64,000 nucleotides of DNA, taken from Candidatus Micrarchaeota archaeon (GTDB taxonomy: Archaea; Micrarchaeota; Micrarchaeia; Anstonellales; Bilamarchaeaceae). This document shows, one piece after another, positions 1 to 64,000 of this stretch. How positions within the stretch are numbered: the first letter of the stretch is position 1; every line of letters begins with the position of its first letter. The notes beneath the pieces are model-generated. The model saw nothing but the letters and a program-made list of their open reading frames with translations. It searched no databases and was not told the origin of the DNA. The position numbers and the translations under genes were made by a program. The stretch lies in contig JBDRCX010000006.1 in NCBI GenBank assembly GCA_043821365.1, positions 320,001 through 384,000 on the forward strand. The letters run 5' to 3'.

Positions 1-7939: not shown

Positions 7940-9052
7940 ATGGCTTTTAGATTCCAAGACCCACAACAAATTTCTACTTTCCTAAGCACTGATAGGTCTG
8001 GTGTACAATTCACTCCAGAATATTCTCATAGTCATTTTTTCTTTGCAGTTTCTAATAGTTCATACAGAGTCAAAGCAGCTGATCTAATGAGAGAACAGGC
8101 AGCTATTATGCAAGAGATATTTCGCACATCAGGAAAAACAAAATGCACTGTTTTCTACACAAGGGAGTTTAATCCATCAAATTTAATGGATCAATTTTTC
8201 TCTCTTAATCCAGAACTAAAGAAAATGTATGCAAGAGGAAGACTGGAATTCCAACTTATTCCCCATAAGATGAAGATCTGGGCCCAGGACTTTGGTCAGG
8301 GCGCACTAAGAAAAGATGGCAGTTATGAGTTTATGACTGGTATTGAAGTGGATCCAAAAGTCCAAAACATCTCTAGAGCAAATATCAATTCTTTTTATGA
8401 AAAAATCCCAGTAACTCAAATTCCATTAGCTTTTGAAGGTGGAGATGTCGCCACAACTATGCTTGACGGCAAAAAAACAGTGGTGATAGGACCGCAAACT
8501 GCAAATACCACAAGAATTTATTATGAAAGATTAGGGTATAAAATTTCAGACAATGAAATAAAAAAAATTCTGCAACATGCTTTCAATGCTGATAAAATTA
8601 TTCTGCTTGGTTGCGATAATAACACTTACCTAACAATACCCTATATATTCCATCTTGACCAGGCAATTTTCTTTCCAAAAGCAGATGTAGCAGTAATAAT
8701 AGATCCTGATTCTATAACTGATAAAAGAATGCATGATGGGTTAGTTGAATATTCAAGACAATTAGAGGAAGCTGGATTTAAAGTTATAAAAATTCCAAGT
8801 ACTGTTGACCACATCAAAAAATATCAGGCGTATGTCAATTCTATTGCATTGACATCTGATACTGTCAAAATACTAATGCCAAGCTTTGGCGATTCTTTAC
8901 TTGAACAAAAAATCAAGGAAATTCTTGAGTTGAATGGTTTTCAGGTTGTTTTTATTGCAAATACCACCTACCCTGGTCAGGGAAATATACACTGTATAAC
9001 TGGTGGTTTTGCTAGATTAGTTGATGCAATGACCCCTAAAAAAATCGTTTAA
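7940..9052 (+). CDS. Agmatine deiminase / peptidylarginine deiminase-like (pentein) enzyme
   Basis: TPEY, WAQDFG, EGGDV, HLD and GNIHCIT motifs of the amidinotransferase superfamily. Confidence 0.8.
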   Translation: MAFRFQDPQQISTFLSTDRSGVQFTPEYSHSHFFFAVSNSSYRVKAADLMREQAAIMQEIFRTSGKTKCTVFYTREFNPSNLMDQFFSLNPELKKMYARGRLEFQLIPHKMKIWAQDFGQGALRKDGSYEFMTGIEVDPKVQNISRANINSFYEKIPVTQIPLAFEGGDVATTMLDGKKTVVIGPQTANTTRIYYERLGYKISDNEIKKILQHAFNADKIILLGCDNNTYLTIPYIFHLDQAIFFPKADVAVIIDPDSITDKRMHDGLVEYSRQLEEAGFKVIKIPSTVDHIKKYQAYVNSIALTSDTVKILMPSFGDSLLEQKIKEILELNGFQVVFIANTTYPGQGNIHCITGGFARLVDAMTPKKIV

Positions 9053-9393
9053 CCCATTGCAGCAACTGCCAATTTTCTATCTTTATTTGTTGGCCATTTA
9101 TATTCCCACCAAGTCCACAATGCACCTGATGCAACTGCTTCATCATTTGAAAAAAGTAGTTCAACTGCTTTTTTGTATTTTTTTCCATCCAGAAAAACTT
9201 TTGTGAGTTCAGAAGAAGCAGCATATCTTTGTTTGGGATCATTGCTTTTGAGCATTTCTTGCCTGCTTGATAGTTGTCCTATTTGGCTGCCATTAACATG
9301 ACTAATCATTGGTTTGATATCTTTAAAAGTGCCACATGCAGTTATTGCTACAAAACCCAAAGCAGCCATTCTTAATTTTTGCATACACTTCAT
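9049..9393 (-). CDS. Putative lipoprotein with short HEAT-like repeat
   Basis: Signal ending ITAC; helical RYAASSEL...ELLFSNDEAVASGAL segment. Confidence 0.55.
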   Translation of the reverse strand: MKCMQKLRMAALGFVAITACGTFKDIKPMISHVNGSQIGQLSSRQEMLKSNDPKQRYAASSELTKVFLDGKKYKKAVELLFSNDEAVASGALWTWWEYKWPTNKDRKLAVAAMG

Positions 9394-9428
9394 CTATTAT
9401 ATATTATACTTTAATTTGGTTTACTCTT

Positions 9429-10997
9429 TTAAACAAAATCAAATTTATCAACATCAAAAACTCCCTTATCTGAAATTTTCAAATGCGGCAAAACTAACAA
9501 TCCCATAAATGAAAGTGTCATGAATGGCGAATGCATTTTACAACCTAATTTTTTCACTATTTTTGTAAGTTTTTCGTATTTTTCTGCAACTTTCTCTCCG
9601 TTTTCATCTGTCATCAATCCTGCAAAAGGTAATCTTAGTACATACTTTTGTTTGCCATCATAAACAACAAGTCCGCCTTTTGCCATTATAATCTCATTTG
9701 CAACTTTGCAAATTGATTCATCATCAGTACCAACAATCCCTATGTTATGCGAATCATGCATTACACTTGAACCAAAAGCACCTTTTTTCATCCCAAATTT
9801 TTTTACAAAACCAATCGCTGGTTTTGTTTTTTTATAGCGATTTATTATGACTATTTTTAGAATGTCTTTTTTCAAGTTTATTCTATTTGTTTCCCTTAGT
9901 TTGTTAGTGATCAAACTCCCATCTATGGCTTCAATTACTGGAAGCTGTTTTGCAATTTTTAAATCATTGATTGTAATTTTCTTTGCTGAAAATTTGTTTA
10001 TTTTATTCTCTTTTATTCTTTTCATTTTTACTTTCCCATGTTTGTAAATTTGTTTTCCATTGATCCATGTTTCCTTTACATTAAAATTTTTCAAATTATT
10101 AACAATAATAAAATCAGAATTATCGTCTTCTCTCAAAAGTCCACAGTCCAAACCATAATGTTCAACTGGATTTTTTGTTGCACTTTTTATTGCTGTTATC
10201 GGGTCAATCCCAAGTTTAACGCATTTTTCAAGAATTTTATTTATATGGCCTTTAAATAAATCATCTGGGTGGCTATCGTCTGTACACAACATACATTTTC
10301 CAGTTTTAAGAATTGGATAAATCTCATCTAAGTTCTTTGCTGCTGATCCTTCTCGTACAATAATTTTCATCCCTTTTTTCATTTTCTCTTTTGCTTCATT
10401 TAACATATAGCATTCATGATCCGTTTCTATGCCTGCAGAAATATATCTGTCCAAATCCGTTCCAACTAATCCTGGTGCATGCCCATCAATTCTTTTTGAA
10501 TATTTTTTAGCAATTTTTATTTTTTCCATAATTTCTGGATCGCGATTGATTACACCCGGGTAATTCATTACCTCAGCAAGGAATTTTATTTCATTCTTTT
10601 TCAATAATTTTTCTATTTCTTTTTTTCCAAGTTTTGCTCCGTTAGTTTCAAAACCAGTTGCTGGGACACAAGAAGATGCACCGAAATAGAATTTCAACGG
10701 AACTTTTTTTGCATTTTTTATCATGAAATTAATCCCATTGATTCCACAAACATTTGCTATTTCATGTGGGTCTGCAACAACTGCAACTGTGCCTTGTTTG
10801 ATTGCTAATCTTGCAAACTCGCTTGGAATCAACATCGAACTTTCAGTATGCACATGCGCATTGACTAACCCCGGGAGGATATACCTTTTTGGAGCCTTTC
10901 CAATTCTTTTTATTTTTCTTATTTTTTTATCAAAAGTGATCTCAACAGAATAAATTTTTTCCTGGAAAACATCAACCATATGTCCAATTATCTTCAT
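9429..10997 (-). CDS. ade: Adenine deaminase
   Basis: PGLVNAHVHTESSM, DPHEIANV, LAEVMNYPG, IDGHAPG, DHEC and HDSHNI motifs. Confidence 0.96.
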   Translation of the reverse strand: MKIIGHMVDVFQEKIYSVEITFDKKIRKIKRIGKAPKRYILPGLVNAHVHTESSMLIPSEFARLAIKQGTVAVVADPHEIANVCGINGINFMIKNAKKVPLKFYFGASSCVPATGFETNGAKLGKKEIEKLLKKNEIKFLAEVMNYPGVINRDPEIMEKIKIAKKYSKRIDGHAPGLVGTDLDRYISAGIETDHECYMLNEAKEKMKKGMKIIVREGSAAKNLDEIYPILKTGKCMLCTDDSHPDDLFKGHINKILEKCVKLGIDPITAIKSATKNPVEHYGLDCGLLREDDNSDFIIVNNLKNFNVKETWINGKQIYKHGKVKMKRIKENKINKFSAKKITINDLKIAKQLPVIEAIDGSLITNKLRETNRINLKKDILKIVIINRYKKTKPAIGFVKKFGMKKGAFGSSVMHDSHNIGIVGTDDESICKVANEIIMAKGGLVVYDGKQKYVLRLPFAGLMTDENGEKVAEKYEKLTKIVKKLGCKMHSPFMTLSFMGLLVLPHLKISDKGVFDVDKFDFV

Positions 10998-11145
10998 GTC
11001 TGTCTATCATTTACTATGTTTAAATTTTTTTGTTAAATTTTAGTCAGTATAGCATTATTACTGGGATCAAGCCCCCTGAACTAAATAAATCTGATTTATA
11101 AACATATTGTTTCAAATAGTATAAAGTAGTGTGGGAGGATTAGTT

Positions 11146-14100
11146 ATGGGTGGGCCAAGATTAACTAGATCAGAAGACAAACATTTATATTCTCATTCTG
11201 AGAGGTGTAGACCAGGCCATGGAAGCAATGTTTTCAGGCGTTATTTTGGTATTGGATTAACATCCTTATTGTTATTTGGAGGTATTAATATGGCTACTAC
11301 TGTTAGACCGGCTGCGGCTCAGGAACATAAAGAGGATCAACGTATAACTCAAGCTAAAGAACAATTGGCAGGAGCAATTTCTGCAATTGGCAGTTCTTTT
11401 TCTCAATCTAGAGATTTTGGCATTCCAAATCCATCAGTAAATGCTTCAAGTAGATTAGTTAGTGGTGAAGAAGGTTTAGTTACTCTTCTTGCTCAACATA
11501 ATGGAAGATTAAGACAAATGACTGGTGGGGTAGATGTTTTCCCAGTTACTGGTTCTACCTCTGAAGAACAATTTGTGTCATTAAATGCTTGGCTTGGAAA
11601 AGAGCACAAAGCATGTCCTGATTGTACTGTTTCACCTGCTATGGAAGGACGAACAGCAACAAGTCCTATTGATCAGGCAACACTTGATGTTATTAATACA
11701 AGAATTCAAAGCGCACTGACTACTCCAGGTGCATTTTCTGCTGCAGCTGCTGTAGCTGCTGTAACTACAGTTCATAGACCAGCAGGAGAAGAAACCCGTA
11801 CAGAAAGATTACCTGCAGACATTGTACCAAAACCAATTATTAGTGATGCGTTATATACTGGAGTTGTTTCAGAGCTTGATTTGATTATTGAAAATCCAGA
11901 ATCAACTCCAGTGGGACATGAAGCTTTACGCCACAGAGAAAAACTTGCAACACTTAAAGCTGGTGGCGAAGCAAAACAAGATGATTTACGTGTTGCTTAC
12001 AGGGCAGCCAAAGTTTTTTCAGTTGCGCATATTGATGCATCAACACGACTTAGGGATGATGCATTGGCTGCAGAAAGAGAAGCCGCAAGACTAGAAGCAG
12101 AGAGAGCAAGAGTTCCACCTGCAGAAAGAGAAGCACAAGCGTATCATCATTCTATGGTTACAAAGGCACTAGAAATAGCATCACAATCAACTGCTATCTT
12201 GGGTTCTTATAAGCCAACTGAACCAGGTGTCCGTGCTGCTTATGATAAAATGACTGAAAGACTTAATGCGCTTTCACAACAATGTACTTCTTTACAAGGA
12301 AAACCAAAAGTAACATTTGAAGAAGCAAATGAAGTTTATACTCAAACATTGTTGGCTGCGGATGCAGTTGCAACAATGGATATTTTGATGAAATATGCAA
12401 GTGTAAATGGATTGGCGGGTCTTTCTGGCCGTCCAGCTACTGAATTCTGGAAATCCTATACTGGTCTTGTAAGTTTAATTGGAAAAGAAGGCACAACCGA
12501 ATCACAATATGATGATGCTGTTGCTGGTCTGTATTCTGAGGTTTCAGGTAAATTAACAACAACTATTTCTTCTGACATTCGAAGTTCTGTAGAAGCAATT
12601 GCTCGTCTTCGTATAAGAAAAGCAGGGTTCTATTTTGAGCGTGCCAGAGTTACAATGACAGCAGGAGAAACACTATCATTGGAATCTACTCAACTTATGT
12701 TGGATCAAGCAATGCGCGCAGTTGAAGATTCCGGAGCTACTGTTCCAAATGAAATGTTGGAATTATCAAAACAATGGCGTGCATCATCTACTGATCCAGT
12801 GCTTTTGTACTCACTTGCACATAGTTTAATTTCAATTCGTGAAGCAGAATTATGGACATCTGATAAAACAGCATCTATGCGTCCATCTACAACTGATCCA
12901 GCCACTCTTCAAGCTGCAAGAACAAGAGTTGAACTTGCAAAACAAGCATTTATGTGGAACTTTAGCAAACCACAATTAGATCCAACTTATTATCTAAACA
13001 TGTCAACTGCATTGGCAGATGATGCAATCCACATGGTTGTTCCTGCACTAAGATTTACTGAAGGTTCTGCAGGAGTTAAATCTGGTTTTGAATATAATAA
13101 TACTGGTCCAGGAATGCCAAATCAATTTGATTCTGCAATGTTAGTTGAAAGAAGCCATCTTGTGGTATTAGCTGCAGTTAGAGATCTTGATCTAAGAAGT
13201 GCAATACAACTTCATTCAGCAAAACAAGATACACGTGGTGACTATGCTCTGCCAGGTTTATTCTCAAGATTAACAACAGCAGAACGATTAGCAACAGGGT
13301 TGCCAACATTTGATCAATCAAAAGGCAGAGTTTATCTTCTTGGTGCTGATCCAGACTTGAATATGAGTGGTGCTGTTTTACATGATGCACCTGGGTTTGA
13401 TAGATATGGTTTAGGTTATTCAGTTGCAAGAAGGGAAGCAGTTCTCACTGCCAATGCAAGTTCACCATATCTACTGAGGAGTTCTGGGTTTTTAAGTGAA
13501 CTTAATATCACAACTGGTCAATTTGTTAGTGGCCAGATAACAGGACAACAATTACTCACAACTGTAGCTGATAAAAGAATTGCAGAATTAGAAGCAAGGC
13601 TTGGCACAGTTCTTGAAAGAAATATAACCATCGCAGAACTTCCTAATCGTAATCCAGGTGAGGAAAGAGTTTACTATGTTACTAGAGCTAAAGAAGCACT
13701 TGAACAGGCCAGAACATTAAGAGGCCAGACTGATCTAGTATCATTACAAAGATCAATTGAAGTTGCTGAACTTGGACTTGAAGGTCTTTCAACTGCTCAC
13801 CTCACAGGGTTAGTTCCAGAACAGTCATTGGAATTTCCATGCGAAGTTACAGCTCTTGATACAAGGAGACTGGGTCCTGCTATCTATATGATTGCACATG
13901 CAGATGTTTCTGTAAACGTAGATGGTTCAGTCCAATCATTGGCTGAATATGAAAGAGTTGAAGGAAAACAAAGACTCCTTTACAGCTGGCAATTTTATAC
14001 AAACCCTGGTTTTGATAGTAACTATTACCTCGTTAATCCAAAATATGGAGCTGAACGTGAACCTGAATTCATTGGTAGGGTTGTTCGTGGAATGGAATTT

Positions 14101-14400
14101 AGTGATGGGACAACAGGTGATGCTGTTGTTGCTATAAGACAAATTGAGAATCGTTGGGTTGATGTAACTGCAGCAGATGGAACAACCCTAGTTATGTACA
14201 GATTACAAAAAACTCCTGAACCTTCACCAGGAACAATAGCTGCTGAAAGTTTCAGAGCTGTTGATGAGGGAGAAGGCAGCATCATGGATGTTTTAGATGC
14301 GGTTTCAGTTAAAACTGCAATTCCAGATGGAGTTGTTAGATTCAAAGGATTTGAAAGTTCTAAGACCAATGCAGGTCTTGTGATTACAAAAATTAAATAA
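11146..14400 (+). CDS. Large exported protein (helical N-half, beta-rich middle)
   Basis: GGAGG SD; long basic n-region with FRRYF, hydrophobic core and AAA|QE cleavage-like site; no recognised family. Confidence 0.8.
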   Translation: MGGPRLTRSEDKHLYSHSERCRPGHGSNVFRRYFGIGLTSLLLFGGINMATTVRPAAAQEHKEDQRITQAKEQLAGAISAIGSSFSQSRDFGIPNPSVNASSRLVSGEEGLVTLLAQHNGRLRQMTGGVDVFPVTGSTSEEQFVSLNAWLGKEHKACPDCTVSPAMEGRTATSPIDQATLDVINTRIQSALTTPGAFSAAAAVAAVTTVHRPAGEETRTERLPADIVPKPIISDALYTGVVSELDLIIENPESTPVGHEALRHREKLATLKAGGEAKQDDLRVAYRAAKVFSVAHIDASTRLRDDALAAEREAARLEAERARVPPAEREAQAYHHSMVTKALEIASQSTAILGSYKPTEPGVRAAYDKMTERLNALSQQCTSLQGKPKVTFEEANEVYTQTLLAADAVATMDILMKYASVNGLAGLSGRPATEFWKSYTGLVSLIGKEGTTESQYDDAVAGLYSEVSGKLTTTISSDIRSSVEAIARLRIRKAGFYFERARVTMTAGETLSLESTQLMLDQAMRAVEDSGATVPNEMLELSKQWRASSTDPVLLYSLAHSLISIREAELWTSDKTASMRPSTTDPATLQAARTRVELAKQAFMWNFSKPQLDPTYYLNMSTALADDAIHMVVPALRFTEGSAGVKSGFEYNNTGPGMPNQFDSAMLVERSHLVVLAAVRDLDLRSAIQLHSAKQDTRGDYALPGLFSRLTTAERLATGLPTFDQSKGRVYLLGADPDLNMSGAVLHDAPGFDRYGLGYSVARREAVLTANASSPYLLRSSGFLSELNITTGQFVSGQITGQQLLTTVADKRIAELEARLGTVLERNITIAELPNRNPGEERVYYVTRAKEALEQARTLRGQTDLVSLQRSIEVAELGLEGLSTAHLTGLVPEQSLEFPCEVTALDTRRLGPAIYMIAHADVSVNVDGSVQSLAEYERVEGKQRLLYSWQFYTNPGFDSNYYLVNPKYGAEREPEFIGRVVRGMEFSDGTTGDAVVAIRQIENRWVDVTAADGTTLVMYRLQKTPEPSPGTIAAESFRAVDEGEGSIMDVLDAVSVKTAIPDGVVRFKGFESSKTNAGLVITKIK

Positions 14401-14410
14401 GGGTGGAAAA

Positions 14411-14596
14411 ATGAGATGTACAAGAGAATCGGAGGGAAGGAAACCTGAATCTGTTAGTCAACGAAATCCAGCAATTAAATTTGCAGCTGCAGCAGCACGC
14501 GGATTGGTTTTAACAACTGGATTCGGTTTAACTCTTGTTGCGTCACCGGGACAATTTATTAATTCTGGCGTCCCAATACCATTAGCATTCACGTGA
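14411..14596 (+). CDS. 61-aa signal-peptide-like/membrane peptide
   Basis: GGGTGG SD-like sequence; charged N-half then hydrophobic stretch; fits tightly between two large genes. Confidence 0.55.
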   Translation: MRCTRESEGRKPESVSQRNPAIKFAAAAARGLVLTTGFGLTLVASPGQFINSGVPIPLAFT

Positions 14597-14607
14597 GGTG
14601 ACTAAAT

Positions 14608-16842
14608 ATGGCACAAACGCAACAAGATAGGGGTATGGTTAGTGGAAACAGTGATTTTAGCGCTATAACTAGCCAGTGGAAACATTCTACTTCAAGGAGT
14701 GAAGATCCTGGAATTGTATTAAATGGTGGGTCAATTTTTGCACGAGCAGCAAACTTTGTAGTTATACATGACATGATTAAATTTTTAGAAGGCCCAAGGC
14801 CAAAAGAAGGAACCCCTGAAAGGGCAACCTATGATGAAGCAATTCAAGGAATAGGTGGTGGGGAAAAAGAAACAACAATTTGGATGTTGAAGAAAATGCA
14901 CGGTGTCATCCTAATTGATCTTTCTAGAGCTGTTCATTCAAGACAGGATCTTGCAGATGAAAATCTTGCCGAATCAACCGAAAGAGTTTTGTTAGATCTT
15001 TCTAAAGGAGTTGGTACTCTTGATCAAAATTATGCTGAATATCTTCAAACTGATGTTTATCAATCAATAGCTAGATTATATGAGAGTTTAAGTAGAACAT
15101 CAAGTGCTGAAGATGCGCCATTAGCTAGACGATCACTTGGTGTTGCAGAATCTCCAGTTTATAGAAGATACCCAGATACAGATCAAAGAAGAGTTGTGTT
15201 CGAAAGAGTTTCTGAACAACAACCTGGATTTTATGGGAATGCTAGTTTATCTGATTCACTTGTTTCTGCCTTTGGTGGTAATCAGGATCAAGCAAACCAA
15301 TTTTTAGAATCTGTTCTCAAAGGCTACAAAGCAATTGCACTGGGTGAAAGCACTTCTCAAGCAGTTAGTGGTCTTCAAACAGCATTAGCCAATCTAAAAG
15401 CATCTGGTTCAAGGATTGCAGATGATCCTGCATTTAAAGCAGCTGAACAAGCACTTTCAAACGGAGATCTGAAAGGAGCGTTACAGAGTCTTTATGATAT
15501 TCGTCCACTTCAAGGTTTGTGGCAGAACTTAGACAAGTTTACTGTCGTTACGATGGACAATCTTGCTTTTACATATCTTGATGTTAGGGGTATGGTTGAA
15601 ATAAAAATCAGAGGAAAAGAAGGAGGCCCTACTCCTGAAGAATTATTTGAGAGGGCAAGAGCACAACTAAACCCAACAAGCACTGAATTTTTTGGTTTCA
15701 CGAAAATACGTTTTGGTGCCCATTACAAACTAAATCAATACTATGGAAGAGCTGATACTTATGAACTAAATCCATCAACTGCAGAGTTGACTAGGGTTTC
15801 ATCCGATCCTTTGAGTGGTCTTGGGCATGTTATAACTGCTCCATTTGAAGCCTACATGTCAGGTATAGTGAAAGGTATGCCATATCATATTGTACTTTAT
15901 ACAGAGCCAGGAGTTGAAACATGGAAACTTGATGAAGCAAGTATCAGAACAATTGATTCTTCGGGACAAACAGCCATCCAAAAAATAAAACTCGATGATA
16001 CTAATTTCCATTTAGGTCCAACTGGTCTTGAATTCCAAATGCCGGGTACTGGCGAAAGAAGGCTATTCAGCGTTCAAAGTGTTGGTCTTGAATTCACTGG
16101 TTCAAGTGCAAGATCTCATTTTGTTGATCAAGTGATTTTGTATACTAGACTCGAAGGTACTGCATATGAATCAGGGGGGTTTGCTATTATGGGAAGAGCC
16201 AGAGTTAGTGCGGCACTGAATGTAGGAAGTACAATTGAAGAAAAGCCATCTGGAGCATTTACAATAAGAGGAGAGCCAGTTAACTTCGTCATTAGTAATA
16301 ACGACGGTACTTTCCTTGTTGGTCCAGTTGCTGATGCAACCTACGAAATTACTGGAAGTGAAGCATATAGACACATGGTCCATTGGGGTGCAGGTGCACA
16401 CTTTGCATGGGTTGAGCCAAAATATGGAGTTCAACTAGGTGCAGGATTTGGTTATGGTAGAGTTGGCGAATTGGGTCCATCTCCACATGGTGGATTTACT
16501 GGTTCATTGAATGTTACTGTGCCATTTGGTGGAGGTAGAACTGCTCCAGCCAAAGCAGTAGAAGCACGAGATATCCCAGCAATCTATGGAACTGCAGTTG
16601 AATTTGCAGCACAACCAGAAGCATTGGTTAATGGCCCAGCTGGCCAAGCTCTTGCGCAACAAACAGCAGCAATGATCGATAGAAATCTTGCTGATTCAAG
16701 TGATGCAGAGCGTATACGTACTGATGTTGACTACAAGGCTGCAATAATTGCATTAAGAGAAGGTGATCTTGAGTCAGGAGTAACTTTGTTAAGAAAAGTT
16801 GCTGAAAAATACCCGACTGTTTTCACCAAAGCAGGTGAATGA
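14608..16842 (+). CDS. Hypothetical protein with TPR-like helices and a beta-barrel-like C-terminal region
   Basis: GGTGA SD; amphipathic strands such as MVHWGAGAHFAW, VQLGAGFGYGRV and FTGSLNVTVPF; TPR-like YKAAIIALREGDLESGVTLLRKVAEKYP. Confidence 0.75.
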   Translation: MAQTQQDRGMVSGNSDFSAITSQWKHSTSRSEDPGIVLNGGSIFARAANFVVIHDMIKFLEGPRPKEGTPERATYDEAIQGIGGGEKETTIWMLKKMHGVILIDLSRAVHSRQDLADENLAESTERVLLDLSKGVGTLDQNYAEYLQTDVYQSIARLYESLSRTSSAEDAPLARRSLGVAESPVYRRYPDTDQRRVVFERVSEQQPGFYGNASLSDSLVSAFGGNQDQANQFLESVLKGYKAIALGESTSQAVSGLQTALANLKASGSRIADDPAFKAAEQALSNGDLKGALQSLYDIRPLQGLWQNLDKFTVVTMDNLAFTYLDVRGMVEIKIRGKEGGPTPEELFERARAQLNPTSTEFFGFTKIRFGAHYKLNQYYGRADTYELNPSTAELTRVSSDPLSGLGHVITAPFEAYMSGIVKGMPYHIVLYTEPGVETWKLDEASIRTIDSSGQTAIQKIKLDDTNFHLGPTGLEFQMPGTGERRLFSVQSVGLEFTGSSARSHFVDQVILYTRLEGTAYESGGFAIMGRARVSAALNVGSTIEEKPSGAFTIRGEPVNFVISNNDGTFLVGPVADATYEITGSEAYRHMVHWGAGAHFAWVEPKYGVQLGAGFGYGRVGELGPSPHGGFTGSLNVTVPFGGGRTAPAKAVEARDIPAIYGTAVEFAAQPEALVNGPAGQALAQQTAAMIDRNLADSSDAERIRTDVDYKAAIIALREGDLESGVTLLRKVAEKYPTVFTKAGE

Positions 16843-16843
16843 T

Positions 16844-19843
16844 ATGAAATATTTTTTTGCTTTTCTTTTATTAAGTTCTGTTCTGTTTGCAACTAATGTT
16901 AATGCAGATTTTGAACAGCAAAGTTCTGGTTATCAAACAGATACTAGTATGCAATTTACAACTAGTTTTGTTCTGTCTCTTCATTCAGGTGAAGTAATTA
17001 GTGGTGACCCAAATGATCTTGAGACTGGTGATTCAGTTTGTACTGGCGCAAGATTAACAATAACCCCAACTGTAAATGCAAAATGGGCAACTAGTGGAGG
17101 ATCTCCAGATTTTGATGCGGATGCAATTTTCCCAGTTTGCGATCCTGCATATGAACCATACTGTCCATCAACCTCAAGTCTTGGTTCTGTTTCAAATAAC
17201 CGTAATATAAATTGGTTGTCTTCTTCTAGACGCAGTTATTTTGTATCACATTTTTCAAGTCCAAATGATTATCTTTATGGTTATTCAGATCATTCTAATC
17301 TTGCTGAACTTCAAAGTGTTTATAATGAACTTTCACCATTTTCATCCCAGCCTGTGACTTACCATGTTGAATTTGGCGGTCCAACTTACAGTAACAAAAG
17401 AGGGGAAGTTGGAGTTTATTGCGATGGTACTCTAAGATTAAGTGGCGGTGGTGGATCTACTACTAGAGCATCACCATTTTCTACTTCAAGCTGGACATCA
17501 AGTACAATTAATACTCCTGGAAGCTATGATTTCAAAACACAAATAGAAGGCATTGATTGTTTTGGAGTTGTTCTAAAATATCCTACAAATCTAAATGATG
17601 GTCATTCAGAATTTTTCTATATGAACTTTTATACTGACAATCTTCCAAGTATAACAAGTCCAGCTGCTGTTTCAACAGTTACAATTGATATTGAGGAAGA
17701 CGGTGGTGAATGTTCAATTGCTCTTGGAACACAACCAATAGAAATAACCTATGGCAGTCAAATTGGAGATCTACAAAATTTCATGGTTAAAGCACAAATA
17801 AGGAATACTGGTGCAGATGCAATTAACCTTACTGGTTCAATTGTCAGTTCTAATGCTGATTATGTTGCACTTGCATTCCCAACAGCTAGCTGTGGTGTTC
17901 TTGGAATACCCCCAGCATTGTGTCCTGCTTCAAATGGATTTGAAACTTCTCTTTCTGCAGGTGTCTCTAGGTATGTTTATATCTGGTTAGTTGATACAGA
18001 TGCTGCTGCAAGCGGTGGTACAACCTTAACAGTTTATGCTGAGACTTCCTCTCCTATGTGTGGGGATGCAGAAGAATGTTCAGTCGATATTGATTTAACA
18101 GGGCCAATAACATGTGAAGTAGTTCCTGATCCTATGGATGTTCCTGAGAATTATGAACAAAGATTCAATGTTACTTGTACTGACCTTGACCTTGATCCAA
18201 TTGCATGTTCAGGAACTGATTGGGCATGGGTACCTGGAACTTTCGGTACAATTTCTACACATACAAATACCTATGTGCTTGCCACTCCAACAGCAGCAGT
18301 TGGTTCAACTGGTGAAATTGAATATACCTCTGATGATGTGGCGGTTTGCAGTGCTCAGGTTACAGTTTTACCTGATATTGACACTCCAGTTGAATGTACA
18401 ATAGTTCCACCAAATGCAGATGTTGGTCAAATGGAACTTGCACAATTCAATGTTACTTGTATTAATTCACTAGGCGATGAGATTCCATGTGCCAGTACTA
18501 ATTGGTACTGGGAAATGGGATTCTCCGGATATTTTGTCACTCAAACTGAGGAAGATGCAACTGTTTATTCTGATGAAGCAGTTGGTTCAACTGGCGAGCT
18601 TTTCTTTGAACCTTCAATTTATGCAATTTGTTCTGCAAATATGACTATAATCTCACCAACATATGTGTGTGTTTTTGATCCTGATGATGTTATTGTAAAT
18701 ATGACTGATTCACAACACTTCAATTTCACCTGCTATGAAAATCTTGCTGAGACAGACCCTGATGATGCAGAATATAATCTAATCAATACTCTTACTGGTG
18801 TTTTATCAAATGATGATATTCATGGTGTTGATTATACTGCTCCTGCGCTTGGTACTGAAGGAGATGTTGAAGGAATTGGTTATTTTGATACAGGCACTCA
18901 TATAATTGGTGCAGTTGATTGGGCGCATGTACTTGTTCCAGATGAAAATTCACCAACTGATTGTACAATCACTCCTGCTGTTTATTCAATGGGCCCATAC
19001 GAATGGGCAACATTCGAGGTTGAATGTACAAATTTCTTTGGGGTGCCAGTTGCCTGCGTTGGTAATAATTGGTATTGGGGAGATGGACTTACTGGGGGTT
19101 TTATATCAGCAACAAATACTGAAGCTGAAGCATATTCAACATCTTCAGTTGGTTCAACTGGTAAACTTTATTATGCATCAATTGATGCCCTTTGTTTCTC
19201 AGATGTAACCTTGATTGCACCAACATATGTCTGCGATCTTACTCCAGACAGTGTTGTGTTAGCATATTCAGACAGTCAGCACTTTGACTTTGCATGTACT
19301 GTAGCTGGAGTCGCAACTGCTCCTGATGACTCTGATTATCAGCTTGTTGATGGTTTAACAGGAAGCCTGTCAAACCCAGCAATTAATGGTGTTGATTATG
19401 ATGCACCTGCTGTTGACAGCCAAGGTAATGTGCTTGCAGTTGGAACATTCAATGCTGCTCCAGCACCATTGGGTGGTGCAGTTGATCTTTCATTTGTAAG
19501 GGTTCAAAACGACACAGAAGAATGCGTTGGTGATGACTGCAATCCAGGGGACAGTGATGATTGTAGAATTCTTGCACCAAGCCCATGGTTTGTTTCAGAA
19601 GGAACTAGTGCCTGGGTTGGAATCATGTGTGGTGTTGATGGTGACGAAGTTTGCTCAAGTGTTGTTTGGAGCCTAGGTCCACCAACTGCTGGTTGGGTTC
19701 ATAACGGTAACAATCATGGAACATGGTATACCATCACAGGGAATCCAGGACAAACAGGAACACTTTATGCAGAAGTTGGCACTGATGCAGAATGTTACAG
19801 AGATTTTGAAATCGTTGAGCAAGACTGCGATGATTTATCTTAA
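16844..19843 (+). CDS. Secreted acidic Cys-rich protein with about six tandem Ig-like repeats (adhesin/surface protein)
   Basis: GGTGA SD; Sec signal MKYFFAFLLLSSVLFATNVNA; repeated C-x-x-x-P...F-x-x-x-C...GSTG units. Confidence 0.8.
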   Translation: MKYFFAFLLLSSVLFATNVNADFEQQSSGYQTDTSMQFTTSFVLSLHSGEVISGDPNDLETGDSVCTGARLTITPTVNAKWATSGGSPDFDADAIFPVCDPAYEPYCPSTSSLGSVSNNRNINWLSSSRRSYFVSHFSSPNDYLYGYSDHSNLAELQSVYNELSPFSSQPVTYHVEFGGPTYSNKRGEVGVYCDGTLRLSGGGGSTTRASPFSTSSWTSSTINTPGSYDFKTQIEGIDCFGVVLKYPTNLNDGHSEFFYMNFYTDNLPSITSPAAVSTVTIDIEEDGGECSIALGTQPIEITYGSQIGDLQNFMVKAQIRNTGADAINLTGSIVSSNADYVALAFPTASCGVLGIPPALCPASNGFETSLSAGVSRYVYIWLVDTDAAASGGTTLTVYAETSSPMCGDAEECSVDIDLTGPITCEVVPDPMDVPENYEQRFNVTCTDLDLDPIACSGTDWAWVPGTFGTISTHTNTYVLATPTAAVGSTGEIEYTSDDVAVCSAQVTVLPDIDTPVECTIVPPNADVGQMELAQFNVTCINSLGDEIPCASTNWYWEMGFSGYFVTQTEEDATVYSDEAVGSTGELFFEPSIYAICSANMTIISPTYVCVFDPDDVIVNMTDSQHFNFTCYENLAETDPDDAEYNLINTLTGVLSNDDIHGVDYTAPALGTEGDVEGIGYFDTGTHIIGAVDWAHVLVPDENSPTDCTITPAVYSMGPYEWATFEVECTNFFGVPVACVGNNWYWGDGLTGGFISATNTEAEAYSTSSVGSTGKLYYASIDALCFSDVTLIAPTYVCDLTPDSVVLAYSDSQHFDFACTVAGVATAPDDSDYQLVDGLTGSLSNPAINGVDYDAPAVDSQGNVLAVGTFNAAPAPLGGAVDLSFVRVQNDTEECVGDDCNPGDSDDCRILAPSPWFVSEGTSAWVGIMCGVDGDEVCSSVVWSLGPPTAGWVHNGNNHGTWYTITGNPGQTGTLYAEVGTDAECYRDFEIVEQDCDDLS

Positions 19844-19909
19844 TTTTTTTATTTAGTTTAATTTACCTAGCTGTGCCGCTCTGTTTTCTATTTGTTGTAA
19901 CTAACTAGT

Positions 19910-19937
19910 GGGGTCTAAGGGGGCGTAGCCCCCTTAA
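19910..19937. repeat. REP-like GGGGT-footed GC hairpin between convergent operons (possible terminator)
   Basis: GGGGT-CT-AAGGGGGC-GTA-GCCCCCTT-AA. Confidence 0.6.
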
Positions 19938-19946
19938 TTAAACAAA

Positions 19947-22511
19947 CTACATTGATTTAAACTCAACTATCATCTTTTCGAGTTCATCACTTGTCTGATA
20001 AATTATTGAGCTGCTCTCAGCTTCCATCTTTATAATTAGGGGAACTGTTGAAGCTGTTGAATTCATAATGTTCTGAAAATGACTCTTGTCACTGTTGTTC
20101 TTGAATACAATTATTGTAATCCCACTTTTTATTGTTGTTAATAATCTAGTGAGGAAGTCTTCTACCTTGATTCCTTTTTCGTAAATATGAATATACATCT
20201 GCTGTCCCATCACAGTTAGTACTGTGTCTGAATTCTTTGCCTCCCCAATAAGTGTAAATGGGATTGCGTTATTCACACAAATATCTCTTATTTTTCTCAT
20301 CATTGCAAGATATTCAATTGTTCTTTTGCTTTGTCCTTCCCAGTTTACCTTACCATAATATCCAAGTGATTCTTTTACCAAATCTCTTTTTTCCATCTCC
20401 TGAAGAATAAATTCAACATTATAGTCTGTTATGTATATTGGTTTACCTTGGTGTAGCACTTGTTTGAACGCGTTTTTTATCTCTCCTGGTGTTAGTGGGG
20501 TGTTCTCCCAGCGATAATTCTCATTAACCTTGTCAAATAAATTCAAAATAACATCTGCTTGGAGAGGTATTTTAGTTTTTGTTATTGGGGGGAAATCTGG
20601 TATATCTAATGAATAATATGTTTCTTCTTGCCTTGCAAATACCATACCAACTCCCATAATTCCTCCTGTAAATATTATAACAAGCCATACAACTGGATTT
20701 TCTAGAGGAGTTGACATTCTTGGGTGGGGGATATCAACTACTGTCGTAAGCTTTCCTGATGTAAATTCAAATTTATGTGTTTCCCCTATTGGCAATCTAT
20801 CATTTCCAGTATAAGAACCAACATTCACATCCAAATATTCACTATTACTAAAACTATATTCACCAAATCTACCATCGTCGACCTTAACTGTTATTTGGCT
20901 TAGTTTAAGTGCTTCATCATCCATAGTTACGTAAAATCTATATACTGAAGGTTTATCTTTTACCCCGCCAATGTATGTTACTTCTGGGGTTATAACCTTC
21001 ATGTATGTTTGTGCATATTCCTTTCCATTGTCATCTTCAAGATTTACTAGGTATTCGCCTTTCTCCACATAGACTCTAATGTCAAATGATCTATCTGCCT
21101 GGACATTAACATTTCCCTGTGGGAGGGTCTGCATGTCAGTTCCATTAATATCTTCGATAATTATTGACATGCTTGGCTGGGATGGAACAGGTTCACGAAG
21201 AAGTGCATTTATTCTTACTGGACTATCAGAAATATTCGTTGGTACGACGTTTCCACTTGATTCTATGAACATTTGATTTGGTGTTTGCAATTCAATTCTC
21301 TTGAATAACATCTCTTTTATCGGTGTGGATACTTTTTCCGAGTATCCGGTAAATTCAACCTTCACTGTCGTGTTGCTTTCTTGGAAAGTTTCTGAGAAAA
21401 AATATGATGTTCCATTGTAACCATCTTGGTTCTCGAAATAATATGTTTTGGTGTTTGAACTTGGGCTTATCCATGCTGTTTTGAATATGACATTTGAAAC
21501 ATCATTTGCTGCGCTAGTATAATTCCCCCTCCATCCCCCATCAAGGGTTTGTGGGAAAAATAGGAAAGCACCATCCCCTTTTTTTATTACACTAATGCCC
21601 CCATATAGGGTACTTGCTGTCCACTTGCTCCTTGCATTTACTAAATAAAGAGGCTGATAAATATGCAGTTCCTGAGTTGGGCTTATTGGACTTGTTTCAT
21701 CAAATGTAACTGGTAGGCTACTTACAACGCTTGTTGGTGTATCAGTTACCAATGTACCGTCTAATATTTTTGTGAATTTCTGTCCTAAGTATATAACTAC
21801 TATGCCTCGGTCTGCTAACTTATCCATAGATACTAAACTGTCAATACCTAACATTTCCTTTGGTATTACTCCGCTTGGTACAATAACTATTCCACCCTGC
21901 GGCAGTGTTTCTAATTGTCTTATCGTTATTTCATTTAGCATAAGATTTCTTTTCTTCAGTTCCGTCCTAAGGCTATATAAAAAGTCAGGATAGCTATCTG
22001 CCTCAAGTTTTTCACTATTTAAAATAAAAATTTCAGTAGGTATTTTCTGGTTGAATGTTGTTATGTTGATCGTATAATTGTCTATGTTACTTGTTTTGTA
22101 ATCTATCACTACCCCTGCGATGTGGGTGGGCGTGTTCTTCTGCCCAGACATCAATATAGATCCGTCTATTAACATATTTTCTATTGTGGGTCTCTCCATC
22201 TCTTCCTGCGTTAGCCCTGTTCCCGGAGCAAGAACCTGTGTTGTGAGGTATATCCACCCAACTGCAAGTATGATAATCGCTATTAAGGCAAATGCCCCAA
22301 AAATCCCAAAACTAAATCCTCCTTTTGGAGGTTCTGGCAATGCCCTAGTCTCTTTTTTCTCTTGTTTTTTTGGTGGTTTTATAAATGTTTTAATTGCGTC
22401 TTTGATCTTTTCTATTGGGGGACGTTCTTTTATTTTGTAGTTCACAGTCTGGTGGTATTTTTTTCTGATGTCGAAGTTGTAAATTTTTTTCCTTATTCTT
22501 GTTTCTGGCAT
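19947..22511 (-). CDS. Large two-TM membrane protein (extracellular domain plus cytoplasmic winged-helix-like tail), VirB4-operon member
   Basis: TM1 FSFGIFGAFALIAIIILAVGWIYL and TM2 VVWLVIIFTGGIMGVGMVFA; about 520-aa beta-rich segment between them. Confidence 0.75.
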   Translation of the reverse strand: MPETRIRKKIYNFDIRKKYHQTVNYKIKERPPIEKIKDAIKTFIKPPKKQEKKETRALPEPPKGGFSFGIFGAFALIAIIILAVGWIYLTTQVLAPGTGLTQEEMERPTIENMLIDGSILMSGQKNTPTHIAGVVIDYKTSNIDNYTINITTFNQKIPTEIFILNSEKLEADSYPDFLYSLRTELKKRNLMLNEITIRQLETLPQGGIVIVPSGVIPKEMLGIDSLVSMDKLADRGIVVIYLGQKFTKILDGTLVTDTPTSVVSSLPVTFDETSPISPTQELHIYQPLYLVNARSKWTASTLYGGISVIKKGDGAFLFFPQTLDGGWRGNYTSAANDVSNVIFKTAWISPSSNTKTYYFENQDGYNGTSYFFSETFQESNTTVKVEFTGYSEKVSTPIKEMLFKRIELQTPNQMFIESSGNVVPTNISDSPVRINALLREPVPSQPSMSIIIEDINGTDMQTLPQGNVNVQADRSFDIRVYVEKGEYLVNLEDDNGKEYAQTYMKVITPEVTYIGGVKDKPSVYRFYVTMDDEALKLSQITVKVDDGRFGEYSFSNSEYLDVNVGSYTGNDRLPIGETHKFEFTSGKLTTVVDIPHPRMSTPLENPVVWLVIIFTGGIMGVGMVFARQEETYYSLDIPDFPPITKTKIPLQADVILNLFDKVNENYRWENTPLTPGEIKNAFKQVLHQGKPIYITDYNVEFILQEMEKRDLVKESLGYYGKVNWEGQSKRTIEYLAMMRKIRDICVNNAIPFTLIGEAKNSDTVLTVMGQQMYIHIYEKGIKVEDFLTRLLTTIKSGITIIVFKNNSDKSHFQNIMNSTASTVPLIIKMEAESSSIIYQTSDELEKMIVEFKSM

Positions 22512-22529
22512 TTATCTCCCACCATCTAA

Positions 22530-23291
22530 TTACCGTACAATCTCCAAATATCCTTCGTTTACAAGTTTATTCAGTAGTTCTTCTACGCGTGCATTTGAAA
22601 CACTATATAATTTTGTGAACTCACCGATGTTTATGGATCCATTATGTTCTGCAATCCATTCTTGTAATTTTGCTTTGAGTGCATCTTCGCTCAAGCCCTC
22701 AAGCTCCTTAACTCTAATGGAAAGCTCGTCATTTTTGCTTTTTAAGTCATAGTTTTGTGTTGTCAATGCTTGATTTTGTTCATTTAGTCTGTTTATTTTT
22801 TTCTTGTAATCATCAACTTCTTTTTTAAGAGAATCATAGGAAGTGAAAAGTTTGGTGTAATCCATTGTTACTGAACCAGTCAATTCCTTTACTGCATTTT
22901 CAATAAGTTGGTATAATGTCTTTTGATCTACTTCGTAAGTCCCTTCAACCAAACTCAAAATGTTAAGTAAATATCTAAGAATGTCCATACGTCTCTTGTT
23001 CGGTCCAATTTCAGGTGGGATGGTATATAATATGTCTAATCCATCTTCTTTTAGTTTAATGATGGAAAATAAGTATGGATTTTTGTTTATGTCCCTGCTT
23101 TCAACATAAAGTATGTTTAGGACATCTTTCTCTGGTGCTATTTCAAGGAAGGATATTGAACGTAACAATCCGCCCAGGTCTTTTAGTTTTCCTTTTTTTA
23201 ACTTTCCTTTTATTTTGAATCCATCTACCTGTGGTGGATGGGTTTCTTCTTTTGCACCTTGTGGTTTTGGTTTGATTGGTAGATCAGGCAT
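22530..23291 (-). CDS. Coiled-coil protein with C-terminal winged helix, VirB4-operon member
   Basis: Heptad region LKKEVDDYKKKINRLNEQNQAL...; C-terminal INIGEFTKLYSVSNARVEELLNKLVNEGYL. Confidence 0.75.
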   Translation of the reverse strand: MPDLPIKPKPQGAKEETHPPQVDGFKIKGKLKKGKLKDLGGLLRSISFLEIAPEKDVLNILYVESRDINKNPYLFSIIKLKEDGLDILYTIPPEIGPNKRRMDILRYLLNILSLVEGTYEVDQKTLYQLIENAVKELTGSVTMDYTKLFTSYDSLKKEVDDYKKKINRLNEQNQALTTQNYDLKSKNDELSIRVKELEGLSEDALKAKLQEWIAEHNGSINIGEFTKLYSVSNARVEELLNKLVNEGYLEIVR

Positions 23292-23296
23292 TTATC

Positions 23297-23719
23297 TCAC
23301 CTTTTTTTCTTCGTTCGTTTTTTTACTGGCCTTTTCTTTTTTACCTGTTTTAGTACTAGTGGTTCTTTGAAAACTGCTGGGGTGTATTTGAATATTGGAA
23401 GTGCAATAACTGCTCCTGCAAGTATAAATGCAGAAATAATAGGCCACAAATCTAACCGTCCTGATAAGACTATGGAAAGTATTATTACTACAAGTATAAG
23501 TCCTGCAAGTACGGTTGCAATCATCATGCTTTTTTCAAATGATTTTCTTCTTTCAGAATGGTTCTGAAGATCTTTGGCACAAACATACAGCTCATTCATT
23601 TGAGCTACGCCGAATTTTCTTTTTACTGCCCTTATGGTTGTTATTATCCTGTCCTCTTTTATCGGCAAGGCTTCTTTACCATCCACATTTGTTTGACAAA
23701 TTACACAAACCTTTCCCAT
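23297..23719 (-). CDS. Small Zn-finger-like plus two-TM protein, VirB4-operon member
   Basis: CVIC...YVCAKD then two hydrophobic helices and a basic tail. Confidence 0.7.
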   Translation of the reverse strand: MGKVCVICQTNVDGKEALPIKEDRIITTIRAVKRKFGVAQMNELYVCAKDLQNHSERRKSFEKSMMIATVLAGLILVVIILSIVLSGRLDLWPIISAFILAGAVIALPIFKYTPAVFKEPLVLKQVKKKRPVKKRTKKKR

Positions 23720-23723
23720 ATAA

Positions 23724-25304
23724 TCACTCTAATGTAACCTGACTTACATCTCTTCCAATACCGCCGCTTTTCTTCAAGTCAACTTTACCAAATATGTTTA
23801 TCACTGTCATATCATCTATTCCTGCATCTTTGAGGAATTCATTTATGTTTCGACGTGCTATACCACTTCTCTCAAGCATAATAACAAATGATACAACATC
23901 CATACGTCTGCTGTTCTTTTCAAATGATTTTGCAAAATCTTCGACCTTATCATCTGCCAATCCGAATTGACGTAATCTTCTTCTGAAATCTTCTTTTTGG
24001 AATGAAACACTTCTAGACACGGATACATCCCTCCTTTGTTTTTCTGTTAAAACTTCCGTCATATCCAAGAAAAATTCTCTACTTGGTTCTTCCCCTTCTA
24101 TCTTATCTATGAGGAAAGTTGATGCATATGGTACTTGTGAAGTTAAGGACAGGTTGACGGCACACTGTCCAACACCTAATCTGCTTATTTCATCACGCAT
24201 ATAATTGCTGAAATTTAATGATCCCTGAAGATAATCAAGGAACTTTTCAAATTTGACTTTAAGCATAAATGTGGTTCCTACGTTGCTGAATATTGCCTCA
24301 CTTATATCTGTTGGGTTCTGCGACGCTATAATCATAGCGAAATTATATTTTCTACCTTCTCTGACTATCATGACTGCGTCGCTGTTTTCATCCTTTCCTA
24401 TTTTCCAAGCCTCATCCAAAACCACCAACAACCTAAGTCCTTTGTGGTGCGCCCAACCTTCAAGTCTCATTTTTTCTTTTATGAACTGGAGTATGGTAAG
24501 GGCAGCCAGTGCTCTTGCAGTTTCATCAGGAAGACCAGACAAATCAAGGTCAACAAGACCCGAACTTACAAGTTGGTCGAGCTTCACTGTACTTTGTTGT
24601 GCGAAGAAATCTTCACCTGGTTTTGTAAATTGTTTAAGTCTGTAAATTGCATTTTCAAGTTCTGCTGGAAATTCATATGACCCTACCTGTGCCTGTTCAG
24701 TTAATATTCTTACAACATCTTTGAGTGTTGGTGCTATGAGTGGTTTACCTAGTTCATCTTTCTGTTCATGAGCATCCATTCTGAATTTCCCTTCGATATA
24801 TACTTTTTCTATGGCCTGCTCGGTCAGCCTTCTTTGTTCCGGATAATTTCCAATATCAGTAAGAAGTTCAAGTGTTCTCATAACTTGTTTTATACGATCG
24901 TATGGTTTCATTCCACCAAGGTCAAGTAGGTTGAGGTAGGATCCTCTACCAAGTGCAACTACCTTACCATCAGTTTGTCTTACCCAATCTCTATATTCTC
25001 CTGCCCAGTCGATTATAAGTGCATTACTATTCCAAACAAATGCGGTTCTAAGCAAAAATGTCTTGATAAAATAACTTTTACCTGCACCAGATATCCCAAC
25101 AACTGCTATGTGTGGATTGGCTATGCCCTGGTAACTCCAGTAAAACGGTACATTGAATATTTTCGTTCTTCCTATATAGATAGAATCTGTTGGGTCTGGG
25201 AAAAGGACATCCATCGGGGGTTCTGGAGGCCTGACAAGAATGTTTCTTCGTGATACAGCACTATTTGGAACTTTGGATAGATACAGTTTTCCCCCTATTG
25301 GCAT
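23724..25304 (-). CDS. VirB4/HerA/TraG-like (DUF87) P-loop ATPase
   Basis: PHIAVVGISGAGKS (Walker A), LLVVLDEAWKI (Walker B), REGRKYNFAMIIASQNPTD; about 100-aa extra C-terminal domain. Confidence 0.9.
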   Translation of the reverse strand: MPIGGKLYLSKVPNSAVSRRNILVRPPEPPMDVLFPDPTDSIYIGRTKIFNVPFYWSYQGIANPHIAVVGISGAGKSYFIKTFLLRTAFVWNSNALIIDWAGEYRDWVRQTDGKVVALGRGSYLNLLDLGGMKPYDRIKQVMRTLELLTDIGNYPEQRRLTEQAIEKVYIEGKFRMDAHEQKDELGKPLIAPTLKDVVRILTEQAQVGSYEFPAELENAIYRLKQFTKPGEDFFAQQSTVKLDQLVSSGLVDLDLSGLPDETARALAALTILQFIKEKMRLEGWAHHKGLRLLVVLDEAWKIGKDENSDAVMIVREGRKYNFAMIIASQNPTDISEAIFSNVGTTFMLKVKFEKFLDYLQGSLNFSNYMRDEISRLGVGQCAVNLSLTSQVPYASTFLIDKIEGEEPSREFFLDMTEVLTEKQRRDVSVSRSVSFQKEDFRRRLRQFGLADDKVEDFAKSFEKNSRRMDVVSFVIMLERSGIARRNINEFLKDAGIDDMTVINIFGKVDLKKSGGIGRDVSQVTLE

Positions 25305-26119
25305 CAGACCACACTCTCTTCAAGTTCCTGAGGAGTTATTGGGAAAAAGCGGTCCCATTCAAAACACTTCATCATTTCGTCTCCAGTAAGTAAGCTTACC
25401 TCGACATTCAAAGCATTTTCAAGGTTACCTCTAAGTTCTTTTGCTTGTGAACGTACCACAGACATTGCTGCATCTTTACTTATACCAACTGCTGTTGTTT
25501 GTGCATATGCAATAATGCCCATCGGTTTAACTCCCTTAACTAATCTAGCAAGTTCATTGTCTTCTTTTTGAACTTCTCTCTCAAATTTGTCCATTTTCAG
25601 TACATCTGGCTGTGCCTTGTCTCTTTCACGTGCAAGTTTTAGCTGTGCTTCAGCTCTTCTTGTTTCAATTGATTTCCTTTTTGCTGTTACATCTTCTACG
25701 TAAAGCATATATGAGATTTTTGTGACGTATTTTATGTTTGAAATTGCACGCTCAAAAAATTGACTATAAATTAAATTTTCCTCTTGTGTTTTTTCTGTTG
25801 CGGATTCAAAAATTTTCATTCCCAGAAAAGCAGATGCATAGTAAACTCCCCCGACGTTTTTTACAATAACATCTTGACTCGGAGGGATTTCGTATCCGCT
25901 ATCAGTCATCATTACTATGTTTGTTCTGGTCGTTACTAATGGTATCATTATGTATCCATATCTCCAAAACAACACTCCAAGAAGTGCTCCAGTTCCAGCG
26001 GCCAATCCACCTAATATGGAGAGTATTCCACCTCCTCCAATTAATGCAAAGAGTGCTCCTAAAACTCCTACTGCTATAGCACCTATAGTATATGTTTTAG
26101 ATCCACTTACTGCCGTCAT
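25304..26119 (-). CDS. Membrane protein resembling a VirB3/VirB4 N-terminal module
   Basis: Gly-rich TM hairpin, then alpha/beta domain with coiled-coil insert; 1-nt overlap with the ATPase start. Confidence 0.65.
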   Translation of the reverse strand: MTAVSGSKTYTIGAIAVGVLGALFALIGGGGILSILGGLAAGTGALLGVLFWRYGYIMIPLVTTRTNIVMMTDSGYEIPPSQDVIVKNVGGVYYASAFLGMKIFESATEKTQEENLIYSQFFERAISNIKYVTKISYMLYVEDVTAKRKSIETRRAEAQLKLARERDKAQPDVLKMDKFEREVQKEDNELARLVKGVKPMGIIAYAQTTAVGISKDAAMSVVRSQAKELRGNLENALNVEVSLLTGDEMMKCFEWDRFFPITPQELEESVV

Positions 26120-26171
26120 ATATTACCTCTTAATTCTAATTAGCTGCGAAAGTATATAAAGACTGGCAACA

Positions 26172-27479
26172 TCATTCAACAGCTTCTTCTACAATTCTTT
26201 TTGCACTACCAATATATGTAGAATATTTGAATATTTCGTCTGCTTCATTTGCTCCAAGCAATCCACTTTCCAAAACAAGCTCTTTCAGGTGTCTTTTTTT
26301 TGCAAATGCCTCATGAGCCATGTTTCTTACTTTCTCATGTGCATCCTGTCTTCCCATATCCTTCTTCTCAACCAAATATATCATCAATCTCTCTGCTAGA
26401 ATAAGGCCGTTTGTCAATTCTAGATTTTTCTTTATGTTATCAGGATAGAAAACAAGTCCACTCACTATCTTTGTTATTTCATGGGCCATATAATCAACAG
26501 TGACAAAACTCTCACTGAAAATAGCTCGTTCATTTGCACTGTTAGTAAGATCTCTTTCATGTTCTAGGGCGTTATTCTCAATAGCAGTTAGCACATTTGC
26601 ACGAACAAGGCGTGCAAGGGAGCAGATCCGTTCACTTTTATGCGGGTTTCTTTTCTGAGGCATTGTGGATGAACCAACTTGTTTTGCACTGAATGCTTCT
26701 GAAACTTCAAGAATCTCTGTTCTTTGGAGGTTTCTTATCTCCTTGGCTATTTTTTCAAATAATGATGCAGTTGTGGCAAGTATAAATACTATCTCTGCAT
26801 GACGATCTCTCTGGATGACCTGATTTGTAATTTTTGCACTTTCTAATCCAAGTTCTGCCATGACTATCTTCTGTATCTTTTGCCCATCCTTACCGAAAGT
26901 TGCCATTGTTCCAACTGCGCCGGACATCTTACCAACGGCTATTCTTTTTTTTGCTTCTTTCAATCTCTCTAAATTACGTCTTAATTCTTGATAATAAAGT
27001 GCAAATTTCATGCCGTATGTTGTTGGTACTGCATGCTGTCCATGTGTTCTCCCCACACAAACGGTTTCTTTATGTTGCAATGCTAGTTTTTTCAATTCTT
27101 TACCAAAGTTTTCCAATTGTTTTTCAATTATTTCCATTGCATCAAGGAAAATCAATGCAGTTGCTGTATCTTCAATGTCATAACTAGTAGCACCAAGATG
27201 AACATACTTACCAGCATCTCCTGCTTGTTCTGTAAGTGCTTTTACCATTGCCATAAGGTCATGTTGTATCTGAGATTCTATCTCCACAACTCGTTCATGT
27301 TTTACTTTTTTCATTGCCTGTTCTATTTTTCCAGGAGCATCTTTTGGTATGTTCCCAAGTTGTGCATGTGCTTTTGCTAAAGCCACCTCTACACGCATCC
27401 ATTTGTTTATTTTATTCTGGTCCTCAAAAACACTATTCATCTCTGTCCTGTATCTTTCTTCAAATGGAGAAATTGCCAT
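26172..27479 (-). CDS. purB: Adenylosuccinate lyase
   Basis: HLGATSYDI, GRTHGQHA and GSSTMPQKRNP fumarase-superfamily signature. Confidence 0.96.
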   Translation of the reverse strand: MAISPFEERYRTEMNSVFEDQNKINKWMRVEVALAKAHAQLGNIPKDAPGKIEQAMKKVKHERVVEIESQIQHDLMAMVKALTEQAGDAGKYVHLGATSYDIEDTATALIFLDAMEIIEKQLENFGKELKKLALQHKETVCVGRTHGQHAVPTTYGMKFALYYQELRRNLERLKEAKKRIAVGKMSGAVGTMATFGKDGQKIQKIVMAELGLESAKITNQVIQRDRHAEIVFILATTASLFEKIAKEIRNLQRTEILEVSEAFSAKQVGSSTMPQKRNPHKSERICSLARLVRANVLTAIENNALEHERDLTNSANERAIFSESFVTVDYMAHEITKIVSGLVFYPDNIKKNLELTNGLILAERLMIYLVEKKDMGRQDAHEKVRNMAHEAFAKKRHLKELVLESGLLGANEADEIFKYSTYIGSAKRIVEEAVE

Positions 27480-27531
27480 ATAATTCTATCATTACCTTAT
27501 CTTTTAAAATTAAGTGAAACAAAACCAAGTT

Positions 27532-28260
27532 ATGGTTAAAACTCGGATTATAAAAAAGCAGGATAAATCTTACATTGAATTACCTTCCGAGATGGCCAAA
27601 TATGATGAAGTTGAAATTTTTTCACTTAAAGAAGGATATTATCTTATCTCGGTGCCATTGGGTGAAACCCACGGGTCAACGTCATCTACAATAAACGAAA
27701 GAGAAAAGGCAGTTTTGAAAAAATTACTATCGATAAAATTTGAGAATAGAACCCCCCCACATATATCTAAAGTACTTGATGATGACGAGAGAAATGTTCT
27801 CGAAGACTTAGGAAAAAAAGGCTTAGTTAATCTTTTCAAGGGCCGTAAATATGTTGATGGTGTTTATAGCATTCCAACCAGCACATACACTCTTGTTAGT
27901 GGACAAAGTCAACAACCAAACCAACCTATAGGTCCAATTGCAGTTTTGAATAGTCGTGGGTTTCTTATTGTTAATGATAAGCGCGAAGCACACACTCTCT
28001 CTGAGAAACTTTCACAGGAGATGAAAAAAGGGGCATTTTTGGGGGTAAAGGGCTTTGATAATAAATTTTACATCGTCAGTAGAGACTATTTTACTTCGGC
28101 AAGGGTAAGGATTATTGATTTTCTAAAGCAAGATTCTGATATTCAATCAATAGTTTCAACAACAAAACTTGATAGTGACGGGTGCAATGCAGTTTTGAAA
28201 ATAATGGCAGAAAATGGGGAGATTATTGAAAAAAAACGCGGACTTTATGCTTCAGTTTGA
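27532..28260 (+). CDS. Hypothetical protein (AbrB-like N-terminus, winged-helix-like segments)
   Basis: KSYIELPSEM N-terminus; overlaps next gene; family assignment tentative. Confidence 0.6.
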   Translation: MVKTRIIKKQDKSYIELPSEMAKYDEVEIFSLKEGYYLISVPLGETHGSTSSTINEREKAVLKKLLSIKFENRTPPHISKVLDDDERNVLEDLGKKGLVNLFKGRKYVDGVYSIPTSTYTLVSGQSQQPNQPIGPIAVLNSRGFLIVNDKREAHTLSEKLSQEMKKGAFLGVKGFDNKFYIVSRDYFTSARVRIIDFLKQDSDIQSIVSTTKLDSDGCNAVLKIMAENGEIIEKKRGLYASV

Positions 28261-28268
28261 GGGGTTTC

Positions 28269-29387
28269 ATGATAATTAAAGACGAGATTCACGGTACAAT
28301 AGAATTCGATGAACTTGAAGAAAGAATAATAGATAGTGTGCATTTCCAAAGACTCCGTAGAATCAAACAAATGTCCATAACTAATCTTGTTTATCCTGGA
28401 GCTAACCACACGCGTTTTGAGCATTCGATAGGCACTGCTCATCTTTCAAAAATTATTGCTCAAAGAGTTGGTCTTAATGAGGATGAAATTAGAAAGGTGA
28501 AACTTTATGGTCTTCTTCATGATATTGGTCACACTGCGTTTTCACACGAAGGGGAAGATGTTGTAAAAAAGTATATTGGTGATCATGAACAAATTGGCAG
28601 GAAAAAAATCATTGACGGTGAAATTGCAGACATTTTGTCCGAAAATTTCAAACCGATTGAAATTGCAGATGTTGTAAAATCAACAAATGGCAGCATAATC
28701 GAATCTGATCTTGGTGCAGATAGGATGGATTACCTAAAGAGAGACGCTCTTAATACTGGCGTGGCGTATGGCATCATAGATATCGATCGGATTGTACACA
28801 CCATAAAGATGGATAAAAACCAATTATATATCGAACAAGGTGGTCTTGAAGCGGCTGAAAACCTTCTCATTGCAAGGTTTATGATGTTTTCAACTGTATA
28901 TCTCCATCGCACAGTTAGAATCGCAACTGCAATGCTTTATCGTGCAATTGAAAATGCAATAGCCGACGGAACTATTGCACCCGAACGTTTCATTCAGCTT
29001 GATGATGAGAGTGCAATGGCTGAAATATCCAAATCAAAGATCGGTGGAAAATATGCAGATGCACTAGCAAAACGCCATCTTTACAAAGAAATTTATTCTT
29101 TCCATAAAAATAATTGGGATCCGGATAAAGCAAAAAAATTAGAAAGTGAGTTATGTCAAAAAACCAATCAGGATGTACTTGTTGATTATCCTCATCAATT
29201 TTTCAAATCTGTTGAATTTGAAGTTAATACTGATGATGGATTAAGACCAATTACAGAACTATCTAAACTTGTTCAATCACTAAAACAAACCGAAGAAAAT
29301 CGTATGAAGATATTAATACTTGCAGAAGAATCAGTAAGAAATAAGTTTGGTGAAGAAATAAGAAAATTCATCCAACTGTCATGCTAG
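28269..29387 (+). CDS. HD-domain phosphohydrolase (SAMHD1/dNTPase-like)
   Basis: FQRLRRIKQ, HTRFEHSIG, LLHDIGHTAFSH and DRMDYLKRD motifs. Confidence 0.92.
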   Translation: MIIKDEIHGTIEFDELEERIIDSVHFQRLRRIKQMSITNLVYPGANHTRFEHSIGTAHLSKIIAQRVGLNEDEIRKVKLYGLLHDIGHTAFSHEGEDVVKKYIGDHEQIGRKKIIDGEIADILSENFKPIEIADVVKSTNGSIIESDLGADRMDYLKRDALNTGVAYGIIDIDRIVHTIKMDKNQLYIEQGGLEAAENLLIARFMMFSTVYLHRTVRIATAMLYRAIENAIADGTIAPERFIQLDDESAMAEISKSKIGGKYADALAKRHLYKEIYSFHKNNWDPDKAKKLESELCQKTNQDVLVDYPHQFFKSVEFEVNTDDGLRPITELSKLVQSLKQTEENRMKILILAEESVRNKFGEEIRKFIQLSC

Positions 29388-29529
29388 CAACATGAACTAT
29401 TATTACAAATACGAAAACTGCCACTATGAATGCCTTTGGATCAAATTCAATTCCGCTTAATTTTGTATCAGGTGACATACCGACTATACCGGCAGATGCC
29501 ATCGGCATTGTTATTGTGTCTTTTGCCAT
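29368..29529 (-). CDS. sec61b: Preprotein translocase subunit Sec61beta
   Basis: MPMASAGIV...GIEFDPKAFIVAVFVFVIIVHV pattern; ATG at 29529. Confidence 0.85.
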   Translation of the reverse strand: MAKDTITMPMASAGIVGMSPDTKLSGIEFDPKAFIVAVFVFVIIVHVASMTVG

Positions 29530-29583
29530 AGGTCGCTTTGTAATACGAATGATATATAAGCCTTTGTCATTCCATAATACCTC

Positions 29584-30327
29584 ATGGGAAATGTTTCTAT
29601 TCATAAGACAGTGGACATGAAAAAATTAAAGAACCCGACAATAATTATGGGGTTTCCTGGTACTGGTTTAGTTGGTAGCGTTGCGGCATCTCAACTTGTC
29701 GAATCTTTGCAGATGGGTTTTGGTGGCTATCTTTCTAGTTCTGATTTTGCTCCTTTGGCTGCAATTCATGATTACAAACCAATGCCAGCAGCCAGAATTC
29801 ATTATTCAGAAAAATTCAATATGATTGTTATACTTTCAGAGATGACAATACCAATTGCATCTTCTAATGACGTTGCAGATAAGATATATGATTTTGCGAA
29901 ATCTGTTAATGCATCGTGTATAATTTCACTCGGTGGCATTTCTCTTCAGGACGAAAAAAAGGGAGTTTATGTTGTATCAAGCGATGCAACTGTAATTAAA
30001 GATATCATTAATAAGAAAATTGCCAAACCAATAAAGGAAGGCGCAACAACTGGAGTCACTGGTATTTTACTTACAAAAGGAACCCTTGAACATTTCCCGA
30101 TCACTACTATTTTAGCAGAATCTTCAGAGGAATATCTTGATCCAAGAGCTGCTTCAAATGTACTTAAAGTTCTCACACAAATGATTGGAATTCAAATTAA
30201 TACTACTCGTCTTGATAAAGAGGCATCTGAATTCGCAAAAGACATCCAACAAGCAGTTACAAAAGCAAGAATATCAAAGAAAAAGGGTGGGCCACAGGCA
30301 AGTGAAGGTGGCTCAATGTATGGCTAA
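29584..30327 (+). CDS. Proteasome assembly chaperone (PAC2 family)
   Basis: IMGFPGTGLVGSVAA, IISLGG, GATTGVTG and DPRAA motifs. Confidence 0.9.
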   Translation: MGNVSIHKTVDMKKLKNPTIIMGFPGTGLVGSVAASQLVESLQMGFGGYLSSSDFAPLAAIHDYKPMPAARIHYSEKFNMIVILSEMTIPIASSNDVADKIYDFAKSVNASCIISLGGISLQDEKKGVYVVSSDATVIKDIINKKIAKPIKEGATTGVTGILLTKGTLEHFPITTILAESSEEYLDPRAASNVLKVLTQMIGIQINTTRLDKEASEFAKDIQQAVTKARISKKKGGPQASEGGSMYG

Positions 30328-30358
30328 CCTAATTAAATCTCTTTAACATATAACCATT

Positions 30359-31339
30359 ATGCTTCGCGTTGCTCATGCTACACAAAGCAGGACAGTGCGA
30401 GACTCATCTATCTTTCCAAAAAAAATGTTCAGAACTAGTTTTGGTGTTGATGTTGAATATCTTATGATTCCAAAGCATTCTAGTGGCATTGATCCAAACA
30501 GTCCTACAATTATTTTTTTCAATGGATTTATGCTTCGTTTCTCACAATGGGGGTTTCAGATGCCTAGATATACTGTAAAACACAGTTTGGAAGGGTTTTC
30601 AAATTATAATCTTCTTTTTTTCAATAATCTTGGTCATGGCCATAGTGAAATTAATGGAACAACTACCCATGAATATCTAAAACACTGTGCACAGGCAGTC
30701 TATGAACTTATCCATAGTCTTGGGGCAAATTCCAGAATATTTACTGTGGCACATAGCATGGGAAGCCCGATTTCTTTAGAATTTCAACGTCTTACGGAAG
30801 ATCAAGTTGAAGCAATGGCATTTGTTTCTCCAGTGTTTTCTAATCCATTAAGGGTGTTTCCTCATGCTGATTTTGTTGAACCAAGACTAGAAAGGATCCA
30901 AACTATTCTTGAACGTGCTCATGTCGCATCTACACTTACAAAAACACTCGGGGTGGTGGCATCAGATCTTCCACTTATGGTCTGTCATGCTTTATTTACT
31001 ATGAGAACTGGAAGCAAAATCCGTCGAGAAGCATTTACAAAAAACTTGCAAAAATCATTGGAATTAGATGTTTCTGTTTTCGTTACTGCTCTTCTGTCAC
31101 TGATTCAAACTGGTGATGAAATTGGTTCAAGACTTAGTAGAGTAATACTTCCAAAAAAAGTTATTCTTGGTGATAAGGATTTCATAACTGATAAAAGCAG
31201 GACAGAGCAGATTGTTAGGGAATTAGCACCAGACACTTCAATTGTTGTTATGGAGAATACTTCACACTGGGCAAATTCAGAAAGGCCCAGAAGTGTTAAT
31301 AGAGAATTAGCTGCATTTTTTGATTCTGTGAATCTGTAA
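30359..31339 (+). CDS. Alpha/beta hydrolase
   Basis: GHGHS, AHSMG nucleophile, GDKDFIT and SHW motifs. Confidence 0.85.
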   Translation: MLRVAHATQSRTVRDSSIFPKKMFRTSFGVDVEYLMIPKHSSGIDPNSPTIIFFNGFMLRFSQWGFQMPRYTVKHSLEGFSNYNLLFFNNLGHGHSEINGTTTHEYLKHCAQAVYELIHSLGANSRIFTVAHSMGSPISLEFQRLTEDQVEAMAFVSPVFSNPLRVFPHADFVEPRLERIQTILERAHVASTLTKTLGVVASDLPLMVCHALFTMRTGSKIRREAFTKNLQKSLELDVSVFVTALLSLIQTGDEIGSRLSRVILPKKVILGDKDFITDKSRTEQIVRELAPDTSIVVMENTSHWANSERPRSVNRELAAFFDSVNL

Positions 31340-31696
31340 TCAAACCACTATGGTTTTTTCATTAAGTTTAGCTAACATCTCAATTAATTTTGTTGAATAT
31401 AACGAATATCTACTTCCTTTTTCAGTTGCTTTTTTTGCCTTTTTTCTCTTACCTTCAAGTGCCAATTTAAGTACTCTTGCTGCACATTTGTGGAATTTCA
31501 TATGTATTTCTTTTATTTTACAATATTCTTTTTTGTGTTCACTGTCCAAATAATTAAGCCATTTGCCTAATATGCAATTCTTATCACTGTTGACACTCTT
31601 AACTGTGAATTTCGATTCACCTGTTTCTATTGCTTCGTCTAATAATTGCTTCCAACGCATGTGAGATATTATGGCTTCATTAATGATGTCTCTCAT
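31340..31696 (-). CDS. Stand-alone CZB (chemoreceptor zinc-binding) domain protein
   Basis: HMRWK, CILGKWL and IHMKFHKCA: 3His-1Cys signature. Confidence 0.85.
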   Translation of the reverse strand: MRDIINEAIISHMRWKQLLDEAIETGESKFTVKSVNSDKNCILGKWLNYLDSEHKKEYCKIKEIHMKFHKCAARVLKLALEGKRKKAKKATEKGSRYSLYSTKLIEMLAKLNEKTIVV

Positions 31697-31871
31697 AACT
31701 ACACCTAAAAAAAGTCTATTTTGTTAGTGTGCTCAAATATATTTAATTGTTACACAACTATAAAAATACCCAATTCCAACTAATTTTGAGGTGAAAATAT
31801 GTTTTGTAGAAAATTTGGAAGGGGTTTAGAAATGCAGGAATCCATTTAGGCAGAAGAAACCACAAATTTCT

Positions 31872-32699
31872 TTGTTAACTGATTTTGGAAATGATGAAGC
31901 GGTTTATCTAATCAAGTCTGCCATTGGTTTTATCTCCCCCAGAACTCTGATTGTAGATATAACTCATTCTGTTCCAGCATGTAATATCCTTGTTGGAGCG
32001 TGGAGATTTGCACGTGTTGTAACTACGCCAACAGAAAAAGAAGGAACCATCTATGTCGGAGTTGTTGATCCTGGTGTTGGTGGCGAACGGAAATCCATCA
32101 TTGTCCAAACTAAAAGCGGCAAATATCTTGTTGGACCTGACAATGGTTTACTTTCCATTGCTTTTCAGAATGACGGGGTCGAAGAAGCAGTCTCAATAAC
32201 CAATGATGATCTCACTCTTCTGAGAATTGCAAAATCATCAACTTTCCATGGAAAGGATATTTATGGTCCAGTTGCAGCGCATTTGGCAAATGGAGTGAAA
32301 ATAAGTGAATTTGGTGACAAATTGTCATCAGATCAATTGTGCAAAATTCTTCTTGAAACAAAAGCATCATCTACTCTCAGAAAAGGTTCACTTGTAGATA
32401 TTGATGATTTTGGAACATTGCGTACAAATCTTCCTAATCATGTAAATGAAGACTGGATTGATAGTTTTGTGCAATTGACAATTAGGGCACTAGGACACAT
32501 TCTGTTTTCTGGTAAGGTTGCACTCCGAACAAAATTTGAAGGTAGCGAAAAAGGAGAATTGATTGCATTATTGGCATCTACTGGTTGTATTGATATCGCA
32601 GCTAATCTTGGAAGTGCAAGTAGTGATTTAAAAATTGGGTTCAATGGAATTCAATTAAGCGGTTTGATTCCTACAACCGAGGTGATAATTGAAAAATGA
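31872..32699 (+). CDS. SAM hydroxide adenosyltransferase (DUF62, chlorinase/fluorinase family); 5' end frameshifted
   Basis: LLTDFG, VVDPGVG, GPDNGLL, SSTFHGKDIYGPVAAHLA and IDDFG motifs; the SD-preceded ATG at 31799 is in another frame. Confidence 0.88.
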   Translation: MLTDFGNDEAVYLIKSAIGFISPRTLIVDITHSVPACNILVGAWRFARVVTTPTEKEGTIYVGVVDPGVGGERKSIIVQTKSGKYLVGPDNGLLSIAFQNDGVEEAVSITNDDLTLLRIAKSSTFHGKDIYGPVAAHLANGVKISEFGDKLSSDQLCKILLETKASSTLRKGSLVDIDDFGTLRTNLPNHVNEDWIDSFVQLTIRALGHILFSGKVALRTKFEGSEKGELIALLASTGCIDIAANLGSASSDLKIGFNGIQLSGLIPTTEVIIEK

Positions 32700-32785
32700 A
32701 AATTCAGTAGCTTATTAAACACTTTTAACTATTTTTTCTTCTCCTAATCCTGAGGTACTTCTTCAGGAAAAGTGATCATACTTGT

Positions 32786-32923
32786 GCAGGGATAGCAAAG
32801 CCTGGTCAAATGCGCAGGACTTAAGAAACTTCGCTGATGTTTGGCAGATGTCAAAGTTCCATCAAAGGTCTTGAGTTATCCTGTCGCTTAGTGCGTTCGA
32901 CGGTTCAAATCCGTCTCCCTGCA
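32786..32923 (+). tRNA. tRNA-Leu(TAA) with 52-nt canonical 37/38 intron (32826-32877)
   Basis: GCAGGGA/TCCCTGC acceptor; CAGGA/TCCTG anticodon stem; BHB central helix CUUA/UGAG. Confidence 0.94.
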
Positions 32924-33040
32924 TTTTACACTAGTTCTGGTTTCAGCCAATCAATACAGTATTTACCATAGAAATATTCTGAATTTAAAAAATATCTAAA
33001 TTTTGAAATTAACCACGGTTAGTCGGAATAAAAAGGGATA

Positions 33041-33071
33041 TTTATAAATTTACACATTTACATATATAAAT
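33041..33071 (+). promoter_or_regulatory. TATA box and candidate ArsR operator
   Basis: TTTATAAA at 33041-33048; ATTTA-N6-TAAAT inverted repeat at 33056-33071 directly before the arsR ATG. Confidence 0.4.
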
Positions 33072-33368
33072 ATGAAAGAACGGCTCAAACTGTTCAAGGC
33101 ACTTTCTGATGAAACACGGTTAAACATCGTTGAGTTTTTACTTGGAGGGGAGCAATGTGTTTGTTGTATCCAGCCACATGTGAAACGATCACAATCAACA
33201 GTCTCACTCCAACTAAACAAACTTGAAAATCTGGGGGTTGTAAAACAAAGAAGAGAAGGAAAGTATATCTACTATTCCATCGCTGATGAAACTATAAGAA
33301 AATTGCTTTATGCACTTGGGGTTAAGAGAGGTAAGAAAAATGGAAGAAAAGAAAAAAGGGTTTGTTGA
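33072..33368 (+). CDS. ArsR/SmtB transcriptional regulator
   Basis: FKALSDETRLNIV, CVCCI, SQSTVSLQLNKL and REGKYIYYSI motifs. Confidence 0.93.
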   Translation: MKERLKLFKALSDETRLNIVEFLLGGEQCVCCIQPHVKRSQSTVSLQLNKLENLGVVKQRREGKYIYYSIADETIRKLLYALGVKRGKKNGRKEKRVC

Positions 33369-33447
33369 AAAGCTCCTTGAAAAGCTTGACCAGAAAATGG
33401 AAAGCGAATCAAAGAAGACGTGCTGTTGCAAGGGTAAATGCAAATGA
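33340..33447 (+). CDS. 35-aa Cys-tailed peptide (not in ORF track)
   Basis: MEEKKKGFVEKLLEKLDQKMESESKKTCCCKGKCK; GAGGT SD; stop overlaps permease ATG (ATGA). Confidence 0.75.
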   Translation: MEEKKKGFVEKLLEKLDQKMESESKKTCCCKGKCK

Positions 33448-34400
33448 GCGATCTAATCCAACAGTTCTCCCAGTGGATTGTATATGGTGTACTGGGGCTA
33501 AATGATTCAGAATTGGGTACATCCCTGGATTTTTTCATCTATGACAGCATCAAAATCATGCTTTTACTCTTCATCATGGTATTCATAATGGCTGTCATGA
33601 GGAGCTATATCTCTCAGGAAAGAATAAGGCGTGCTCTTTCAGGAAAAATTCCCATTTTCCCAAATCTCATTGCATCTGTTTTTGGTGCAGTAACACCTTT
33701 CTGTTCATGTTCATCTGTTCCTATTTTTATAAGTTTTCTTGAAGCTGGTGTGCCTCTCGGAACTGCTTTTTCATTTCTTGTAACCTCACCACTTGTAAAC
33801 GAGTATATGGTTATTCTTATGTTTGGTTTTTTTGGCTTTGAAGTTACTGCTGCTTATGTTGCTGTAGGGATACTACTCGGTGTTGTCTCAGGGATTTTTA
33901 TAAGCCAGATGAACATGGAAAAATATCTTGTTAAAGATATAACAACAAGCAATAAAACTTCAAAAACTGAAAAGAAATTCAGTTCCTTTGCCAAAAGGCT
34001 CATATTCGGGTACAATGAAGCAAAGAATATCACAAATAAGCTCTGGTTTTGGGTACTTTTGGGGGTTGGTGCTGGTGCCATCATTCATGGTTTTATCCCT
34101 GAAGAACTGATAACTTCTATTGTTAGTAGTGGGGGCATTTTTGCAGTTCCACTTGCCGTGCTTGTCGGGGTTCCAATTTATGCTAATTGCAATGCGGTTG
34201 TTCCAATAGCCGTTGTTCTTTTCCAGAAGGGGGTGCCTCTCGGAACTGCACTCGCATTTATCATGGCTGCAGCTGCGTTGAGTCTGCCTGAAGCAATAAT
34301 ACTTAGGAGAGCAATGAAACTAAAACTACTGGCTTTGTTTTTCCTGTTGGTGACTTTAGGGATAATACTGATTGGTTATCTGTTTAATTTTCTTTTTTAA
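33444..34400 (+). CDS. DUF318/ArsP-family permease
   Basis: GAVTPFCSCSSVP and VPIYANCNAVVP motifs; multi-TM. Confidence 0.9.
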   Translation: MSDLIQQFSQWIVYGVLGLNDSELGTSLDFFIYDSIKIMLLLFIMVFIMAVMRSYISQERIRRALSGKIPIFPNLIASVFGAVTPFCSCSSVPIFISFLEAGVPLGTAFSFLVTSPLVNEYMVILMFGFFGFEVTAAYVAVGILLGVVSGIFISQMNMEKYLVKDITTSNKTSKTEKKFSSFAKRLIFGYNEAKNITNKLWFWVLLGVGAGAIIHGFIPEELITSIVSSGGIFAVPLAVLVGVPIYANCNAVVPIAVVLFQKGVPLGTALAFIMAAAALSLPEAIILRRAMKLKLLALFFLLVTLGIILIGYLFNFLF

Positions 34401-34415
34401 TCTGGCACTGGTTTC

Positions 34416-35360
34416 TTATAAAATTCTTGGTCGTTTTCCTGTGTAATCCACTGTCTCTTCAAATCGCATTCCATAATTTTTCAAGTAAAAAGAAGGTTCA
34501 ACTGCAATTGCAGAGCCAGCTATTTTATTAGTTGATTTTTTGCTTAGTTTTGGCAGTTCATGAATATCAAGACCAAGTCCATGGCCTGATGAGTGTGGCA
34601 TTTTTGGGAATCCTGATTTTTCTAATAAGTCTTGTGCCAAGCTATCTACTTCATTCCCATATTCAAATTCTGGTAGTGAGTCAATAACAAAATGACAAAT
34701 ATGTCTGAGCTTGTCATACTGTTCTTTTTTCTTCTTATCTCCATCTAAAATAAAACATCTAGTGACGTCGGAACAATAATGTTGGTATCTTACTCCATAG
34801 TCAACCATAACCAAACTTCCTATTTTTTTATTTGTAGCTTGGGTATGTGGGTATGACGTATTTTTATCAGTTGAAACAATTGGTTCAAATGCAGGTTCAA
34901 GTCCAAGTTCCATTGTTTTCATAAGCAATTGTTTTCTAAGCTCATTCTCTGTTTTTGCTTTTTTGAAATCTAGATCCTCAAATATCTCTTTTGTGTATCT
35001 AACTGCTTTTGCTATTTTTCTAATTTCACCTGGTTTTTTTCTTGCTCTTTTTTCTAACAATTGAATTGTTACATCATCAAGTCTGCAAAATGTTTTCAAT
35101 TTCTTTGCCAGCCGCAAACTTAAATTTGCACCATCAACTTCAACTTTTCTATTGTTTAATTTTTTTTGTAATTCTTTTATTGGATTTTGATAAACAGAAA
35201 CATTTCCTTGAAATTTGCTTCTAGCTAACGATTCATTCAATTCAGGTACAATTAGAGTCTTGTTTTTACCACTAATCAAAAGAAAACTATGGTCAATATC
35301 AATTCCGCTATGATAGAAAAAGTTTGCATCGAAATGTTCGCCACGATAGAGCAATAACAT
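34416..35360 (-). CDS. Xaa-Pro peptidase (M24 family)
   Basis: VMVDYG...YCSDVTR, HSSGHGLGLDIHE, VEPSFY and MRFEE motifs. Confidence 0.92.
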   Translation of the reverse strand: MLLLYRGEHFDANFFYHSGIDIDHSFLLISGKNKTLIVPELNESLARSKFQGNVSVYQNPIKELQKKLNNRKVEVDGANLSLRLAKKLKTFCRLDDVTIQLLEKRARKKPGEIRKIAKAVRYTKEIFEDLDFKKAKTENELRKQLLMKTMELGLEPAFEPIVSTDKNTSYPHTQATNKKIGSLVMVDYGVRYQHYCSDVTRCFILDGDKKKKEQYDKLRHICHFVIDSLPEFEYGNEVDSLAQDLLEKSGFPKMPHSSGHGLGLDIHELPKLSKKSTNKIAGSAIAVEPSFYLKNYGMRFEETVDYTGKRPRIL

Positions 35361-35460
35361 AACCTGTCTAAACAGTCACCCATTAAATTTATTGCGCCTA
35401 AAACCACAACAAAACCAAAACTGTTTAATCATTAATTGAGAACTTCATTTGGTGATTAAA

Positions 35461-36294
35461 GTGAAGAATACTGCTTTACTTTCAATATTTGTATTATTAC
35501 TTGCATTCGGATGTTTAGGTCCTGAGCTTCCTCAGTCTGATTATGAAGATGATTATGTGGGTTCTTCCTACGCAAAAGGTTCAGCTCTTTCAGCTGCTCC
35601 TATGCTTAGTGGTGTATCCTCTTCAGGGACTTATGTAACTAAAGAAGGTTCTATAACCCTTAAAATTTCAGAAGGAATGCTTGAATCAAAATTTGAATCT
35701 GTGCGAGATGAATTAACTAGCGAAGGAGCAACATTCAGTAATATTGACTACAATGAATACTCAACAAAAAAACAGTACACATTAACAATGAAGATAATTC
35801 CATCAAAATTTGATTCAGTCTTTGATATGCTTAAGGAATATGGCGAAGTAAAATATGTTTCTGTTGATCTTGATGATGTTACTCAACAATATACTGATCT
35901 GGAAACAAGAATAACAAATAAAGAAATTGAACTTACGCGCATCAGAGAGCTTTATAATCAGAGTTATAAAATCTCAGATCTTCTTTCAATAGAGCAAGAA
36001 CTTACAAGAGTTGAAACTGAGTATGAACTTTTAAAACAGCAAAAATCATACCTTGATTCAAAAATTCAAAAATCAACCATATATTTGACTATGTATGAAG
36101 ATAAGCCAGCTACCCAGCAATTAATCATTCCATTCGAGGGTCTTGGAAACTTATTCTTCGGTGCATTGGCAACAGCAGTTGCAATAATAGTTGCATTAAC
36201 TGGATTTATCATTCCAATTGCAGTTGTTGTTATTGCACTGTGGGTTGTCTATAAAAGATTCAAGGGCAAAAGTCATACTTCGAAAACACGTTGA
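35461..36294 (+). CDS. DUF4349-family lipoprotein with C-terminal TM anchor
   Basis: LAFGC lipobox; DVTQQYTDLETRI coiled coil; C-terminal TM. Confidence 0.85.
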   Translation: MKNTALLSIFVLLLAFGCLGPELPQSDYEDDYVGSSYAKGSALSAAPMLSGVSSSGTYVTKEGSITLKISEGMLESKFESVRDELTSEGATFSNIDYNEYSTKKQYTLTMKIIPSKFDSVFDMLKEYGEVKYVSVDLDDVTQQYTDLETRITNKEIELTRIRELYNQSYKISDLLSIEQELTRVETEYELLKQQKSYLDSKIQKSTIYLTMYEDKPATQQLIIPFEGLGNLFFGALATAVAIIVALTGFIIPIAVVVIALWVVYKRFKGKSHTSKTR

Positions 36295-36596
36295 TTTCCA
36301 GCTTCGACTTCAACCATAAGTTTTATTGGTTTTTTCGAAGTAGGAAAAACAAAATCTATCTGTTGCCCTCTTCTTATTCTTTTTCTTTCAAAAACCATCT
36401 GTTCTCCACTAACCCATATTTTAACTACCACTCTATCGATATTCTTTTTGGCAGTTATGGTTAGGCAGGTGTTTTTCCCCTCTAATTTTTTCTTGTATTT
36501 GAATGGTTTTAATGATATGGAAAAAAGTATTATCACTATGATGAGAGCAAGAACAAGCCCACCATTACACAGAAGTATGGTTATCTCATCTTCCAT
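36273..36596 (-). CDS. Small single-TM protein with beta domain
   Basis: ATG overlaps the PIN gene stop (TGATG); N-terminal TM. Confidence 0.7.
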   Translation of the reverse strand: MEDEITILLCNGGLVLALIIVIILFSISLKPFKYKKKLEGKNTCLTITAKKNIDRVVVKIWVSGEQMVFERKRIRRGQQIDFVFPTSKKPIKLMVEVEAGNQRVFEV

Positions 36597-36985
36597 CAAA
36601 CATACCCTAGTTTAGATTTTGATTTCATAGTTATTGCCTTTATCCTTGCTTCTCTCAGTCGTTTTCTTAATTTACTATCATTTGTGCATACAATCGCATT
36701 GAAAGTCTTGGCATACTCTACTATCCAATCATCAACATAATCATTATTTTCAACTATGGTTATCTTTTTGCTATTTGCAACAACAAGCTTCAAAGCAAGT
36801 CTTGCGGCCATCCCATCTTTACCAATGCGCTTACCAAGAGTTTCCAACTCAGTTATTGTTCTTGACGATATCACATAGTTGTGACTAATCTCAATAAGAT
36901 AATCCAATTCTCTGAAAATGTCTATTTTAAACTGGAAGGGAATAAGAAGAAAGTTAGTATCTAATATCACTGGTCGTTGGGACAT
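36596..36985 (-). CDS. PIN-domain protein, Fcf1/Utp23-like
   Basis: VILDTNFLL, YVDDWI and VCTNDSKLRKR motifs. Confidence 0.92.
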   Translation of the reverse strand: MSQRPVILDTNFLLIPFQFKIDIFRELDYLIEISHNYVISSRTITELETLGKRIGKDGMAARLALKLVVANSKKITIVENNDYVDDWIVEYAKTFNAIVCTNDSKLRKRLREARIKAITMKSKSKLGYV

Positions 36986-37019
36986 GATTAGCAGACTTCC
37001 TCTAACAATATAAACTTTA

Positions 37020-37412
37020 TTATTTTATACCAAGAACCTCTCTTACTTTATCAGTGTCATTTGCTGAGGGGCATATTGCAACTTCTGTGTAATCTTGTTT
37101 TTTACTAACAATATAAACACTTTCAAGGCTTATACCTCGGTTTGCCAATTTTCTAGTAACTTTGCCCAGTTCACCTGGTCTATTTATCATCTTATATACT
37201 ATAGTTTCTGCCTCGCTTATCCTGAACTGTGGCGATTTTGACAATGCTTTAGTTGCAGTTGCAACGTCGTTAGTCAACACTCTAAAAATTGCATTATTCT
37301 GTGAGCCGTATGCTGCTATGGCTTCTATATTTACTCCAACTGAACCAAGTATCTCAGCAACAGCTGCCAATGATCCAACTTCGTTGTTTGCCACTATAGT
37401 TATCTCTTTCAT
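37020..37412 (-). CDS. Tandem ACT-domain protein
   Basis: NEVGSLAAVAEILGSVGVNI and NRPGELGKVTRKLANRGISL. Confidence 0.9.
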   Translation of the reverse strand: MKEITIVANNEVGSLAAVAEILGSVGVNIEAIAAYGSQNNAIFRVLTNDVATATKALSKSPQFRISEAETIVYKMINRPGELGKVTRKLANRGISLESVYIVSKKQDYTEVAICPSANDTDKVREVLGIK

Positions 37413-37472
37413 TTCACCACCCTATCCATTATTTAACTCAAAATTAAATAATCTTCTCTTGTCAATCAGATT

Positions 37473-37787
37473 ATGGGCCTTAAGCAGAATATACTTGGCA
37501 AGCTTAGTGAAGTTAATGATCCTGAGCTTGGAATAAATATTGTTGATCTAGGGCTCATATACTCAGTTGATGTGAAAAGAAAAAAGAAAGATGAGCAGCA
37601 GAAAGTCTTTATCAAAATGACATTTACTACACCTGCGTGCCCACTGATTAATGATATTCTTAATGAAATAAAAACAAAACTTGACGAGTTTAAGGAATTG
37701 GATATTGAGATCTCAGTTGTTTTTGATCCTCCTTGGACACCTGATATGCTATCTAGTCGTGCAAAAATACAATTAGGGATGGTATGA
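37473..37787 (+). CDS. Metal-sulfur cluster assembly factor (SufT/PaaD/DUF59)
   Basis: DPELGINIVDLGLIY, MTFTTPACP and FDPPWTPDM motifs. Confidence 0.93.
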   Translation: MGLKQNILGKLSEVNDPELGINIVDLGLIYSVDVKRKKKDEQQKVFIKMTFTTPACPLINDILNEIKTKLDEFKELDIEISVVFDPPWTPDMLSSRAKIQLGMV

Positions 37788-37824
37788 TGTTTATCATCTT
37801 CAAAGAGAATAAGAGGCTGGTCTA

Positions 37825-39126
37825 ATGATGTTAACATTTTATGGTGGTGCACAGGAAGTTGGTAGAGTTTGCATGCTTTTAGAAGAAAACCACAAAAATC
37901 TGCTTTTAGATTGCGGTATCAAACTCGGAGAAACAACCGAATATCCTCTTATTGATGATTCCGAACTATCAAAAATAAAAAACATTTCAATTTCTCATGC
38001 CCACCTAGATCATAGTGGTTATTTGCCACATGTATACTCAAAAAAAGCACGACCAAAGATATTCATGACAAAACCAACCAGAGATCTTGTTGGTGTATTG
38101 TTGGCTGATTACCATCGTATACAGGCAGCCAAGCATGAAGGTAAGCGTCTTTTTAGTTCAAAGGATGTTGAGGGGGTTATGCAGGATGCTAATATGGTGG
38201 AGTACAATACGCATTTTCAGGCTGGTTTTAAGCTTTGTTTCCACTCTGCTGGCCATATAATGGGCAGTGCGATGACCATGATCGAAAATGCCAATAAAAA
38301 AATACTTTTTAGTGGGGACATATGTATGCGTAAAACCCGTATCCTTGATTCTTGTGAAAGAGGATTACGGTCAGACATTCTAATAGTTGAAAACACATAT
38401 GGTTCAAGAGGCGATGCCATACCGAGTTATAGGGAAAGCTATCAGAAGCTCATCACCATAATAAAAGAAACCCTAGATAAGGGCGGACACGTAATAATCC
38501 CAAGCTTTGCAGTTGGTAGGGCACAGGAGGTTCTTCTTGCTCTGGATGATTATATGCGTTCAGGCGCAATACCGAAAACAAAGATATTTATCGACGGGAT
38601 GATTGGAAAGGCAATGAAAATTTATCGCCATAATGCTATCTATGCTAATGATGATATCAAAAGAAGGATTTTGATGAGTGAGGATGACCCTTTCAAAAGT
38701 CCCAATTTCCACCATCCTCGTTCTAAAACTCGTGAAGATGTCCTGAAGGAGCCATGCATAATAGTCACTACCTCAGGGATGCTTTCTGGAGGTCCTGTGC
38801 TGTTTTATTTGGAGAAACTTGCAGGAAACCCAAGAAATGCAATTGTTTTTGTTGGTTATCAAGCTGAGGGCACCACAGGTAGCAAGGTCATTCAAAATGA
38901 GAAAAAAATACAAATTTACGACAAAGAGATTGAACTAAAATTAAGAGTGGAAAGCATACGTCTTTCTGGTCATGCAGATTTTAATGAACTAACACAATAC
39001 TGCAGATCAATCAAAGGTCTAAAGAAAATCTTCCTTATGCATGGTGAAAAATCAGAATTGAAAGAAGTGCTGGATAATGATTATGAAGTCATAATTCCAA
39101 GACAATTAGAAACATATTCTATTTAG
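37825..39126 (+). CDS. MBL-fold beta-CASP ribonuclease
   Basis: GGAQEVGR, SHAHLDHSG, AGHIMGS, ENTYG, PSFAVGRAQE and LSGHAD motifs. Confidence 0.93.
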   Translation: MMLTFYGGAQEVGRVCMLLEENHKNLLLDCGIKLGETTEYPLIDDSELSKIKNISISHAHLDHSGYLPHVYSKKARPKIFMTKPTRDLVGVLLADYHRIQAAKHEGKRLFSSKDVEGVMQDANMVEYNTHFQAGFKLCFHSAGHIMGSAMTMIENANKKILFSGDICMRKTRILDSCERGLRSDILIVENTYGSRGDAIPSYRESYQKLITIIKETLDKGGHVIIPSFAVGRAQEVLLALDDYMRSGAIPKTKIFIDGMIGKAMKIYRHNAIYANDDIKRRILMSEDDPFKSPNFHHPRSKTREDVLKEPCIIVTTSGMLSGGPVLFYLEKLAGNPRNAIVFVGYQAEGTTGSKVIQNEKKIQIYDKEIELKLRVESIRLSGHADFNELTQYCRSIKGLKKIFLMHGEKSELKEVLDNDYEVIIPRQLETYSI

Positions 39127-39827
39127 ATTTTCATTTTTTCATACAATTCATTCAATTTTTTTTCGTCGATAAATTCCAAAAGACGATTACAACGATCACA
39201 GCGGAAATCAATTCCAGCTGCAGATTCAAAATTTGTTATACTTGATGCCCCACAAGAAGGACAAAAATAATGGTCAGAATTTTCATTCAGTCCAATCCTG
39301 CTTGTTTGTATGGTTGCCCATTTTTCAATTTTATCATGATTCAAAGACCAACTATACGAATACCATCCAGTTTCACTGTCTTTTTCACGAATATAATTAA
39401 CCAAACCCTCGTTATGTAATTTATTGAGGGTTGCTCTAACGTCACTAATTCTTATCTTAAGCTTTTTTGCCAAATCTTCGTCACTGTTGTTCCCATAGAA
39501 GCTTTTAACCATGGAGAGTGCATTTTCCCCTCCTATTTCTATGAGTGTTTGTCTAATTCCTGCATCACTAAGTATTTTTATGACTTTTGACATTCTTTTC
39601 TGTTCTTCATGCTGTTTAAGCTTTAACAAATCTTGTGCAGCTTTTTTTGCTGCCCTCTCTAAAGCTATCTTCGATGGTTTCTTTAGTGCTATTTTCACTG
39701 ATTTTTTCTTCAAGACCACTCTTTTTGCAGTTTTTTTCTTTAAAACTACTTTCTTTACAGTTGCCTTTTTTGGCTTTGTAACAGCCTTCTTTTTAGAAGT
39801 ATTTTTCTTATTTTTTTTGATCGCCAC
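39123..39827 (-). CDS. tfe: Transcription factor E (TFE) with Lys-rich N-terminal extension
   Basis: Winged helix SDEDLAKKLKI...GWYSYSW; Zn ribbon CPSC/CDRC; about 65-aa basic extension. Confidence 0.88.
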   Translation of the reverse strand: MAIKKNKKNTSKKKAVTKPKKATVKKVVLKKKTAKRVVLKKKSVKIALKKPSKIALERAAKKAAQDLLKLKQHEEQKRMSKVIKILSDAGIRQTLIEIGGENALSMVKSFYGNNSDEDLAKKLKIRISDVRATLNKLHNEGLVNYIREKDSETGWYSYSWSLNHDKIEKWATIQTSRIGLNENSDHYFCPSCGASSITNFESAAGIDFRCDRCNRLLEFIDEKKLNELYEKMKI

Positions 39828-39895
39828 ACTATCACCCTTTTTTCAACAGAACTTATTAATTACGCATTTTTTATATATAAACCTTTGCTTTTTAG

Positions 39896-41074
39896 TTATT
39901 TTTTATGAGAATAAGTGTTTTCAATCTTTTTATATATATCGATGGTTGCTCCTATGCTTTTCTCTATGGAGTACTCTTTTGCACGGATTTTAGCAGCTTT
40001 TGACATTTTTTTTCTAAGTGTTCCATTATTCAAGAGCATTTCCATTGCATTGGCAAGATCATCAATATTATCTGGTTCCACCAACAACCCTGTTTTTCCA
40101 TGTAATATTATCTCTTTTGGTCCCAATCTCTTTACGCCTATTGTTGGTAGACCCAGAGACATAGCTTCTACAAATGTTAGGCCAAATGTTTCACTATTCG
40201 AAGCTGATACAAATATGTTTCCACATGCATAAGCAGTTCCAATCTCCTTTGCATCCAAGAAACCAGTGAAAATTATGTTTTCTATCCTCAGACTCACTGC
40301 CATTTCTTTGAATTTTTTCAGATAGGGCCCACCACCAGCAACCACGAGGATTCTATCTTCTTTTTCTATTTTTTTGTATGCCTCTAATAGAATGTCTATA
40401 TTTTTTTCAAAACTGACTCTACCTAGGTATATTAGTATTTTTTTGTTATCTGGTATGTTGTGTTTTTTTCTAAACCTATTTAACTGTTCTTTTGTGTATC
40501 TGAGTTTTTTGAAATCAATTCCATTTGGGAGGTGAGTTACTTGTTTAAGTCCGTAGGATTCAAGTTCTTTTACTAATTCTGTTGTTGGAGCAGTTACAAC
40601 ATCTACTCTTTTGAAAACATGATTTATCATTTTTTTTACTGCTGTTTTACTTATACTATCAAATACTTCTGGTAGTTTTCCACTAAGTAAATGCGGGATA
40701 TAATCAGGGAAATGTGTGTGGTATGTGGCTATTGTAGGTATTTTCTTCTGTTTTGCTGCTAAGAGTCCCTGCAATCCAAGGTTTATCGGCGCATGTGCAT
40801 GAACAACATCAGGGAGTTCTTTTTCTAAAATATCGCTTATTCTTTTGTAATTCATCGATGCTACTCTGTAGCCATCATAGAATGGAAATGGTGATGAAGG
40901 TATCCAATATATTTTGAAGTTTTTTGTTTTTTTCTGGATTTTGAGGGTATTCTCTCCGGGGGCAAAAAGTATTATTTCATTTTTCTTCGAGATTTCTTTT
41001 ATTGCATCATTCAGATATATAGCCACTCCGTTGAGTTGTGGCAAGTATGTATCAGTGAAAAACGCAATCTTCAT
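39896..41074 (-). CDS. Glycosyltransferase family 4
   Basis: MKIAFFTDTYLPQLNGV, YLGRVSFEKN and ETFGLTFVEAM motifs. Confidence 0.93.
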   Translation of the reverse strand: MKIAFFTDTYLPQLNGVAIYLNDAIKEISKKNEIILFAPGENTLKIQKKTKNFKIYWIPSSPFPFYDGYRVASMNYKRISDILEKELPDVVHAHAPINLGLQGLLAAKQKKIPTIATYHTHFPDYIPHLLSGKLPEVFDSISKTAVKKMINHVFKRVDVVTAPTTELVKELESYGLKQVTHLPNGIDFKKLRYTKEQLNRFRKKHNIPDNKKILIYLGRVSFEKNIDILLEAYKKIEKEDRILVVAGGGPYLKKFKEMAVSLRIENIIFTGFLDAKEIGTAYACGNIFVSASNSETFGLTFVEAMSLGLPTIGVKRLGPKEIILHGKTGLLVEPDNIDDLANAMEMLLNNGTLRKKMSKAAKIRAKEYSIEKSIGATIDIYKKIENTYSHKK

Positions 41075-41112
41075 TATGAAAACCCTCTACAAACTAAAAT
41101 ATAAAAAGAAAA

Positions 41113-42492
41113 TTAATTAGGTATTGGCGGTAATGGAATGGTGCCATTTGCTGTTCCATTTTGCAATTCTATAATGTATTTGACAAAGTCTATTGTGGAA
41201 TTTACAAGCCCAAATATGTACTCTGGATCCATCCCAGTCGCATTTGTATAATTGTAGTTTATACATTCAAATGCCATCGTTTGGTTCTGTATGTAACTAC
41301 AGTAGGTGGTGTTTTTGTGGTATGTTGCCTGCATCATGTTGCAACTGTCTTTGCTGTTTACATCTGTCATAGTATCGCAGATATTCTGTTCTTGTTGAAT
41401 AGTAACTCCAGCTGCGGTATCACAATCCTCAAGTTTGCTTGAATTGATTATCATACTACAATAGCTTTGATTTTTGTATACACCTGCCAATTCTATGTAA
41501 CAATTATCCTTGTATCCACTATCACTTATCAAAGTGCAAATTGTCGTATCTTTTGTTGTTAGCACTAACGATATTAAACAAAGATCTCTTCTTTGTCCCG
41601 CTGAATCACACAAATCTTTTCTTTTAAGTACGAGTGCCAGGTCCATTATGCATTTGTCCCTATCATTTCCTTCTTTTTCTATATAACATTTTACTAAGTT
41701 GGTGTACTGTCCCCGTTCATTGTAAAGAATTGAAGTTATACTCTCTACTAAAGTAGATGGTTTTGTTATATTCGCCCCGCTATCTTTGAATGTTGCTTGT
41801 ATCTCATAGGTGTGTATTCTACCATTTAGGGAGTAATTAAAATATTTATTATAAACCATACCTGTTTGGTTGTCTATGCACATTCTCCAGTTGAATTTTT
41901 TTGGTGAATTTGAGGATATACCAAACCTCGCAGCATCATTGAGAGAGATACTTGAAAAATCTATTTCGTAACTGATTTCTTCGCATTCATTTCCGTTTAT
42001 GGTTGTTGTTTCCATACTAGCATCAAGATTAAGGTAATTGTTCTCAATCAAATATGTAATGTCGTTTTTGTTTTTCTCTATTATCAAATCATTGAAGAAT
42101 TTTGATGATAAAGATTCAACATAATTTTGAAGATCTAGATCTTCATTTACATATGCACAGCTTTCATTTGCAGTGAGGGGATATTTTATGCACATTATGG
42201 TTTCATTTGTGAAGAAGAATGCTCTCTTGATTGACAATGGATTCTGGACAACTATACTTCTATTATCATAGTTCTTTTCTAACAGATATTCTGTTTTATA
42301 TCCATCTGCAATTTCAGTATAAGAGAACACATAATCATTTTCTCCGAGTCCAAATCGCATTCCTTTCAAAAGCAGTTCTTCTGCAGCTGTAGTATCCTCA
42401 GGTATTAATGGTTGCTGCATTGCAACTGTAAAATAAATTGCTATGATCGCTAGTACTGCAACAACCATAATTACTATCTTTTGATATCCCAT
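41113..42492 (-). CDS. Exported protein with LolA-like beta domain and Cys-pair repeats
   Basis: N-terminal TM; TTINGNECEEISY...MCIDNQTGMV; about 25-aa D-x-C...ICxxI repeats. Confidence 0.7.
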   Translation of the reverse strand: MGYQKIVIMVVAVLAIIAIYFTVAMQQPLIPEDTTAAEELLLKGMRFGLGENDYVFSYTEIADGYKTEYLLEKNYDNRSIVVQNPLSIKRAFFFTNETIMCIKYPLTANESCAYVNEDLDLQNYVESLSSKFFNDLIIEKNKNDITYLIENNYLNLDASMETTTINGNECEEISYEIDFSSISLNDAARFGISSNSPKKFNWRMCIDNQTGMVYNKYFNYSLNGRIHTYEIQATFKDSGANITKPSTLVESITSILYNERGQYTNLVKCYIEKEGNDRDKCIMDLALVLKRKDLCDSAGQRRDLCLISLVLTTKDTTICTLISDSGYKDNCYIELAGVYKNQSYCSMIINSSKLEDCDTAAGVTIQQEQNICDTMTDVNSKDSCNMMQATYHKNTTYCSYIQNQTMAFECINYNYTNATGMDPEYIFGLVNSTIDFVKYIIELQNGTANGTIPLPPIPN

Positions 42493-42557
42493 TTATTCAC
42501 CTTAATTGCTAACATGTAGAAAATAATCCTTATTAAGTATTCCTACGAATTCTATTT

Positions 42558-43106
42558 ATGAATCTTGTGCCAAAATACGTTTTTTTTACTAAGGGGGTTG
42601 GGAAAAGTAGCGAACAATTAACTTCTTTTGAATTTGCTTTACGTGATGCCGGCATTGCACCATACAATATAGTTACTGTATCAAGCATACTGCCTCCAAA
42701 CGCGAAAATAATTCCGAGAAATGAAGGTCTCAAATTATTAAAGCCAGGCCAGATTCTTTTTGTGGTGATGTCACGGTTAGCATCAAATGAACCTAATCGT
42801 CTTCTATCCGCTTCAATTGGTTGTGCCATACCTTCGAATAGAAACAAGTATGGTTATCTAAGTGAACATCATTCATTTGGTCAAACCGAGGAGAAGGCAG
42901 GTGATTATGCAGAAGACCTGGCAGCGTCGATGCTTGCATCAACAATAGGCATGGAATTTGATCCAGACAAAGCATGGAACGAGAGAGAACAATATTTCAA
43001 AATGAGTGGGCAGATAGTTAGAACAAGAAATGTTACTCAATCTGCTATCTGTGACAAACATGGGAAATGGACATCTGCTATTGCAGCTGCTGTATTGATA
43101 TTATAA
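42558..43106 (+). CDS. pdaD: Pyruvoyl-dependent arginine decarboxylase
   Basis: SFEFALRDAGIAPYNIVTVSSILPP, GYLSEHH and EDLAASMLAST motifs. Confidence 0.93.
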   Translation: MNLVPKYVFFTKGVGKSSEQLTSFEFALRDAGIAPYNIVTVSSILPPNAKIIPRNEGLKLLKPGQILFVVMSRLASNEPNRLLSASIGCAIPSNRNKYGYLSEHHSFGQTEEKAGDYAEDLAASMLASTIGMEFDPDKAWNEREQYFKMSGQIVRTRNVTQSAICDKHGKWTSAIAAAVLIL

Positions 43107-43134
43107 TAATATCTATATAACATAAAATCATTCG

Positions 43135-43572
43135 GTGATGTTGATGGGTTTATTAGATTCTATTCTTGGAAAAGATTCTTCTGTTGAAGCGCCACCAAAG
43201 GCATCTTCCAATCCATTTAGTATTTCTATTGGGTTTGTACCTTTACGTCTCTCAGCACACAACAAAAGTTCTGTTGATCTTGTTGTCAAGATAAAAAATA
43301 CCTCACATTCCCCACAAATGGTTTCTGTTGACGTACTTCTCCCAAAGGCAACAATGCTTGGTTTTGATCCTGCCTGCATAAACAAGGCTGCAGAAAAAAG
43401 ATTGGGCGAATTGCAACCAGGGGATACAGTGGAAGCGCATCTCACCATGTGGTCAAATAATCAAACAAAACAAGGTAACTATCCAATTGAAGTTTCAGTT
43501 TATTCTCACTATATCAATTATGACAAAGTTCTCAATTATGTAAAGAAGAACACGAGTATTAGGGCAGTCTAA
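43135..43572 (+). CDS. Hypothetical Ig-like/CARDB-like protein
   Basis: Beta-sandwich pattern ...LGELQPGDTVEAHL...GNYPIEVSV; no signal peptide. Confidence 0.65.
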   Translation: MMLMGLLDSILGKDSSVEAPPKASSNPFSISIGFVPLRLSAHNKSSVDLVVKIKNTSHSPQMVSVDVLLPKATMLGFDPACINKAAEKRLGELQPGDTVEAHLTMWSNNQTKQGNYPIEVSVYSHYINYDKVLNYVKKNTSIRAV

Positions 43573-43829
43573 TCTTCTGTTGCATTCTTGAATTCTTCTA
43601 TTGTATTAGCTAGTTTCATTCCAGATTCAGTTAGTTTTACTATTCTCTTTTTACCCTTTTGATCTATTGTGACTAAACCGCCTTTTTGTAATTTTGTTAT
43701 TAATTTTGTCACATATACGTAGGTCGTATCTGTGCTCTTAGCAAGTTTCGAAAGGTGCCAACTAACTTCACTATCTTTTAGTGAAAGTAAGATCCTACAT
43801 GGTTTTGGCCTGGCAAAAATTGCAAACAT
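43569..43829 (-). CDS. Winged-HTH (MarR-like) regulator
   Basis: HLSKLAKSTDTTYVYVTKLITKL...RIVKLTESG. Confidence 0.85.
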   Translation of the reverse strand: MFAIFARPKPCRILLSLKDSEVSWHLSKLAKSTDTTYVYVTKLITKLQKGGLVTIDQKGKKRIVKLTESGMKLANTIEEFKNATED

Positions 43830-43965
43830 GAGCCCCTATACGTTACGCTCTTTTTAAAACCTATCATTTTCGACGTTCTTCTGACGATAGGTTTATAAAA
43901 TCTCTCTCAGTAGACGTCATAGAACTTATCAATGCTCCCGCGCGGGGGGCCAATAGGGTGACGAA

Positions 43966-44181
43966 ATGGGAACAAAAATTGGATCTGAAAGAATTTCGAG
44001 AGAAAATGGATATCTGTACTATGTTGGTAAAGACGGCTTTGTTTGGGCAGCCCCAATGAAGCACAACAAAAGAGGCAGAAAAAAGAAAGTAGGAAGTGAA
44101 AGGGTCTCCAAGGAACAAGGCTTTATGTACTACCTTGGTAAAGACGGCTTTGTTTACAAAGCAAGATTGAAAAATTCCTAA
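43966..44181 (+). CDS. Cc1-family small chromatin protein
   Basis: Two repeats: K(I/V)GSER(I/V)S(R/K)E-x-G(Y/F)-x-YY-x-GKDGFV. Confidence 0.8.
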   Translation: MGTKIGSERISRENGYLYYVGKDGFVWAAPMKHNKRGRKKKVGSERVSKEQGFMYYLGKDGFVYKARLKNS

Positions 44182-44329
44182 AATTTTTCTTCTTTTTTCT
44201 TTTCCTTATATTTTTTAAATCAACCTTATCCAAATCCATATAACTCGTTCTAGTCTGATGGCCATTGTCATAGGGATTAAGACGAAGAAAGTCGGGATCA
44301 GCGAAAGCTACTGACAAAAAGGTGAAAAA

Positions 44330-44716
44330 ATGCGTGTAGTAATATCGGAAAAATCTGGGAAAAGTTATCAGTTTGAACTTCCAAAAGAAAAGGAAGTAAA
44401 CATTATCGGTAAGAAGATTGGAGAAGAACTCGACGGCAACCTTGTTGGGGCCGCTGGCTATGTTCTGAAACTTACTGGTGGAAGTGACGGCAGTGGGTTT
44501 CCTATGAAACAGGAAATTGCCGGGTCTGCAAAAAAACTTACACTTACTACTAATGGCGTTGGTTTCAAAGCAGAAAGAAATGGGGAAAGACGAAGAAAAT
44601 ATGCAAGAGGAAACACTTATTCTGCTGAAATTGTGCAGGTGAATACCCAAGTAAAAAGCGAAGGACCAACCACACTTGATCAACTATTTCCAAAAATAGA
44701 CAAGGAGAAGAAATAA
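44330..44716 (+). CDS. rps6e: 30S ribosomal protein S6e
   Basis: GKSYQ, LKLTGGSDGSGFPM and GERRRKYARGN motifs. Confidence 0.97.
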   Translation: MRVVISEKSGKSYQFELPKEKEVNIIGKKIGEELDGNLVGAAGYVLKLTGGSDGSGFPMKQEIAGSAKKLTLTTNGVGFKAERNGERRRKYARGNTYSAEIVQVNTQVKSEGPTTLDQLFPKIDKEKK

Positions 44717-45903
44717 TGCAAGCTGAAATGAATATTGGAATGTTAGGCCATGTTGATCATGGTAAAACAACACTGACAAAATCACTTACAGGTAAATGGA
44801 CAGATACTCACAGCGAAGAACTCAAAAGAGGGATTTCAATTAGATTGGGGTATGCGGATGCGCACATTTATCATTGTACAAAATGTAAATTATATTTGAC
44901 AAGTGAAAAATGTGGTTGCGGTGCCACAGCAAAATTATCCCGTAAAATCTCAATTGTTGATGCGCCTGGCCATGAAACTCTCATGACTATAGTGATTTCA
45001 GCAACTAGCATTCTTGATGGAGTTTTGTTTTTGATTGCTGCAAATGAACCATGCCCACAACCTCAAACAGCTGAACATCTTCTTGTTCTCAATTCAACTG
45101 GAATAAAGAACATAATTATAGTACAGACAAAAATCGATCTCGTTACCAAGGAAAAAGCTCTTGAAAATTATAAACAAATAAAAACATTCGTTAAGGGTTC
45201 AGCTGCAGAAAACGCTCCAATAATTCCAATATCTGCAAATGCTGGTCTAAATATCGACGTTCTTTTGAAAACAATAACTGAAGTTATGGAAAAACCAGCA
45301 CATGATAAAAAAGCTGAATTAAGGATGTATGTGTCACGTTCATTTGATGTTAATAGGCCTGGTACTGAGATAAAAAATCTTCAGGGTGGAGTTCTCGGAG
45401 GCTCAGTTGTTCAGGGCGCTCTTAATGTAGGGGACGAAATTGAGATAAAACCTGGTATTGTTAAAAAAGAGGGTGGGAAGCTATCTACTGTATTCTGTTC
45501 TGTTCAAAGCATGATGGAAGAAACAGAGTCTCTTAAAACTGCAGAACCAGGAGGACTTATTGCAGTTGCAACAACCCTTGACCCATCACTTACTAAATCA
45601 GACTCACTTGTTGGTTCTGTAATTGGTAAAAAAGGGGAAGTTCCTGATCCAGTAGATACTGTAAATGTAAAATATTCATTACTTAAGCGTACAGACATCC
45701 AGAATGTGCCTCTTAGGGAAAATGAAATGGTAGTTATAAATGTTCATACATCTACTGCAGTTGGTCTTTTGGTAAAACTTGCCAAAGGAATAGCAACAAT
45801 AAAATTGAAGAAGCCAACTGTTGTTTACAAGGATATGCATGTGGCCATTTCAAGGAAAGTTGGACAACGATGGCGTCTTTCTGCATGGGGTAAAGTAGTC
45901 TGA
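44716..45903 (+). CDS. eif2g: Translation initiation factor 2 gamma subunit
   Basis: GHVDHGKTT, DTHSEELKRGISIRLGY, DAPGHE and PQPQTAEH motifs. Confidence 0.97.
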   Translation: MQAEMNIGMLGHVDHGKTTLTKSLTGKWTDTHSEELKRGISIRLGYADAHIYHCTKCKLYLTSEKCGCGATAKLSRKISIVDAPGHETLMTIVISATSILDGVLFLIAANEPCPQPQTAEHLLVLNSTGIKNIIIVQTKIDLVTKEKALENYKQIKTFVKGSAAENAPIIPISANAGLNIDVLLKTITEVMEKPAHDKKAELRMYVSRSFDVNRPGTEIKNLQGGVLGGSVVQGALNVGDEIEIKPGIVKKEGGKLSTVFCSVQSMMEETESLKTAEPGGLIAVATTLDPSLTKSDSLVGSVIGKKGEVPDPVDTVNVKYSLLKRTDIQNVPLRENEMVVINVHTSTAVGLLVKLAKGIATIKLKKPTVVYKDMHVAISRKVGQRWRLSAWGKVV

Positions 45904-45904
45904 T

Positions 45905-47872
45905 TCAATTGTTTGGAAGCATTTCAACAACATCATTTGCTCCTACTGTTATAAATATATCCTCATTTTCTACTACGTAATTCACTGTTGATTCATACAA
46001 ATCCCACATAGAGTCTGTATAATTTTGTGGTCTTATTCTAACTAGGTTTGCAGATAAACTTAGGTTATATGGTGGTTCAAGTGCCGTGGTTTTATCATGG
46101 TCAGTGAAATAAGTTGGCCACCAAGATGTGTACTGAGTGTAATAATTATTCTCATGCATTTTTATGTTTATGAAGATTTTATCCGCGTTTCCGGTGTATT
46201 CTGAGAGTGCAGTTTGTATTATTGATTCTGAGTTTGCATCTCCATGCATATAACCAAGATTTTCCTCGTATAATTTTATTTCAACTTGCTGTGGCCTTAC
46301 ATATAAAAATTTTTTGAACTCGCCTAATTTCGCTTCATTTTGATTAACTACACTTATTTTTGCTCCTTTTTCTGCATAAATTTTTTCAAGTACAGCATCT
46401 GTATTCCCTGCGCCAGTTGAACCGACTATAACTGGGGCATACCCTATTGTATCCTTTATGAACTGATATCCGCCTGGGTTTTGTGTATAATTTCCAGTTA
46501 CAAGATCAAGTTCATGTTCTTCATAAGCTTTAAGTACATTGTACAGCTCTGTCTGATTCATTTTCGAAAGGCCAATACTGTCAAAATCAGCGTAAGCAGG
46601 CATTGGCGGCCTGAAGTGATAACAGACTGTTGCATAATTGGAATTTTTTAGTTTTTGAACTAATTGCGGATGATTTTTCACTAAATTTTGAAATACAGCA
46701 TCGTCGATGTAAATATCAACAGGAACTTGGTATTCTTCATGTGTGTCTATTGTTTTTTCTATTACATCCGCACTTTTTTCAGGAAAAACCCAGTCGTGAA
46801 CATTGAGTACAAAAGTTACATATTTTTTTTCTGATGTCTGATTATTCTGAGTCAAACTGATGTTATTATTGATTGTATAATTGTTACTATCGCCAATATA
46901 TTCATGGTACATTTGGTTTATTGTTTTCCACTCTAATTTTCCAGTATCAATGTATTCTCGTTTTATTTTTCCAAGCCAATTTTCAAACAATACATCATTG
47001 TTTTCAACTCTATCTGCCGACCCAATACTCCATGCAAAATAAACCATACTAGTGTTATCCGTATTGGAAAGCGCAATGGCCTCGTCAATCACTTCGAAAA
47101 ACACATCAATGTCATTTTGATCAAAATCAGCCATTGCTCCTTCTGGTAGATTTCCTGCTTTTTCTTCGCTCAATGCATAAACCACGCCTTCAGATGGGAA
47201 ATAAACTAGTTTTCCTTGTTCGTCATTCTCAAGCCAGTTCAGTCCAGAAGAAACTTTCCACGGTCTTAATCTATCTTCTAATTCAGTTGGGTATGTGTCA
47301 TGGCAAACCCCAGGTGCTTTACAATATTTAAATTCGTCTGGCCGTTTGTTTTCAGGCAATGACATAACACAGTATGCCACACCCCCTGTAGTGAACCTAT
47401 AACCTGCATCTATTGCAGCCGTTACCCAATCTAATTCAGAACAAATTCCAGATACATGTTCAATCTCACTTCCAGTTAATTGTTCTGCTTTCTTTTTCAT
47501 CAAACTAATGGTTTGACCAAATTCCTGCTGGGTAAGGTTTTCCTTTTCAAGATTACCTCCAACATCAGCATGCACACCTATTGAATGCCCTCTATTTTTT
47601 AGTTCTAATAAAACATTATCATCCCAATTTTTGCATCCGTCTATGAACTCTTCGCTCACTTCAAAAGTTCCTCTGAGTCCATATGCTTCAAGAGTAGTTG
47701 CCATCTTTCTTACTGCCTCTGCATGTCTTTCAAATGAAGACTCTTCAAAAGCTTCATTGTTCCAGCCTTCAACATGGATCATTATGCCAACTTCTAGTTT
47801 GGGTTTGTTATCAATAAACGTACACCCGAATAAGAAAAGTCCGATTAAACAGATCAAAATACCTTTCTTCAT
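45905..47872 (-). CDS. Lipoprotein with two NodB/polysaccharide-deacetylase-like domains
   Basis: LFGC lipobox; IMIHVEG...IGVHAD and FVLNVHDW...VCYHFRPP metal-binding barrel motifs. Confidence 0.65.
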   Translation of the reverse strand: MKKGILICLIGLFLFGCTFIDNKPKLEVGIMIHVEGWNNEAFEESSFERHAEAVRKMATTLEAYGLRGTFEVSEEFIDGCKNWDDNVLLELKNRGHSIGVHADVGGNLEKENLTQQEFGQTISLMKKKAEQLTGSEIEHVSGICSELDWVTAAIDAGYRFTTGGVAYCVMSLPENKRPDEFKYCKAPGVCHDTYPTELEDRLRPWKVSSGLNWLENDEQGKLVYFPSEGVVYALSEEKAGNLPEGAMADFDQNDIDVFFEVIDEAIALSNTDNTSMVYFAWSIGSADRVENNDVLFENWLGKIKREYIDTGKLEWKTINQMYHEYIGDSNNYTINNNISLTQNNQTSEKKYVTFVLNVHDWVFPEKSADVIEKTIDTHEEYQVPVDIYIDDAVFQNLVKNHPQLVQKLKNSNYATVCYHFRPPMPAYADFDSIGLSKMNQTELYNVLKAYEEHELDLVTGNYTQNPGGYQFIKDTIGYAPVIVGSTGAGNTDAVLEKIYAEKGAKISVVNQNEAKLGEFKKFLYVRPQQVEIKLYEENLGYMHGDANSESIIQTALSEYTGNADKIFINIKMHENNYYTQYTSWWPTYFTDHDKTTALEPPYNLSLSANLVRIRPQNYTDSMWDLYESTVNYVVENEDIFITVGANDVVEMLPNN

Positions 47873-47884
47873 TTCATGTCCTCT

Positions 47885-48739
47885 TTATTTTTTCTGCTGA
47901 AATCCAAGTCCGTTTTTTGTTATCAGTACTGGTTCAATGCTCACTGGATGGTGGACGTTATTTGCAGCATCTTTTTGTTTTTCTATTATTTTTGTCATAA
48001 GTTCTTTGATTTTATCACTTGTTACTTTTGCATTACATAAGATTATTTCCTCAGTTGTAACTGTAAACACATAGAAGAATTCTGTTTCTCCACAAAATTT
48101 TACTAAAAAGTCAAAATATTTATTTGCAACAAGTAAAAATGAAACTGCAAGGTCATCTGGTACATTCAGTGAAAATATTCCTTCGTCTTGTTTTGTTATT
48201 TTTATTTTGCCTTCCTTCATAAATCCGTCAATTTTTCTATGAAGGTTTTCCATAATTGCAACAAAAAATTGTTTATCCGGCATTCCTATTCTTCCGAAAT
48301 CAGTGTTGCTTAGATATCTGTAACCTTGCCCAGTTTGAACACCTGAAAATATGTAAATTTCATGTTCTGGCCAATTCTTGAACATTAGTGGAAGATATCC
48401 CTGGTCCCATTCCACTCCTGCTTTTTCCGCTGCTTTTTTAAGTGCAGTCGGGTATCCAGATGCAAAATATCTGTCTTTTATTAATGGATAAATATTGTTT
48501 ATTTCTGGTTTTTCAGGCATTTTTCTCTGGTTGCCACTTGCTATAATTTGTACTATTTCTTCGACTGATTTCCCTTCTTTGTGCATTTTGAAGAAATCTG
48601 CTATCTTTATTTTTGTTTCTGCTAATCCTTCCCCTTGAATACAGAACCCATCCTCAGTATACCTTGTTAATAAGAATTTTTTCCTCTCAAATACTGTTAG
48701 CAATTCAGCTTCAAATTTGTCTATCTCTAAATCGTCCAT
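47885..48739 (-). CDS. Hypothetical protein, possibly DUF1444-like
   Basis: NIYPLIK...YRYLSNTDF...AIMENL pattern; tentative. Confidence 0.5.
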   Translation of the reverse strand: MDDLEIDKFEAELLTVFERKKFLLTRYTEDGFCIQGEGLAETKIKIADFFKMHKEGKSVEEIVQIIASGNQRKMPEKPEINNIYPLIKDRYFASGYPTALKKAAEKAGVEWDQGYLPLMFKNWPEHEIYIFSGVQTGQGYRYLSNTDFGRIGMPDKQFFVAIMENLHRKIDGFMKEGKIKITKQDEGIFSLNVPDDLAVSFLLVANKYFDFLVKFCGETEFFYVFTVTTEEIILCNAKVTSDKIKELMTKIIEKQKDAANNVHHPVSIEPVLITKNGLGFQQKK

Positions 48740-48801
48740 GTATTATTCTTTTGGTCTTACTTTTAAAATCTTATGAGGAATAATATGAATTCTAGTTTCT
48801 A

Positions 48802-48881
48802 GTCAAAATCGCTTTGCGATTTTAACAAGTACTTGAAACCGAGTTTCAAGTTTCGCGAAAATTCCACTGAATTTTCACGAT
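48802..48881 (+). ncRNA. Conserved three-hairpin tRNA 5' leader, copy 2
   Basis: Homologous to 7211-7294 with compensated stems. Confidence 0.8.
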
Positions 48882-49094
48882 GCTGGGGTCGCCTAGTCCG
48901 GTAGGGCGGCAGGTTGCTATGCGCTTTTTGGAAAAAGCGCCCAAAAACAGATTGTTGAAACTGCTTCGCAGTTTGGGTGTTATCATACAAGAAGCGTGTC
49001 CAAAAACTTAACGAAAAAGTTTTGATCCAACTTTTTCCAAAAGTTGGAAACCTGTTGCGCATTGCGTTCAGGAGTTCAAATCTCCTCCCCGGCG
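48882..49094 (+). tRNA. tRNA-Ser(GCT) with 130-nt multi-hairpin 37/38 intron (48920-49049)
   Basis: GCTGGGG/CCCCGGC-G acceptor; GCAGG-TTGCTA|A-CCTGT anticodon arm; long variable arm; terminal BHB helix is weak. Confidence 0.88.
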
Positions 49095-49153
49095 AACGAA
49101 GTGAGCTGGGGGGAGTTTTGTTCGGTTCGCCGAACAATCATTCCTCCCCGGCG
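49083..49153 (+). repeat. Duplicated tRNA-Ser 3' end enclosing a two-hairpin insert
   Basis: TCCTCCCCGGCG at 49083-49094 and 49142-49153, followed by a T-run. Confidence 0.85.
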
Positions 49154-49255
49154 TTTTTATTATTTACATTTAGGGTAACAAGTCCAATTCTAATAAATAG
49201 CTCAAAATCTTAATTAGCGTTTATCAATTCCTTTATTATCCTTAGTCTACAACAT

Positions 49256-49882
49256 ATGTATGTGAGAAGAAAACCAATAAGCCAAGATCATGTTGCAGAA
49301 GGGCCTAGCTTTCGCAGATTAGAACGAATTCTTGGGTCAGAACCAGCAAGAGCCTTACGGGAAAAGGATGCTGTTTTTTTAGGTCAGCTTATGCCGATAA
49401 TTGGTAAAAACCTCAAAGGAAAGAAAATCCTTGAAATTGGTCCTGGTCATGGTTTCTTTGTTGAACTTCTTAGAGATCTTGGTGCAGACGCCTATGGCAT
49501 TGATTCTGATATCAATTCCTTCTACCACTACAATAATGCACTTTTTCAAGAATCAATCATTCGTTATGGGGATGCAAGCAACATCAGTGAAAAATTCCCA
49601 AATGAGCAATTTGATTATATTGTTTCAAATGCAGTACTGTGTCGTGAAGGTTTGGTATCATCTTTACACACTGTGAATCCTGACACTGGCAAATACTTTT
49701 CTGCAGAAGAAATGGCCAATAATATACACCGGTCAGTTTTTGAAAGTTTAAAACCAGGCGGAATTACATTCCATTCAACTGCAGAACCCATTCTAGGAAA
49801 TGAACAAACGCTGCAAGATATTGGATATGTAATTCTTTGTAGGACAAAAAACAATCTCATTCTACAAAAACCTGCAAATTGA
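49256..49882 (+). CDS. Class I SAM-dependent methyltransferase
   Basis: KILEIGPGHG, YGIDSD, FDYIV and SLKPGG motifs. Confidence 0.9.
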   Translation: MYVRRKPISQDHVAEGPSFRRLERILGSEPARALREKDAVFLGQLMPIIGKNLKGKKILEIGPGHGFFVELLRDLGADAYGIDSDINSFYHYNNALFQESIIRYGDASNISEKFPNEQFDYIVSNAVLCREGLVSSLHTVNPDTGKYFSAEEMANNIHRSVFESLKPGGITFHSTAEPILGNEQTLQDIGYVILCRTKNNLILQKPAN

Positions 49883-49886
49883 AAAA

Positions 49887-50360
49887 TCAACCTCCGCATC
49901 CTCCACAACCGCCTCCACATGTTCCACCTGTTATTGGTGCAGATTCAACAATTGGAGCATTGCCATTTTGATCTTCTACAATTAATTTTCCACCACCCAT
50001 ACCCATGGTGCAAGTGATGCTATATGTCCCTGGTTTATCTGCAACAAATTCAATTATGTTGTCACCAGGCACCATTCTTTTTGTGATTCCATAACCCCCA
50101 ATCACTACTGTTTGCATACACCCTCTAAGTGTGTTTGTATCGCCGATTATGGTGAGTTTTGTTCCAACTGTTGTTCTGATTTCCTTTGGTGTGTAGTATC
50201 CATTTGATCCATATCCAAGGGTTATGGTTTGATTACCAGTTACAACCAGGGGTGTGCTGTTTGTGGTTCCTTCTGATTGTGATGATCCAGAAGTTGCATA
50301 TATCCCACCTATCGTTATCAACACCACTAAAATTCCAATCGCAATAATACTTTTATCCAT
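49887..50360 (-). CDS. Membrane-anchored cupredoxin-like protein
   Basis: PGTYSITCTMGM; C-terminal GGTCGGGCGGCGG. Confidence 0.8.
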   Translation of the reverse strand: MDKSIIAIGILVVLITIGGIYATSGSSQSEGTTNSTPLVVTGNQTITLGYGSNGYYTPKEIRTTVGTKLTIIGDTNTLRGCMQTVVIGGYGITKRMVPGDNIIEFVADKPGTYSITCTMGMGGGKLIVEDQNGNAPIVESAPITGGTCGGGCGGCGG

Positions 50361-50371
50361 AATTTCATCTC

Positions 50372-52510
50372 CTATAATTTTAACCATTTTAGTGTCAATG
50401 CACTTGTGACAACTGAAACACTTGACAGAGCCATCGCACCACCTGCGATTATTGGCGAAAGTAAAATGCCATATGCAGGGTAAAGTAGACCAGCAGCAAT
50501 AGGTATTCCAAGAATGTTGTAAAACAATGCCCAGAACATATTCTGCTTTATTTTGTTTATCGTCGCACGTCCAAGTTTTATTGCTCTCACAACATCCATT
50601 GGATCGCTTCTCATTAATACAACAGATCCAGTTTCCATTGCAACATCTGTTCCACTTCCAATTGCAATTCCAATATCAGACTGGGCAAGAGCTGGCGCAT
50701 CATTTATACCATCACCTACCATCGCAACTGTTTTTCCATCTTCCTGTAATTGTTTCACATATTTTGCTTTATCCTGAGGAAGAACCTCTGCAAATACTTT
50801 TTCTATTCCTGCCGTGTGCGCTATTGCTTCTGCTGTTCTCTTGTTGTCACCTGTTATTAGCCATGGGTCTATTCCAAGTTTTCTAAGTTCTTTTATTGCA
50901 TGGACACTTGTTGATCTAAGGGTGTCAGCAACTCCGAAAATTGCAACTAATCTGTTATTTGCTTTCAATATCATTACTGTTTTTCCTTCATTCTGTAGTT
51001 TTGAAACAACATCCATCTCTTTTTCTGGTTTGCCAAGATAAATCGTTGCCCTTCCTATCTTTCCTTCAACACCATGTCCTGGTATTGCTTTGAACTTTGT
51101 AAGCTTCAAAAGTTTTGCTCCATTGTTTTTTGCATATTCAACTATTGCATCTGCCAATGGATGCTCTGAATTTTTTTCAACAGAATATGCCATACTAAGA
51201 GCTTCCATTTCATCGAATTTTCCAATCAGTTTGAAATCAGTTACTTTTGGTTTTCCCTCAGTTATGGTGCCAGTTTTATCAAATATTATTGCATTTATCT
51301 TATGCATGGTTTCAAGTGCTTCTGCATTCTTTATCAGAATCCCTTTCTGTGCACCTATACCAGTTCCAACCATAATTGCAGTTGGAGTGGCAAGTCCAAG
51401 TGCGCATGGGCAGGCTATGACTAATACAGAGACTGCAGCAACTAATGCAAATGATATTGTCTGACCTACAAGATACCAAATTGCAAATGTTGCTATTGCT
51501 ATAATTATAACTATCGGAACGAAAACTGCACTTATAGTATCTGCAAATCTTTGTATGTCAGCTTTGCTTCCTTGTGCGTCTTCTACTAATTTGACTATCT
51601 GTGCCAATACTGTGTTTTGGCCTATTTTCTCTGCTTTAAATTTGAAGGAACCGTGTTTGTTTATTGATCCACCAATTACTTTTGATTTTATATTTTTCTC
51701 TATTGGTATGCTCTCCCCTGTTATCATACTTTCATCAACGGCAGAGTTTCCTTCAATAATAGTCCCATCAACTGGGATTTTTTCACCTGGTTTTACTATG
51801 ATTATGTCCCCTACAATAACGTCTGCAATTGGTATCTCCATCTCTTTTTTATTTCTCAATACAATGGCTGTTTTCGGACTCAATCCCATTAGTTTTCTGA
51901 TTGCATCAGAGGTTTTTCCTTTTGCCACTGCTTCCAAATATTTTCCAAGAATAACAAGTGTAATAAGCACGGCAGCAGTCTCGAAATACTGTTCTTCAAC
52001 AAATCCAAGTATTGCAGCTACACTGTAAAAATAAGCAGCGCTGGTTCCTACTGCTATCAAGGTGTCCATACTTGCTGTTTTATTTTTTAATGCACTCCAT
52101 GCACCTAAATAGAATCCCTTTCCAGCTATGAATTGAACTGGCGTGGTTAGTATAAATAATATCAACATTTGATATGGAATATCCATGAAAAACATTCCGA
52201 TTATGAATGCAGGAACTGCTAAGATCGCACTAAAAATTAATAATTTTTTCAAGTCTGCTATTTCTTTTTCTCTGAGTTTTTTTTCGTGTTCATGATCAAC
52301 ACCAATGGTTGCATCATAGCCCTTTGATTGTATTACTTTTACCAATGAGTTCTCGTTTGTTTTATCTTCATCAAATTCTACCATTGCTTTTCCAGCAGCA
52401 TAATTTACGTTGGCAGATTTTACTCCATCCGATTTTTGCAATGCTCGTGTGAGTAATGCAGAACATGAAGCACAATGCATTCCATTTACTGATAGTTCAA
52501 TCCTCTTCAT
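50372..52510 (-). CDS. copA: Cu(I)-translocating P1B ATPase
   Basis: GMHCASC HMA domain, TGES, CPC, DKTGT and GDGINDAPAL; YN and MALSS motifs. Confidence 0.96.
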   Translation of the reverse strand: MKRIELSVNGMHCASCSALLTRALQKSDGVKSANVNYAAGKAMVEFDEDKTNENSLVKVIQSKGYDATIGVDHEHEKKLREKEIADLKKLLIFSAILAVPAFIIGMFFMDIPYQMLILFILTTPVQFIAGKGFYLGAWSALKNKTASMDTLIAVGTSAAYFYSVAAILGFVEEQYFETAAVLITLVILGKYLEAVAKGKTSDAIRKLMGLSPKTAIVLRNKKEMEIPIADVIVGDIIIVKPGEKIPVDGTIIEGNSAVDESMITGESIPIEKNIKSKVIGGSINKHGSFKFKAEKIGQNTVLAQIVKLVEDAQGSKADIQRFADTISAVFVPIVIIIAIATFAIWYLVGQTISFALVAAVSVLVIACPCALGLATPTAIMVGTGIGAQKGILIKNAEALETMHKINAIIFDKTGTITEGKPKVTDFKLIGKFDEMEALSMAYSVEKNSEHPLADAIVEYAKNNGAKLLKLTKFKAIPGHGVEGKIGRATIYLGKPEKEMDVVSKLQNEGKTVMILKANNRLVAIFGVADTLRSTSVHAIKELRKLGIDPWLITGDNKRTAEAIAHTAGIEKVFAEVLPQDKAKYVKQLQEDGKTVAMVGDGINDAPALAQSDIGIAIGSGTDVAMETGSVVLMRSDPMDVVRAIKLGRATINKIKQNMFWALFYNILGIPIAAGLLYPAYGILLSPIIAGGAMALSSVSVVTSALTLKWLKL

Positions 52511-52518
52511 TTGTTCAC

Positions 52519-53448
52519 CTATGCGTATATCAGACCGTTTTTCGGACCATACATCATTATCAGTACCATCAAGCTCGCTACAATAACAGCAACAAGAAAG
52601 AATTCCGTGAATTTTACTTTGAATTCATTTGCTGGTGTTTCTCCTGCTTCTCTGTGCATCATGTAGCTTAAGCTACCTACCATCACTGCGCACAATCCGA
52701 AAAGAATATACAAGAACAATATCAGGTTGTCAGTTATCATCATGACTGAGAGCATCGCACCCATGGTTCCTGCCATTATACCTGCCATAATTCCTTCCAT
52801 CGCACCCATAATCCCAGAGTGCCGTCCTAATGCAAGTCCTGGTGCTATTCCAAGTGCCATCCCAACAACGGAACCAATAAACATCCCATTTGTTGCTCCT
52901 GCTAATGCACCTGCTAGAAATCCACTCATCATCCCAAGTGTCATACCAACCATCATACCATTAGCACAGGTTAGGTTTCTCCAATAACATCGTATGTGGT
53001 AATATGACGTAAGTGTCATGAGTACCCCCCCACCAAGAAGTATAAAAAGAGGTAGGTACGGTCTAACTAACTGGAGACTAGTTGGATAAATAATGAACAT
53101 AATAATGGACAAAATCAACATAAGTGCCCCAGATCCAATGGCATACTCTGATAAACGTGATTCAACTATGGTCTGTGGTTTACCCGCTAGGATGTTTTTC
53201 AAGTATTCGACTACTCTTTTGAATTGTCCTCTATTGTAATCACGAGCTTCTTTTTCTGGAAATCCTTTTTCTGCAAGTTTTTGTTTTATTTCAGGTAGCT
53301 GTTCATCACTACATCTAATTATTACTCTTCCATTTGTTGCATCTATGTCCACTATTTCACTACCATTCTGAGTTACTGTTCTCTCTATTAATGTTTCACA
53401 TGCTCCACATGTCATTCCTTTCAATTCGAGTTTATGTTCTTTTGACAT
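52519..53448 (-). CDS. HMA-domain plus Gly/Met-rich multi-TM protein
   Basis: GMTCGAC, then TM helices with GMMVGMTLGMMSG and GAMEGIMAGIMAGTMGAM. Confidence 0.8.
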   Translation of the reverse strand: MSKEHKLELKGMTCGACETLIERTVTQNGSEIVDIDATNGRVIIRCSDEQLPEIKQKLAEKGFPEKEARDYNRGQFKRVVEYLKNILAGKPQTIVESRLSEYAIGSGALMLILSIIMFIIYPTSLQLVRPYLPLFILLGGGVLMTLTSYYHIRCYWRNLTCANGMMVGMTLGMMSGFLAGALAGATNGMFIGSVVGMALGIAPGLALGRHSGIMGAMEGIMAGIMAGTMGAMLSVMMITDNLILFLYILFGLCAVMVGSLSYMMHREAGETPANEFKVKFTEFFLVAVIVASLMVLIMMYGPKNGLIYA

Positions 53449-53648
53449 TACAACACCACATATCCTTCGTTTGCTATTGCTTTCCTTACTTCTGTTTCTA
53501 CTGATTCATTAGCACAAGTAAATTTTACTGATCCATTTTTCTCACTCACCTCTACATTACTCACCCCGTCTATTTCTGATAATACATCCGTCAACAACAT
53601 CTCACATGATTTACAATGCATTCCATTTACTTTCAATTTTTGTTCCAT
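53448..53648 (-). CDS. copZ: Copper chaperone (CopZ-like)
   Basis: GMHCKSC in a 66-aa HMA domain. Confidence 0.9.
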   Translation of the reverse strand: MEQKLKVNGMHCKSCEMLLTDVLSEIDGVSNVEVSEKNGSVKFTCANESVETEVRKAIANEGYVVL

Positions 53649-53693
53649 TTTTTCACCTTATCTAAATATGATTTCAATCAAGTAATCACACAT

Positions 53694-54143
53694 CTACTGT
53701 ACTATCAATTTTCCAGGACTCCACATCCTCATCCCACAGTTGTATTCATAGGTTCCTGGTTTGGTTGGAGTAAATTCTATAATCCCTTCCTGGCCATTTT
53801 TTGATACTGTCTGCAAATTCAATCCATATATGTAAAGTACTGCTCCACAGCCCACATATGGTTCAGTAGTAAAATGTATTCTGACAAGATTGCCTGATTT
53901 AACAACAACTTCACTTTTGTCATATGTTCCATCTGCTTTTGCTTTGATGTAAACATCCTGTGCCTGTTGTGATTGGCTAACTACTGGTAAGCTTTGGGTT
54001 GTTTGGCTATCCGCTACCGAATTCGATATATCACTCGGTACCGAGGCAGCGCCAAATACCATATAACCGCCTACTAGGAGCATAATCACCAAACCAACGA
54101 AAGAGTATATCGTTGTTTTTTCAATTTTAATTTCATCATCCAT
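53694..54143 (-). CDS. Membrane-anchored cupredoxin-like protein
   Basis: N-terminal TM; VGCG; PGTYEYNCGMRM. Confidence 0.85.
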   Translation of the reverse strand: MDDEIKIEKTTIYSFVGLVIMLLVGGYMVFGAASVPSDISNSVADSQTTQSLPVVSQSQQAQDVYIKAKADGTYDKSEVVVKSGNLVRIHFTTEPYVGCGAVLYIYGLNLQTVSKNGQEGIIEFTPTKPGTYEYNCGMRMWSPGKLIVQ

Positions 54144-54144
54144 G

Positions 54145-54188
54145 TTGTTTCATTTGGCTGAAACAATATATATTAAATAATGAAACAA
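54145..54188. promoter_or_regulatory. Candidate copper-operon operator
   Basis: Perfect TTGTTTCA-N6-TGAAACAA (54145-54166) between TATA-like element and ATG; third half-site at 54181-54188. Confidence 0.6.
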
Positions 54189-54202
54189 TCATTTTCCACC
54201 TT

Positions 54203-54278
54203 ATGACAAGAATGTAAAACATTCTTGACTGTCGCGAACCAACGCGGCAGATTTCTCAAAAAGAGGTTCGCTCCATGG
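54203..54278 (+). mobile_element. ATG-bounded two-hairpin insertion element, copy 2 (at start of wHTH gene)
   Basis: ATG-A-[CAAGAATGT/ACATTCTTG]-ACTGTC-[GCGAACC...GGTTCGC]-TCC-ATGG; ATGs at 54203 and 54275 are 72 nt apart. Confidence 0.75.
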
Positions 54279-54754
54279 AGATCAGAAAAAAGATCATATT
54301 AGGTCTAGTAACTGTAGCTATTTTTATCTTCCTAACGACTGTGTTAGCATTTGTATTTGCACTTTATTCTCAAGGACAAGAAGTACCAGAAATACTAAAT
54401 CCATTCATTCACTTTCATATTGAATTTATGATCCTAATGGGTGTTTTTGGTTTGCTCTCTGGTCTTATTGTTTACAGTATAATGTCACAAACTTTGGAAA
54501 AACAAAAACAGATTGTCAAAACAAATACTGGGATAATAATGAAATTCTTGAGTGGTGACGAGCGTGAAATTCTTCAGCTTTTATTAACTAAAGATGGAAT
54601 GACAACCCAAAGTGAAATTGCCAAACTCCCTGGTATGAGCCGTCTCAAAGCGCATCGTATTGTAAAAAAACTGGAGACTCGAGGAATTATATACATTGAA
54701 AAATATGGTAAAATCAACATGATTAGAATTGTTAATGAATTAAAAGAAATTTAA
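54275..54754 (+). CDS. Two-TM membrane-tethered winged-HTH regulator
   Basis: Two TM helices, then LSGDEREIL...TQSEIAKLPGMSRLKAHRIVKKLETRGII. Confidence 0.85.
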   Translation: MEIRKKIILGLVTVAIFIFLTTVLAFVFALYSQGQEVPEILNPFIHFHIEFMILMGVFGLLSGLIVYSIMSQTLEKQKQIVKTNTGIIMKFLSGDEREILQLLLTKDGMTTQSEIAKLPGMSRLKAHRIVKKLETRGIIYIEKYGKINMIRIVNELKEI

Positions 54755-54764
54755 ACTCAGAAAA

Positions 54765-55958
54765 CTAGTTTCCAAATAAATTCTTTTTTAGAATCTCTAA
54801 AACCTGGTCTGAGTGCGGGCCAAGTCTTATCAAAGTTGTTTGGCCTCTCACTCCTTTTCCACTTGGAGTTGTAATTATTAATCCTAAAACTTCAAGGTCA
54901 TTTAGATATTCTTTATACCATCTTGAGCTTCTAGGTCTTTTTCTTGTCATCTTACATGTTCTTTCATACTCCTCATAGACTTCTCCAGACAATAACATAC
55001 CTGTATTTTCCGTACCTTCAAGCCTAGAATATTTACTTCCACTGTTTGTAAGGTTGGCAATTGCATAAAGGACAAGCTGATGCATCTCGGGGAGAGTGTT
55101 TATTGTTTCAAGTGTTATATCAAGTTCCACTTTCTTTCTTGCAGCTTCAACATCAGTATCAGATATTTTTTCTCGTTTATCATGTTGTACCATTTCAGCT
55201 GCTTTGTTCAACAGTTTAAGGGCATATCTTGCATCACCATTTTCTTGTGAAGTGATTGCAGCAGCAAGGTTTATGGCAGAGTCATCCACAGTATCTGCTA
55301 CAAATGCACTTTCTATTCGCTGATTCAATATTTTCCTGAGCTGCTCTGCAGTATATGGTTGAAATATCATTTCTGTTTCATATAAACTACTTCTACTTCT
55401 TGGGTCTAGAGAGTCTTTGAAAGAAAGTCTGTTTGAAATTCCTATCATACTTACTCCGCCTTTTTTTACTTCATCGTTTGAGCGTGTAAGGGTATATACA
55501 AGGTCATCAAGATCTTTGACCATATCTATTTCGTCTAATACTATTATCAGTTGCTCTCCTTTTGATGCAACCTCAACTAGTTTTTCATATAAAAACGGTA
55601 AACCAAATCCAGCCTTTTCCAATTCAGGTACATAATCTTTCAAAATACGTTGGAGAATTCTATATCTTGAATTATAAATTCTGCAATTTATGTAATGTAT
55701 GCTGCCCTTATCTTTGCTTTTAGCACCATTAAATTCTTCCATTACTCTTTTGGTAGTGCATGTTTTTCCTGTGCCTGTTTTCCCATAAATAATAAGATTT
55801 CTTGGCTTTTGCTCTTTCAATGCAGGGGAAATTATGGTCATTATGTCATAAAGCTGTTGCTCTCTGAAGTGTAAGTCTTTTGGTACATAATGAGGAGATA
55901 AGACTGATGCATCCTTGAAGATGGTCTTCTCTGATAGTATTTTATCAAAAGAAGTCAT
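54765..55958 (-). CDS. cdc6: Orc1/Cdc6 replication initiator
   Basis: YGKTGTGKT, IIVLDEID, GDARYAL and C-terminal winged helix. Confidence 0.96.
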   Translation of the reverse strand: MTSFDKILSEKTIFKDASVLSPHYVPKDLHFREQQLYDIMTIISPALKEQKPRNLIIYGKTGTGKTCTTKRVMEEFNGAKSKDKGSIHYINCRIYNSRYRILQRILKDYVPELEKAGFGLPFLYEKLVEVASKGEQLIIVLDEIDMVKDLDDLVYTLTRSNDEVKKGGVSMIGISNRLSFKDSLDPRSRSSLYETEMIFQPYTAEQLRKILNQRIESAFVADTVDDSAINLAAAITSQENGDARYALKLLNKAAEMVQHDKREKISDTDVEAARKKVELDITLETINTLPEMHQLVLYAIANLTNSGSKYSRLEGTENTGMLLSGEVYEEYERTCKMTRKRPRSSRWYKEYLNDLEVLGLIITTPSGKGVRGQTTLIRLGPHSDQVLEILKKNLFGN

Positions 55959-56070
55959 GTTTTGTTGTTGTTGGCATTTGTTTATAAAACCAGAATAGTG
56001 GAAGTTTGGGTCATTTGCTTAGATTTTAATAGCTTATCCTATACAATGAAACCTATTGGAGGCGAATTAT

Positions 56071-56463
56071 ATGATAGTAGGTGAAAGAATACTAGAAGTA
56101 AGTGGAACTAAAGTTCCAAAAATGAACATACAAGGCCTTAACATCAACATATCTCTTGAAGATGTTAAACTTGAAGAAGAAACATTGGAGTTGACTTATG
56201 TTTATACTGCCAGCTACCAAAAAGAAGTTGGCACTCTTAAGATAAAAGGAGTCCTTTTGGCTAAAGAAGATGAAACAAAGTCAAAAGCAATTCTTGATAC
56301 TTGGAAGAAGAGCAAAAAAGTTCCAGATGATTACGCAACCACTGTGCTCAGTGCAATCAATTATAGTGGAAGTGCAAATGGAACTCTAATTGCAAGGGTT
56401 TTGGGCCTTACTGCTCCGTTAATCCCACCAAAAATCCAACTTTCAAAGACTGCTAAAAAATAA
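56071..56463 (+). CDS. Conserved hypothetical protein (SecB-like pattern) divergent from cdc6
   Basis: GGAGG SD; beta-beta-helix pattern ending PLIPP. Confidence 0.7.
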   Translation: MIVGERILEVSGTKVPKMNIQGLNINISLEDVKLEEETLELTYVYTASYQKEVGTLKIKGVLLAKEDETKSKAILDTWKKSKKVPDDYATTVLSAINYSGSANGTLIARVLGLTAPLIPPKIQLSKTAKK

Positions 56464-56466
56464 TTT

Positions 56467-56880
56467 TTATTTTTCTGATAATTTTTTTAAGGCAGTTAAG
56501 GCTGCCTCTTTTCTTTCATACTGAACAAAAATATGATCATGATGATAGGCAGAAACAGCATTACAGCTTATTTTTTCTTTTGCAAGTGCATCTGCTATTT
56601 TAGCCATAAATCCAACAGCCATCAAATCTGAATTGACTTCAAGTGTTATGAGGGCAAAAGGTCCCTGGATTCTTTCTGTAAGGTCTTTCATATCGTCAAG
56701 AATATCATCAGAAAAAATAACAGTTAATCCCTCCTTCTCTTTATACACACAAACAATATAATCAAGATAACCACTAAGGTTCATCAGATACTGATCATCA
56801 AAAGATCCAATGAAATATTTTTCATTCTTTAAGTTTGGTTTCATATTTTTTAATAATTCATCGAGGTTGCTTATTGTCAT
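56467..56880 (-). CDS. ACT-domain protein (DUF2241-like)
   Basis: LLKNMKP, EKEGLTVI, LMAVGFMA and SAYHHDHIFV motifs. Confidence 0.88.
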   Translation of the reverse strand: MTISNLDELLKNMKPNLKNEKYFIGSFDDQYLMNLSGYLDYIVCVYKEKEGLTVIFSDDILDDMKDLTERIQGPFALITLEVNSDLMAVGFMAKIADALAKEKISCNAVSAYHHDHIFVQYERKEAALTALKKLSEK

Positions 56881-56888
56881 AATACCAC

Positions 56889-57968
56889 CTAAACAAAAAC
56901 AGCGCTCCCCTTACATGTAAAGAAAACAGCCAAATGTTGGGGCAATTCCATGGTTTCATCCTTTTTGAATGGTCCGACGCCAATCATCTCTAGCAGGGGC
57001 ACATTTTCAACAAATCGTATTCTCATTCTTTTATCTGTTCCAAATACAGCATCTTTCCACGGATTGAATTTTTCAATATCATTGAATACTTTTGCAATCA
57101 AACCAGTGTCCCCATGGATACTATTCGGTACACGTATCAATTTGCTTAGATCCTGGGTCACACCAACATCAGTATCAACAGAATGAATTGGTAATCCATC
57201 TGCAACTACTTTTAATCTTTTTACAATGTCATTGAATTTCAATGATGTTTTGCTCCAGTTTCCTTCATTTATACCACTTATGAAAAACTCTCTATTTTTT
57301 TCTTTTGAAAATAATCTTGAAATTGCAGTTGGATTTTCTTTAATCAATTTAATAACATCACGTGCCATTCTTCCTCTGTACCCACTTTCATCTGGTCGTG
57401 GGCCTGTTAATCTCTTATCGTCTCCAATTGTGAAAAACTGAGTGTAATTCAGTCCCTGGCCCATAACATAATCAACAAGTTCTCGTCTTTCATCTCCTCC
57501 AATAGATAGGAATGCAGGATCTCTGACATGGACATGGTAGCCACGATTTCCTGAGAAAACAACTGCTATGTGTTCTTTTTTAATACCAAAATCATTGATA
57601 AGAAAGTCCCCAACTAACCGAATAAGATCTCCCTTAACTTCATCAAGCTTGGCATATACGCCATATTTTCCTTCTGCATGTATGTCTAGATCAAAAACAA
57701 GATCTGCTGCTTTCCATTGTTTCTTTTGTATTGGGGTGGCTCCTGGAAAGTCATAATATGCAGTTGAATGGGAAACAAATAATGGGGTGTTGGTTGCCAA
57801 ATATCGTCTGAATTCTCCTACTGTTGTAAAATTTAAATGCCTTGCATCTATCTTTTTAATATTCCCAAATCCAAATTCACGTTTTTCAATCCCTGGTATT
57901 TGGAAATCTGCATTTTCGTAGTATGAAGCGAATATTTTTTTAACTACTAAAGCATCCTGTCGGTTCAT
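56889..57968 (-). CDS. priS: DNA primase small (catalytic) subunit
   Basis: KREFGF, DLVFDLD, FSGNRGYHVHV and DTDVGVTQDLSKLIRVPNSIHGDTG motifs. Confidence 0.95.
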   Translation of the reverse strand: MNRQDALVVKKIFASYYENADFQIPGIEKREFGFGNIKKIDARHLNFTTVGEFRRYLATNTPLFVSHSTAYYDFPGATPIQKKQWKAADLVFDLDIHAEGKYGVYAKLDEVKGDLIRLVGDFLINDFGIKKEHIAVVFSGNRGYHVHVRDPAFLSIGGDERRELVDYVMGQGLNYTQFFTIGDDKRLTGPRPDESGYRGRMARDVIKLIKENPTAISRLFSKEKNREFFISGINEGNWSKTSLKFNDIVKRLKVVADGLPIHSVDTDVGVTQDLSKLIRVPNSIHGDTGLIAKVFNDIEKFNPWKDAVFGTDKRMRIRFVENVPLLEMIGVGPFKKDETMELPQHLAVFFTCKGSAVFV

Positions 57969-58891
57969 TTTTTTGTTCCCTCTGTTTTCAATCCAGGCCA
58001 GTTTAATGGATGCCCTATTCTACAAACAGCACAACAAAGTCCATATGTCATTATCGTAGCACATGATGGTACATTGTAGCCTTTTTTCTTTATGTGGCCT
58101 ATTTGGTATCTTGTAATCTTTTCACTAAAATCAGGCAAATTTGAATAAAGCTGATTTATTTGATCCTCATTCATTCCAATCCCAAGCAAGTAAGTCACCA
58201 GATACCATCTTGCATGGTGAGGAAGGTTATTGTGTTTTTTGATTTCTTCTAGCAGTTTTTCAATACACGGTGGATGACTTTCAACATTGATAATAATCTT
58301 GGTTTCTGCCTTTGGAATCTCATTAAGCAGTTTCTGCCCAGCTTTTTTTATCATTTCTGGTGGGTCTCTTACCAAAGGTATGTTCTCAATATGTTTCTTT
58401 GCTGCTTCTTCTATTAGTCTTTTTTTCTCATCATTTGTTATTTCTACCAACCCGCTGAAAAGCTTTCTATTTATCAGCCTATAATGGGGGTTTTTGATGC
58501 TATACTTAAGGTAGGTTGGCAGATCTATCAAAATTCTATTTTTTTCTGTTTTTGTTTCAATCCCAAAGACTAAACCAACCTTCTCTATCATCTGTTGGTT
58601 TTCATGGTCAAGGTGTGCCCTCACCATTTTGGATTCATTCACTGCAAATCGGTTTGTTAGGAAATTATTTTTCAGTTGCCCTAAAATCATTCTGGCAGCT
58701 GCAAATGAGGCAATTTCTTCTTTTTTATCTAATTCGTGCAAAAGCATTTTCGGGCTGCTTTTTTCAGTCAATGCTTTCTTTATTCTCTCTACACCAAGAT
58801 CAATAATCCGTTCACTAAGATCCACTCCTTTTATGTATGCTTTAGCGCTTTCGCTGAACGGGTATCTTAGTGCGAATTCCAGCCCTTCCAT
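57965..58891 (-). CDS. priL: DNA primase large subunit
   Basis: RYPF; PPCI...LPHHAR...YNVPSC...C...C...HP 4Fe-4S domain. Confidence 0.93.
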   Translation of the reverse strand: MEGLEFALRYPFSESAKAYIKGVDLSERIIDLGVERIKKALTEKSSPKMLLHELDKKEEIASFAAARMILGQLKNNFLTNRFAVNESKMVRAHLDHENQQMIEKVGLVFGIETKTEKNRILIDLPTYLKYSIKNPHYRLINRKLFSGLVEITNDEKKRLIEEAAKKHIENIPLVRDPPEMIKKAGQKLLNEIPKAETKIIINVESHPPCIEKLLEEIKKHNNLPHHARWYLVTYLLGIGMNEDQINQLYSNLPDFSEKITRYQIGHIKKKGYNVPSCATIMTYGLCCAVCRIGHPLNWPGLKTEGTKK

Positions 58892-59402
58892 ACTTTCTTT
58901 TCTCCTTTTTGACTTTTATACTCTTGCTTATGAAATCGAATAATTCATAGCCAATGTCAAATATAATTATTCCCAGGAAATAATCCCATCTACCGATTAT
59001 AATGAGAATTGCTGATCCTACCTTCAAGAATGGGCGATATTTAACAAGCGGTCTTAATCTTCCGATGTAGTCTTGTTCGTCTAAGAAAGCAAGTACCATG
59101 AAGTAAATTAACCAGATCCCTTCTATTTGTGGAAATCCAAAGACTACTAATGCACAAATAGTAACCAAGAAACCAAATCTATGTGTAAATGTGTCTATTT
59201 TTCTTGCAAGTATCTGTGCCAATAAAGCCCCAAGGAACAAAAGACCAAAACTAGCTGAACTAGTGACAAACCCAACTAAAATTCCATATGCAAATGCCAA
59301 TGGTATTTTATGCCAGATGGAAGTCTTTCTGTCATCTTCCATCCAATCCACTACCTTTACGAGAAGACCAGCTAAAAATGCAAGAGCTAATAATTCAAAC
59401 AT
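58842..59402 (-). CDS. Multi-TM hypothetical protein
   Basis: Five to six hydrophobic helices; operon-like position. Confidence 0.75.
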   Translation of the reverse strand: MFELLALAFLAGLLVKVVDWMEDDRKTSIWHKIPLAFAYGILVGFVTSSASFGLLFLGALLAQILARKIDTFTHRFGFLVTICALVVFGFPQIEGIWLIYFMVLAFLDEQDYIGRLRPLVKYRPFLKVGSAILIIIGRWDYFLGIIIFDIGYELFDFISKSIKVKKEKRKYGRAGIRTKIPVQRKR

Positions 59403-59406
59403 ATTA

Positions 59407-60291
59407 TCACTTCAAGAACTTTTTCATAATCAATGGAACTGCAATCGAAGCATCACAATCAACTGTTATATGGTTTGCTTTTTCTTTAATCTTTCCCCAT
59501 GAAATACCCTCTGTTGTCCTTGCTCCGCTTAATGATCCATCCCAAGGGGATGAGGTTGTCACATAAACAGCATAATCAAAACCATCTCTAAGTAAATTCA
59601 CACCTATTGCATGGTGTTTTGAAATTCCACCACCAAGAATAATTCCACCTGTTTTTTTTGCATTCATTGCCATTTGAGCAAGTTGGTTCATGTCCTTGGT
59701 TACATCAATACCAAAATCTTTTCTTTTTTGTTTAAAGAAATATGTCTGCAGTCCAATTGCAGAATCAGTTATTCCTGGGCAGAAAACAGGAATTTTATTT
59801 TTAGTACACCAGTGAAGAAAAGAATCTTCGTTTGTTTTTTCACCTATTTTATGTGCAATTTGTGATGGCGAAACTTTCCTATCTGGTTGACTTTGATATA
59901 ATTCTTCAAAAACTGGTTGCATGAATTTTTCAAGATGAACATAACATTCATTTGGCACCAAAATATTACCAATTCTATTTATGCCTTTTTGGTGGAGTTC
60001 TTTATCATCCATCATAAAATCCCCAATCAAATACTTCTTTGATGAGCGGATAAGGTCATGATCTATACTGCCTCCTGCAGTTATTATAACATCAACAAAC
60101 TTTTTTTTGCACATCTCTGTGAAAATACCCCGCAATCCAGATGCCACCATATTTGAGGTAAATGTTAGAAATACGGTTGCACCTTCCTTTTTCATTTTCG
60201 CAACTATATCAATAGCATTTCCAATATTTGTTGCTTGGAATCCTGTAGATGCATAATCATAATCTCCTAAATTAATGTCTTTAACATCCAT
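59407..60291 (-). CDS. dys: Deoxyhypusine synthase
   Basis: GFQATN, TSNMVASG, RIGNILVPN, GGGISKH and GSLSGARTTEGISWGK motifs. Confidence 0.95.
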   Translation of the reverse strand: MDVKDINLGDYDYASTGFQATNIGNAIDIVAKMKKEGATVFLTFTSNMVASGLRGIFTEMCKKKFVDVIITAGGSIDHDLIRSSKKYLIGDFMMDDKELHQKGINRIGNILVPNECYVHLEKFMQPVFEELYQSQPDRKVSPSQIAHKIGEKTNEDSFLHWCTKNKIPVFCPGITDSAIGLQTYFFKQKRKDFGIDVTKDMNQLAQMAMNAKKTGGIILGGGISKHHAIGVNLLRDGFDYAVYVTTSSPWDGSLSGARTTEGISWGKIKEKANHITVDCDASIAVPLIMKKFLK

Positions 60292-60295
60292 CTTA

Positions 60296-61042
60296 TCATC
60301 TCTTTGCAAGTTCATCTGCTAAATCAGAAGCACAAAAATTAAATCCAAATTTTTTCTTTAATCTTTTCCCTGCCTGTCCATTCATACAAGCCCCAACAAA
60401 AGCAGAGTTCAAAGCAGGATTTTTACAAAACAAAGCAGCAATCAGACCAGCAAGAACATCACCGGTGCCCCCTTTTGTCATACCTTGATTGTGCACTTTA
60501 TTCACCATTGTTCTTTTACCATCAGAAACAATATCTCCTGCTGGATCCTTTTTGATTATCACCACACCATAGCTATCTGCCATCTTTTGCACATTCTTTT
60601 TTGTGCCTTTACACTCAAAAAGTGCGGTAAATTCTTTTTCATGTGGTGTTAGTATTGTTGAGCCTGGTTTCAGTTGACAGAGTTTTCCTTTAATGAGTCT
60701 AAGTCCATCTCCATCTATAACAAGCCGTTTACTATTTTTTATTAGGTAATCAACATCTACCTTTGCATTTGCAAGTCCAATACCAAAAAGAACACAATCA
60801 CATTTTTTGACAATGTTAAGATCATAAACAAACATGGCTTCAGGTATTGTTTTGATGGCGTTAATCAAATAAGGATCCTTTTCACCAGGGTAAAAATAAA
60901 GTAAATCCACAAAACGTCTTGCAGCTAAAATGGAAAACATTGGAGCTCCTTGATATTCTTTGCTTCCACCAACTATCAAAAGTTTCCCATTCTGTCCTTT
61001 ATGAGAATATTTTGGCGGAACATATGATTTCATGGCTGCCAT
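60296..61042 (-). CDS. nnrD: NAD(P)H-hydrate dehydratase (YjeF C-terminal)
   Basis: SHKGQNGKLLIVGGS, VIDGDG, LTPHEKEF and TKGGTGDVLAG motifs. Confidence 0.93.
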   Translation of the reverse strand: MAAMKSYVPPKYSHKGQNGKLLIVGGSKEYQGAPMFSILAARRFVDLLYFYPGEKDPYLINAIKTIPEAMFVYDLNIVKKCDCVLFGIGLANAKVDVDYLIKNSKRLVIDGDGLRLIKGKLCQLKPGSTILTPHEKEFTALFECKGTKKNVQKMADSYGVVIIKKDPAGDIVSDGKRTMVNKVHNQGMTKGGTGDVLAGLIAALFCKNPALNSAFVGACMNGQAGKRLKKKFGFNFCASDLADELAKR

Positions 61043-61083
61043 ACTTTCTATGGAACGCTGGATAATTAAAATCATGCGTGTAA

Positions 61084-61887
61084 TCAGAAATTATACTTCC
61101 TGATCTTTTTGTTAATTGTTTCAGCTTCTCTAAGTGCAGCTTCTGCAGCTCCTCCCCCTTTTTCAAATGCATATGCTATTGATGATGATGCATTTATTCT
61201 GTGTATTGGTAAATAGTCTTTTATTGCATTCAAAACCATATCAAGGTCTCCACCCTGTGCACCGATTCCAGGAATTAAGAATGGCACCTTTCCATTTGTT
61301 TTTTTAGCAAGAACCCGTATTGAATCAGAAGTTGCACCTACGACAGCACCACATCCCCATTCAACTGCTTTTTCCATTACTTTTTCATATACTCTTGCCT
61401 TTCCTTCACATCTAAGTTCTTGGAAATCATTTGCTCCTGCGTTTGATGTTTTACAAAGTACATAGGCTAATTTTCCTTCTCGTAAAAATGGCAAAACAGA
61501 ATCCGAACCCATATACGGACTTACAGTAACTGCATCAGCACCCCAGAAATCATATGCTTCTTTTGCATATGCTTCACTTGATTTTCCAATATCTCCTCTT
61601 TTAACATCTAAAATGATTGGAATTTTATTTTTGTAGTTTGACATAAGAGTTTGTAGGGCTCCCAGTCCATCAAATCCATATTGTGCAAAATAAGCATAGT
61701 TTGGTTTTATTGCTGCAATTGCATTCTCATCTATCAACTTATCTAGTATATCAGAAAAAAAGTGTTCTATTGCTACTTTTGTTGGGAATGCAGGTAACGA
61801 AACCATGATTCTTTGTAAATCAGGGTCAATACCAAAACAAAGAACAGTCTTATTTTCTTTTGCAAATTGAATTAATTTCTCTCGCAT
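61084..61887 (-). CDS. pyrF: Orotidine-5'-phosphate decarboxylase
   Basis: LCFGIDP, IKPN, ILDVKRGDIGKS, TVSPYMG and LIPGIGAQGG motifs. Confidence 0.95.
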   Translation of the reverse strand: MREKLIQFAKENKTVLCFGIDPDLQRIMVSLPAFPTKVAIEHFFSDILDKLIDENAIAAIKPNYAYFAQYGFDGLGALQTLMSNYKNKIPIILDVKRGDIGKSSEAYAKEAYDFWGADAVTVSPYMGSDSVLPFLREGKLAYVLCKTSNAGANDFQELRCEGKARVYEKVMEKAVEWGCGAVVGATSDSIRVLAKKTNGKVPFLIPGIGAQGGDLDMVLNAIKDYLPIHRINASSSIAYAFEKGGGAAEAALREAETINKKIRKYNF

Positions 61888-62021
61888 AATTATCTATACA
61901 ATCTGCTGTTTAAATTGGTTTTGTCTATTTTGCTTTTTTCACAGCACCATTAAGCAAATAATATAAAGTGGTTCTATCTAGTAATACTACTCTCAGCTAT
62001 AGTTGTCTGAGTATGTTATTT

Positions 62022-62197
62022 GGGGTCGTGGCGTAAGGCGTGCACGCAATCCGGTAGCGCGGCTGGCTCCAGATCTCTCTTGCAAATGCAAGAATTTTGA
62101 GCCGCGAAATCAGCATGTTAGAGTTCAACAAACTTTTTTAGTAAAAGAGTTGACAAAAAACTAGCTAAAAAAGTGCGAAAAGATCTCTACGACCCCA
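62022..62197 (+). tRNA. tRNA-Trp(CCA) with three introns: 15/16 (62037-62049, 13 nt), 37/38 (62073-62108, 36 nt) and 58/59 (62129-62182, 54 nt)
   Basis: Spliced product GGGGTCG-TG-GCGT-AATCCGGTA-GCGC-G-GCTGG-CTCCAGA-TCAGC-ATGT-TAGAG-TTCAAAT-CTCTA-CGACCCC-A. D-loop intron has BHB GCGU/ACGC; anticodon intron boundary may shift by 1 nt. Confidence 0.88.
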
Positions 62198-62255
62198 TTT
62201 TGCTCTTGTAAAATGCGGAACCATTGAATCAAATTCATTATGGCCCCATTTTGCT
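62193..62255 (+). repeat. Duplicated tRNA-Trp 3' end/trailer enclosing a two-hairpin insert
   Basis: CCCCATTTTGCT at 62193-62204 and 62244-62255 (51 nt apart). Confidence 0.8.
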
Positions 62256-62277
62256 TATATGTTATTGAGGTGTTATA

Positions 62278-63123
62278 ATGAGGGATCTTATATTATTTGG
62301 TATTTTAACAATTCTATTATTCGGGTGCATTAATCCATATCAACCAGAACAAAACACCACTCCATCTGTTATAACTAGTCTTGATAACACCTCAAATATC
62401 CAACTAGTTCTTCCTGAAAATTACGCAGTTCAAGCAGGTGATCATGTTTGGGTAGACTATACGCTATGGGTAGATGGAGAAGTTCTTGATACAAGCAATG
62501 CAACATTAGCTAATGAATCGGGTATTTACAATCCAGGAAGAAATTACAAACCAATTGACTTTGATGCTACTTTGAATTCTGGTATGATCAAAGGATTTGT
62601 TTTGAACATATTAGGGATGGTTGTAAATGAAACCCTAACTTTCCAAGTTGCTCCTAAGTATGGTTATGGGCCACATGATCAAAATAAAATGATTATTGTA
62701 CCTCGCTATTATGAACAGCCGTTATATGAAACCGTACCACTTGCATATTTCGAGTCAATTGGTATGAATGTAACTAATGGCACTTCAGTTTCATCTGATC
62801 CACTTGTTTTTGTATCAGATATTAATGATGAAAATGTCACATTGTTCTATCTTCTTATGGCTGGGCAACAATTCTCTCAAAACGGGCTGCCAAGAAAGGT
62901 GATAAACGTTAGTAATGTTTCTGCAAATATTGAAATCCTGCTTCAAACTAACAAAACATATTCCATTCCACATCCTGAGACTGGAGTAACAACCCAATTC
63001 CTTGTGACTGACATAACAGATAGTAACATTACTTTAGATAGCAATCATTATCTGGCTAATAAAACACTTACTTTCAAAGTAACAGTAATTAAAATTCAAC
63101 ATGGAGATTTAGTTAGTGAGTAG
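62278..63123 (+). CDS. Exported FKBP-type (SlyD-like) peptidyl-prolyl isomerase lipoprotein
   Basis: LFGC lipobox; GDHVWVDYT, GMIKGF, PKYGYG and DSNHYLANKTLTFKV motifs; enlarged insert. Confidence 0.88.
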   Translation: MRDLILFGILTILLFGCINPYQPEQNTTPSVITSLDNTSNIQLVLPENYAVQAGDHVWVDYTLWVDGEVLDTSNATLANESGIYNPGRNYKPIDFDATLNSGMIKGFVLNILGMVVNETLTFQVAPKYGYGPHDQNKMIIVPRYYEQPLYETVPLAYFESIGMNVTNGTSVSSDPLVFVSDINDENVTLFYLLMAGQQFSQNGLPRKVINVSNVSANIEILLQTNKTYSIPHPETGVTTQFLVTDITDSNITLDSNHYLANKTLTFKVTVIKIQHGDLVSE

Positions 63124-63130
63124 TGGTAAA

Positions 63131-64000
63131 ATGGATTGGCACTCACTTCAGCCTGATGAGTTATTTACTAAGTTAAAAACAAATAAAAAGGGTCTTTCAT
63201 CGAAGGCAGCTACAGATAGGCTAGCTGAGTACGGGCCAAACTCTATTGCAATCAAAAAAACAACCTCACCGTTGACTATATTTGTAAATCAGTTCAAGAA
63301 TATGCTTGTTTTATTATTGCTTTTTGCAGCATTTGTTTCCTTTACAGTTAGTTTTCTAAATCCACACGAAGCTGATTTTCTTGATGGCATTCTTATTTTT
63401 GCAATTGTCATAGCAAATGCTGTTTTTGGTTTTGTTCAGGAATATAAGGCTGAGAAAAGTATCGAAGCTCTCACTAAAATGTCAGCTCCAAAAGCAACAG
63501 TAATGAGAAATGGTAAGGAGATTGAAATAACATCTGATGGTGTTGTTCCAGGGGATATTCTTATTCTTGAAGAAGGTGATAAGGTTGCAGCAGACGGCAG
63601 GTTAATCGAATGTTTTTCCATGTATGCTGACGAATCAATGCTTACTGGGGAATCAGTTCCTTCTGATAAAAAAGCCGGTATTTTATCTGAGAAAACACCT
63701 CTTGCAGAAAGAAGCAACATGGTGTTCATGAATTCAATTATCACCCGTGGTAAGGGTGCTGTTCTTGTTGTTGGTACGGGTTTGAATACAGAAGTTGGTA
63801 AGATTGCAAAGGAAATTTCAGATGCCCCTGAGAAAGTCACACAATTCCAAGTAGAAATAGAAGATTTAGGTAAAAAAGTTTCCATTCTTACTTTGGGAGT
63901 TCTGATAATCATTATTGCTACAGAATTCATACTTCGTACGGGGGATATCCTATTCATCTTTATGGCAGCAGTTGCCCTTGGTGTTGCAGCAATTCCAGAA
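63131..64000 (+). CDS. P-type IIA cation (Ca2+-like) ATPase, 3'-truncated (not in ORF track)
   Basis: MDWH...GLS...RLAEYGPN, QEYKAEKSIEAL, VVPGDIL, DESMLTGES and VAAIPE at window end. Confidence 0.93.
   Translation, partial: MDWHSLQPDELFTKLKTNKKGLSSKAATDRLAEYGPNSIAIKKTTSPLTIFVNQFKNMLVLLLLFAAFVSFTVSFLNPHEADFLDGILIFAIVIANAVFGFVQEYKAEKSIEALTKMSAPKATVMRNGKEIEITSDGVVPGDILILEEGDKVAADGRLIECFSMYADESMLTGESVPSDKKAGILSEKTPLAERSNMVFMNSIITRGKGAVLVVGTGLNTEVGKIAKEISDAPEKVTQFQVEIEDLGKKVSILTLGVLIIIIATEFILRTGDILFIFMAAVALGVAAIPE

Follow-up and report, generated by a model that had tools for sequence, protein, structure and literature searches.

A five-gene operon next to purB

The window analysed here is the whole stretch of 64,000 nucleotides taken from a Candidatus Micrarchaeota archaeon (GCA_043821365.1, JBDRCX010000006.1:320001-384000), and positions are counted from its first letter. 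Five tightly packed open reading frames (ORFs), g1 to g5, lie on the minus strand at 19947-26119 with a gene-to-gene spacing of -1 to 18 nt (in the order g1 to g5, a 1-nt overlap followed by gaps of 4, 5 and 18 nt) (Table 1). The preliminary description of this DNA had placed five co-oriented genes at these coordinates and had read them as a Gly-rich transmembrane (TM) hairpin with a VirB4-N-like domain (g1), a VirB4/HerA-type ATPase with an extra C-terminal domain (g2), a zinc-finger two-TM protein (g3), a coiled-coil/winged-helix protein (g4) and an 854-aa two-TM protein with a large external domain (g5); our annotation agrees with it on each gene.

The purB gene (26172-27479) lies upstream of the operon, and the 52-nt spacer between purB and g1 contains a TATA-like box which, judged against the archaeal TATA consensus, is probably the operon's own promoter. 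A GAGGT motif is located at 26125-26129, upstream of the g1 start. The GC hairpin beyond g5 likely marks the end of the operon or is a copy of the genome's hairpin modules. GC content at the locus is ordinary, and the scanned neighbours include no member of a relaxase, integrase, NurA or PilB-type family, which bears out the earlier view of a chromosomal locus adjacent to purB and devoid of mobile-element genes. The giant proteins encoded downstream (11131-19843) were excluded from the system, being beside the operon in none of the 19 other loci compared.

Table 1. Features of the operon and their positions in the window.
Feature	Position	Strand	Description
g1, 271 aa	25304..26119	-	Membrane hairpin and cytoplasmic VirB4-N-fold domain
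g2, 526 aa	23724..25304	-	VirB4-type C-terminal motor; Pfam DUF87/AAA_10/TraG P-loop
g2 C-terminal helical-repeat domain, ~107 aa	23727..24047	-	Split ORFs in 11 loci
g3, 140 aa	23297..23719	-	Zinc ribbon, two-helix membrane hairpin and basic tail; from 19-orthologue alignment and hydropathy
g4, 253 aa	22530..23291	-	Cytoplasmic; N-terminal alpha/beta region, coiled coil, C-terminal winged helix
g5, 854 aa	19947..22511	-	Two-pass protein with ectodomain and cytoplasmic tail; AF2 pLDDT 81
TATA-like box TTTATATA	26153..26160	-	~37 nt upstream of g1 start codon; read from sequence
GC hairpin GGGGGC-TAC-GCCCCC	19919..19933	-	14 nt past g5 stop codon; read from sequence

A VirB4-type ATPase split across two genes

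The g2 protein carries a Walker A motif (GISGAGKS) and a Walker B motif (DEAW), followed by REGRKY and SQNPTD, and its catalytic residues are invariant among 25 orthologues and paralogues. The g2 protein itself lacks an N-terminal domain. Its best NCBIfam matches are CedB (6.5e-21) and CD1110 VirB4 (5.5e-19), all far under the cut-offs. Profile comparison using hhalign matched g2 to a family of DPANN VirB3-VirB4 fusions (99.6%, E 1.5e-23); its E-values against archaeal VirB4 profiles are 8.5e-22 and 1.5e-23, compared with 1.3e-14 against the genome's own HerA. The nearest relatives of g2 outside Micrarchaeota adjoin or are fused to PrgI and carry CagE_TrbE_VirB.

HerA-NurA shares the DUF87 ATPase superfamily with g2, and g2 matches DUF87/HerA models as well as HerA chains in the PDB and PADLOC (1e-17 to 4e-19), as would be expected if the operon were a helicase module of the HerA type, serving DNA repair or anti-phage defence and having membrane partners only incidentally. 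At the profile level HerA-type chains score equal to VirB4 among solved structures, but only over a local stretch (approximately residues 245-380), whereas the VirB4 matches span the whole motor. Furthermore, g2 lacks a HAS barrel and a NurA neighbour, and the genome encodes a separate HerA with a HAS barrel (L003, ~481.5-483 kb) and a separate NurA (L056, G000:C6:113.4 kb). The PADLOC matches of g2 are to generic ATPases only (mad8, HerA, DndH, ~1e-17), and its four partners have no defence family beyond one weak, chance-level coiled-coil match in g4 (g1, g3 and g5 had none). Phylum-wide vertical inheritance (see below) is also unlike that of defence islands. The helicase explanation is thus largely refuted and we consider it highly improbable. 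The ATPase had previously been termed "VirB4/HerA-type", with grouping among HerA helicases or known archaellum/pilus systems as an outcome that would speak against the reading; on these profile comparisons the VirB4 part of that label appears sound and the HerA part does not.

The g2 C-terminal domain is a separate ORF of ~100 aa in three other families (f7, f8 and f9), which suggests that it is a separable module. It has scattered weak matches to small helical domains (IF2_N, UBA), and its profile yielded only coiled-coil or chance matches against PDB sequences. A reading of its repeats as HhH-type DNA-binding elements was rejected as no such family scored.

The AF2 model of g1 (pLDDT 84) has an N-terminal Gly-rich hydrophobic hairpin formed by helices 7-27 and 32-66. 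In a Foldseek search against the PDB, the best 14 matches were all TrwK/VirB4 (E 1.6e-3, probability 1.0) and the next class had a probability of 0.38. Residues 74-260 of the model superpose on residues 221-376 of TrwK (VIA Z 11.5, rmsd 3.6 over 146 residues), so that the soluble domain of g1 corresponds to the TrwK N-terminal domain. The g1 profile has a co-linear match to the DPANN VirB3-VirB4 fusions (hhalign 81%, E 1.2e-5), which covers only 50 columns directly after the hairpin. Neither the Pfam model for the N-terminal part of VirB4 (PF03135) nor PF12666 picks up g1, and PF12666 found nothing in g1 orthologues or elsewhere in the genome. A Pfam scan of g1 orthologues returned no consistent family, and the g1 profile gave only coiled-coil or chance matches against PDB sequences.

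The hairpin of g1 is placed as in the PrgI-VirB4 fusions of two outgroup loci (L136 and P0312) and, as modelled, is VirB3/PrgI-like by position and topology; in other systems such a hairpin comes from VirB3/PrgI, alone or in a fusion, and g1 appears to provide the equivalent. The structural model indicates that g1 is the first half of a split VirB4. Together, g1 and g2 make up one VirB4-type ATPase, divided where the N-terminal domain gives way to the motor, and one feature by which a type IV secretion system (T4SS) is recognised, a VirB4 ATPase with an N-terminal domain and a C-terminal motor with Walker A and B motifs, is present across the two genes.

Partner proteins

The g3 protein has a cytoplasmic zinc ribbon (CxxC...C, with four cysteines in most lineages among 19 aligned orthologues) followed by two TM segments, and has no family match in Pfam and NCBIfam scans. 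The winged helix of g4 is of the ESCRT-II/CdvB type, which resembles protein-binding rather than DNA-binding winged helices: it matches EAP30 in 14 of 21 orthologues (best 5.2e-6), and the g4 profile matches the CdvB winged helix 2xvc (E 0.0023), its other matches to PDB sequences being to coiled coils or at chance level. The coiled-coil matches of g4 include ZapB and DivIC and are driven by composition. Both the operon and a shorter paralogous system (system 2) include g4. Its relatives are confined to Micrarchaeota/Microcaldota, and its ESM Atlas clusters to Micrarchaeota only.

The TM segments of g5 (~66-84 and ~603-621) flank an ectodomain of ~510 aa, and its N-terminus is basic and cytoplasmic. 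The ectodomain consists of a beta-sandwich, an alpha/beta domain resembling GATase1/GH42 domains (159-346; VIA Z 11.3) and two Ig/macroglobulin-like sandwiches (~409-598; Z ~9 for 409-509). Foldseek matched g5 to alpha2-macroglobulin/C3 MG domains (E 8e-9). The cytoplasmic tail, which is the best conserved region of g5, comprises a winged helix (~649-722; Z 8.1) and an alpha/beta domain. An ESM Atlas model of g5 (pLDDT 0.53) was set aside as too poor. No sequence family was assigned to g5 by Pfam, NCBIfam or profile searches: a Pfam scan of the tail gave nothing consistent, the tail profile had only coiled-coil or chance matches to PDB sequences, and hhalign found no match between g5 and the ectodomain protein with two TM segments that is encoded at the T4SS locus of Iainarchaeum. 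On sequence comparisons, g3, g4 and g5 appear to be partners without known relatives beyond their own lineage.

Ig/macroglobulin-like domains such as those in the g5 stalk are typical of surface or adhesion proteins, and the best-established roles of VirB4 in bacteria are pilus biogenesis and effector export. The same VirB4-type motor could therefore serve protein export or a surface structure, such as a pilus-like or adhesive stalk for host attachment, rather than DNA. The protein-binding type of the g4 winged helix fits such a role, as does an operon without a nuclease, relaxase or recognisable DNA-binding domain, and a related proposal has been made for nanohaloarchaeal giant proteins with VirB4-like domains (PMC10266531). 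However, no pilin-like gene was found and the hairpin ORFs near orthologous operons are doubtful, no effector candidates are conserved beside the operon, and the downstream giant proteins are absent from its side at every other locus (0/19). We regard this alternative as unlikely.

Conservation and inheritance

The order g1-g2-g3-g4-g5 is kept in all 19 other Micrarchaeota loci compared, which span the sampled class. A five-gene cluster of this kind is far beyond chance, and the gene order, whose loss would have counted against the preliminary description, is conserved. Among 121 genomes of the phylum, 114 had a match to the ATPase g2 and 111 to the g5 tail. Sequence conservation of the ATPase exceeds that of the neighbouring purB (1.55-1.73 versus 1.14-1.49 bits per residue in the same three genomes). 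Identity is at least 50% across the class, and identities drop in step with taxonomic distance from genus to family, order and class. Five sampled families (10 genomes, 89-97% complete) have no g5-tail match, with a weak ATPase match in three of the 10 genomes. These patterns point to vertical inheritance of the set through most of the phylum. Neither the five-gene set nor the g1 family extends beyond Micrarchaeota, and other DPANN lineages carry the different, more canonical VirB3-VirB4 fusion, so the suggestion of a DPANN-wide device was not sustained.

VirB4-type ATPases usually travel on mobile elements, and the nearest outgroup locus (L136) has a resolvase and a DNA methylase, as could be expected if the operon were what is left of a conjugative element or plasmid that had once integrated. 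This is contradicted by the gene order in 19/19 loci and the presence of the set in most of the phylum, by the ordinary GC content, by identities that track taxonomic distance, and by the fact that no integrase or relaxase was found among the scanned neighbours and no coupling protein in the genome. A mobile remnant is likewise largely refuted and very unlikely.

Housekeeping-like conservation (at least 50% identity across the class) could instead reflect a DNA pump or membrane remodeller for segregation or division, FtsK/HerA-like and possibly linked to ESCRT through g4, whose C-terminus resembles the ESCRT-II and CdvB winged helices and whose coiled coil matches ZapB and DivIC, though through composition. 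The ~510-residue extracellular stalk of g5 has no obvious role in segregation, however, and the nearest relatives of g2 are T4SS ATPases. The five families without the g5 tail, only 3/10 of whose genomes have even a weak ATPase match, would also be odd for an essential factor. A role in division is therefore improbable.

Search for further T4SS components

We searched the operon, its neighbours and the genome for other T4SS components; the genome is 87% complete, so gene absences in it are provisional. No recognisable VirB2, VirB3 or VirB6 family was identified in the genome. There is no VirB6/TrbL-like channel in the operon, and PF04610 and PF19590 found nothing significant in the genome. The only match of the VirB2 pilin model PF18895 in the genome is at chance level (E 0.14) and falls within a 548-aa frame. 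The small hairpin ORFs that follow g5 in f7 and f8 were rejected as pilins because they are spurious-looking overlapping frames. The topology of g3 seems opposite to that expected of a VirB2-like pilin. The coupling protein (VirD4/TraG) model PF02534 found nothing in the genome, with a positive control in six reference genomes, and no relaxase-type family was found among the locus proteins, archaeal relaxases being poorly defined.

In other families the operon is preceded by an array of three to four tandem copies of a polytopic membrane protein, whose family is tied to the operon in all nine f7-f9 loci. The family is homologous to the copy in system 2, and the source genome has 13 copies, all away from the operon. 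Its match to DPANN VirB6-like proteins is weak (11% probability, E 0.0027). Its profile had no match to single outgroup polytopic proteins and only coiled-coil or chance matches to PDB sequences.

Comparison with known systems

The Ced (CedA, CedA1, CedA2, CedB; Sulfolobales) and Ted (TedA, TedB, TedC; Thermoproteales) systems are, like the operon, chromosomal and relaxase-free, and combine a VirB4-like ATPase with small membrane partners (PMC9905601, PMC11868833). CedB is the best NCBIfam match of g2, yet its model (NF041017) reaches 74.6 bits where 700 are required. The motor of the operon is split in two, and g3, g4 and g5 have no Ced/Ted counterpart. CedA/VirB6-like and CedA1/VirB2-like proteins were not recognisable, and no partner matches any NCBIfam model. 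DNA import has been demonstrated for Ced; for the operon it is a candidate role.

Compared with VirB3/VirB4 of bacterial T4SS (TrwM/TrwK of R388) and with the monoderm MPF-FATA systems (PrgI/PrgJ), g2 aligns with VirB4 across the whole motor and has an extra helical-repeat domain, and g1 is missed by the Pfam VirB3, PrgI and VirB4-N models. The membrane hairpin precedes the N-terminal domain in VirB3-VirB4 fusions as it does in g1, and in the operon it is the N- and C-terminal domains of VirB4 that are encoded apart, not VirB3 and VirB4. Bacterial T4SS further differ in that no VirB6, VirB8, VirB1 or VirD4 was found with the operon. Outside the phylum, g2 is closest in sequence to the DPANN VirB3-VirB4 fusions (~1000 aa; labelled Woesearchaeota, Nanoarchaeota and Aenigmatarchaeota), which often lie on contigs of hundreds of kb to 1.5 Mb. 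The fusions are unsplit, have a different C-terminal domain and are preceded by a ~680-aa polytopic protein with TrbL_3 matches in some members; homologues of g3, g4 and g5 are absent from them.

The T4SS of Patescibacteria/CPR is a phylum-wide, chromosomal, relaxase-poor VirB4 system of ultra-small, host-dependent cells, as in Micrarchaeota (PMC12102498), and is the closest ecological parallel of the operon. It keeps recognisable VirB3, VirB6, VirB8, pilin and coupling proteins and an unsplit VirB4, whereas the Micrarchaeota partners are unrecognisable (PMC12102498). No description of the operon was found in the literature on VirB4, DUF87, HerA or secretion in DPANN/Micrarchaeota, and none appears in the paper on the Ca. 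Micrarchaeum harzensis co-culture.

A candidate transfer machine of Micrarchaeota

We consider it very likely that the operon encodes a T4SS-derived VirB4 machine. Its T4SS-derived identity is well supported, and we infer its cargo and direction; the exchange of DNA, protein or nutrients with hosts put forward in the preliminary description is a proposal of the same kind. The operon would encode the resident core, fixed in the chromosome, of a membrane machine that only Micrarchaeota possess, with g1 and g2 forming a hexameric motor docked at the membrane. The membrane conduit may be formed by the g3 hairpin, the two g5 helices and members of the polytopic family, with the g5 ectodomain reaching out across the S-layer as a stalk built of Ig-like domains. 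By means of its protein-binding winged helix, a g4 coiled-coil dimer could connect the motor either with the conserved g5 tail in the cytoplasm or with the substrate, and ATP hydrolysis would drive a macromolecule across the envelope. A membrane machine with this general mode of action, its cargo left open, is reasonably probable. Several observations sit less easily with a machine: no VirB6, VirB2, VirB3 or coupling protein is recognisable, the polytopic family resembles DPANN VirB6-like proteins at low probability, g1 escapes the VirB4-N Pfam model and has a short profile match (50 columns), and HerA-type chains score on a par with VirB4 among solved structures, though locally. The resemblance of the g4 winged helix to protein-binding rather than DNA-binding types is a further observation of this kind.

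To our knowledge, no chromosomal, relaxase-free VirB4 system of archaea other than Ced and Ted has a known function, and by this analogy DNA import is the most likely job of the T4SS-derived VirB4 machine, a tentative assignment that we rate somewhat below even. In Patescibacteria, the T4SS is reportedly essential for epibiotic growth. The operon and the expanded polytopic family might together form a conduit that takes macromolecules from hosts (DNA for nucleotides or genes, or other cargo), with the many polytopic paralogues tuning host or cargo specificity, and would then be the archaeal equivalent of the patescibacterial T4SS, assembled from a split VirB4 and parts that are otherwise new; we see this extension as possible though rather doubtful.

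For the question of how DPANN archaea obtain what they cannot make, the operon offers a concrete candidate, and we know of no dedicated transfer machine described for Micrarchaeota. The operon derives from systems by which cells pass DNA and proteins to one another, and it is a strong candidate for the transport of DNA or other large molecules across the envelope. It indicates that the two domains of a VirB4 motor can be separated into different proteins and the motor rebuilt around partners unrelated to the usual ones, which widens the range of T4SS descendants and shows why standard T4SS profile searches miss the operon. The idea is testable since the operon is present in genomes labelled Micrarchaeaceae, a family that includes members in co-culture such as Ca. 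Micrarchaeum harzensis. Weak hints of nucleic acid are the basic tails on g3 and g5 and a highly basic 91-aa protein encoded after the paralogous system.

Organisation and conservation of the operon

The genes g1 to g5 form a block of five ORFs in the 1.2 Mb assembly under study (G000; Micrarchaeota, 87% complete), of which the window covers C6:320001-384000. They are tightly packed, with a 1-nt overlap between g1 and g2 followed by spacers of 4, 5 and 18 nt, and their GC content is ordinary for the window. The spacer between purB and g1 contains TTTATATA, GAGGT lies immediately 5' of the g1 start, and a hairpin (GGGGGC-TAC-GCCCCC) is found 3' of the g5 stop. Because of these upstream elements and the GC-rich hairpin downstream, the block looks like a transcription unit of its own. 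Three large plus-strand proteins converge on the operon, with sub-threshold matches only and no significant family in Pfam. They are probably unrelated to it since they are adjacent to the operon in none of the 19 other loci.

Coordinates of the operon and associated features (window positions, unless a G000 contig, C6, or a fetched locus, L, is named)
Feature	Coordinates	Strand	Length or remark
g1-g5 block	19947-26119	-	five ORFs
g1	25304-26119	-	271 aa
g2 (ATPase)	23724-25304	-	526 aa
g3	23297-23719	-	140 aa
g4	22530-23291	-	253 aa
g5	19947-22511	-	854 aa
purB	26172-27479		separated from g1 by a 52-nt spacer
TTTATATA	26153-26160		inside the purB-g1 spacer
Three large proteins	11131-19843	+	1089, 744 and 1014 aa
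System 2	G000:C6:141269-147128 (L024 7028-12129)		outside the window
purD	L024 5436-6737		downstream of system 2
g5 paralogue	G000:C6:196922-198829 (L137 6922-8829)	-	635 aa
Polytopic array A	G000:C6:494216-501826		six genes, then a 1326-aa single-TM protein
Second polytopic array	G000:C6:594648-602343		six genes

Hundreds of proteins are closely related to the ATPase, and the named ones are labelled Micrarchaeota. In a sample across the phylum it is present in 114 of 121 genomes with class-wide identity of at least 50%, and the seven genomes without a match belong to families f10, f11 and f14. A profile of the g5 cytoplasmic tail matches 111 of the 121 genomes, in the same families as the ATPase (the unpublished genome G029 contributes one count to each tally). 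We compared 19 loci drawn from 11 sampled families; the order g2-g3-g4-g5 is kept in all of them, and g1 was also detected in 17 by a simple phmmer search. In three genomes that also have purB next to the operon, the ATPase reaches 1.55-1.73 bits per residue and purB 1.14-1.49, so the ATPase is more strongly constrained than a housekeeping enzyme. A scan using one genome per GTDB species recovered 482 relatives. Among the best 80, 78 (34-86% identity) either bear a label of the Micrarchaeota type or are close relatives under an evidently wrong label, including the complete Ca. Fermentimicrarchaeum limneticum genome and several Micrarchaeaceae; the remaining two, from other archaea, are only 24% identical. 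A mobile-element remnant is an unlikely explanation for this chromosomal operon.

A split VirB4 motor

The g2 protein matches DUF87, AAA_10 and the TraG P-loop. Its top NCBIfam models are CedB, the ATPase of the crenarchaeal Ced DNA-import system (6.5e-21), and CD1110-type VirB4 (5.5e-19; g2 residues 41-379 aligned to 393-721 of a model 752 positions long), with HerA models ranking after both (1e-11), all of these matches being far below the model cut-offs. Among solved structures, HerA-type chains score equally well or better over residues about 245-380 only, while VirB4 (4ag5) and DptH align over the whole motor. With single-sequence templates, the g2 profile reached an E-value of 8.5e-22 against a true archaeal VirB4 (L135) that has a CagE_TrbE_VirB N-terminal domain and is preceded by a PrgI-domain protein, and 1.3e-14 against G000's own HerA. 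Comparison with a profile of the DPANN fusions, VirB3-VirB4 proteins of ~1000 aa from other DPANN lineages, gave 99.6% (E 1.5e-23, 314 columns). The genuine HerA of G000, with a HAS barrel, is encoded about 140 kb away from the operon, and NurA lies at another site again, apart from HerA. A role for g2 in HerA-type repair or defence is unlikely, and no defence-system partner, coupling protein or pilin family was found.

Only about 40 residues precede the ATPase fold of g2, which therefore has no N-terminal domain of its own. In families f7-f9, its final roughly 100 residues are a separate ORF. The AF2 model of g1 (pLDDT 84) shows two long helices at the N-terminus, and the alpha/beta domain that comes next contains a helical hairpin. 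In a Foldseek search of the PDB, the 14 best matches are all TrwK, the VirB4 of plasmid R388 (E 1.6e-3, probability 1.0), and the next class has a probability of 0.38. VIA-align gave a Z of 11.5 (rmsd 3.6 Å, 146 residues), superposing model residues 74-260 on TrwK 221-376, the segment of the N-terminal domain that directly precedes the motor; the rows for unrelated proteins are helical matches of 58 residues with Z of at most 8.1. In a profile comparison with the DPANN fusions, 50 columns aligned (81%, E 1.2e-5), and on each side they come right behind the hairpin. Neither the VirB4 N-terminal model nor the PrgI model of Pfam picks up g1, so sequence offers modest evidence and the claim depends on structure. 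Its modelled fold identifies g1 as the missing N-terminal half of the VirB4 motor, and identification of the machine as a split VirB4 is well supported.

Among 1.84 billion representative proteins, the g1 family forms only 275 clusters at 50% identity. Within the best 150, almost every full-length member measures about 240-280 aa, and no protein has the length expected of a g1-g2 fusion. The named members sampled are Micrarchaeota, plus one labelled 'Marsarchaeota', which occurs on contigs up to 0.94 Mb. In f7, f8, f9 and f12, g1 is tandemly duplicated; speculatively, the two paralogues might sit at non-equivalent positions in the motor assembly.

The DPANN fusions themselves (P0284-P0403; L136 4567-7677) occur widely in entries labelled Woesearchaeota, Nanoarchaeota or Aenigmatarchaeota, and the contigs that carry them often measure hundreds of kilobases to 1.5 Mb. 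At their end is a conserved stretch whose invariant D...E-x-E...K pattern (consensus of alignment A9) looks like a putative PD-(D/E)xK nuclease motif.

Partner proteins

The g3 protein has a zinc ribbon, which contains four Cys in most lineages and is degenerate in a few; next comes a two-helix hairpin carrying a conserved Y-x-P and, often, a basic tail. The g4 protein is cytoplasmic, with a coiled coil in the middle. Its C-terminal winged helix matches EAP30/ESCRT-II (14 of 21 orthologues, best 5.2e-6) as well as the winged helix of CdvB, 2xvc (E 0.0023). Winged helices of these kinds bind proteins.

In the AF2 model of g5 (pLDDT 81), the ectodomain runs from a beta-sandwich through a GATase1-like alpha/beta domain, similar to a non-catalytic domain found in GH42 enzymes (Z 10-11.3), to sandwiches of the Ig/macroglobulin type (Foldseek E 8e-9; Z about 9). 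Past the second TM, a putative winged helix (with a middling Z of 8.1) and a putative alpha/beta domain make up the tail, in match lists taken up largely by the Ig-like domains. This tail is the best conserved part of g5, and no sequence relatives of it were found. G000 also encodes a g5 paralogue with the same TM-ectodomain-TM-tail layout. Its neighbours are pheS and two further proteins of TM-ectodomain-TM type, at a site separate from both ATPase operons. Second g5 copies of a similar kind are present in many f1-f6 genomes. At the f7/f8 loci (L029-L038), the stretch 1-3 kb downstream of g5 gives numerous short ORFs that resemble one another and fall in several frames, some with two hydrophobic segments. 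Repetitive DNA or a wrongly read gene may account for them, and the stretch may contain a small membrane protein as a putative pilin candidate.

A paralogous system and polytopic proteins

A second, shorter system in G000 has the order polytopic protein (368 aa), g1', esterase, ATPase', g4', an extremely basic 91-aa protein and purD. ATPase' is 45% identical to g2. The BD-FAE-type esterase gene is an insertion found in G000 only, among the genomes checked. The core (g1', ATPase', g4') recurs in nine of ten other genomes, the tenth locus ending at a contig end, and the polytopic gene was recognised in five of the ten. In G000 and several f1 and f6 genomes, each system has a co-directional purine-synthesis gene as its neighbour: purB lies upstream of system 1, and system 2 has purD downstream. 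This may be coincidence or a hint of a nucleotide-supply link.

In 9 of 9 f7-f9 loci, three or four tandem polytopic paralogues, homologous to the system-2 copy (hhalign 96.5-97.7%), immediately precede g1 and share its strand. The family has 13 members in G000, the system-2 copy and two arrays of six (read at L146 and L147). Given these homologous copies and the tandem genes upstream of g1 in f7-f9, the family is likely a component used in trans by the window operon. The family may be VirB6-like. The TrbL and TrbL_3 models gave no significant match in G000. A profile comparison with polytopic proteins preceding the DPANN fusions, some of these polytopic proteins having TrbL_3 matches, gave only 11% (E 0.0027), over one conserved motif.

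Proposed function

We propose that a split VirB4 motor docked at the membrane would drive a macromolecule through a conduit to which g3, g5 and polytopic proteins contribute, with g4 as a possible adaptor and g5 as a possible surface stalk. By analogy, DNA import is the favoured cargo and direction, because the chromosomal, relaxase-free archaeal VirB4 systems with known function all import DNA; these are only Ced and, by homology, Ted (PMC9905601). Weak support for DNA import also comes from the basic tails and the basic mini-protein. Protein export or surface-structure assembly is a serious rival. A division or segregation role is unlikely. We found no description of the operon in the literature, including the Micrarchaeota co-culture paper. 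The nearest published parallels are Ced/Ted (PMC9905601), the chromosomal T4SS of Patescibacteria (PMC12102498) and nanohaloarchaeal giant proteins with VirB4-like domains (PMC10266531).

Follow-up and report, generated by a model that had tools for sequence, protein, structure and literature searches.

The sequence analysed here is a window of 64,000 nucleotides (G000:C6:320001-384000) from the assembly G000, a genome of 1.2 Mb with 36% G+C that is 87% complete. The metagenomic DNA runs that contain this stretch are groundwater metagenomes. An eIF2-gamma gene adjoins the locus under study. Its nearest matches come from Micrarchaeota metagenome-assembled genomes, at 84-63% identity, and the host is therefore a DPANN archaeon.

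The locus holds a type II tRNA-Ser(GCU) gene on the plus strand (48882-49094), in which positions 37 and 38 are separated by an intron of 130 nt (48920-49049). The 5' exon (48882-48919) supplies tRNA positions 1-37 and carries the anticodon GCT at 48916-48918. The 3' exon (49050-49094) supplies positions 38-73, namely the 3' strand of the anticodon stem, a long variable arm, the T arm (AGGAG-TTCAAAT-CTCCT), the 3' strand of the acceptor stem and the discriminator G. The acceptor stem is GCTGGGG/CCCCGGC and the anticodon stem GCAGG/CCTGT, and the anticodon loop reads TTGCTA, intron, A.

Both exons are delimited by their sequence, by intronless orthologues and by ARAGORN. When 48920-49049 are deleted in silico, the cloverleaf is restored and ARAGORN calls a tRNA-Ser(gct). 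Orthologues of 84 nt that lack the intron, found in three congeners, have exactly the junction ...GGTTGCTA-ACC... that such a deletion leaves. On these two grounds, the coordinates given in the original prediction for a tRNA-Ser locus with a 130-nt 37/38 intron are correct.

Standard tRNA finders overlook this gene, which matters for annotation. ARAGORN with default settings reports zero tRNA genes in the window; with introns allowed, it miscalls the locus as Pro(tgg). Rfam at the gathering threshold also misses the gene and finds in the window only a Leu gene (32786-32923). Since the standard finders fail in this way, and default ARAGORN finds nothing in the window, genomes of this group will look tRNA-poor.

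The hairpins that had been named in the leader, the intron and the trailer are all present. Within the intron they are GCGCTTTTT/AAAAAGCGC (48921-48940), AAACTGC/GCAGTTT (48958-48974), AAAACTT/AAGTTTT (49003-49023) and CCAACTTTT/AAAAGTTGG (49027-49047). Fold z, measured against 200 dinucleotide shuffles that were all beaten, is -6.2 for the leader, -5.07 for the intron, -4.65 for the trailer and -4.9 for the whole pre-tRNA.

The first of the intron's hairpins, the 5' cap hairpin hp1 (48921-48940; GCGC-T5-GG-A5-GCGC), begins 1 nt past the 5' splice site and has near-identical copies at other loci of G000 and of congeners. An extra segment follows (48941-48999), which comparison with contigs from two runs, X9 and X10, reveals to be missing from a shorter form of the intron. 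It consists of a first CCAAAAAC (48941-48948), the junction motif AGATTGTTG, the hairpin hpX (48958-48974) and a degenerate stretch ending in AAGAAGCGTGT that resembles a second hp1 3' strand.

Next come a second CCAAAAAC (49000-49007), the small hairpin AAAACTT/AAGTTTT and GAT, a part (49000-49026) that is ~94% identical in the intron of a tRNA-Val(GAC). The intron closes with the 3' cap hairpin hp2 (49027-49047; CCAAC-T5-CC-A4-GTTGG), identified from sequence and folds, and then AA, to 49049. The two terminal As and A38 make up the 3-nt bulge that holds the 3' splice site. The doubling of CCAAAAAC inside the intron had been noticed before, and its copies start at 48941 and 49000. Its suggested pairing with the anticodon-side UUG is unsupported beyond a trivial 3-nt complementarity.

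The leader module (48805-48881) consists of three hairpins (48805-48823, 48831-48851 and 48857-48876) followed by ACGAT, which abuts tRNA position +1. Besides its fold, the module is recognised by recurrence. A three-hairpin leader ending in ACGAT at +1 also lies upstream of the tRNA at window positions 7295-7430 and of a tRNA-Leu(UAG) on contig C3, and the stems of the leader copies carry compensatory changes. An intronless congener, G024, has the same upstream gene and lacks ~55 nt of the leader.

The trailer is a direct-repeat element (49095-49158), recognised likewise by its fold and its recurrence. It starts with the linker AACGAAGTGA (49095-49104) and a strand complementary to the tRNA 3' end (49105-49115). 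An inner hairpin (49118-49137) comes next, then CCTCCCCGGCG (49143-49153), which repeats 11 nt of the tRNA 3' end, and lastly T5 (49154-49158). The resulting nested hairpin spans 49105-49153. The same design, copying in each case the tRNA's own 3' end, is found after tRNA-Asn in G000, G011 and G049, and after Ser-GCU in G015, G006 and G012. Neither the intronless Ser-GCU orthologues nor G023 have it. Similar direct-repeat layouts also occur in G024, G017 and G046, at sites with no recognised tRNA 3' end.

Judged by their recurrence in sequence, the hairpins are no chance string, and those of intron, leader and trailer represent three modules that are repeated elsewhere. A BLAST search of 40 relatives matches the hairpins at the ends of the intron to many unlinked loci in G000 and congeners, with 93-100% identity. 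In other families of the order, BLAST matches are confined to the exons, with none to the intron hairpins. A search for acceptor stems and T arms recovers at least 10 tRNA genes of 190-290 nt in G000. A palindrome scan of the same genome finds ~60 hairpins of the form N4-5-C-T4-6-loop-A4-6-G-N4-5, mostly in or beside tRNA genes.

Reading these tRNA genes leads to the recognition of a recurring element of ~130 nt and six helices, called R1. Its 5' part consists of hp1, CCAAAAAC, the motif TGGYTGTTG, the hairpin hpX and the mini-hairpin GGTG-AAA-ACC. Its 3' part consists of the hairpin hpY, the motif TTAGCAAG, the strand GTTTTTGG, which pairs with CCAAAAAC, and hp2. Across the family, the cores of hp1 and hp2 are reverse complements of each other. 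Family members are marked by cap hairpins with a C-T4-6...A4-6-G core that abut processing sites, and by a CCAAAAAC/GTTTTG closing stem.

The Ser-GCU intron carries these marks: hp1 at 48921-48940, hp2 at 49027-49047, the two copies of CCAAAAAC and a GTTTTG closing-stem strand at 49019-49024. It also has hpX and AGATTGTTG. In place of hpY it has 25 unrelated nucleotides, and its TTAGCAAG motif is degenerate (TAACGAAAAAG). The segment 48941-48999 resembles the 5' halves of full-length R1 copies elsewhere.

A covariance model of R1 was built from one copy with its structure, and further copies were aligned under its guidance. The model matches ~20 other loci in G000 besides the Ser-GCU intron, which itself scores 52.6 bits in sense orientation (E 6e-10 in the window, ~1e-9) and 30.9 bits in antisense. 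This score, the fold and the absence of the intron from intronless orthologues identify it as a rearranged R1 member. Among the 40 congeners 26 have matches, with 0-38 per genome when both strands are counted. In a sample of 121 genomes of the order, R1 matches occur in 8 of 12 congeners. The original prediction had held that the same structure in distant archaea would tell against it; outside the genus there are only two marginal matches, among 108 other genomes of the order.

The structure of R1 is well preserved. Among 18 copies of full length, drawn from G000 and 13 congeners (14 genomes), 96% of 756 pair cells are canonical, in an alignment that was fitted to the model and is thus biased towards its structure; perfect stems that differ between copies are also visible in the raw sequences. 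Lower-stem positions show 3-6 pair types among these copies, and the lower stem of hp1 covaries with 4-5 pair types per position. An alignment of eight elements with MAFFT and RNAalifold recovers just two helices, because that alignment is not structure-aware.

Copies of R1 are found in Thr, Ile, Pro, Asp, Glu, Ala and Asn tRNA genes. All 22 copies whose flanks were read lie in sense orientation, 21 of them in introns (at 37/38, in the D loop or in the T loop) and one in a trailer. Two further matches in G000 directly abut tRNA 5' ends. The copy in tRNA-Thr(UGU) is also in sense orientation, though one BLAST match there looked antisense; the reason is that hp1 plus linker is the reverse complement of linker plus hp2.

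One possible explanation for such an element is that R1 has a function as a small RNA, which would be carried within tRNA transcripts, set free when these are processed and stabilised by its terminal hairpins. The Ser-GCU copy would then be degenerate and trapped in its host. This would account for the strong conservation of the structure, for the invariance across 14 genomes of the unpaired motifs TGGYTGTTG and TTAGCAAG and of the mini-hairpin, and for the uniform sense orientation despite symmetric ends. The copies in leaders and a trailer, and the cap hairpins next to processing sites, also fit a small RNA.

However, 14 of the 40 congeners are without a match, several of them 90-94% complete, and the Ser-GCU copy itself is without hpY and the intact TTAGCAAG motif. 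A small RNA of this kind has no known target. With permissive thresholds, Rfam gives only chance-level matches for the locus and three full-length R1 copies, and no matching family. A small-RNA role for R1 is thus conceivable and, on balance, unlikely.

Still less likely is that the modules are palindromic transposable elements acting at the DNA level with no role as RNA, such as miniature derivatives of the IS200/IS605 type moved by a Y1 transposase. Palindrome-associated miniature elements of the IS200/IS605 group have subterminal hairpins, lack terminal inverted repeats and insert site-specifically. The genome does contain a TnpA gene and a truncated TnpB, and a link between these and the modules is only a lead.

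The evidence for such movement comes from a two-hairpin module of ~60 nt, here termed module Z, which has no visible terminal inverted repeat and inserts, in either orientation, at the same point in the T-tract of host hairpins. It is found in the Ser-GCU gene of G015 and, in the opposite orientation, in the cap-hairpin T-tracts of three tRNA genes of G000. With its nesting in a T-tract and with TnpA at hand, module Z resembles the IS200/IS605 elements; but the case concerns module Z, which is absent from the studied intron. R1 differs in being strictly sense-oriented with respect to the tRNA. The nucleotides of its terminal stems vary between copies yet stay paired, unlike ends that a transposase recognises, and its insertion sites share no target motif.

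The history of the intron can be followed by comparing the same site in relatives. Most congeners, like other families of the order, have an intronless 37/38 site in tRNA-Ser(GCU). In G012, G023, G018, G020 and G006 it holds unrelated or partly related introns of 52-129 nt.

A short form of the studied intron, ~73 nt long, consists of hp1, CCAAAAAC, a small hairpin, GTTTTGAT, hp2 and AA. It is present in Ser-GCU contigs from the groundwater runs X9 and X10, where 48921-48999 are replaced by 22 nt, that is by hp1 alone, so that the intron is 57 nt shorter. From 49000 on, these contigs differ from G000 at 3-5 positions and by one 1-nt gap over ~95 nt. The Ser-GCU gene of the congener G015 also has the short form, with the unrelated module Z nested inside hp1. 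At its 3' end the short form has 62 nt that recur with 94% identity in the 37/38 intron of tRNA-Val(GAC) in the congener G003, and the same Val(GAC) intron lies on a contig from the source metagenome.

Relative to the short form, the G000 copy has 57-59 additional nucleotides. They run from the first CCAAAAAC through TGTTG, hpX and the degenerate second hp1 3' strand to the second CCAAAAAC. Short, nested and long forms thus exist among relatives, and the intron therefore seems to have grown by rearrangement at the DNA level. It is a composite, produced by insertion or recombination among members of the family.

The G000 intron most likely descends from the short form of ~73 nt, its lineage having probably acquired a stretch of ~57-59 nt that resembles R1 and is flanked by the CCAAAAAC direct repeat. 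That the long form is the derived one would follow by parsimony only; the alternative is that the short form arose through deletion between the 8-nt CCAAAAAC repeats. Of the accumulation of cassettes that the original prediction proposed, the DNA-level part is right, in keeping with the short form, the nested module of G015 and the dispersed repeat families. Its other part, that accumulation inactivates the gene, is not supported.

How the intron is spliced is less obvious. The terminal helix of its bulge-helix-bulge (BHB) motif had been called poor, and it is: UUGC (48914-48917) faces UUGG (49044-49047) with three wobble pairs and one mismatch, and the UUGG inside hp2 is the sole partner available to the exon's UUGC. 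A canonical motif has two 3-nt bulges with the splice sites, a 4-bp helix between them, and an outer and an inner helix flanking these. Of such parts, the site shows the outer helix and the AAA bulge on the 3' side; its central helix competes with the 10-bp hp2, a strict motif scan does not recover it, and its motif is at best a relaxed one.

The cost of the motif can be expressed as the energy of a forced BHB fold relative to the minimum free energy (MFE) fold. Ten introns at the canonical position were compared in this way. The cost is 0.0 kcal/mol for Asp of G015, where the BHB fold is the MFE fold, 0.5 for Ala of G051, 1.4 for Ser of G006, 3.5 for Ser of G023 and 4.4 for Glu of G049. It rises to 6.9 kcal/mol for Thr-UGU of G000, 7.2 for Ser of G012, 10.6 for Val of G003 and 13.0 for Ser of G015, and reaches +13.8 kcal/mol at the studied Ser locus of G000.

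In 8 of the 10 introns, which come from six tRNA types, all of exon positions 32-35 find a partner (4/4) in the tetranucleotide just before the final two bases of the intron. The family overall therefore obeys the splice-motif rule. In four of these eight, the BHB fold is the MFE fold or lies within 3.5 kcal/mol of it. Where the fit is best, hp1 takes the place of the inner helix, and the whole element, hp1 through hp2, exactly fills the space from the 5' bulge to the 3' strand of the BHB helix. The central helix is wobble-only in Ser of G000 and in its G015 and Val relatives, and its 3' strand is locked in the 10-bp hp2. The Ser-GCU intron of G000 is the weakest member of the family because its UUGG is buried in hp2 and offers wobble pairs only.

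The host encodes a splicing endonuclease of 393 aa (C6:408.6-409.8k) that matches the epsilon2 endonuclease of ARMAN-2 (PDB 4FZ2) over its full length, with E 3.5e-132. In vitro, the ARMAN-2 enzyme cleaves strict as well as relaxed motifs, and 56% of the tRNA genes of ARMAN-2 are interrupted (PMC3239211). By analogy, relaxed motifs would be expected to be tolerated in G000 too. On the assumption of such a tolerant enzyme, we infer that the whole 130-nt intron would be excised in one step. G000 also has an alpha-like endonuclease paralogue of 163 aa. It was considered as a dedicated R1 enzyme and rejected, since it is present in 39 of 40 congeners whatever their R1 content, with no correlation.

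A different route had been proposed in which the intron is removed stepwise, as serial or nested introns. Each hairpin module would be a separate splice unit, whose removal would generate the motif needed for the following one. It is true that the intron is demonstrably composite, that the module of G015 sits inside hp1, and that so poor an outermost motif could in principle be improved by prior removal of an inner unit. Yet a strict BHB scan of 48802-49160 finds 9 internal motifs, compared with 10.3 +/- 3.6 in shuffles. None of the 9 lies at a module boundary, and splicing at any of them would neither cut out a module nor yield a sensible RNA.

The short form, from which the extra 57-59 nt are gone, has an equally poor helix (+10.6 kcal/mol in Val, +13.0 kcal/mol in G015), and stepwise removal would therefore not repair the motif. 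With internal motifs at chance level and nothing gained for the outer motif, stepwise splicing is unsupported, and we regard it as very improbable. A split gene, with a stop at an intronic T5, an internal promoter and trans-splicing, was likewise considered; counting against it, the halves are contiguous in all relatives.

It is possible, if rather doubtful, that the introns derived from the short form (Ser of G000, of G015 and of the metagenome, and Val-GAC) splice without a canonical central helix, their sites being presented by hp1 and hp2. The endonuclease may then recognise the 3' cut by the way in which anticodon stem, AAA bulge and hp2 stack coaxially. It may take hp1 as a stand-in inner helix for the 5' cut, which keeps the usual distance of six nucleotides from the stem. 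If this were true, the R1 caps would be portable presenters of splice sites, and the element could move between tRNA genes without complementarity to the exons. Such moves would always be sense-oriented and might pass through an RNA intermediate.

The original prediction also considered that the gene is being inactivated. On such a view, splicing would have become impossible through the accumulated elements, and another source would provide the tRNA. The splice-motif energy of Ser-GCU in G000 is indeed the worst of the ten family members compared, and the assembly is just 87% complete. The intron also contains two T5 tracts, which lie inside the gene. In model archaea, T5 tracts can terminate transcription.

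Against decay, all stems of the tRNA pair, and the exons fit the cloverleaf fully and match the intronless orthologues. A second Ser-GCU gene, whose existence the original prediction proposed to check, was not found by BLAST in the 87%-complete assembly, so that this is the sole serine-AGY tRNA gene found there. AGT and AGC make up 32.6% of serine codons, with 6,714 AGY codons in 771 long ORFs.

Versions of the intron are also retained in G015 and on two metagenome contigs, whose Ser-GCU genes likewise fit a cloverleaf. These lineages keep the same poor helix, which is not expected of drift in a dead gene, and a similarly weak but all-pairing helix is found in two Val-GAC genes. Intact exons, the lack of a second copy, the use of AGY codons and the retention of the intron in relatives therefore make inactivation unlikely; we consider a decaying gene scarcely credible. 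The sequence comparisons point instead to a live, working gene.

Taken together, the locus is probably a working tRNA-Ser(GCU) gene in whose transcription unit short structured repeats of three kinds have settled, one of them an R1-derived intron that would be spliced in one step. The intron is a rearranged copy of the genus-specific R1 family. In the proposed mechanism, cleavage by the epsilon2-type endonuclease would fall behind A37 and ahead of A38, leaving the exons to be joined by an RNA ligase. The 5' site would lie 1 nt before hp1, which would replace the inner helix, and the 3' site in the AAA bulge between the anticodon stem and hp2. The leader would be removed by RNase P; for the trailer, the simplest reading is that it is trimmed off by tRNase Z. 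tRNA genes would tolerate the elements because tRNA-processing enzymes trim every context that they occupy.

The closest known system is ARMAN-2 (Candidatus Micrarchaeum acidiphilum; Fujishima et al. 2011, PMC3239211), which belongs to the same phylum and also has an epsilon-type endonuclease. There, as here, interruptions affect many tRNA genes and fall at canonical as well as non-canonical sites, and tRNA-Pro(GGG) of G000 is interrupted within the T loop as in ARMAN-2. In contrast, the two introns assayed in ARMAN-2 are 13 and 25 nt long (PMC3239211), whereas those described here reach 130 nt or more. They also form one conserved six-helix family with cap hairpins, which occurs in leaders and trailers as well.

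A further parallel lies in the movement of introns between tRNA genes. Transposition of tRNA introns in the Thermoproteales was reportedly described by Fujishima et al. in 2010. It has served as a positive control for intron families that span tRNA types (bioRxiv 10.64898/2026.10.13.758758). Related introns occupy different tRNA genes and positions in both cases; here, the identity between Ser(GCU) and Val(GAC) is ~94%. The phylum and the type of endonuclease differ, however, and the elements described here are much longer, have a conserved internal structure, are rearranged and nested, and are also found outside introns.

Structured RNAs in tRNA introns have a precedent as well. In Euryarchaeota, the intron of tRNA-Trp encodes a box C/D small RNA. 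This resembles R1 in being a structured RNA of ~100 nt in an intron at the canonical position, released by the endonuclease, a release that for R1 is predicted. R1 differs in having neither C/D boxes nor an Rfam match, and in being multi-copy across many tRNA types. No description of the R1 family was found in the searchable literature, which covers interrupted tRNA genes of Micrarchaeota and intron transposition in Thermoproteales. The locus thus combines a familiar type of gene with an intron family that is undescribed and apparently mobile.

Where archaeal tRNA introns come from, and how they move, has long been unsettled; several routes of arrival were tested in a 2026 preprint on Asgard archaea, and none proved general. 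The family described here offers natural substrates that range from perfect to very poor motifs, on which the requirements of the epsilon2 endonuclease can be tested. At one site, recent and comparable states are available (no intron, a short form, a longer rearranged form, a nested form and unrelated introns), together with the same intron in another tRNA gene. Such states make the gain, growth and transfer of introns directly traceable.

The tRNA gene on the minus strand at window positions 1370-1590 (221 nt; acceptor stem GCCACGG/CCGTGGC) contains an intron with a cap hairpin whose T-tract has a two-hairpin module of about 60 nt nested in it. The module consists of CCCT-ATAAAAACGA...TCGTTTTTAT-GGG, followed by a second hairpin and then ATG. 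Further copies in the source genome (G000) lie on the same contig as the window, JBDRCX010000006.1 (C6), at C6:642598 and C6:554230. In the congener G015, the module is found in the intron of tRNA-Ser(GCU), within the 5' cap hairpin hp1 and in the opposite orientation to the G000 copies. Since the same module recurs at several G000 loci and, reversed, in hp1 of G015, comparison of the copies suggests that it was inserted site-specifically at the DNA level.

One module-bearing tRNA gene (C6:554230-554337) adjoins the truncated C-terminus of a TnpB (C6:553800-553997, plus strand). A Y1 transposase, TnpA, is encoded on another contig of the genome (C3:96659-97006, plus strand; 106.6 bits). The genome has two splicing-endonuclease genes. 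The first encodes a three-unit, epsilon-type enzyme of 393 aa (C6:408600-409800, minus strand), and the second an alpha-like paralogue of 163 aa (C6:480404-480892, plus strand; best PDB match 1A79, E 2e-9), which is present in 39 of 40 congeners.

Hairpin modules also occur beside genes. The three-hairpin module in the leader of tRNA-Ser(GCU) is found again upstream of a plus-strand tRNA gene at window 7295-7430, whose leader begins at about 7211 and whose D-loop intron opens with an hp1-type hairpin and CCCAAAAC. The only window tRNA that Rfam detects at its gathering threshold is tRNA-Leu(UAA) (32786-32923, plus strand; 44.8 bits), whose intron is about 52 nt long. Elsewhere on C6, hairpin modules lie right next to a sub-threshold match to archaeal SRP RNA (C6:464965-465223, minus strand, or L099 666-924; Rfam 78.9 bits against a threshold of 96.5). 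A 112-aa open frame overlaps the tRNA-Ser(GCU) locus on the opposite strand (window 48799-49137, minus strand); it is almost certainly not a real gene but an artefact of the palindromic sequence.

The trailer of tRNA-Ser(GCU) is an example of the "AACGAAGTGA" element, found at window 49095-49158, at C6:684852-684920 and in the stretches L145, L151, L152, L154 and L158. A target X is followed by a linker, a near-complement of X, a hairpin and a copy of X. The direct repeats are 9-16 nt long, and the deviations seen from perfect complementarity mostly preserve G-U pairing. Such elements lie 3' of tRNA-Ser and tRNA-Asn, and at sites without a recognised tRNA end.

The tRNA-Pro(GGG) gene (C6:717451-717782, minus strand) carries two full-length copies of R1, the genus-specific hairpin element of tRNA introns. 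The first is within the T loop. The second begins immediately 3' of the discriminator base, which shows that R1 is not restricted to introns. The R1 consensus (alignment A3) includes a conserved unpaired TTAGCAA, which is perfectly complementary to the anticodon loop of tRNA-Ser(GCU) (7 nt, TTGCTAA). The motif is degenerate in both copies hosted by tRNA-Ser(GCU), being TTAACAT in the congener G006 and TAACGAA in the window. This pattern may be coincidence, or may reflect selection against self-pairing.

Follow-up and report, generated by a model that had tools for sequence, protein, structure and literature searches.

A short hairpin-forming repeat on the start codon of a regulator gene in a Micrarchaeota genome, probably a mobile element kept in the mRNA

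The regulator locus and its inserted element

The window analysed here is a 64,000-nt stretch of the genome of a Candidatus Micrarchaeota archaeon of the Bilamarchaeaceae (genome G000; 1.2 Mb in 6 contigs, 36% GC). It contains a regulator gene whose start codon is occupied by a short inserted element (Table 1). Orthologs of the regulator were found in 26 of 30 genomes of the genus, and inspection of 11 orthologous loci located an empty site (..cacctc/ATGGA..) at the regulator start in 9, with about 23 nt between the upstream operator/TATA-like region and the ATG. In the closest relative (G405; 84% amino-acid identity) the junction reads ..cacctc/ATGGAGATCAG.., and the additional nucleotides of G000 lie at the slash. 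The preliminary description had placed the insertion exactly on the regulator start codon and had proposed a comparison with relatives lacking it; the empty sites located in 9 of the 11 loci bear out this placement.

Table 1 Features of the regulator locus and of two further copies of the element.
Feature	Position in window	Strand	Remarks
Sibling copy, 51 nt, in frame in DUF460 gene	6179..6229	+	adds 17 residues
Conserved operator and promoter	54146..54187	+	nearly identical in 11 orthologous loci; upstream of the insertion, left intact by the element
Inserted element, 72 nt	54203..54274	+	orthologous site empty in most relatives; G000 has exactly 72 extra nt
uORF ATG ACA AGA ATG TAA (MTRM-stop)	54203..54217	+	ATG formerly the start codon of the regulator, now displaced; predicted 5' end of the transcript
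Hairpin 1, CAAGAATG / loop TAAAA / CATTCTTG, perfect 8 bp	54207..54227	+	
Central near-palindrome GACTGTC, joining the two hairpins	54227..54233	+	invariant in 7 exact-core copies
Hairpin 2, outer stem GCGAACC/GGTTCGC	54234..54271	+	
Shine-Dalgarno-like GAGGT	54263..54267	+	12 nt before the ATG of the regulator, within the enlarged loop of hairpin 2
Element tail TCC, then ATGG	54272..54278	+	ATG 54275-54277 is the regulator's working start codon; orthologs begin M(D/E)IRK
Host gene, 159-aa membrane-anchored winged-helix (TrmB/HTH_24/DUF7343) regulator	54275..54754	+	divergent from copper-ATPase/HMA operon
LeuRS copy, predicted read-through peptide across the element			contains ..MLGQNAKHSGLSR..

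The operator/promoter region comprises a TGTTTCA-N6-TGAAACA palindrome, a TATA-like box (54172-54179) and a third TGAAACA half-site. The centre of the TATA-like box lies about 27 nt before 54203, and the box is equally far from the ATG in the orthologs. The palindrome is probably the regulator's own operator, common to the divergent copper operon. Across the genus (loci L035-L045) this upstream region was almost invariant, whereas the coding sequence was 66–84% identical. The relative G288 contains a diverged 96-nt insert at the same regulator site, which starts with the same ATGACAAGAA; this insert is too diverged for the covariance model described below, and its relationship to the element rests on a pairwise alignment of 74%. 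Insertions appear to have reached the regulator leader repeatedly. At locus L042 (G407:C71), an insert of another kind (about 55 nt), with no recognisable relation to the element family, separates the regulator promoter from the ATG.

Two 12-mers within and at the end of the element, GACTGTCGCGAA and TTCGCTCCATGG, each have just two sites in the window (6202-6213 and 54227-54238 for the former, 6222-6233 and 54267-54278 for the latter), against chance expectations of 0.01 and 0.13 matches, respectively, at one mismatch or fewer. The identity of these 12-mers between the focal element and its sibling was confirmed as first described, with no further occurrence of either in the window, as were the 72-nt in-frame spacing of ATG 54203 and ATG 54275 and the presence of both the uORF and the GAGGT. 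Hairpin 1 had been said to differ in sequence between the two copies while remaining paired in each, and it does (CAAGAATG/CATTCTTG in the focal and CGAAAAAT/ATTTTTCG in the sibling copy). The loop of the focal hairpin 2 exceeds that of 54-nt copies by about 20 nt. In the minimum-free-energy form, an alternative hairpin is predicted between CTGTCGCG (54229-54236) and CGCGGCAG (54243-54250).

The 16S rRNA of this genome ends in GAUCACCUCC, and SD-like 5-mers were present upstream of 20% of ORF starts against a background of 2.3%, a nine-fold excess that peaked at positions −12 to −10. With the element come a start codon and, at this genome-preferred position, a GAGGT, so that expression is plausibly preserved, as had been proposed. 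Since it brings both a replacement start codon and a ribosome-binding site, the regulator most likely works without splicing. The element ends in CCATG, and an ATG is therefore recreated wherever it inserts on a start codon. From the TATA-like box about 27 nt before the ATG and the usual archaeal promoter geometry, we infer that the regulator mRNA of the relatives is leaderless, and the G000 transcript would begin with the element itself. Through the insertion, an mRNA predicted to be leaderless would then have gained a structured leader that carries the uORF MTRM-stop and GAGGT at −12. Because the old AUG opens the MTRM-stop frame, the regulator must start internally; translation would begin at the 3' AUG of the element, using GAGGU in the expanded loop of hairpin 2. 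The locus is a natural experiment in translation initiation, from a predicted leaderless mRNA to an SD-led, structured leader, with the empty-site relatives as controls.

The RNA fold predicted for an 88-nt stretch that starts at 54203, and that comprises the element and 16 nt of the regulator's reading frame, had a free energy of −28.2 kcal/mol (z = −4.6). In this fold the GAG of the SD pairs with CUC and the AUG lies in a small internal loop, and such a leader, with its SD and AUG partly paired, could possibly damp or tune translation of the regulator. A reading that goes further, and that is compatible with a mobile-element origin, is that the focal copy has been co-opted as a cis-regulatory leader whose uORF and whose third stem, by partial masking of SD and AUG, tune translation. 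Besides the fold, two other inserts point in this direction: the diverged insert of G288 keeps AGAGGT upstream of a GTG start while its remainder has decayed, and a second start-codon copy, in G405 (L086), carries AGGAGG at the corresponding place in the hairpin-2 loop, with a uORF stop that overlaps the start as ATGA. However, 9 of the 11 relatives do without any leader, and the structure is that of the generic hairpins of the family; co-option is accordingly rather unlikely in our judgement.

A repeat family, its distribution and its targets

Copies of the family share the layout CCATGG, hairpin 1, GACTGTC, hairpin 2, (T)CCATGG. They are usually 54 nt long, with a family span of 46–72 bp and the focal copy at 72. 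The first 12-mer occurred five times in the G000 genome (the exact-core copies), and all five sites had the second motif or a near copy 20–40 nt downstream. All five also had a 7–8-bp hairpin of differing sequence upstream, and GCGAA..TTCGC with TCCATGG or a near copy downstream. A covariance model (CM) built from six copies gave 26 matches in G000 at E ≤ 10, of which about 15 were credible; it recovered the five exact-core copies and matched the focal copy at 54201-54280 with E = 7.7e-18. Diverged copies in G000 number about 10–15, one of them at the 3' end of a tRNA. Also among them is a second subtype that has TTGAAC..GTTCAA as its hairpin 2, with G(G/T)ACA after it. The element unit is two-fold symmetric: the CM matched the reverse strand of each copy too (CCATGG, hairpin, GACNGTC, hairpin, CCATGG), and the central motif reads GACNGTC on whichever strand.

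Stem pairs over the family comprised 589 Watson–Crick, 6 G-T and 4 A-C pairs. Covariation was strong, as measured on the model-fitted alignment of model-detected copies, and all 8 pairs of hairpin 1 covary across the family. Stems that are so nearly purely Watson–Crick are a signature of DNA palindromes, and not of RNA that evolves through wobble intermediates. The sequence of hairpin 1 varies among copies while the core stays identical even across genera, a pattern not explained by simple neutral decay of transposed copies.

The family exhibited a patchy distribution. The exact core was also present in 2 of 400 other Micrarchaeota genomes, and CM matches were obtained in 17 of 31 genomes of the genus (0–18 copies each) and in 18 of 99 genomes, or 4 of 23 genera, of the family Bilamarchaeaceae; one genome (G417) contained at least 20 copies, many of them in tandem. 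A search for the exact core across 185,579 prokaryote species (596 Gb) returned 27 matches, about the chance level, the bacterial ones being classed as chance from this total count alone. Above-chance occurrence was restricted to Micrarchaeota, with 4 real matches in records titled Bilamarchaeaceae, Micrarchaeota and "ainarchaeum". The element matched no curated covariance model in Rfam (gathering threshold; E ≤ 1), and searches of plasmids and viral contigs gave no match. A description of this element family was not found in the literature search.

Some copies in G000 are arranged in tandem or near other repeats. A perfect 54-nt tandem array of the TTGAAC subtype (2.5 copies; G000 C6:72451-72610, L015:1483-1615) lies on the stop codon and a terminator-like hairpin of a gene, and each of its units repeats the last codons (..HAKK-stop). 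The stop codon of a PI3/4-kinase-like ORF is occupied by two tandem TTGAACG-type hairpins (G000 C3:96447-96495, L046:1288-1336), just upstream of the sole IS200-like (Y1_Tnp) gene of the genome (C3:96623-97072). The diverged copy at C2:188430-188487 lies next to a direct repeat (..aataaggatttttatgaggtgt..) in sequence that appears to be non-coding (C2:188380-188560).

Analysis of the empty sites revealed a target preference. All six documented empty targets approximate C(A/T)TGG(Y)AARAA, and this is also the 5' head consensus of the element; the insertion targets thus resemble CATGGCAAAAA, the element's own head. The head also resembled the downstream host sequence of the same copy (6.55 of 15 positions) more than that of other copies (5.07 of 15; permutation p < 5e-5). 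Given this resemblance, start codons and internal Met-Ala sites are frequently struck. The motif ATGG[CT]AA[AG]AA occurred 68 times in the G000 genome, 19% of the occurrences being start-like, which explains the many start-codon copies as well as the strong sense bias. Start-codon copies comprise the focal one, those of LipA and RadA and four or five in relatives; a KaiC-like gene of G405 has a start-codon copy that is absent from G000. Start-codon copies whose length is a multiple of 3 and whose frame is open yield an N-terminal extension instead. ATG duplication and a preference for (C)ATGG targets were seen in other copies too, in keeping with the ATG-targeting insertion proposed in the preliminary description.

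Gene-associated copies had the orientation of their host gene in nearly every case (about 18 sense versus 1–2). A stricter rule, of sense orientation without exception, was obeyed by 11 of 11 copies in G000 and was broken by one MetRS copy in G405. The bias could hint at a role at the RNA level, but the target motif is sufficient to explain it. Both ends of the element are the palindrome CCATGG, a direct and an inverted repeat at once, and the flanking repeats measure 2–3 nt at the regulator and LeuRS and up to 17–25 nt elsewhere (13–25 nt in some copies), unlike a classical target-site duplication with its fixed length. At the empty site of LeuRS the 3' junction lacks an ATG; the CCATG tail is therefore part of the element.

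The family consists of small, non-coding units in multiple copies that are polymorphic for presence or absence at orthologous sites, as is characteristic of MITEs. Copy number differs between close relatives, and tandem arrays are present in some. Searches for four enzyme families, in genomes that are incomplete, did not find an autonomous parent element or transposase: each of Y1_Tnp, the TnpB-type Zn ribbon, DDE_Tnp_1 and resolvase was absent from the majority of the five genomes richest in the element. The one IS200-like (Y1_Tnp) gene in G000 is bounded by GC-rich GCCGC(A/G)AAGCGGC hairpins unlike those of the element. A link to Y1_Tnp or RAYT was rejected, as the gene did not track copy number (the 10–18-copy genomes G405, G164 and G288 show none); the element was near Y1_Tnp at only 1 of 8 loci, in G109.

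An alternative is that the palindromes CCATGG, GACNGTC and GCGAAC..GTTCGC mark the places where a dimeric DNA protein binds or cuts, for example a recombinase or a homing or restriction-like endonuclease, and are not parts of a transposable unit. The two-fold symmetric architecture, with CM matches on both strands, would suit such a protein, and so would a core that stays identical across genera while hairpin 1 drifts. The preliminary description had itself named bare 12-mers, occurring as a protein-binding site without hairpins, as an observation that would count against an insertion element; no such site was found genome-wide, and hairpins were present at all copies. Moreover, CCATGG, CATG and GACNGTC showed no restriction-type avoidance genome-wide, CCATGG and GACNGTC were not enriched either, and no candidate enzyme among the four families tested was common to the element-rich genomes. 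Presence and absence at orthologous sites shows that the whole unit moves. We therefore regard the protein-site explanation as improbable.

Copies within coding genes and the question of excision

Each of the 9 copies within coding sequence measures 51 or 54 nt, a multiple of 3, and contains no stop in the frame of its host. Their hosts encode DUF460, LeuRS, a metallophosphoesterase, LipA, a UbiD-like protein, MetRS (two copies), a phosphomutase-like protein and one more. The copies are read in all three frames, once antisense, and the element period is a multiple of 3 in 27 of 39 copies. Since these inserts have such lengths and leave the host frame open, no excision is needed and the insert can simply be translated; inside genes the element would add 17–18 residues. 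In the DUF460 protein the orthologs of G405 and G288 without the element read FMAKDAMD and FMAPQAMN, compared with FMA[KNRNFSTVANYKIRSMA]PDAMD in G000. The MetRS gene of G405 (L061, C27, 846-3029, minus strand) contains two in-frame copies that are both absent from G000, one of 54 nt, antisense and flanked by SGH..SGH, and one of 51 nt, sense.

The LeuRS copy was the one case that seemed to require excision. Its site is empty in 13 orthologs, which read EEYWE-MLG-QKGFVV at the insertion point, and compared with them the MAG has a clean 54-nt insert and, eight bases upstream, a run with a surplus A. The extra A (run GGGAAAATG, G000 C6:614659-614662, L007:1470-1473, outside the window) cuts the LeuRS ORF to 792 aa. 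It was missing in the contigs of all 3 public DNA runs compared (from at least 2 studies), so the frameshift is an assembly error, and there is no pseudogene and no recoding site. An intron or translational bypassing in LeuRS, considered for the MAG sequence with its TAG and +1 shift, was dropped as unnecessary, the real gene reading through the element.

The preliminary description had raised excision at a relaxed bulge-helix-bulge (BHB; UAUG/CAUG helix), after which the regulator would start MTIRKK. On this reading the focal element would be a small intron, with the archaeal splicing endonuclease cutting the pre-mRNA at a relaxed BHB formed by the two CAUG repeats and RtcB joining the ends. 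The flanking (C)AUG repeats are self-complementary and could form a 4-bp helix, and tRNAs of this genome do carry BHB introns. However, a scan of five element copies for a 4-bp central helix with two 3-nt bulges on opposite strands and at least one flanking helix revealed no BHB at a shared position; the best candidates lay at unrelated positions, and the CAUG:CAUG register was without flanking helices. The same scanner recovered the tRNA intron of the window at the canonical 37/38 site with a score of 10. Spliced introns would not need the length and reading-frame constraint seen in every coding copy, and the antisense MetRS copy is still in frame. In the uncorrected LeuRS, the sole in-frame excision in the BHB register (58 nt, AAUG/..CAUG/) deletes the conserved LG, and with the assembly error removed, the only case seeming to require excision is gone. 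The SD-like sequence acquired within start-codon copies and stems nearly without G-U pairs also argue against splicing. The excision proposal thus found no support in the elements, and we consider it highly improbable.

Comparison with archaeal BHB introns in protein-coding genes (cbf5; PMC2738675) leads the same way. Both are short inserts in archaeal coding genes, and the element occurs in a lineage with many non-canonical tRNA introns. In contrast to those introns, the element has no bulge-helix-bulge, and it has multiple-of-3 lengths, an open host frame and DNA-like stems; its family also includes antisense and intergenic copies and tandem arrays. The tRNA at window positions 32786-32923 contains a canonical BHB intron that is likewise 54 nt long and has no sequence similarity to the element; the equal length was taken as coincidence.

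Comparison with known mobile repeats and a possible mode of spread

We conclude that positions 54203-54274 are probably one copy of a family of short, non-coding, hairpin-forming mobile repeats of the MITE or Rickettsia palindromic element (RPE) kind, which would stay in the mRNA and is not an intron. Like RPEs (PMC10969869), the element is a short palindromic repeat found in frame in unrelated coding and housekeeping genes, and it is similarly patchy among related small-genome organisms (PMC10969869). RPEs are translated; for the in-frame, stop-free inserts described here we infer the same. RPEs are bacterial, about 100–150 bp long, and form families with conserved peptide-coding consensus sequences (PMC10969869), whereas the element is archaeal and measures 46–72 bp. 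It further differs in its two separate hairpins around GACNGTC, its CCATGG ends, its start-codon-like target and its ability to supply an ATG and SD. No sequence relationship between the element and RPEs was found, and none was expected.

MITEs and REP/REPIN sequences (PMC10969869, PMC3116915, PMC3184786) are, like the element, small, non-coding, multi-copy and hairpin-forming, with variable copy number. They move through enzymes supplied in trans or through functions of the host, as the element would, and like it they can carry regulatory signals to adjacent genes. In contrast to these classes, no cognate insertion sequence or RAYT was found for the element, its flanking repeats vary in length, and its terminal repeat is only the 6-bp palindrome CCATGG. 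REPs are extragenic, whereas many copies of the element lie inside genes.

The PATEs of haloarchaea are non-autonomous, have hairpin ends rather than long inverted repeats, and share the end hairpins of a resident IS. The element is likewise archaeal and non-autonomous and has hairpins at its ends. IS200/IS605-derived PATEs, from Haloquadratum, are listed in PMC10969869. Unlike the situation in PATEs, the end hairpins of the one IS200-like gene in G000 are different and GC-rich, and this gene is missing from the most element-rich genomes.

As to how such a unit could spread, our preferred reading is that an existing element is copied into a similar target by host recombination or repair or by template switching, and that templated correction at the DNA level within a hairpin keeps the arms perfect. 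A bolder, tentative model is that of a new kind of archaeal mini-element without its own transposase, whose double hairpin would pick CATGGCAAAAA-like targets through similarity to or pairing with the arm of hairpin 1. Being open in all frames, a multiple of 3 in length and equipped with a spare ATG and, where one is required, an SD, such an element would do no harm even at the most sensitive position of a gene. We regard this bolder model as a possibility still short of likely. The similarity of head and target, together with covarying hairpins nearly free of wobble pairs, raises the testable question of how short palindromic DNA can spread without a recognisable transposase.

Genomes of DPANN archaea, at about 1 Mb, are thought to be stripped down, and the one studied here appears to hold active selfish DNA in essential genes (LeuRS, MetRS) and on start codons. 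For annotation, the inserts are a source of spurious uORFs, spurious N-terminal extensions and seeming "introns", and they may mislead start-codon calling.

The 5' leaders of two tRNAs in the window (7200-7296 and 48790-48885) share a common three-hairpin cassette with TTGAACGG..CCGTTCAA and GTAC motifs. CM matches to these cassettes were weak and on the opposite strand (E about 0.02–0.05), and the cassettes may belong to a related family of hairpin modules.
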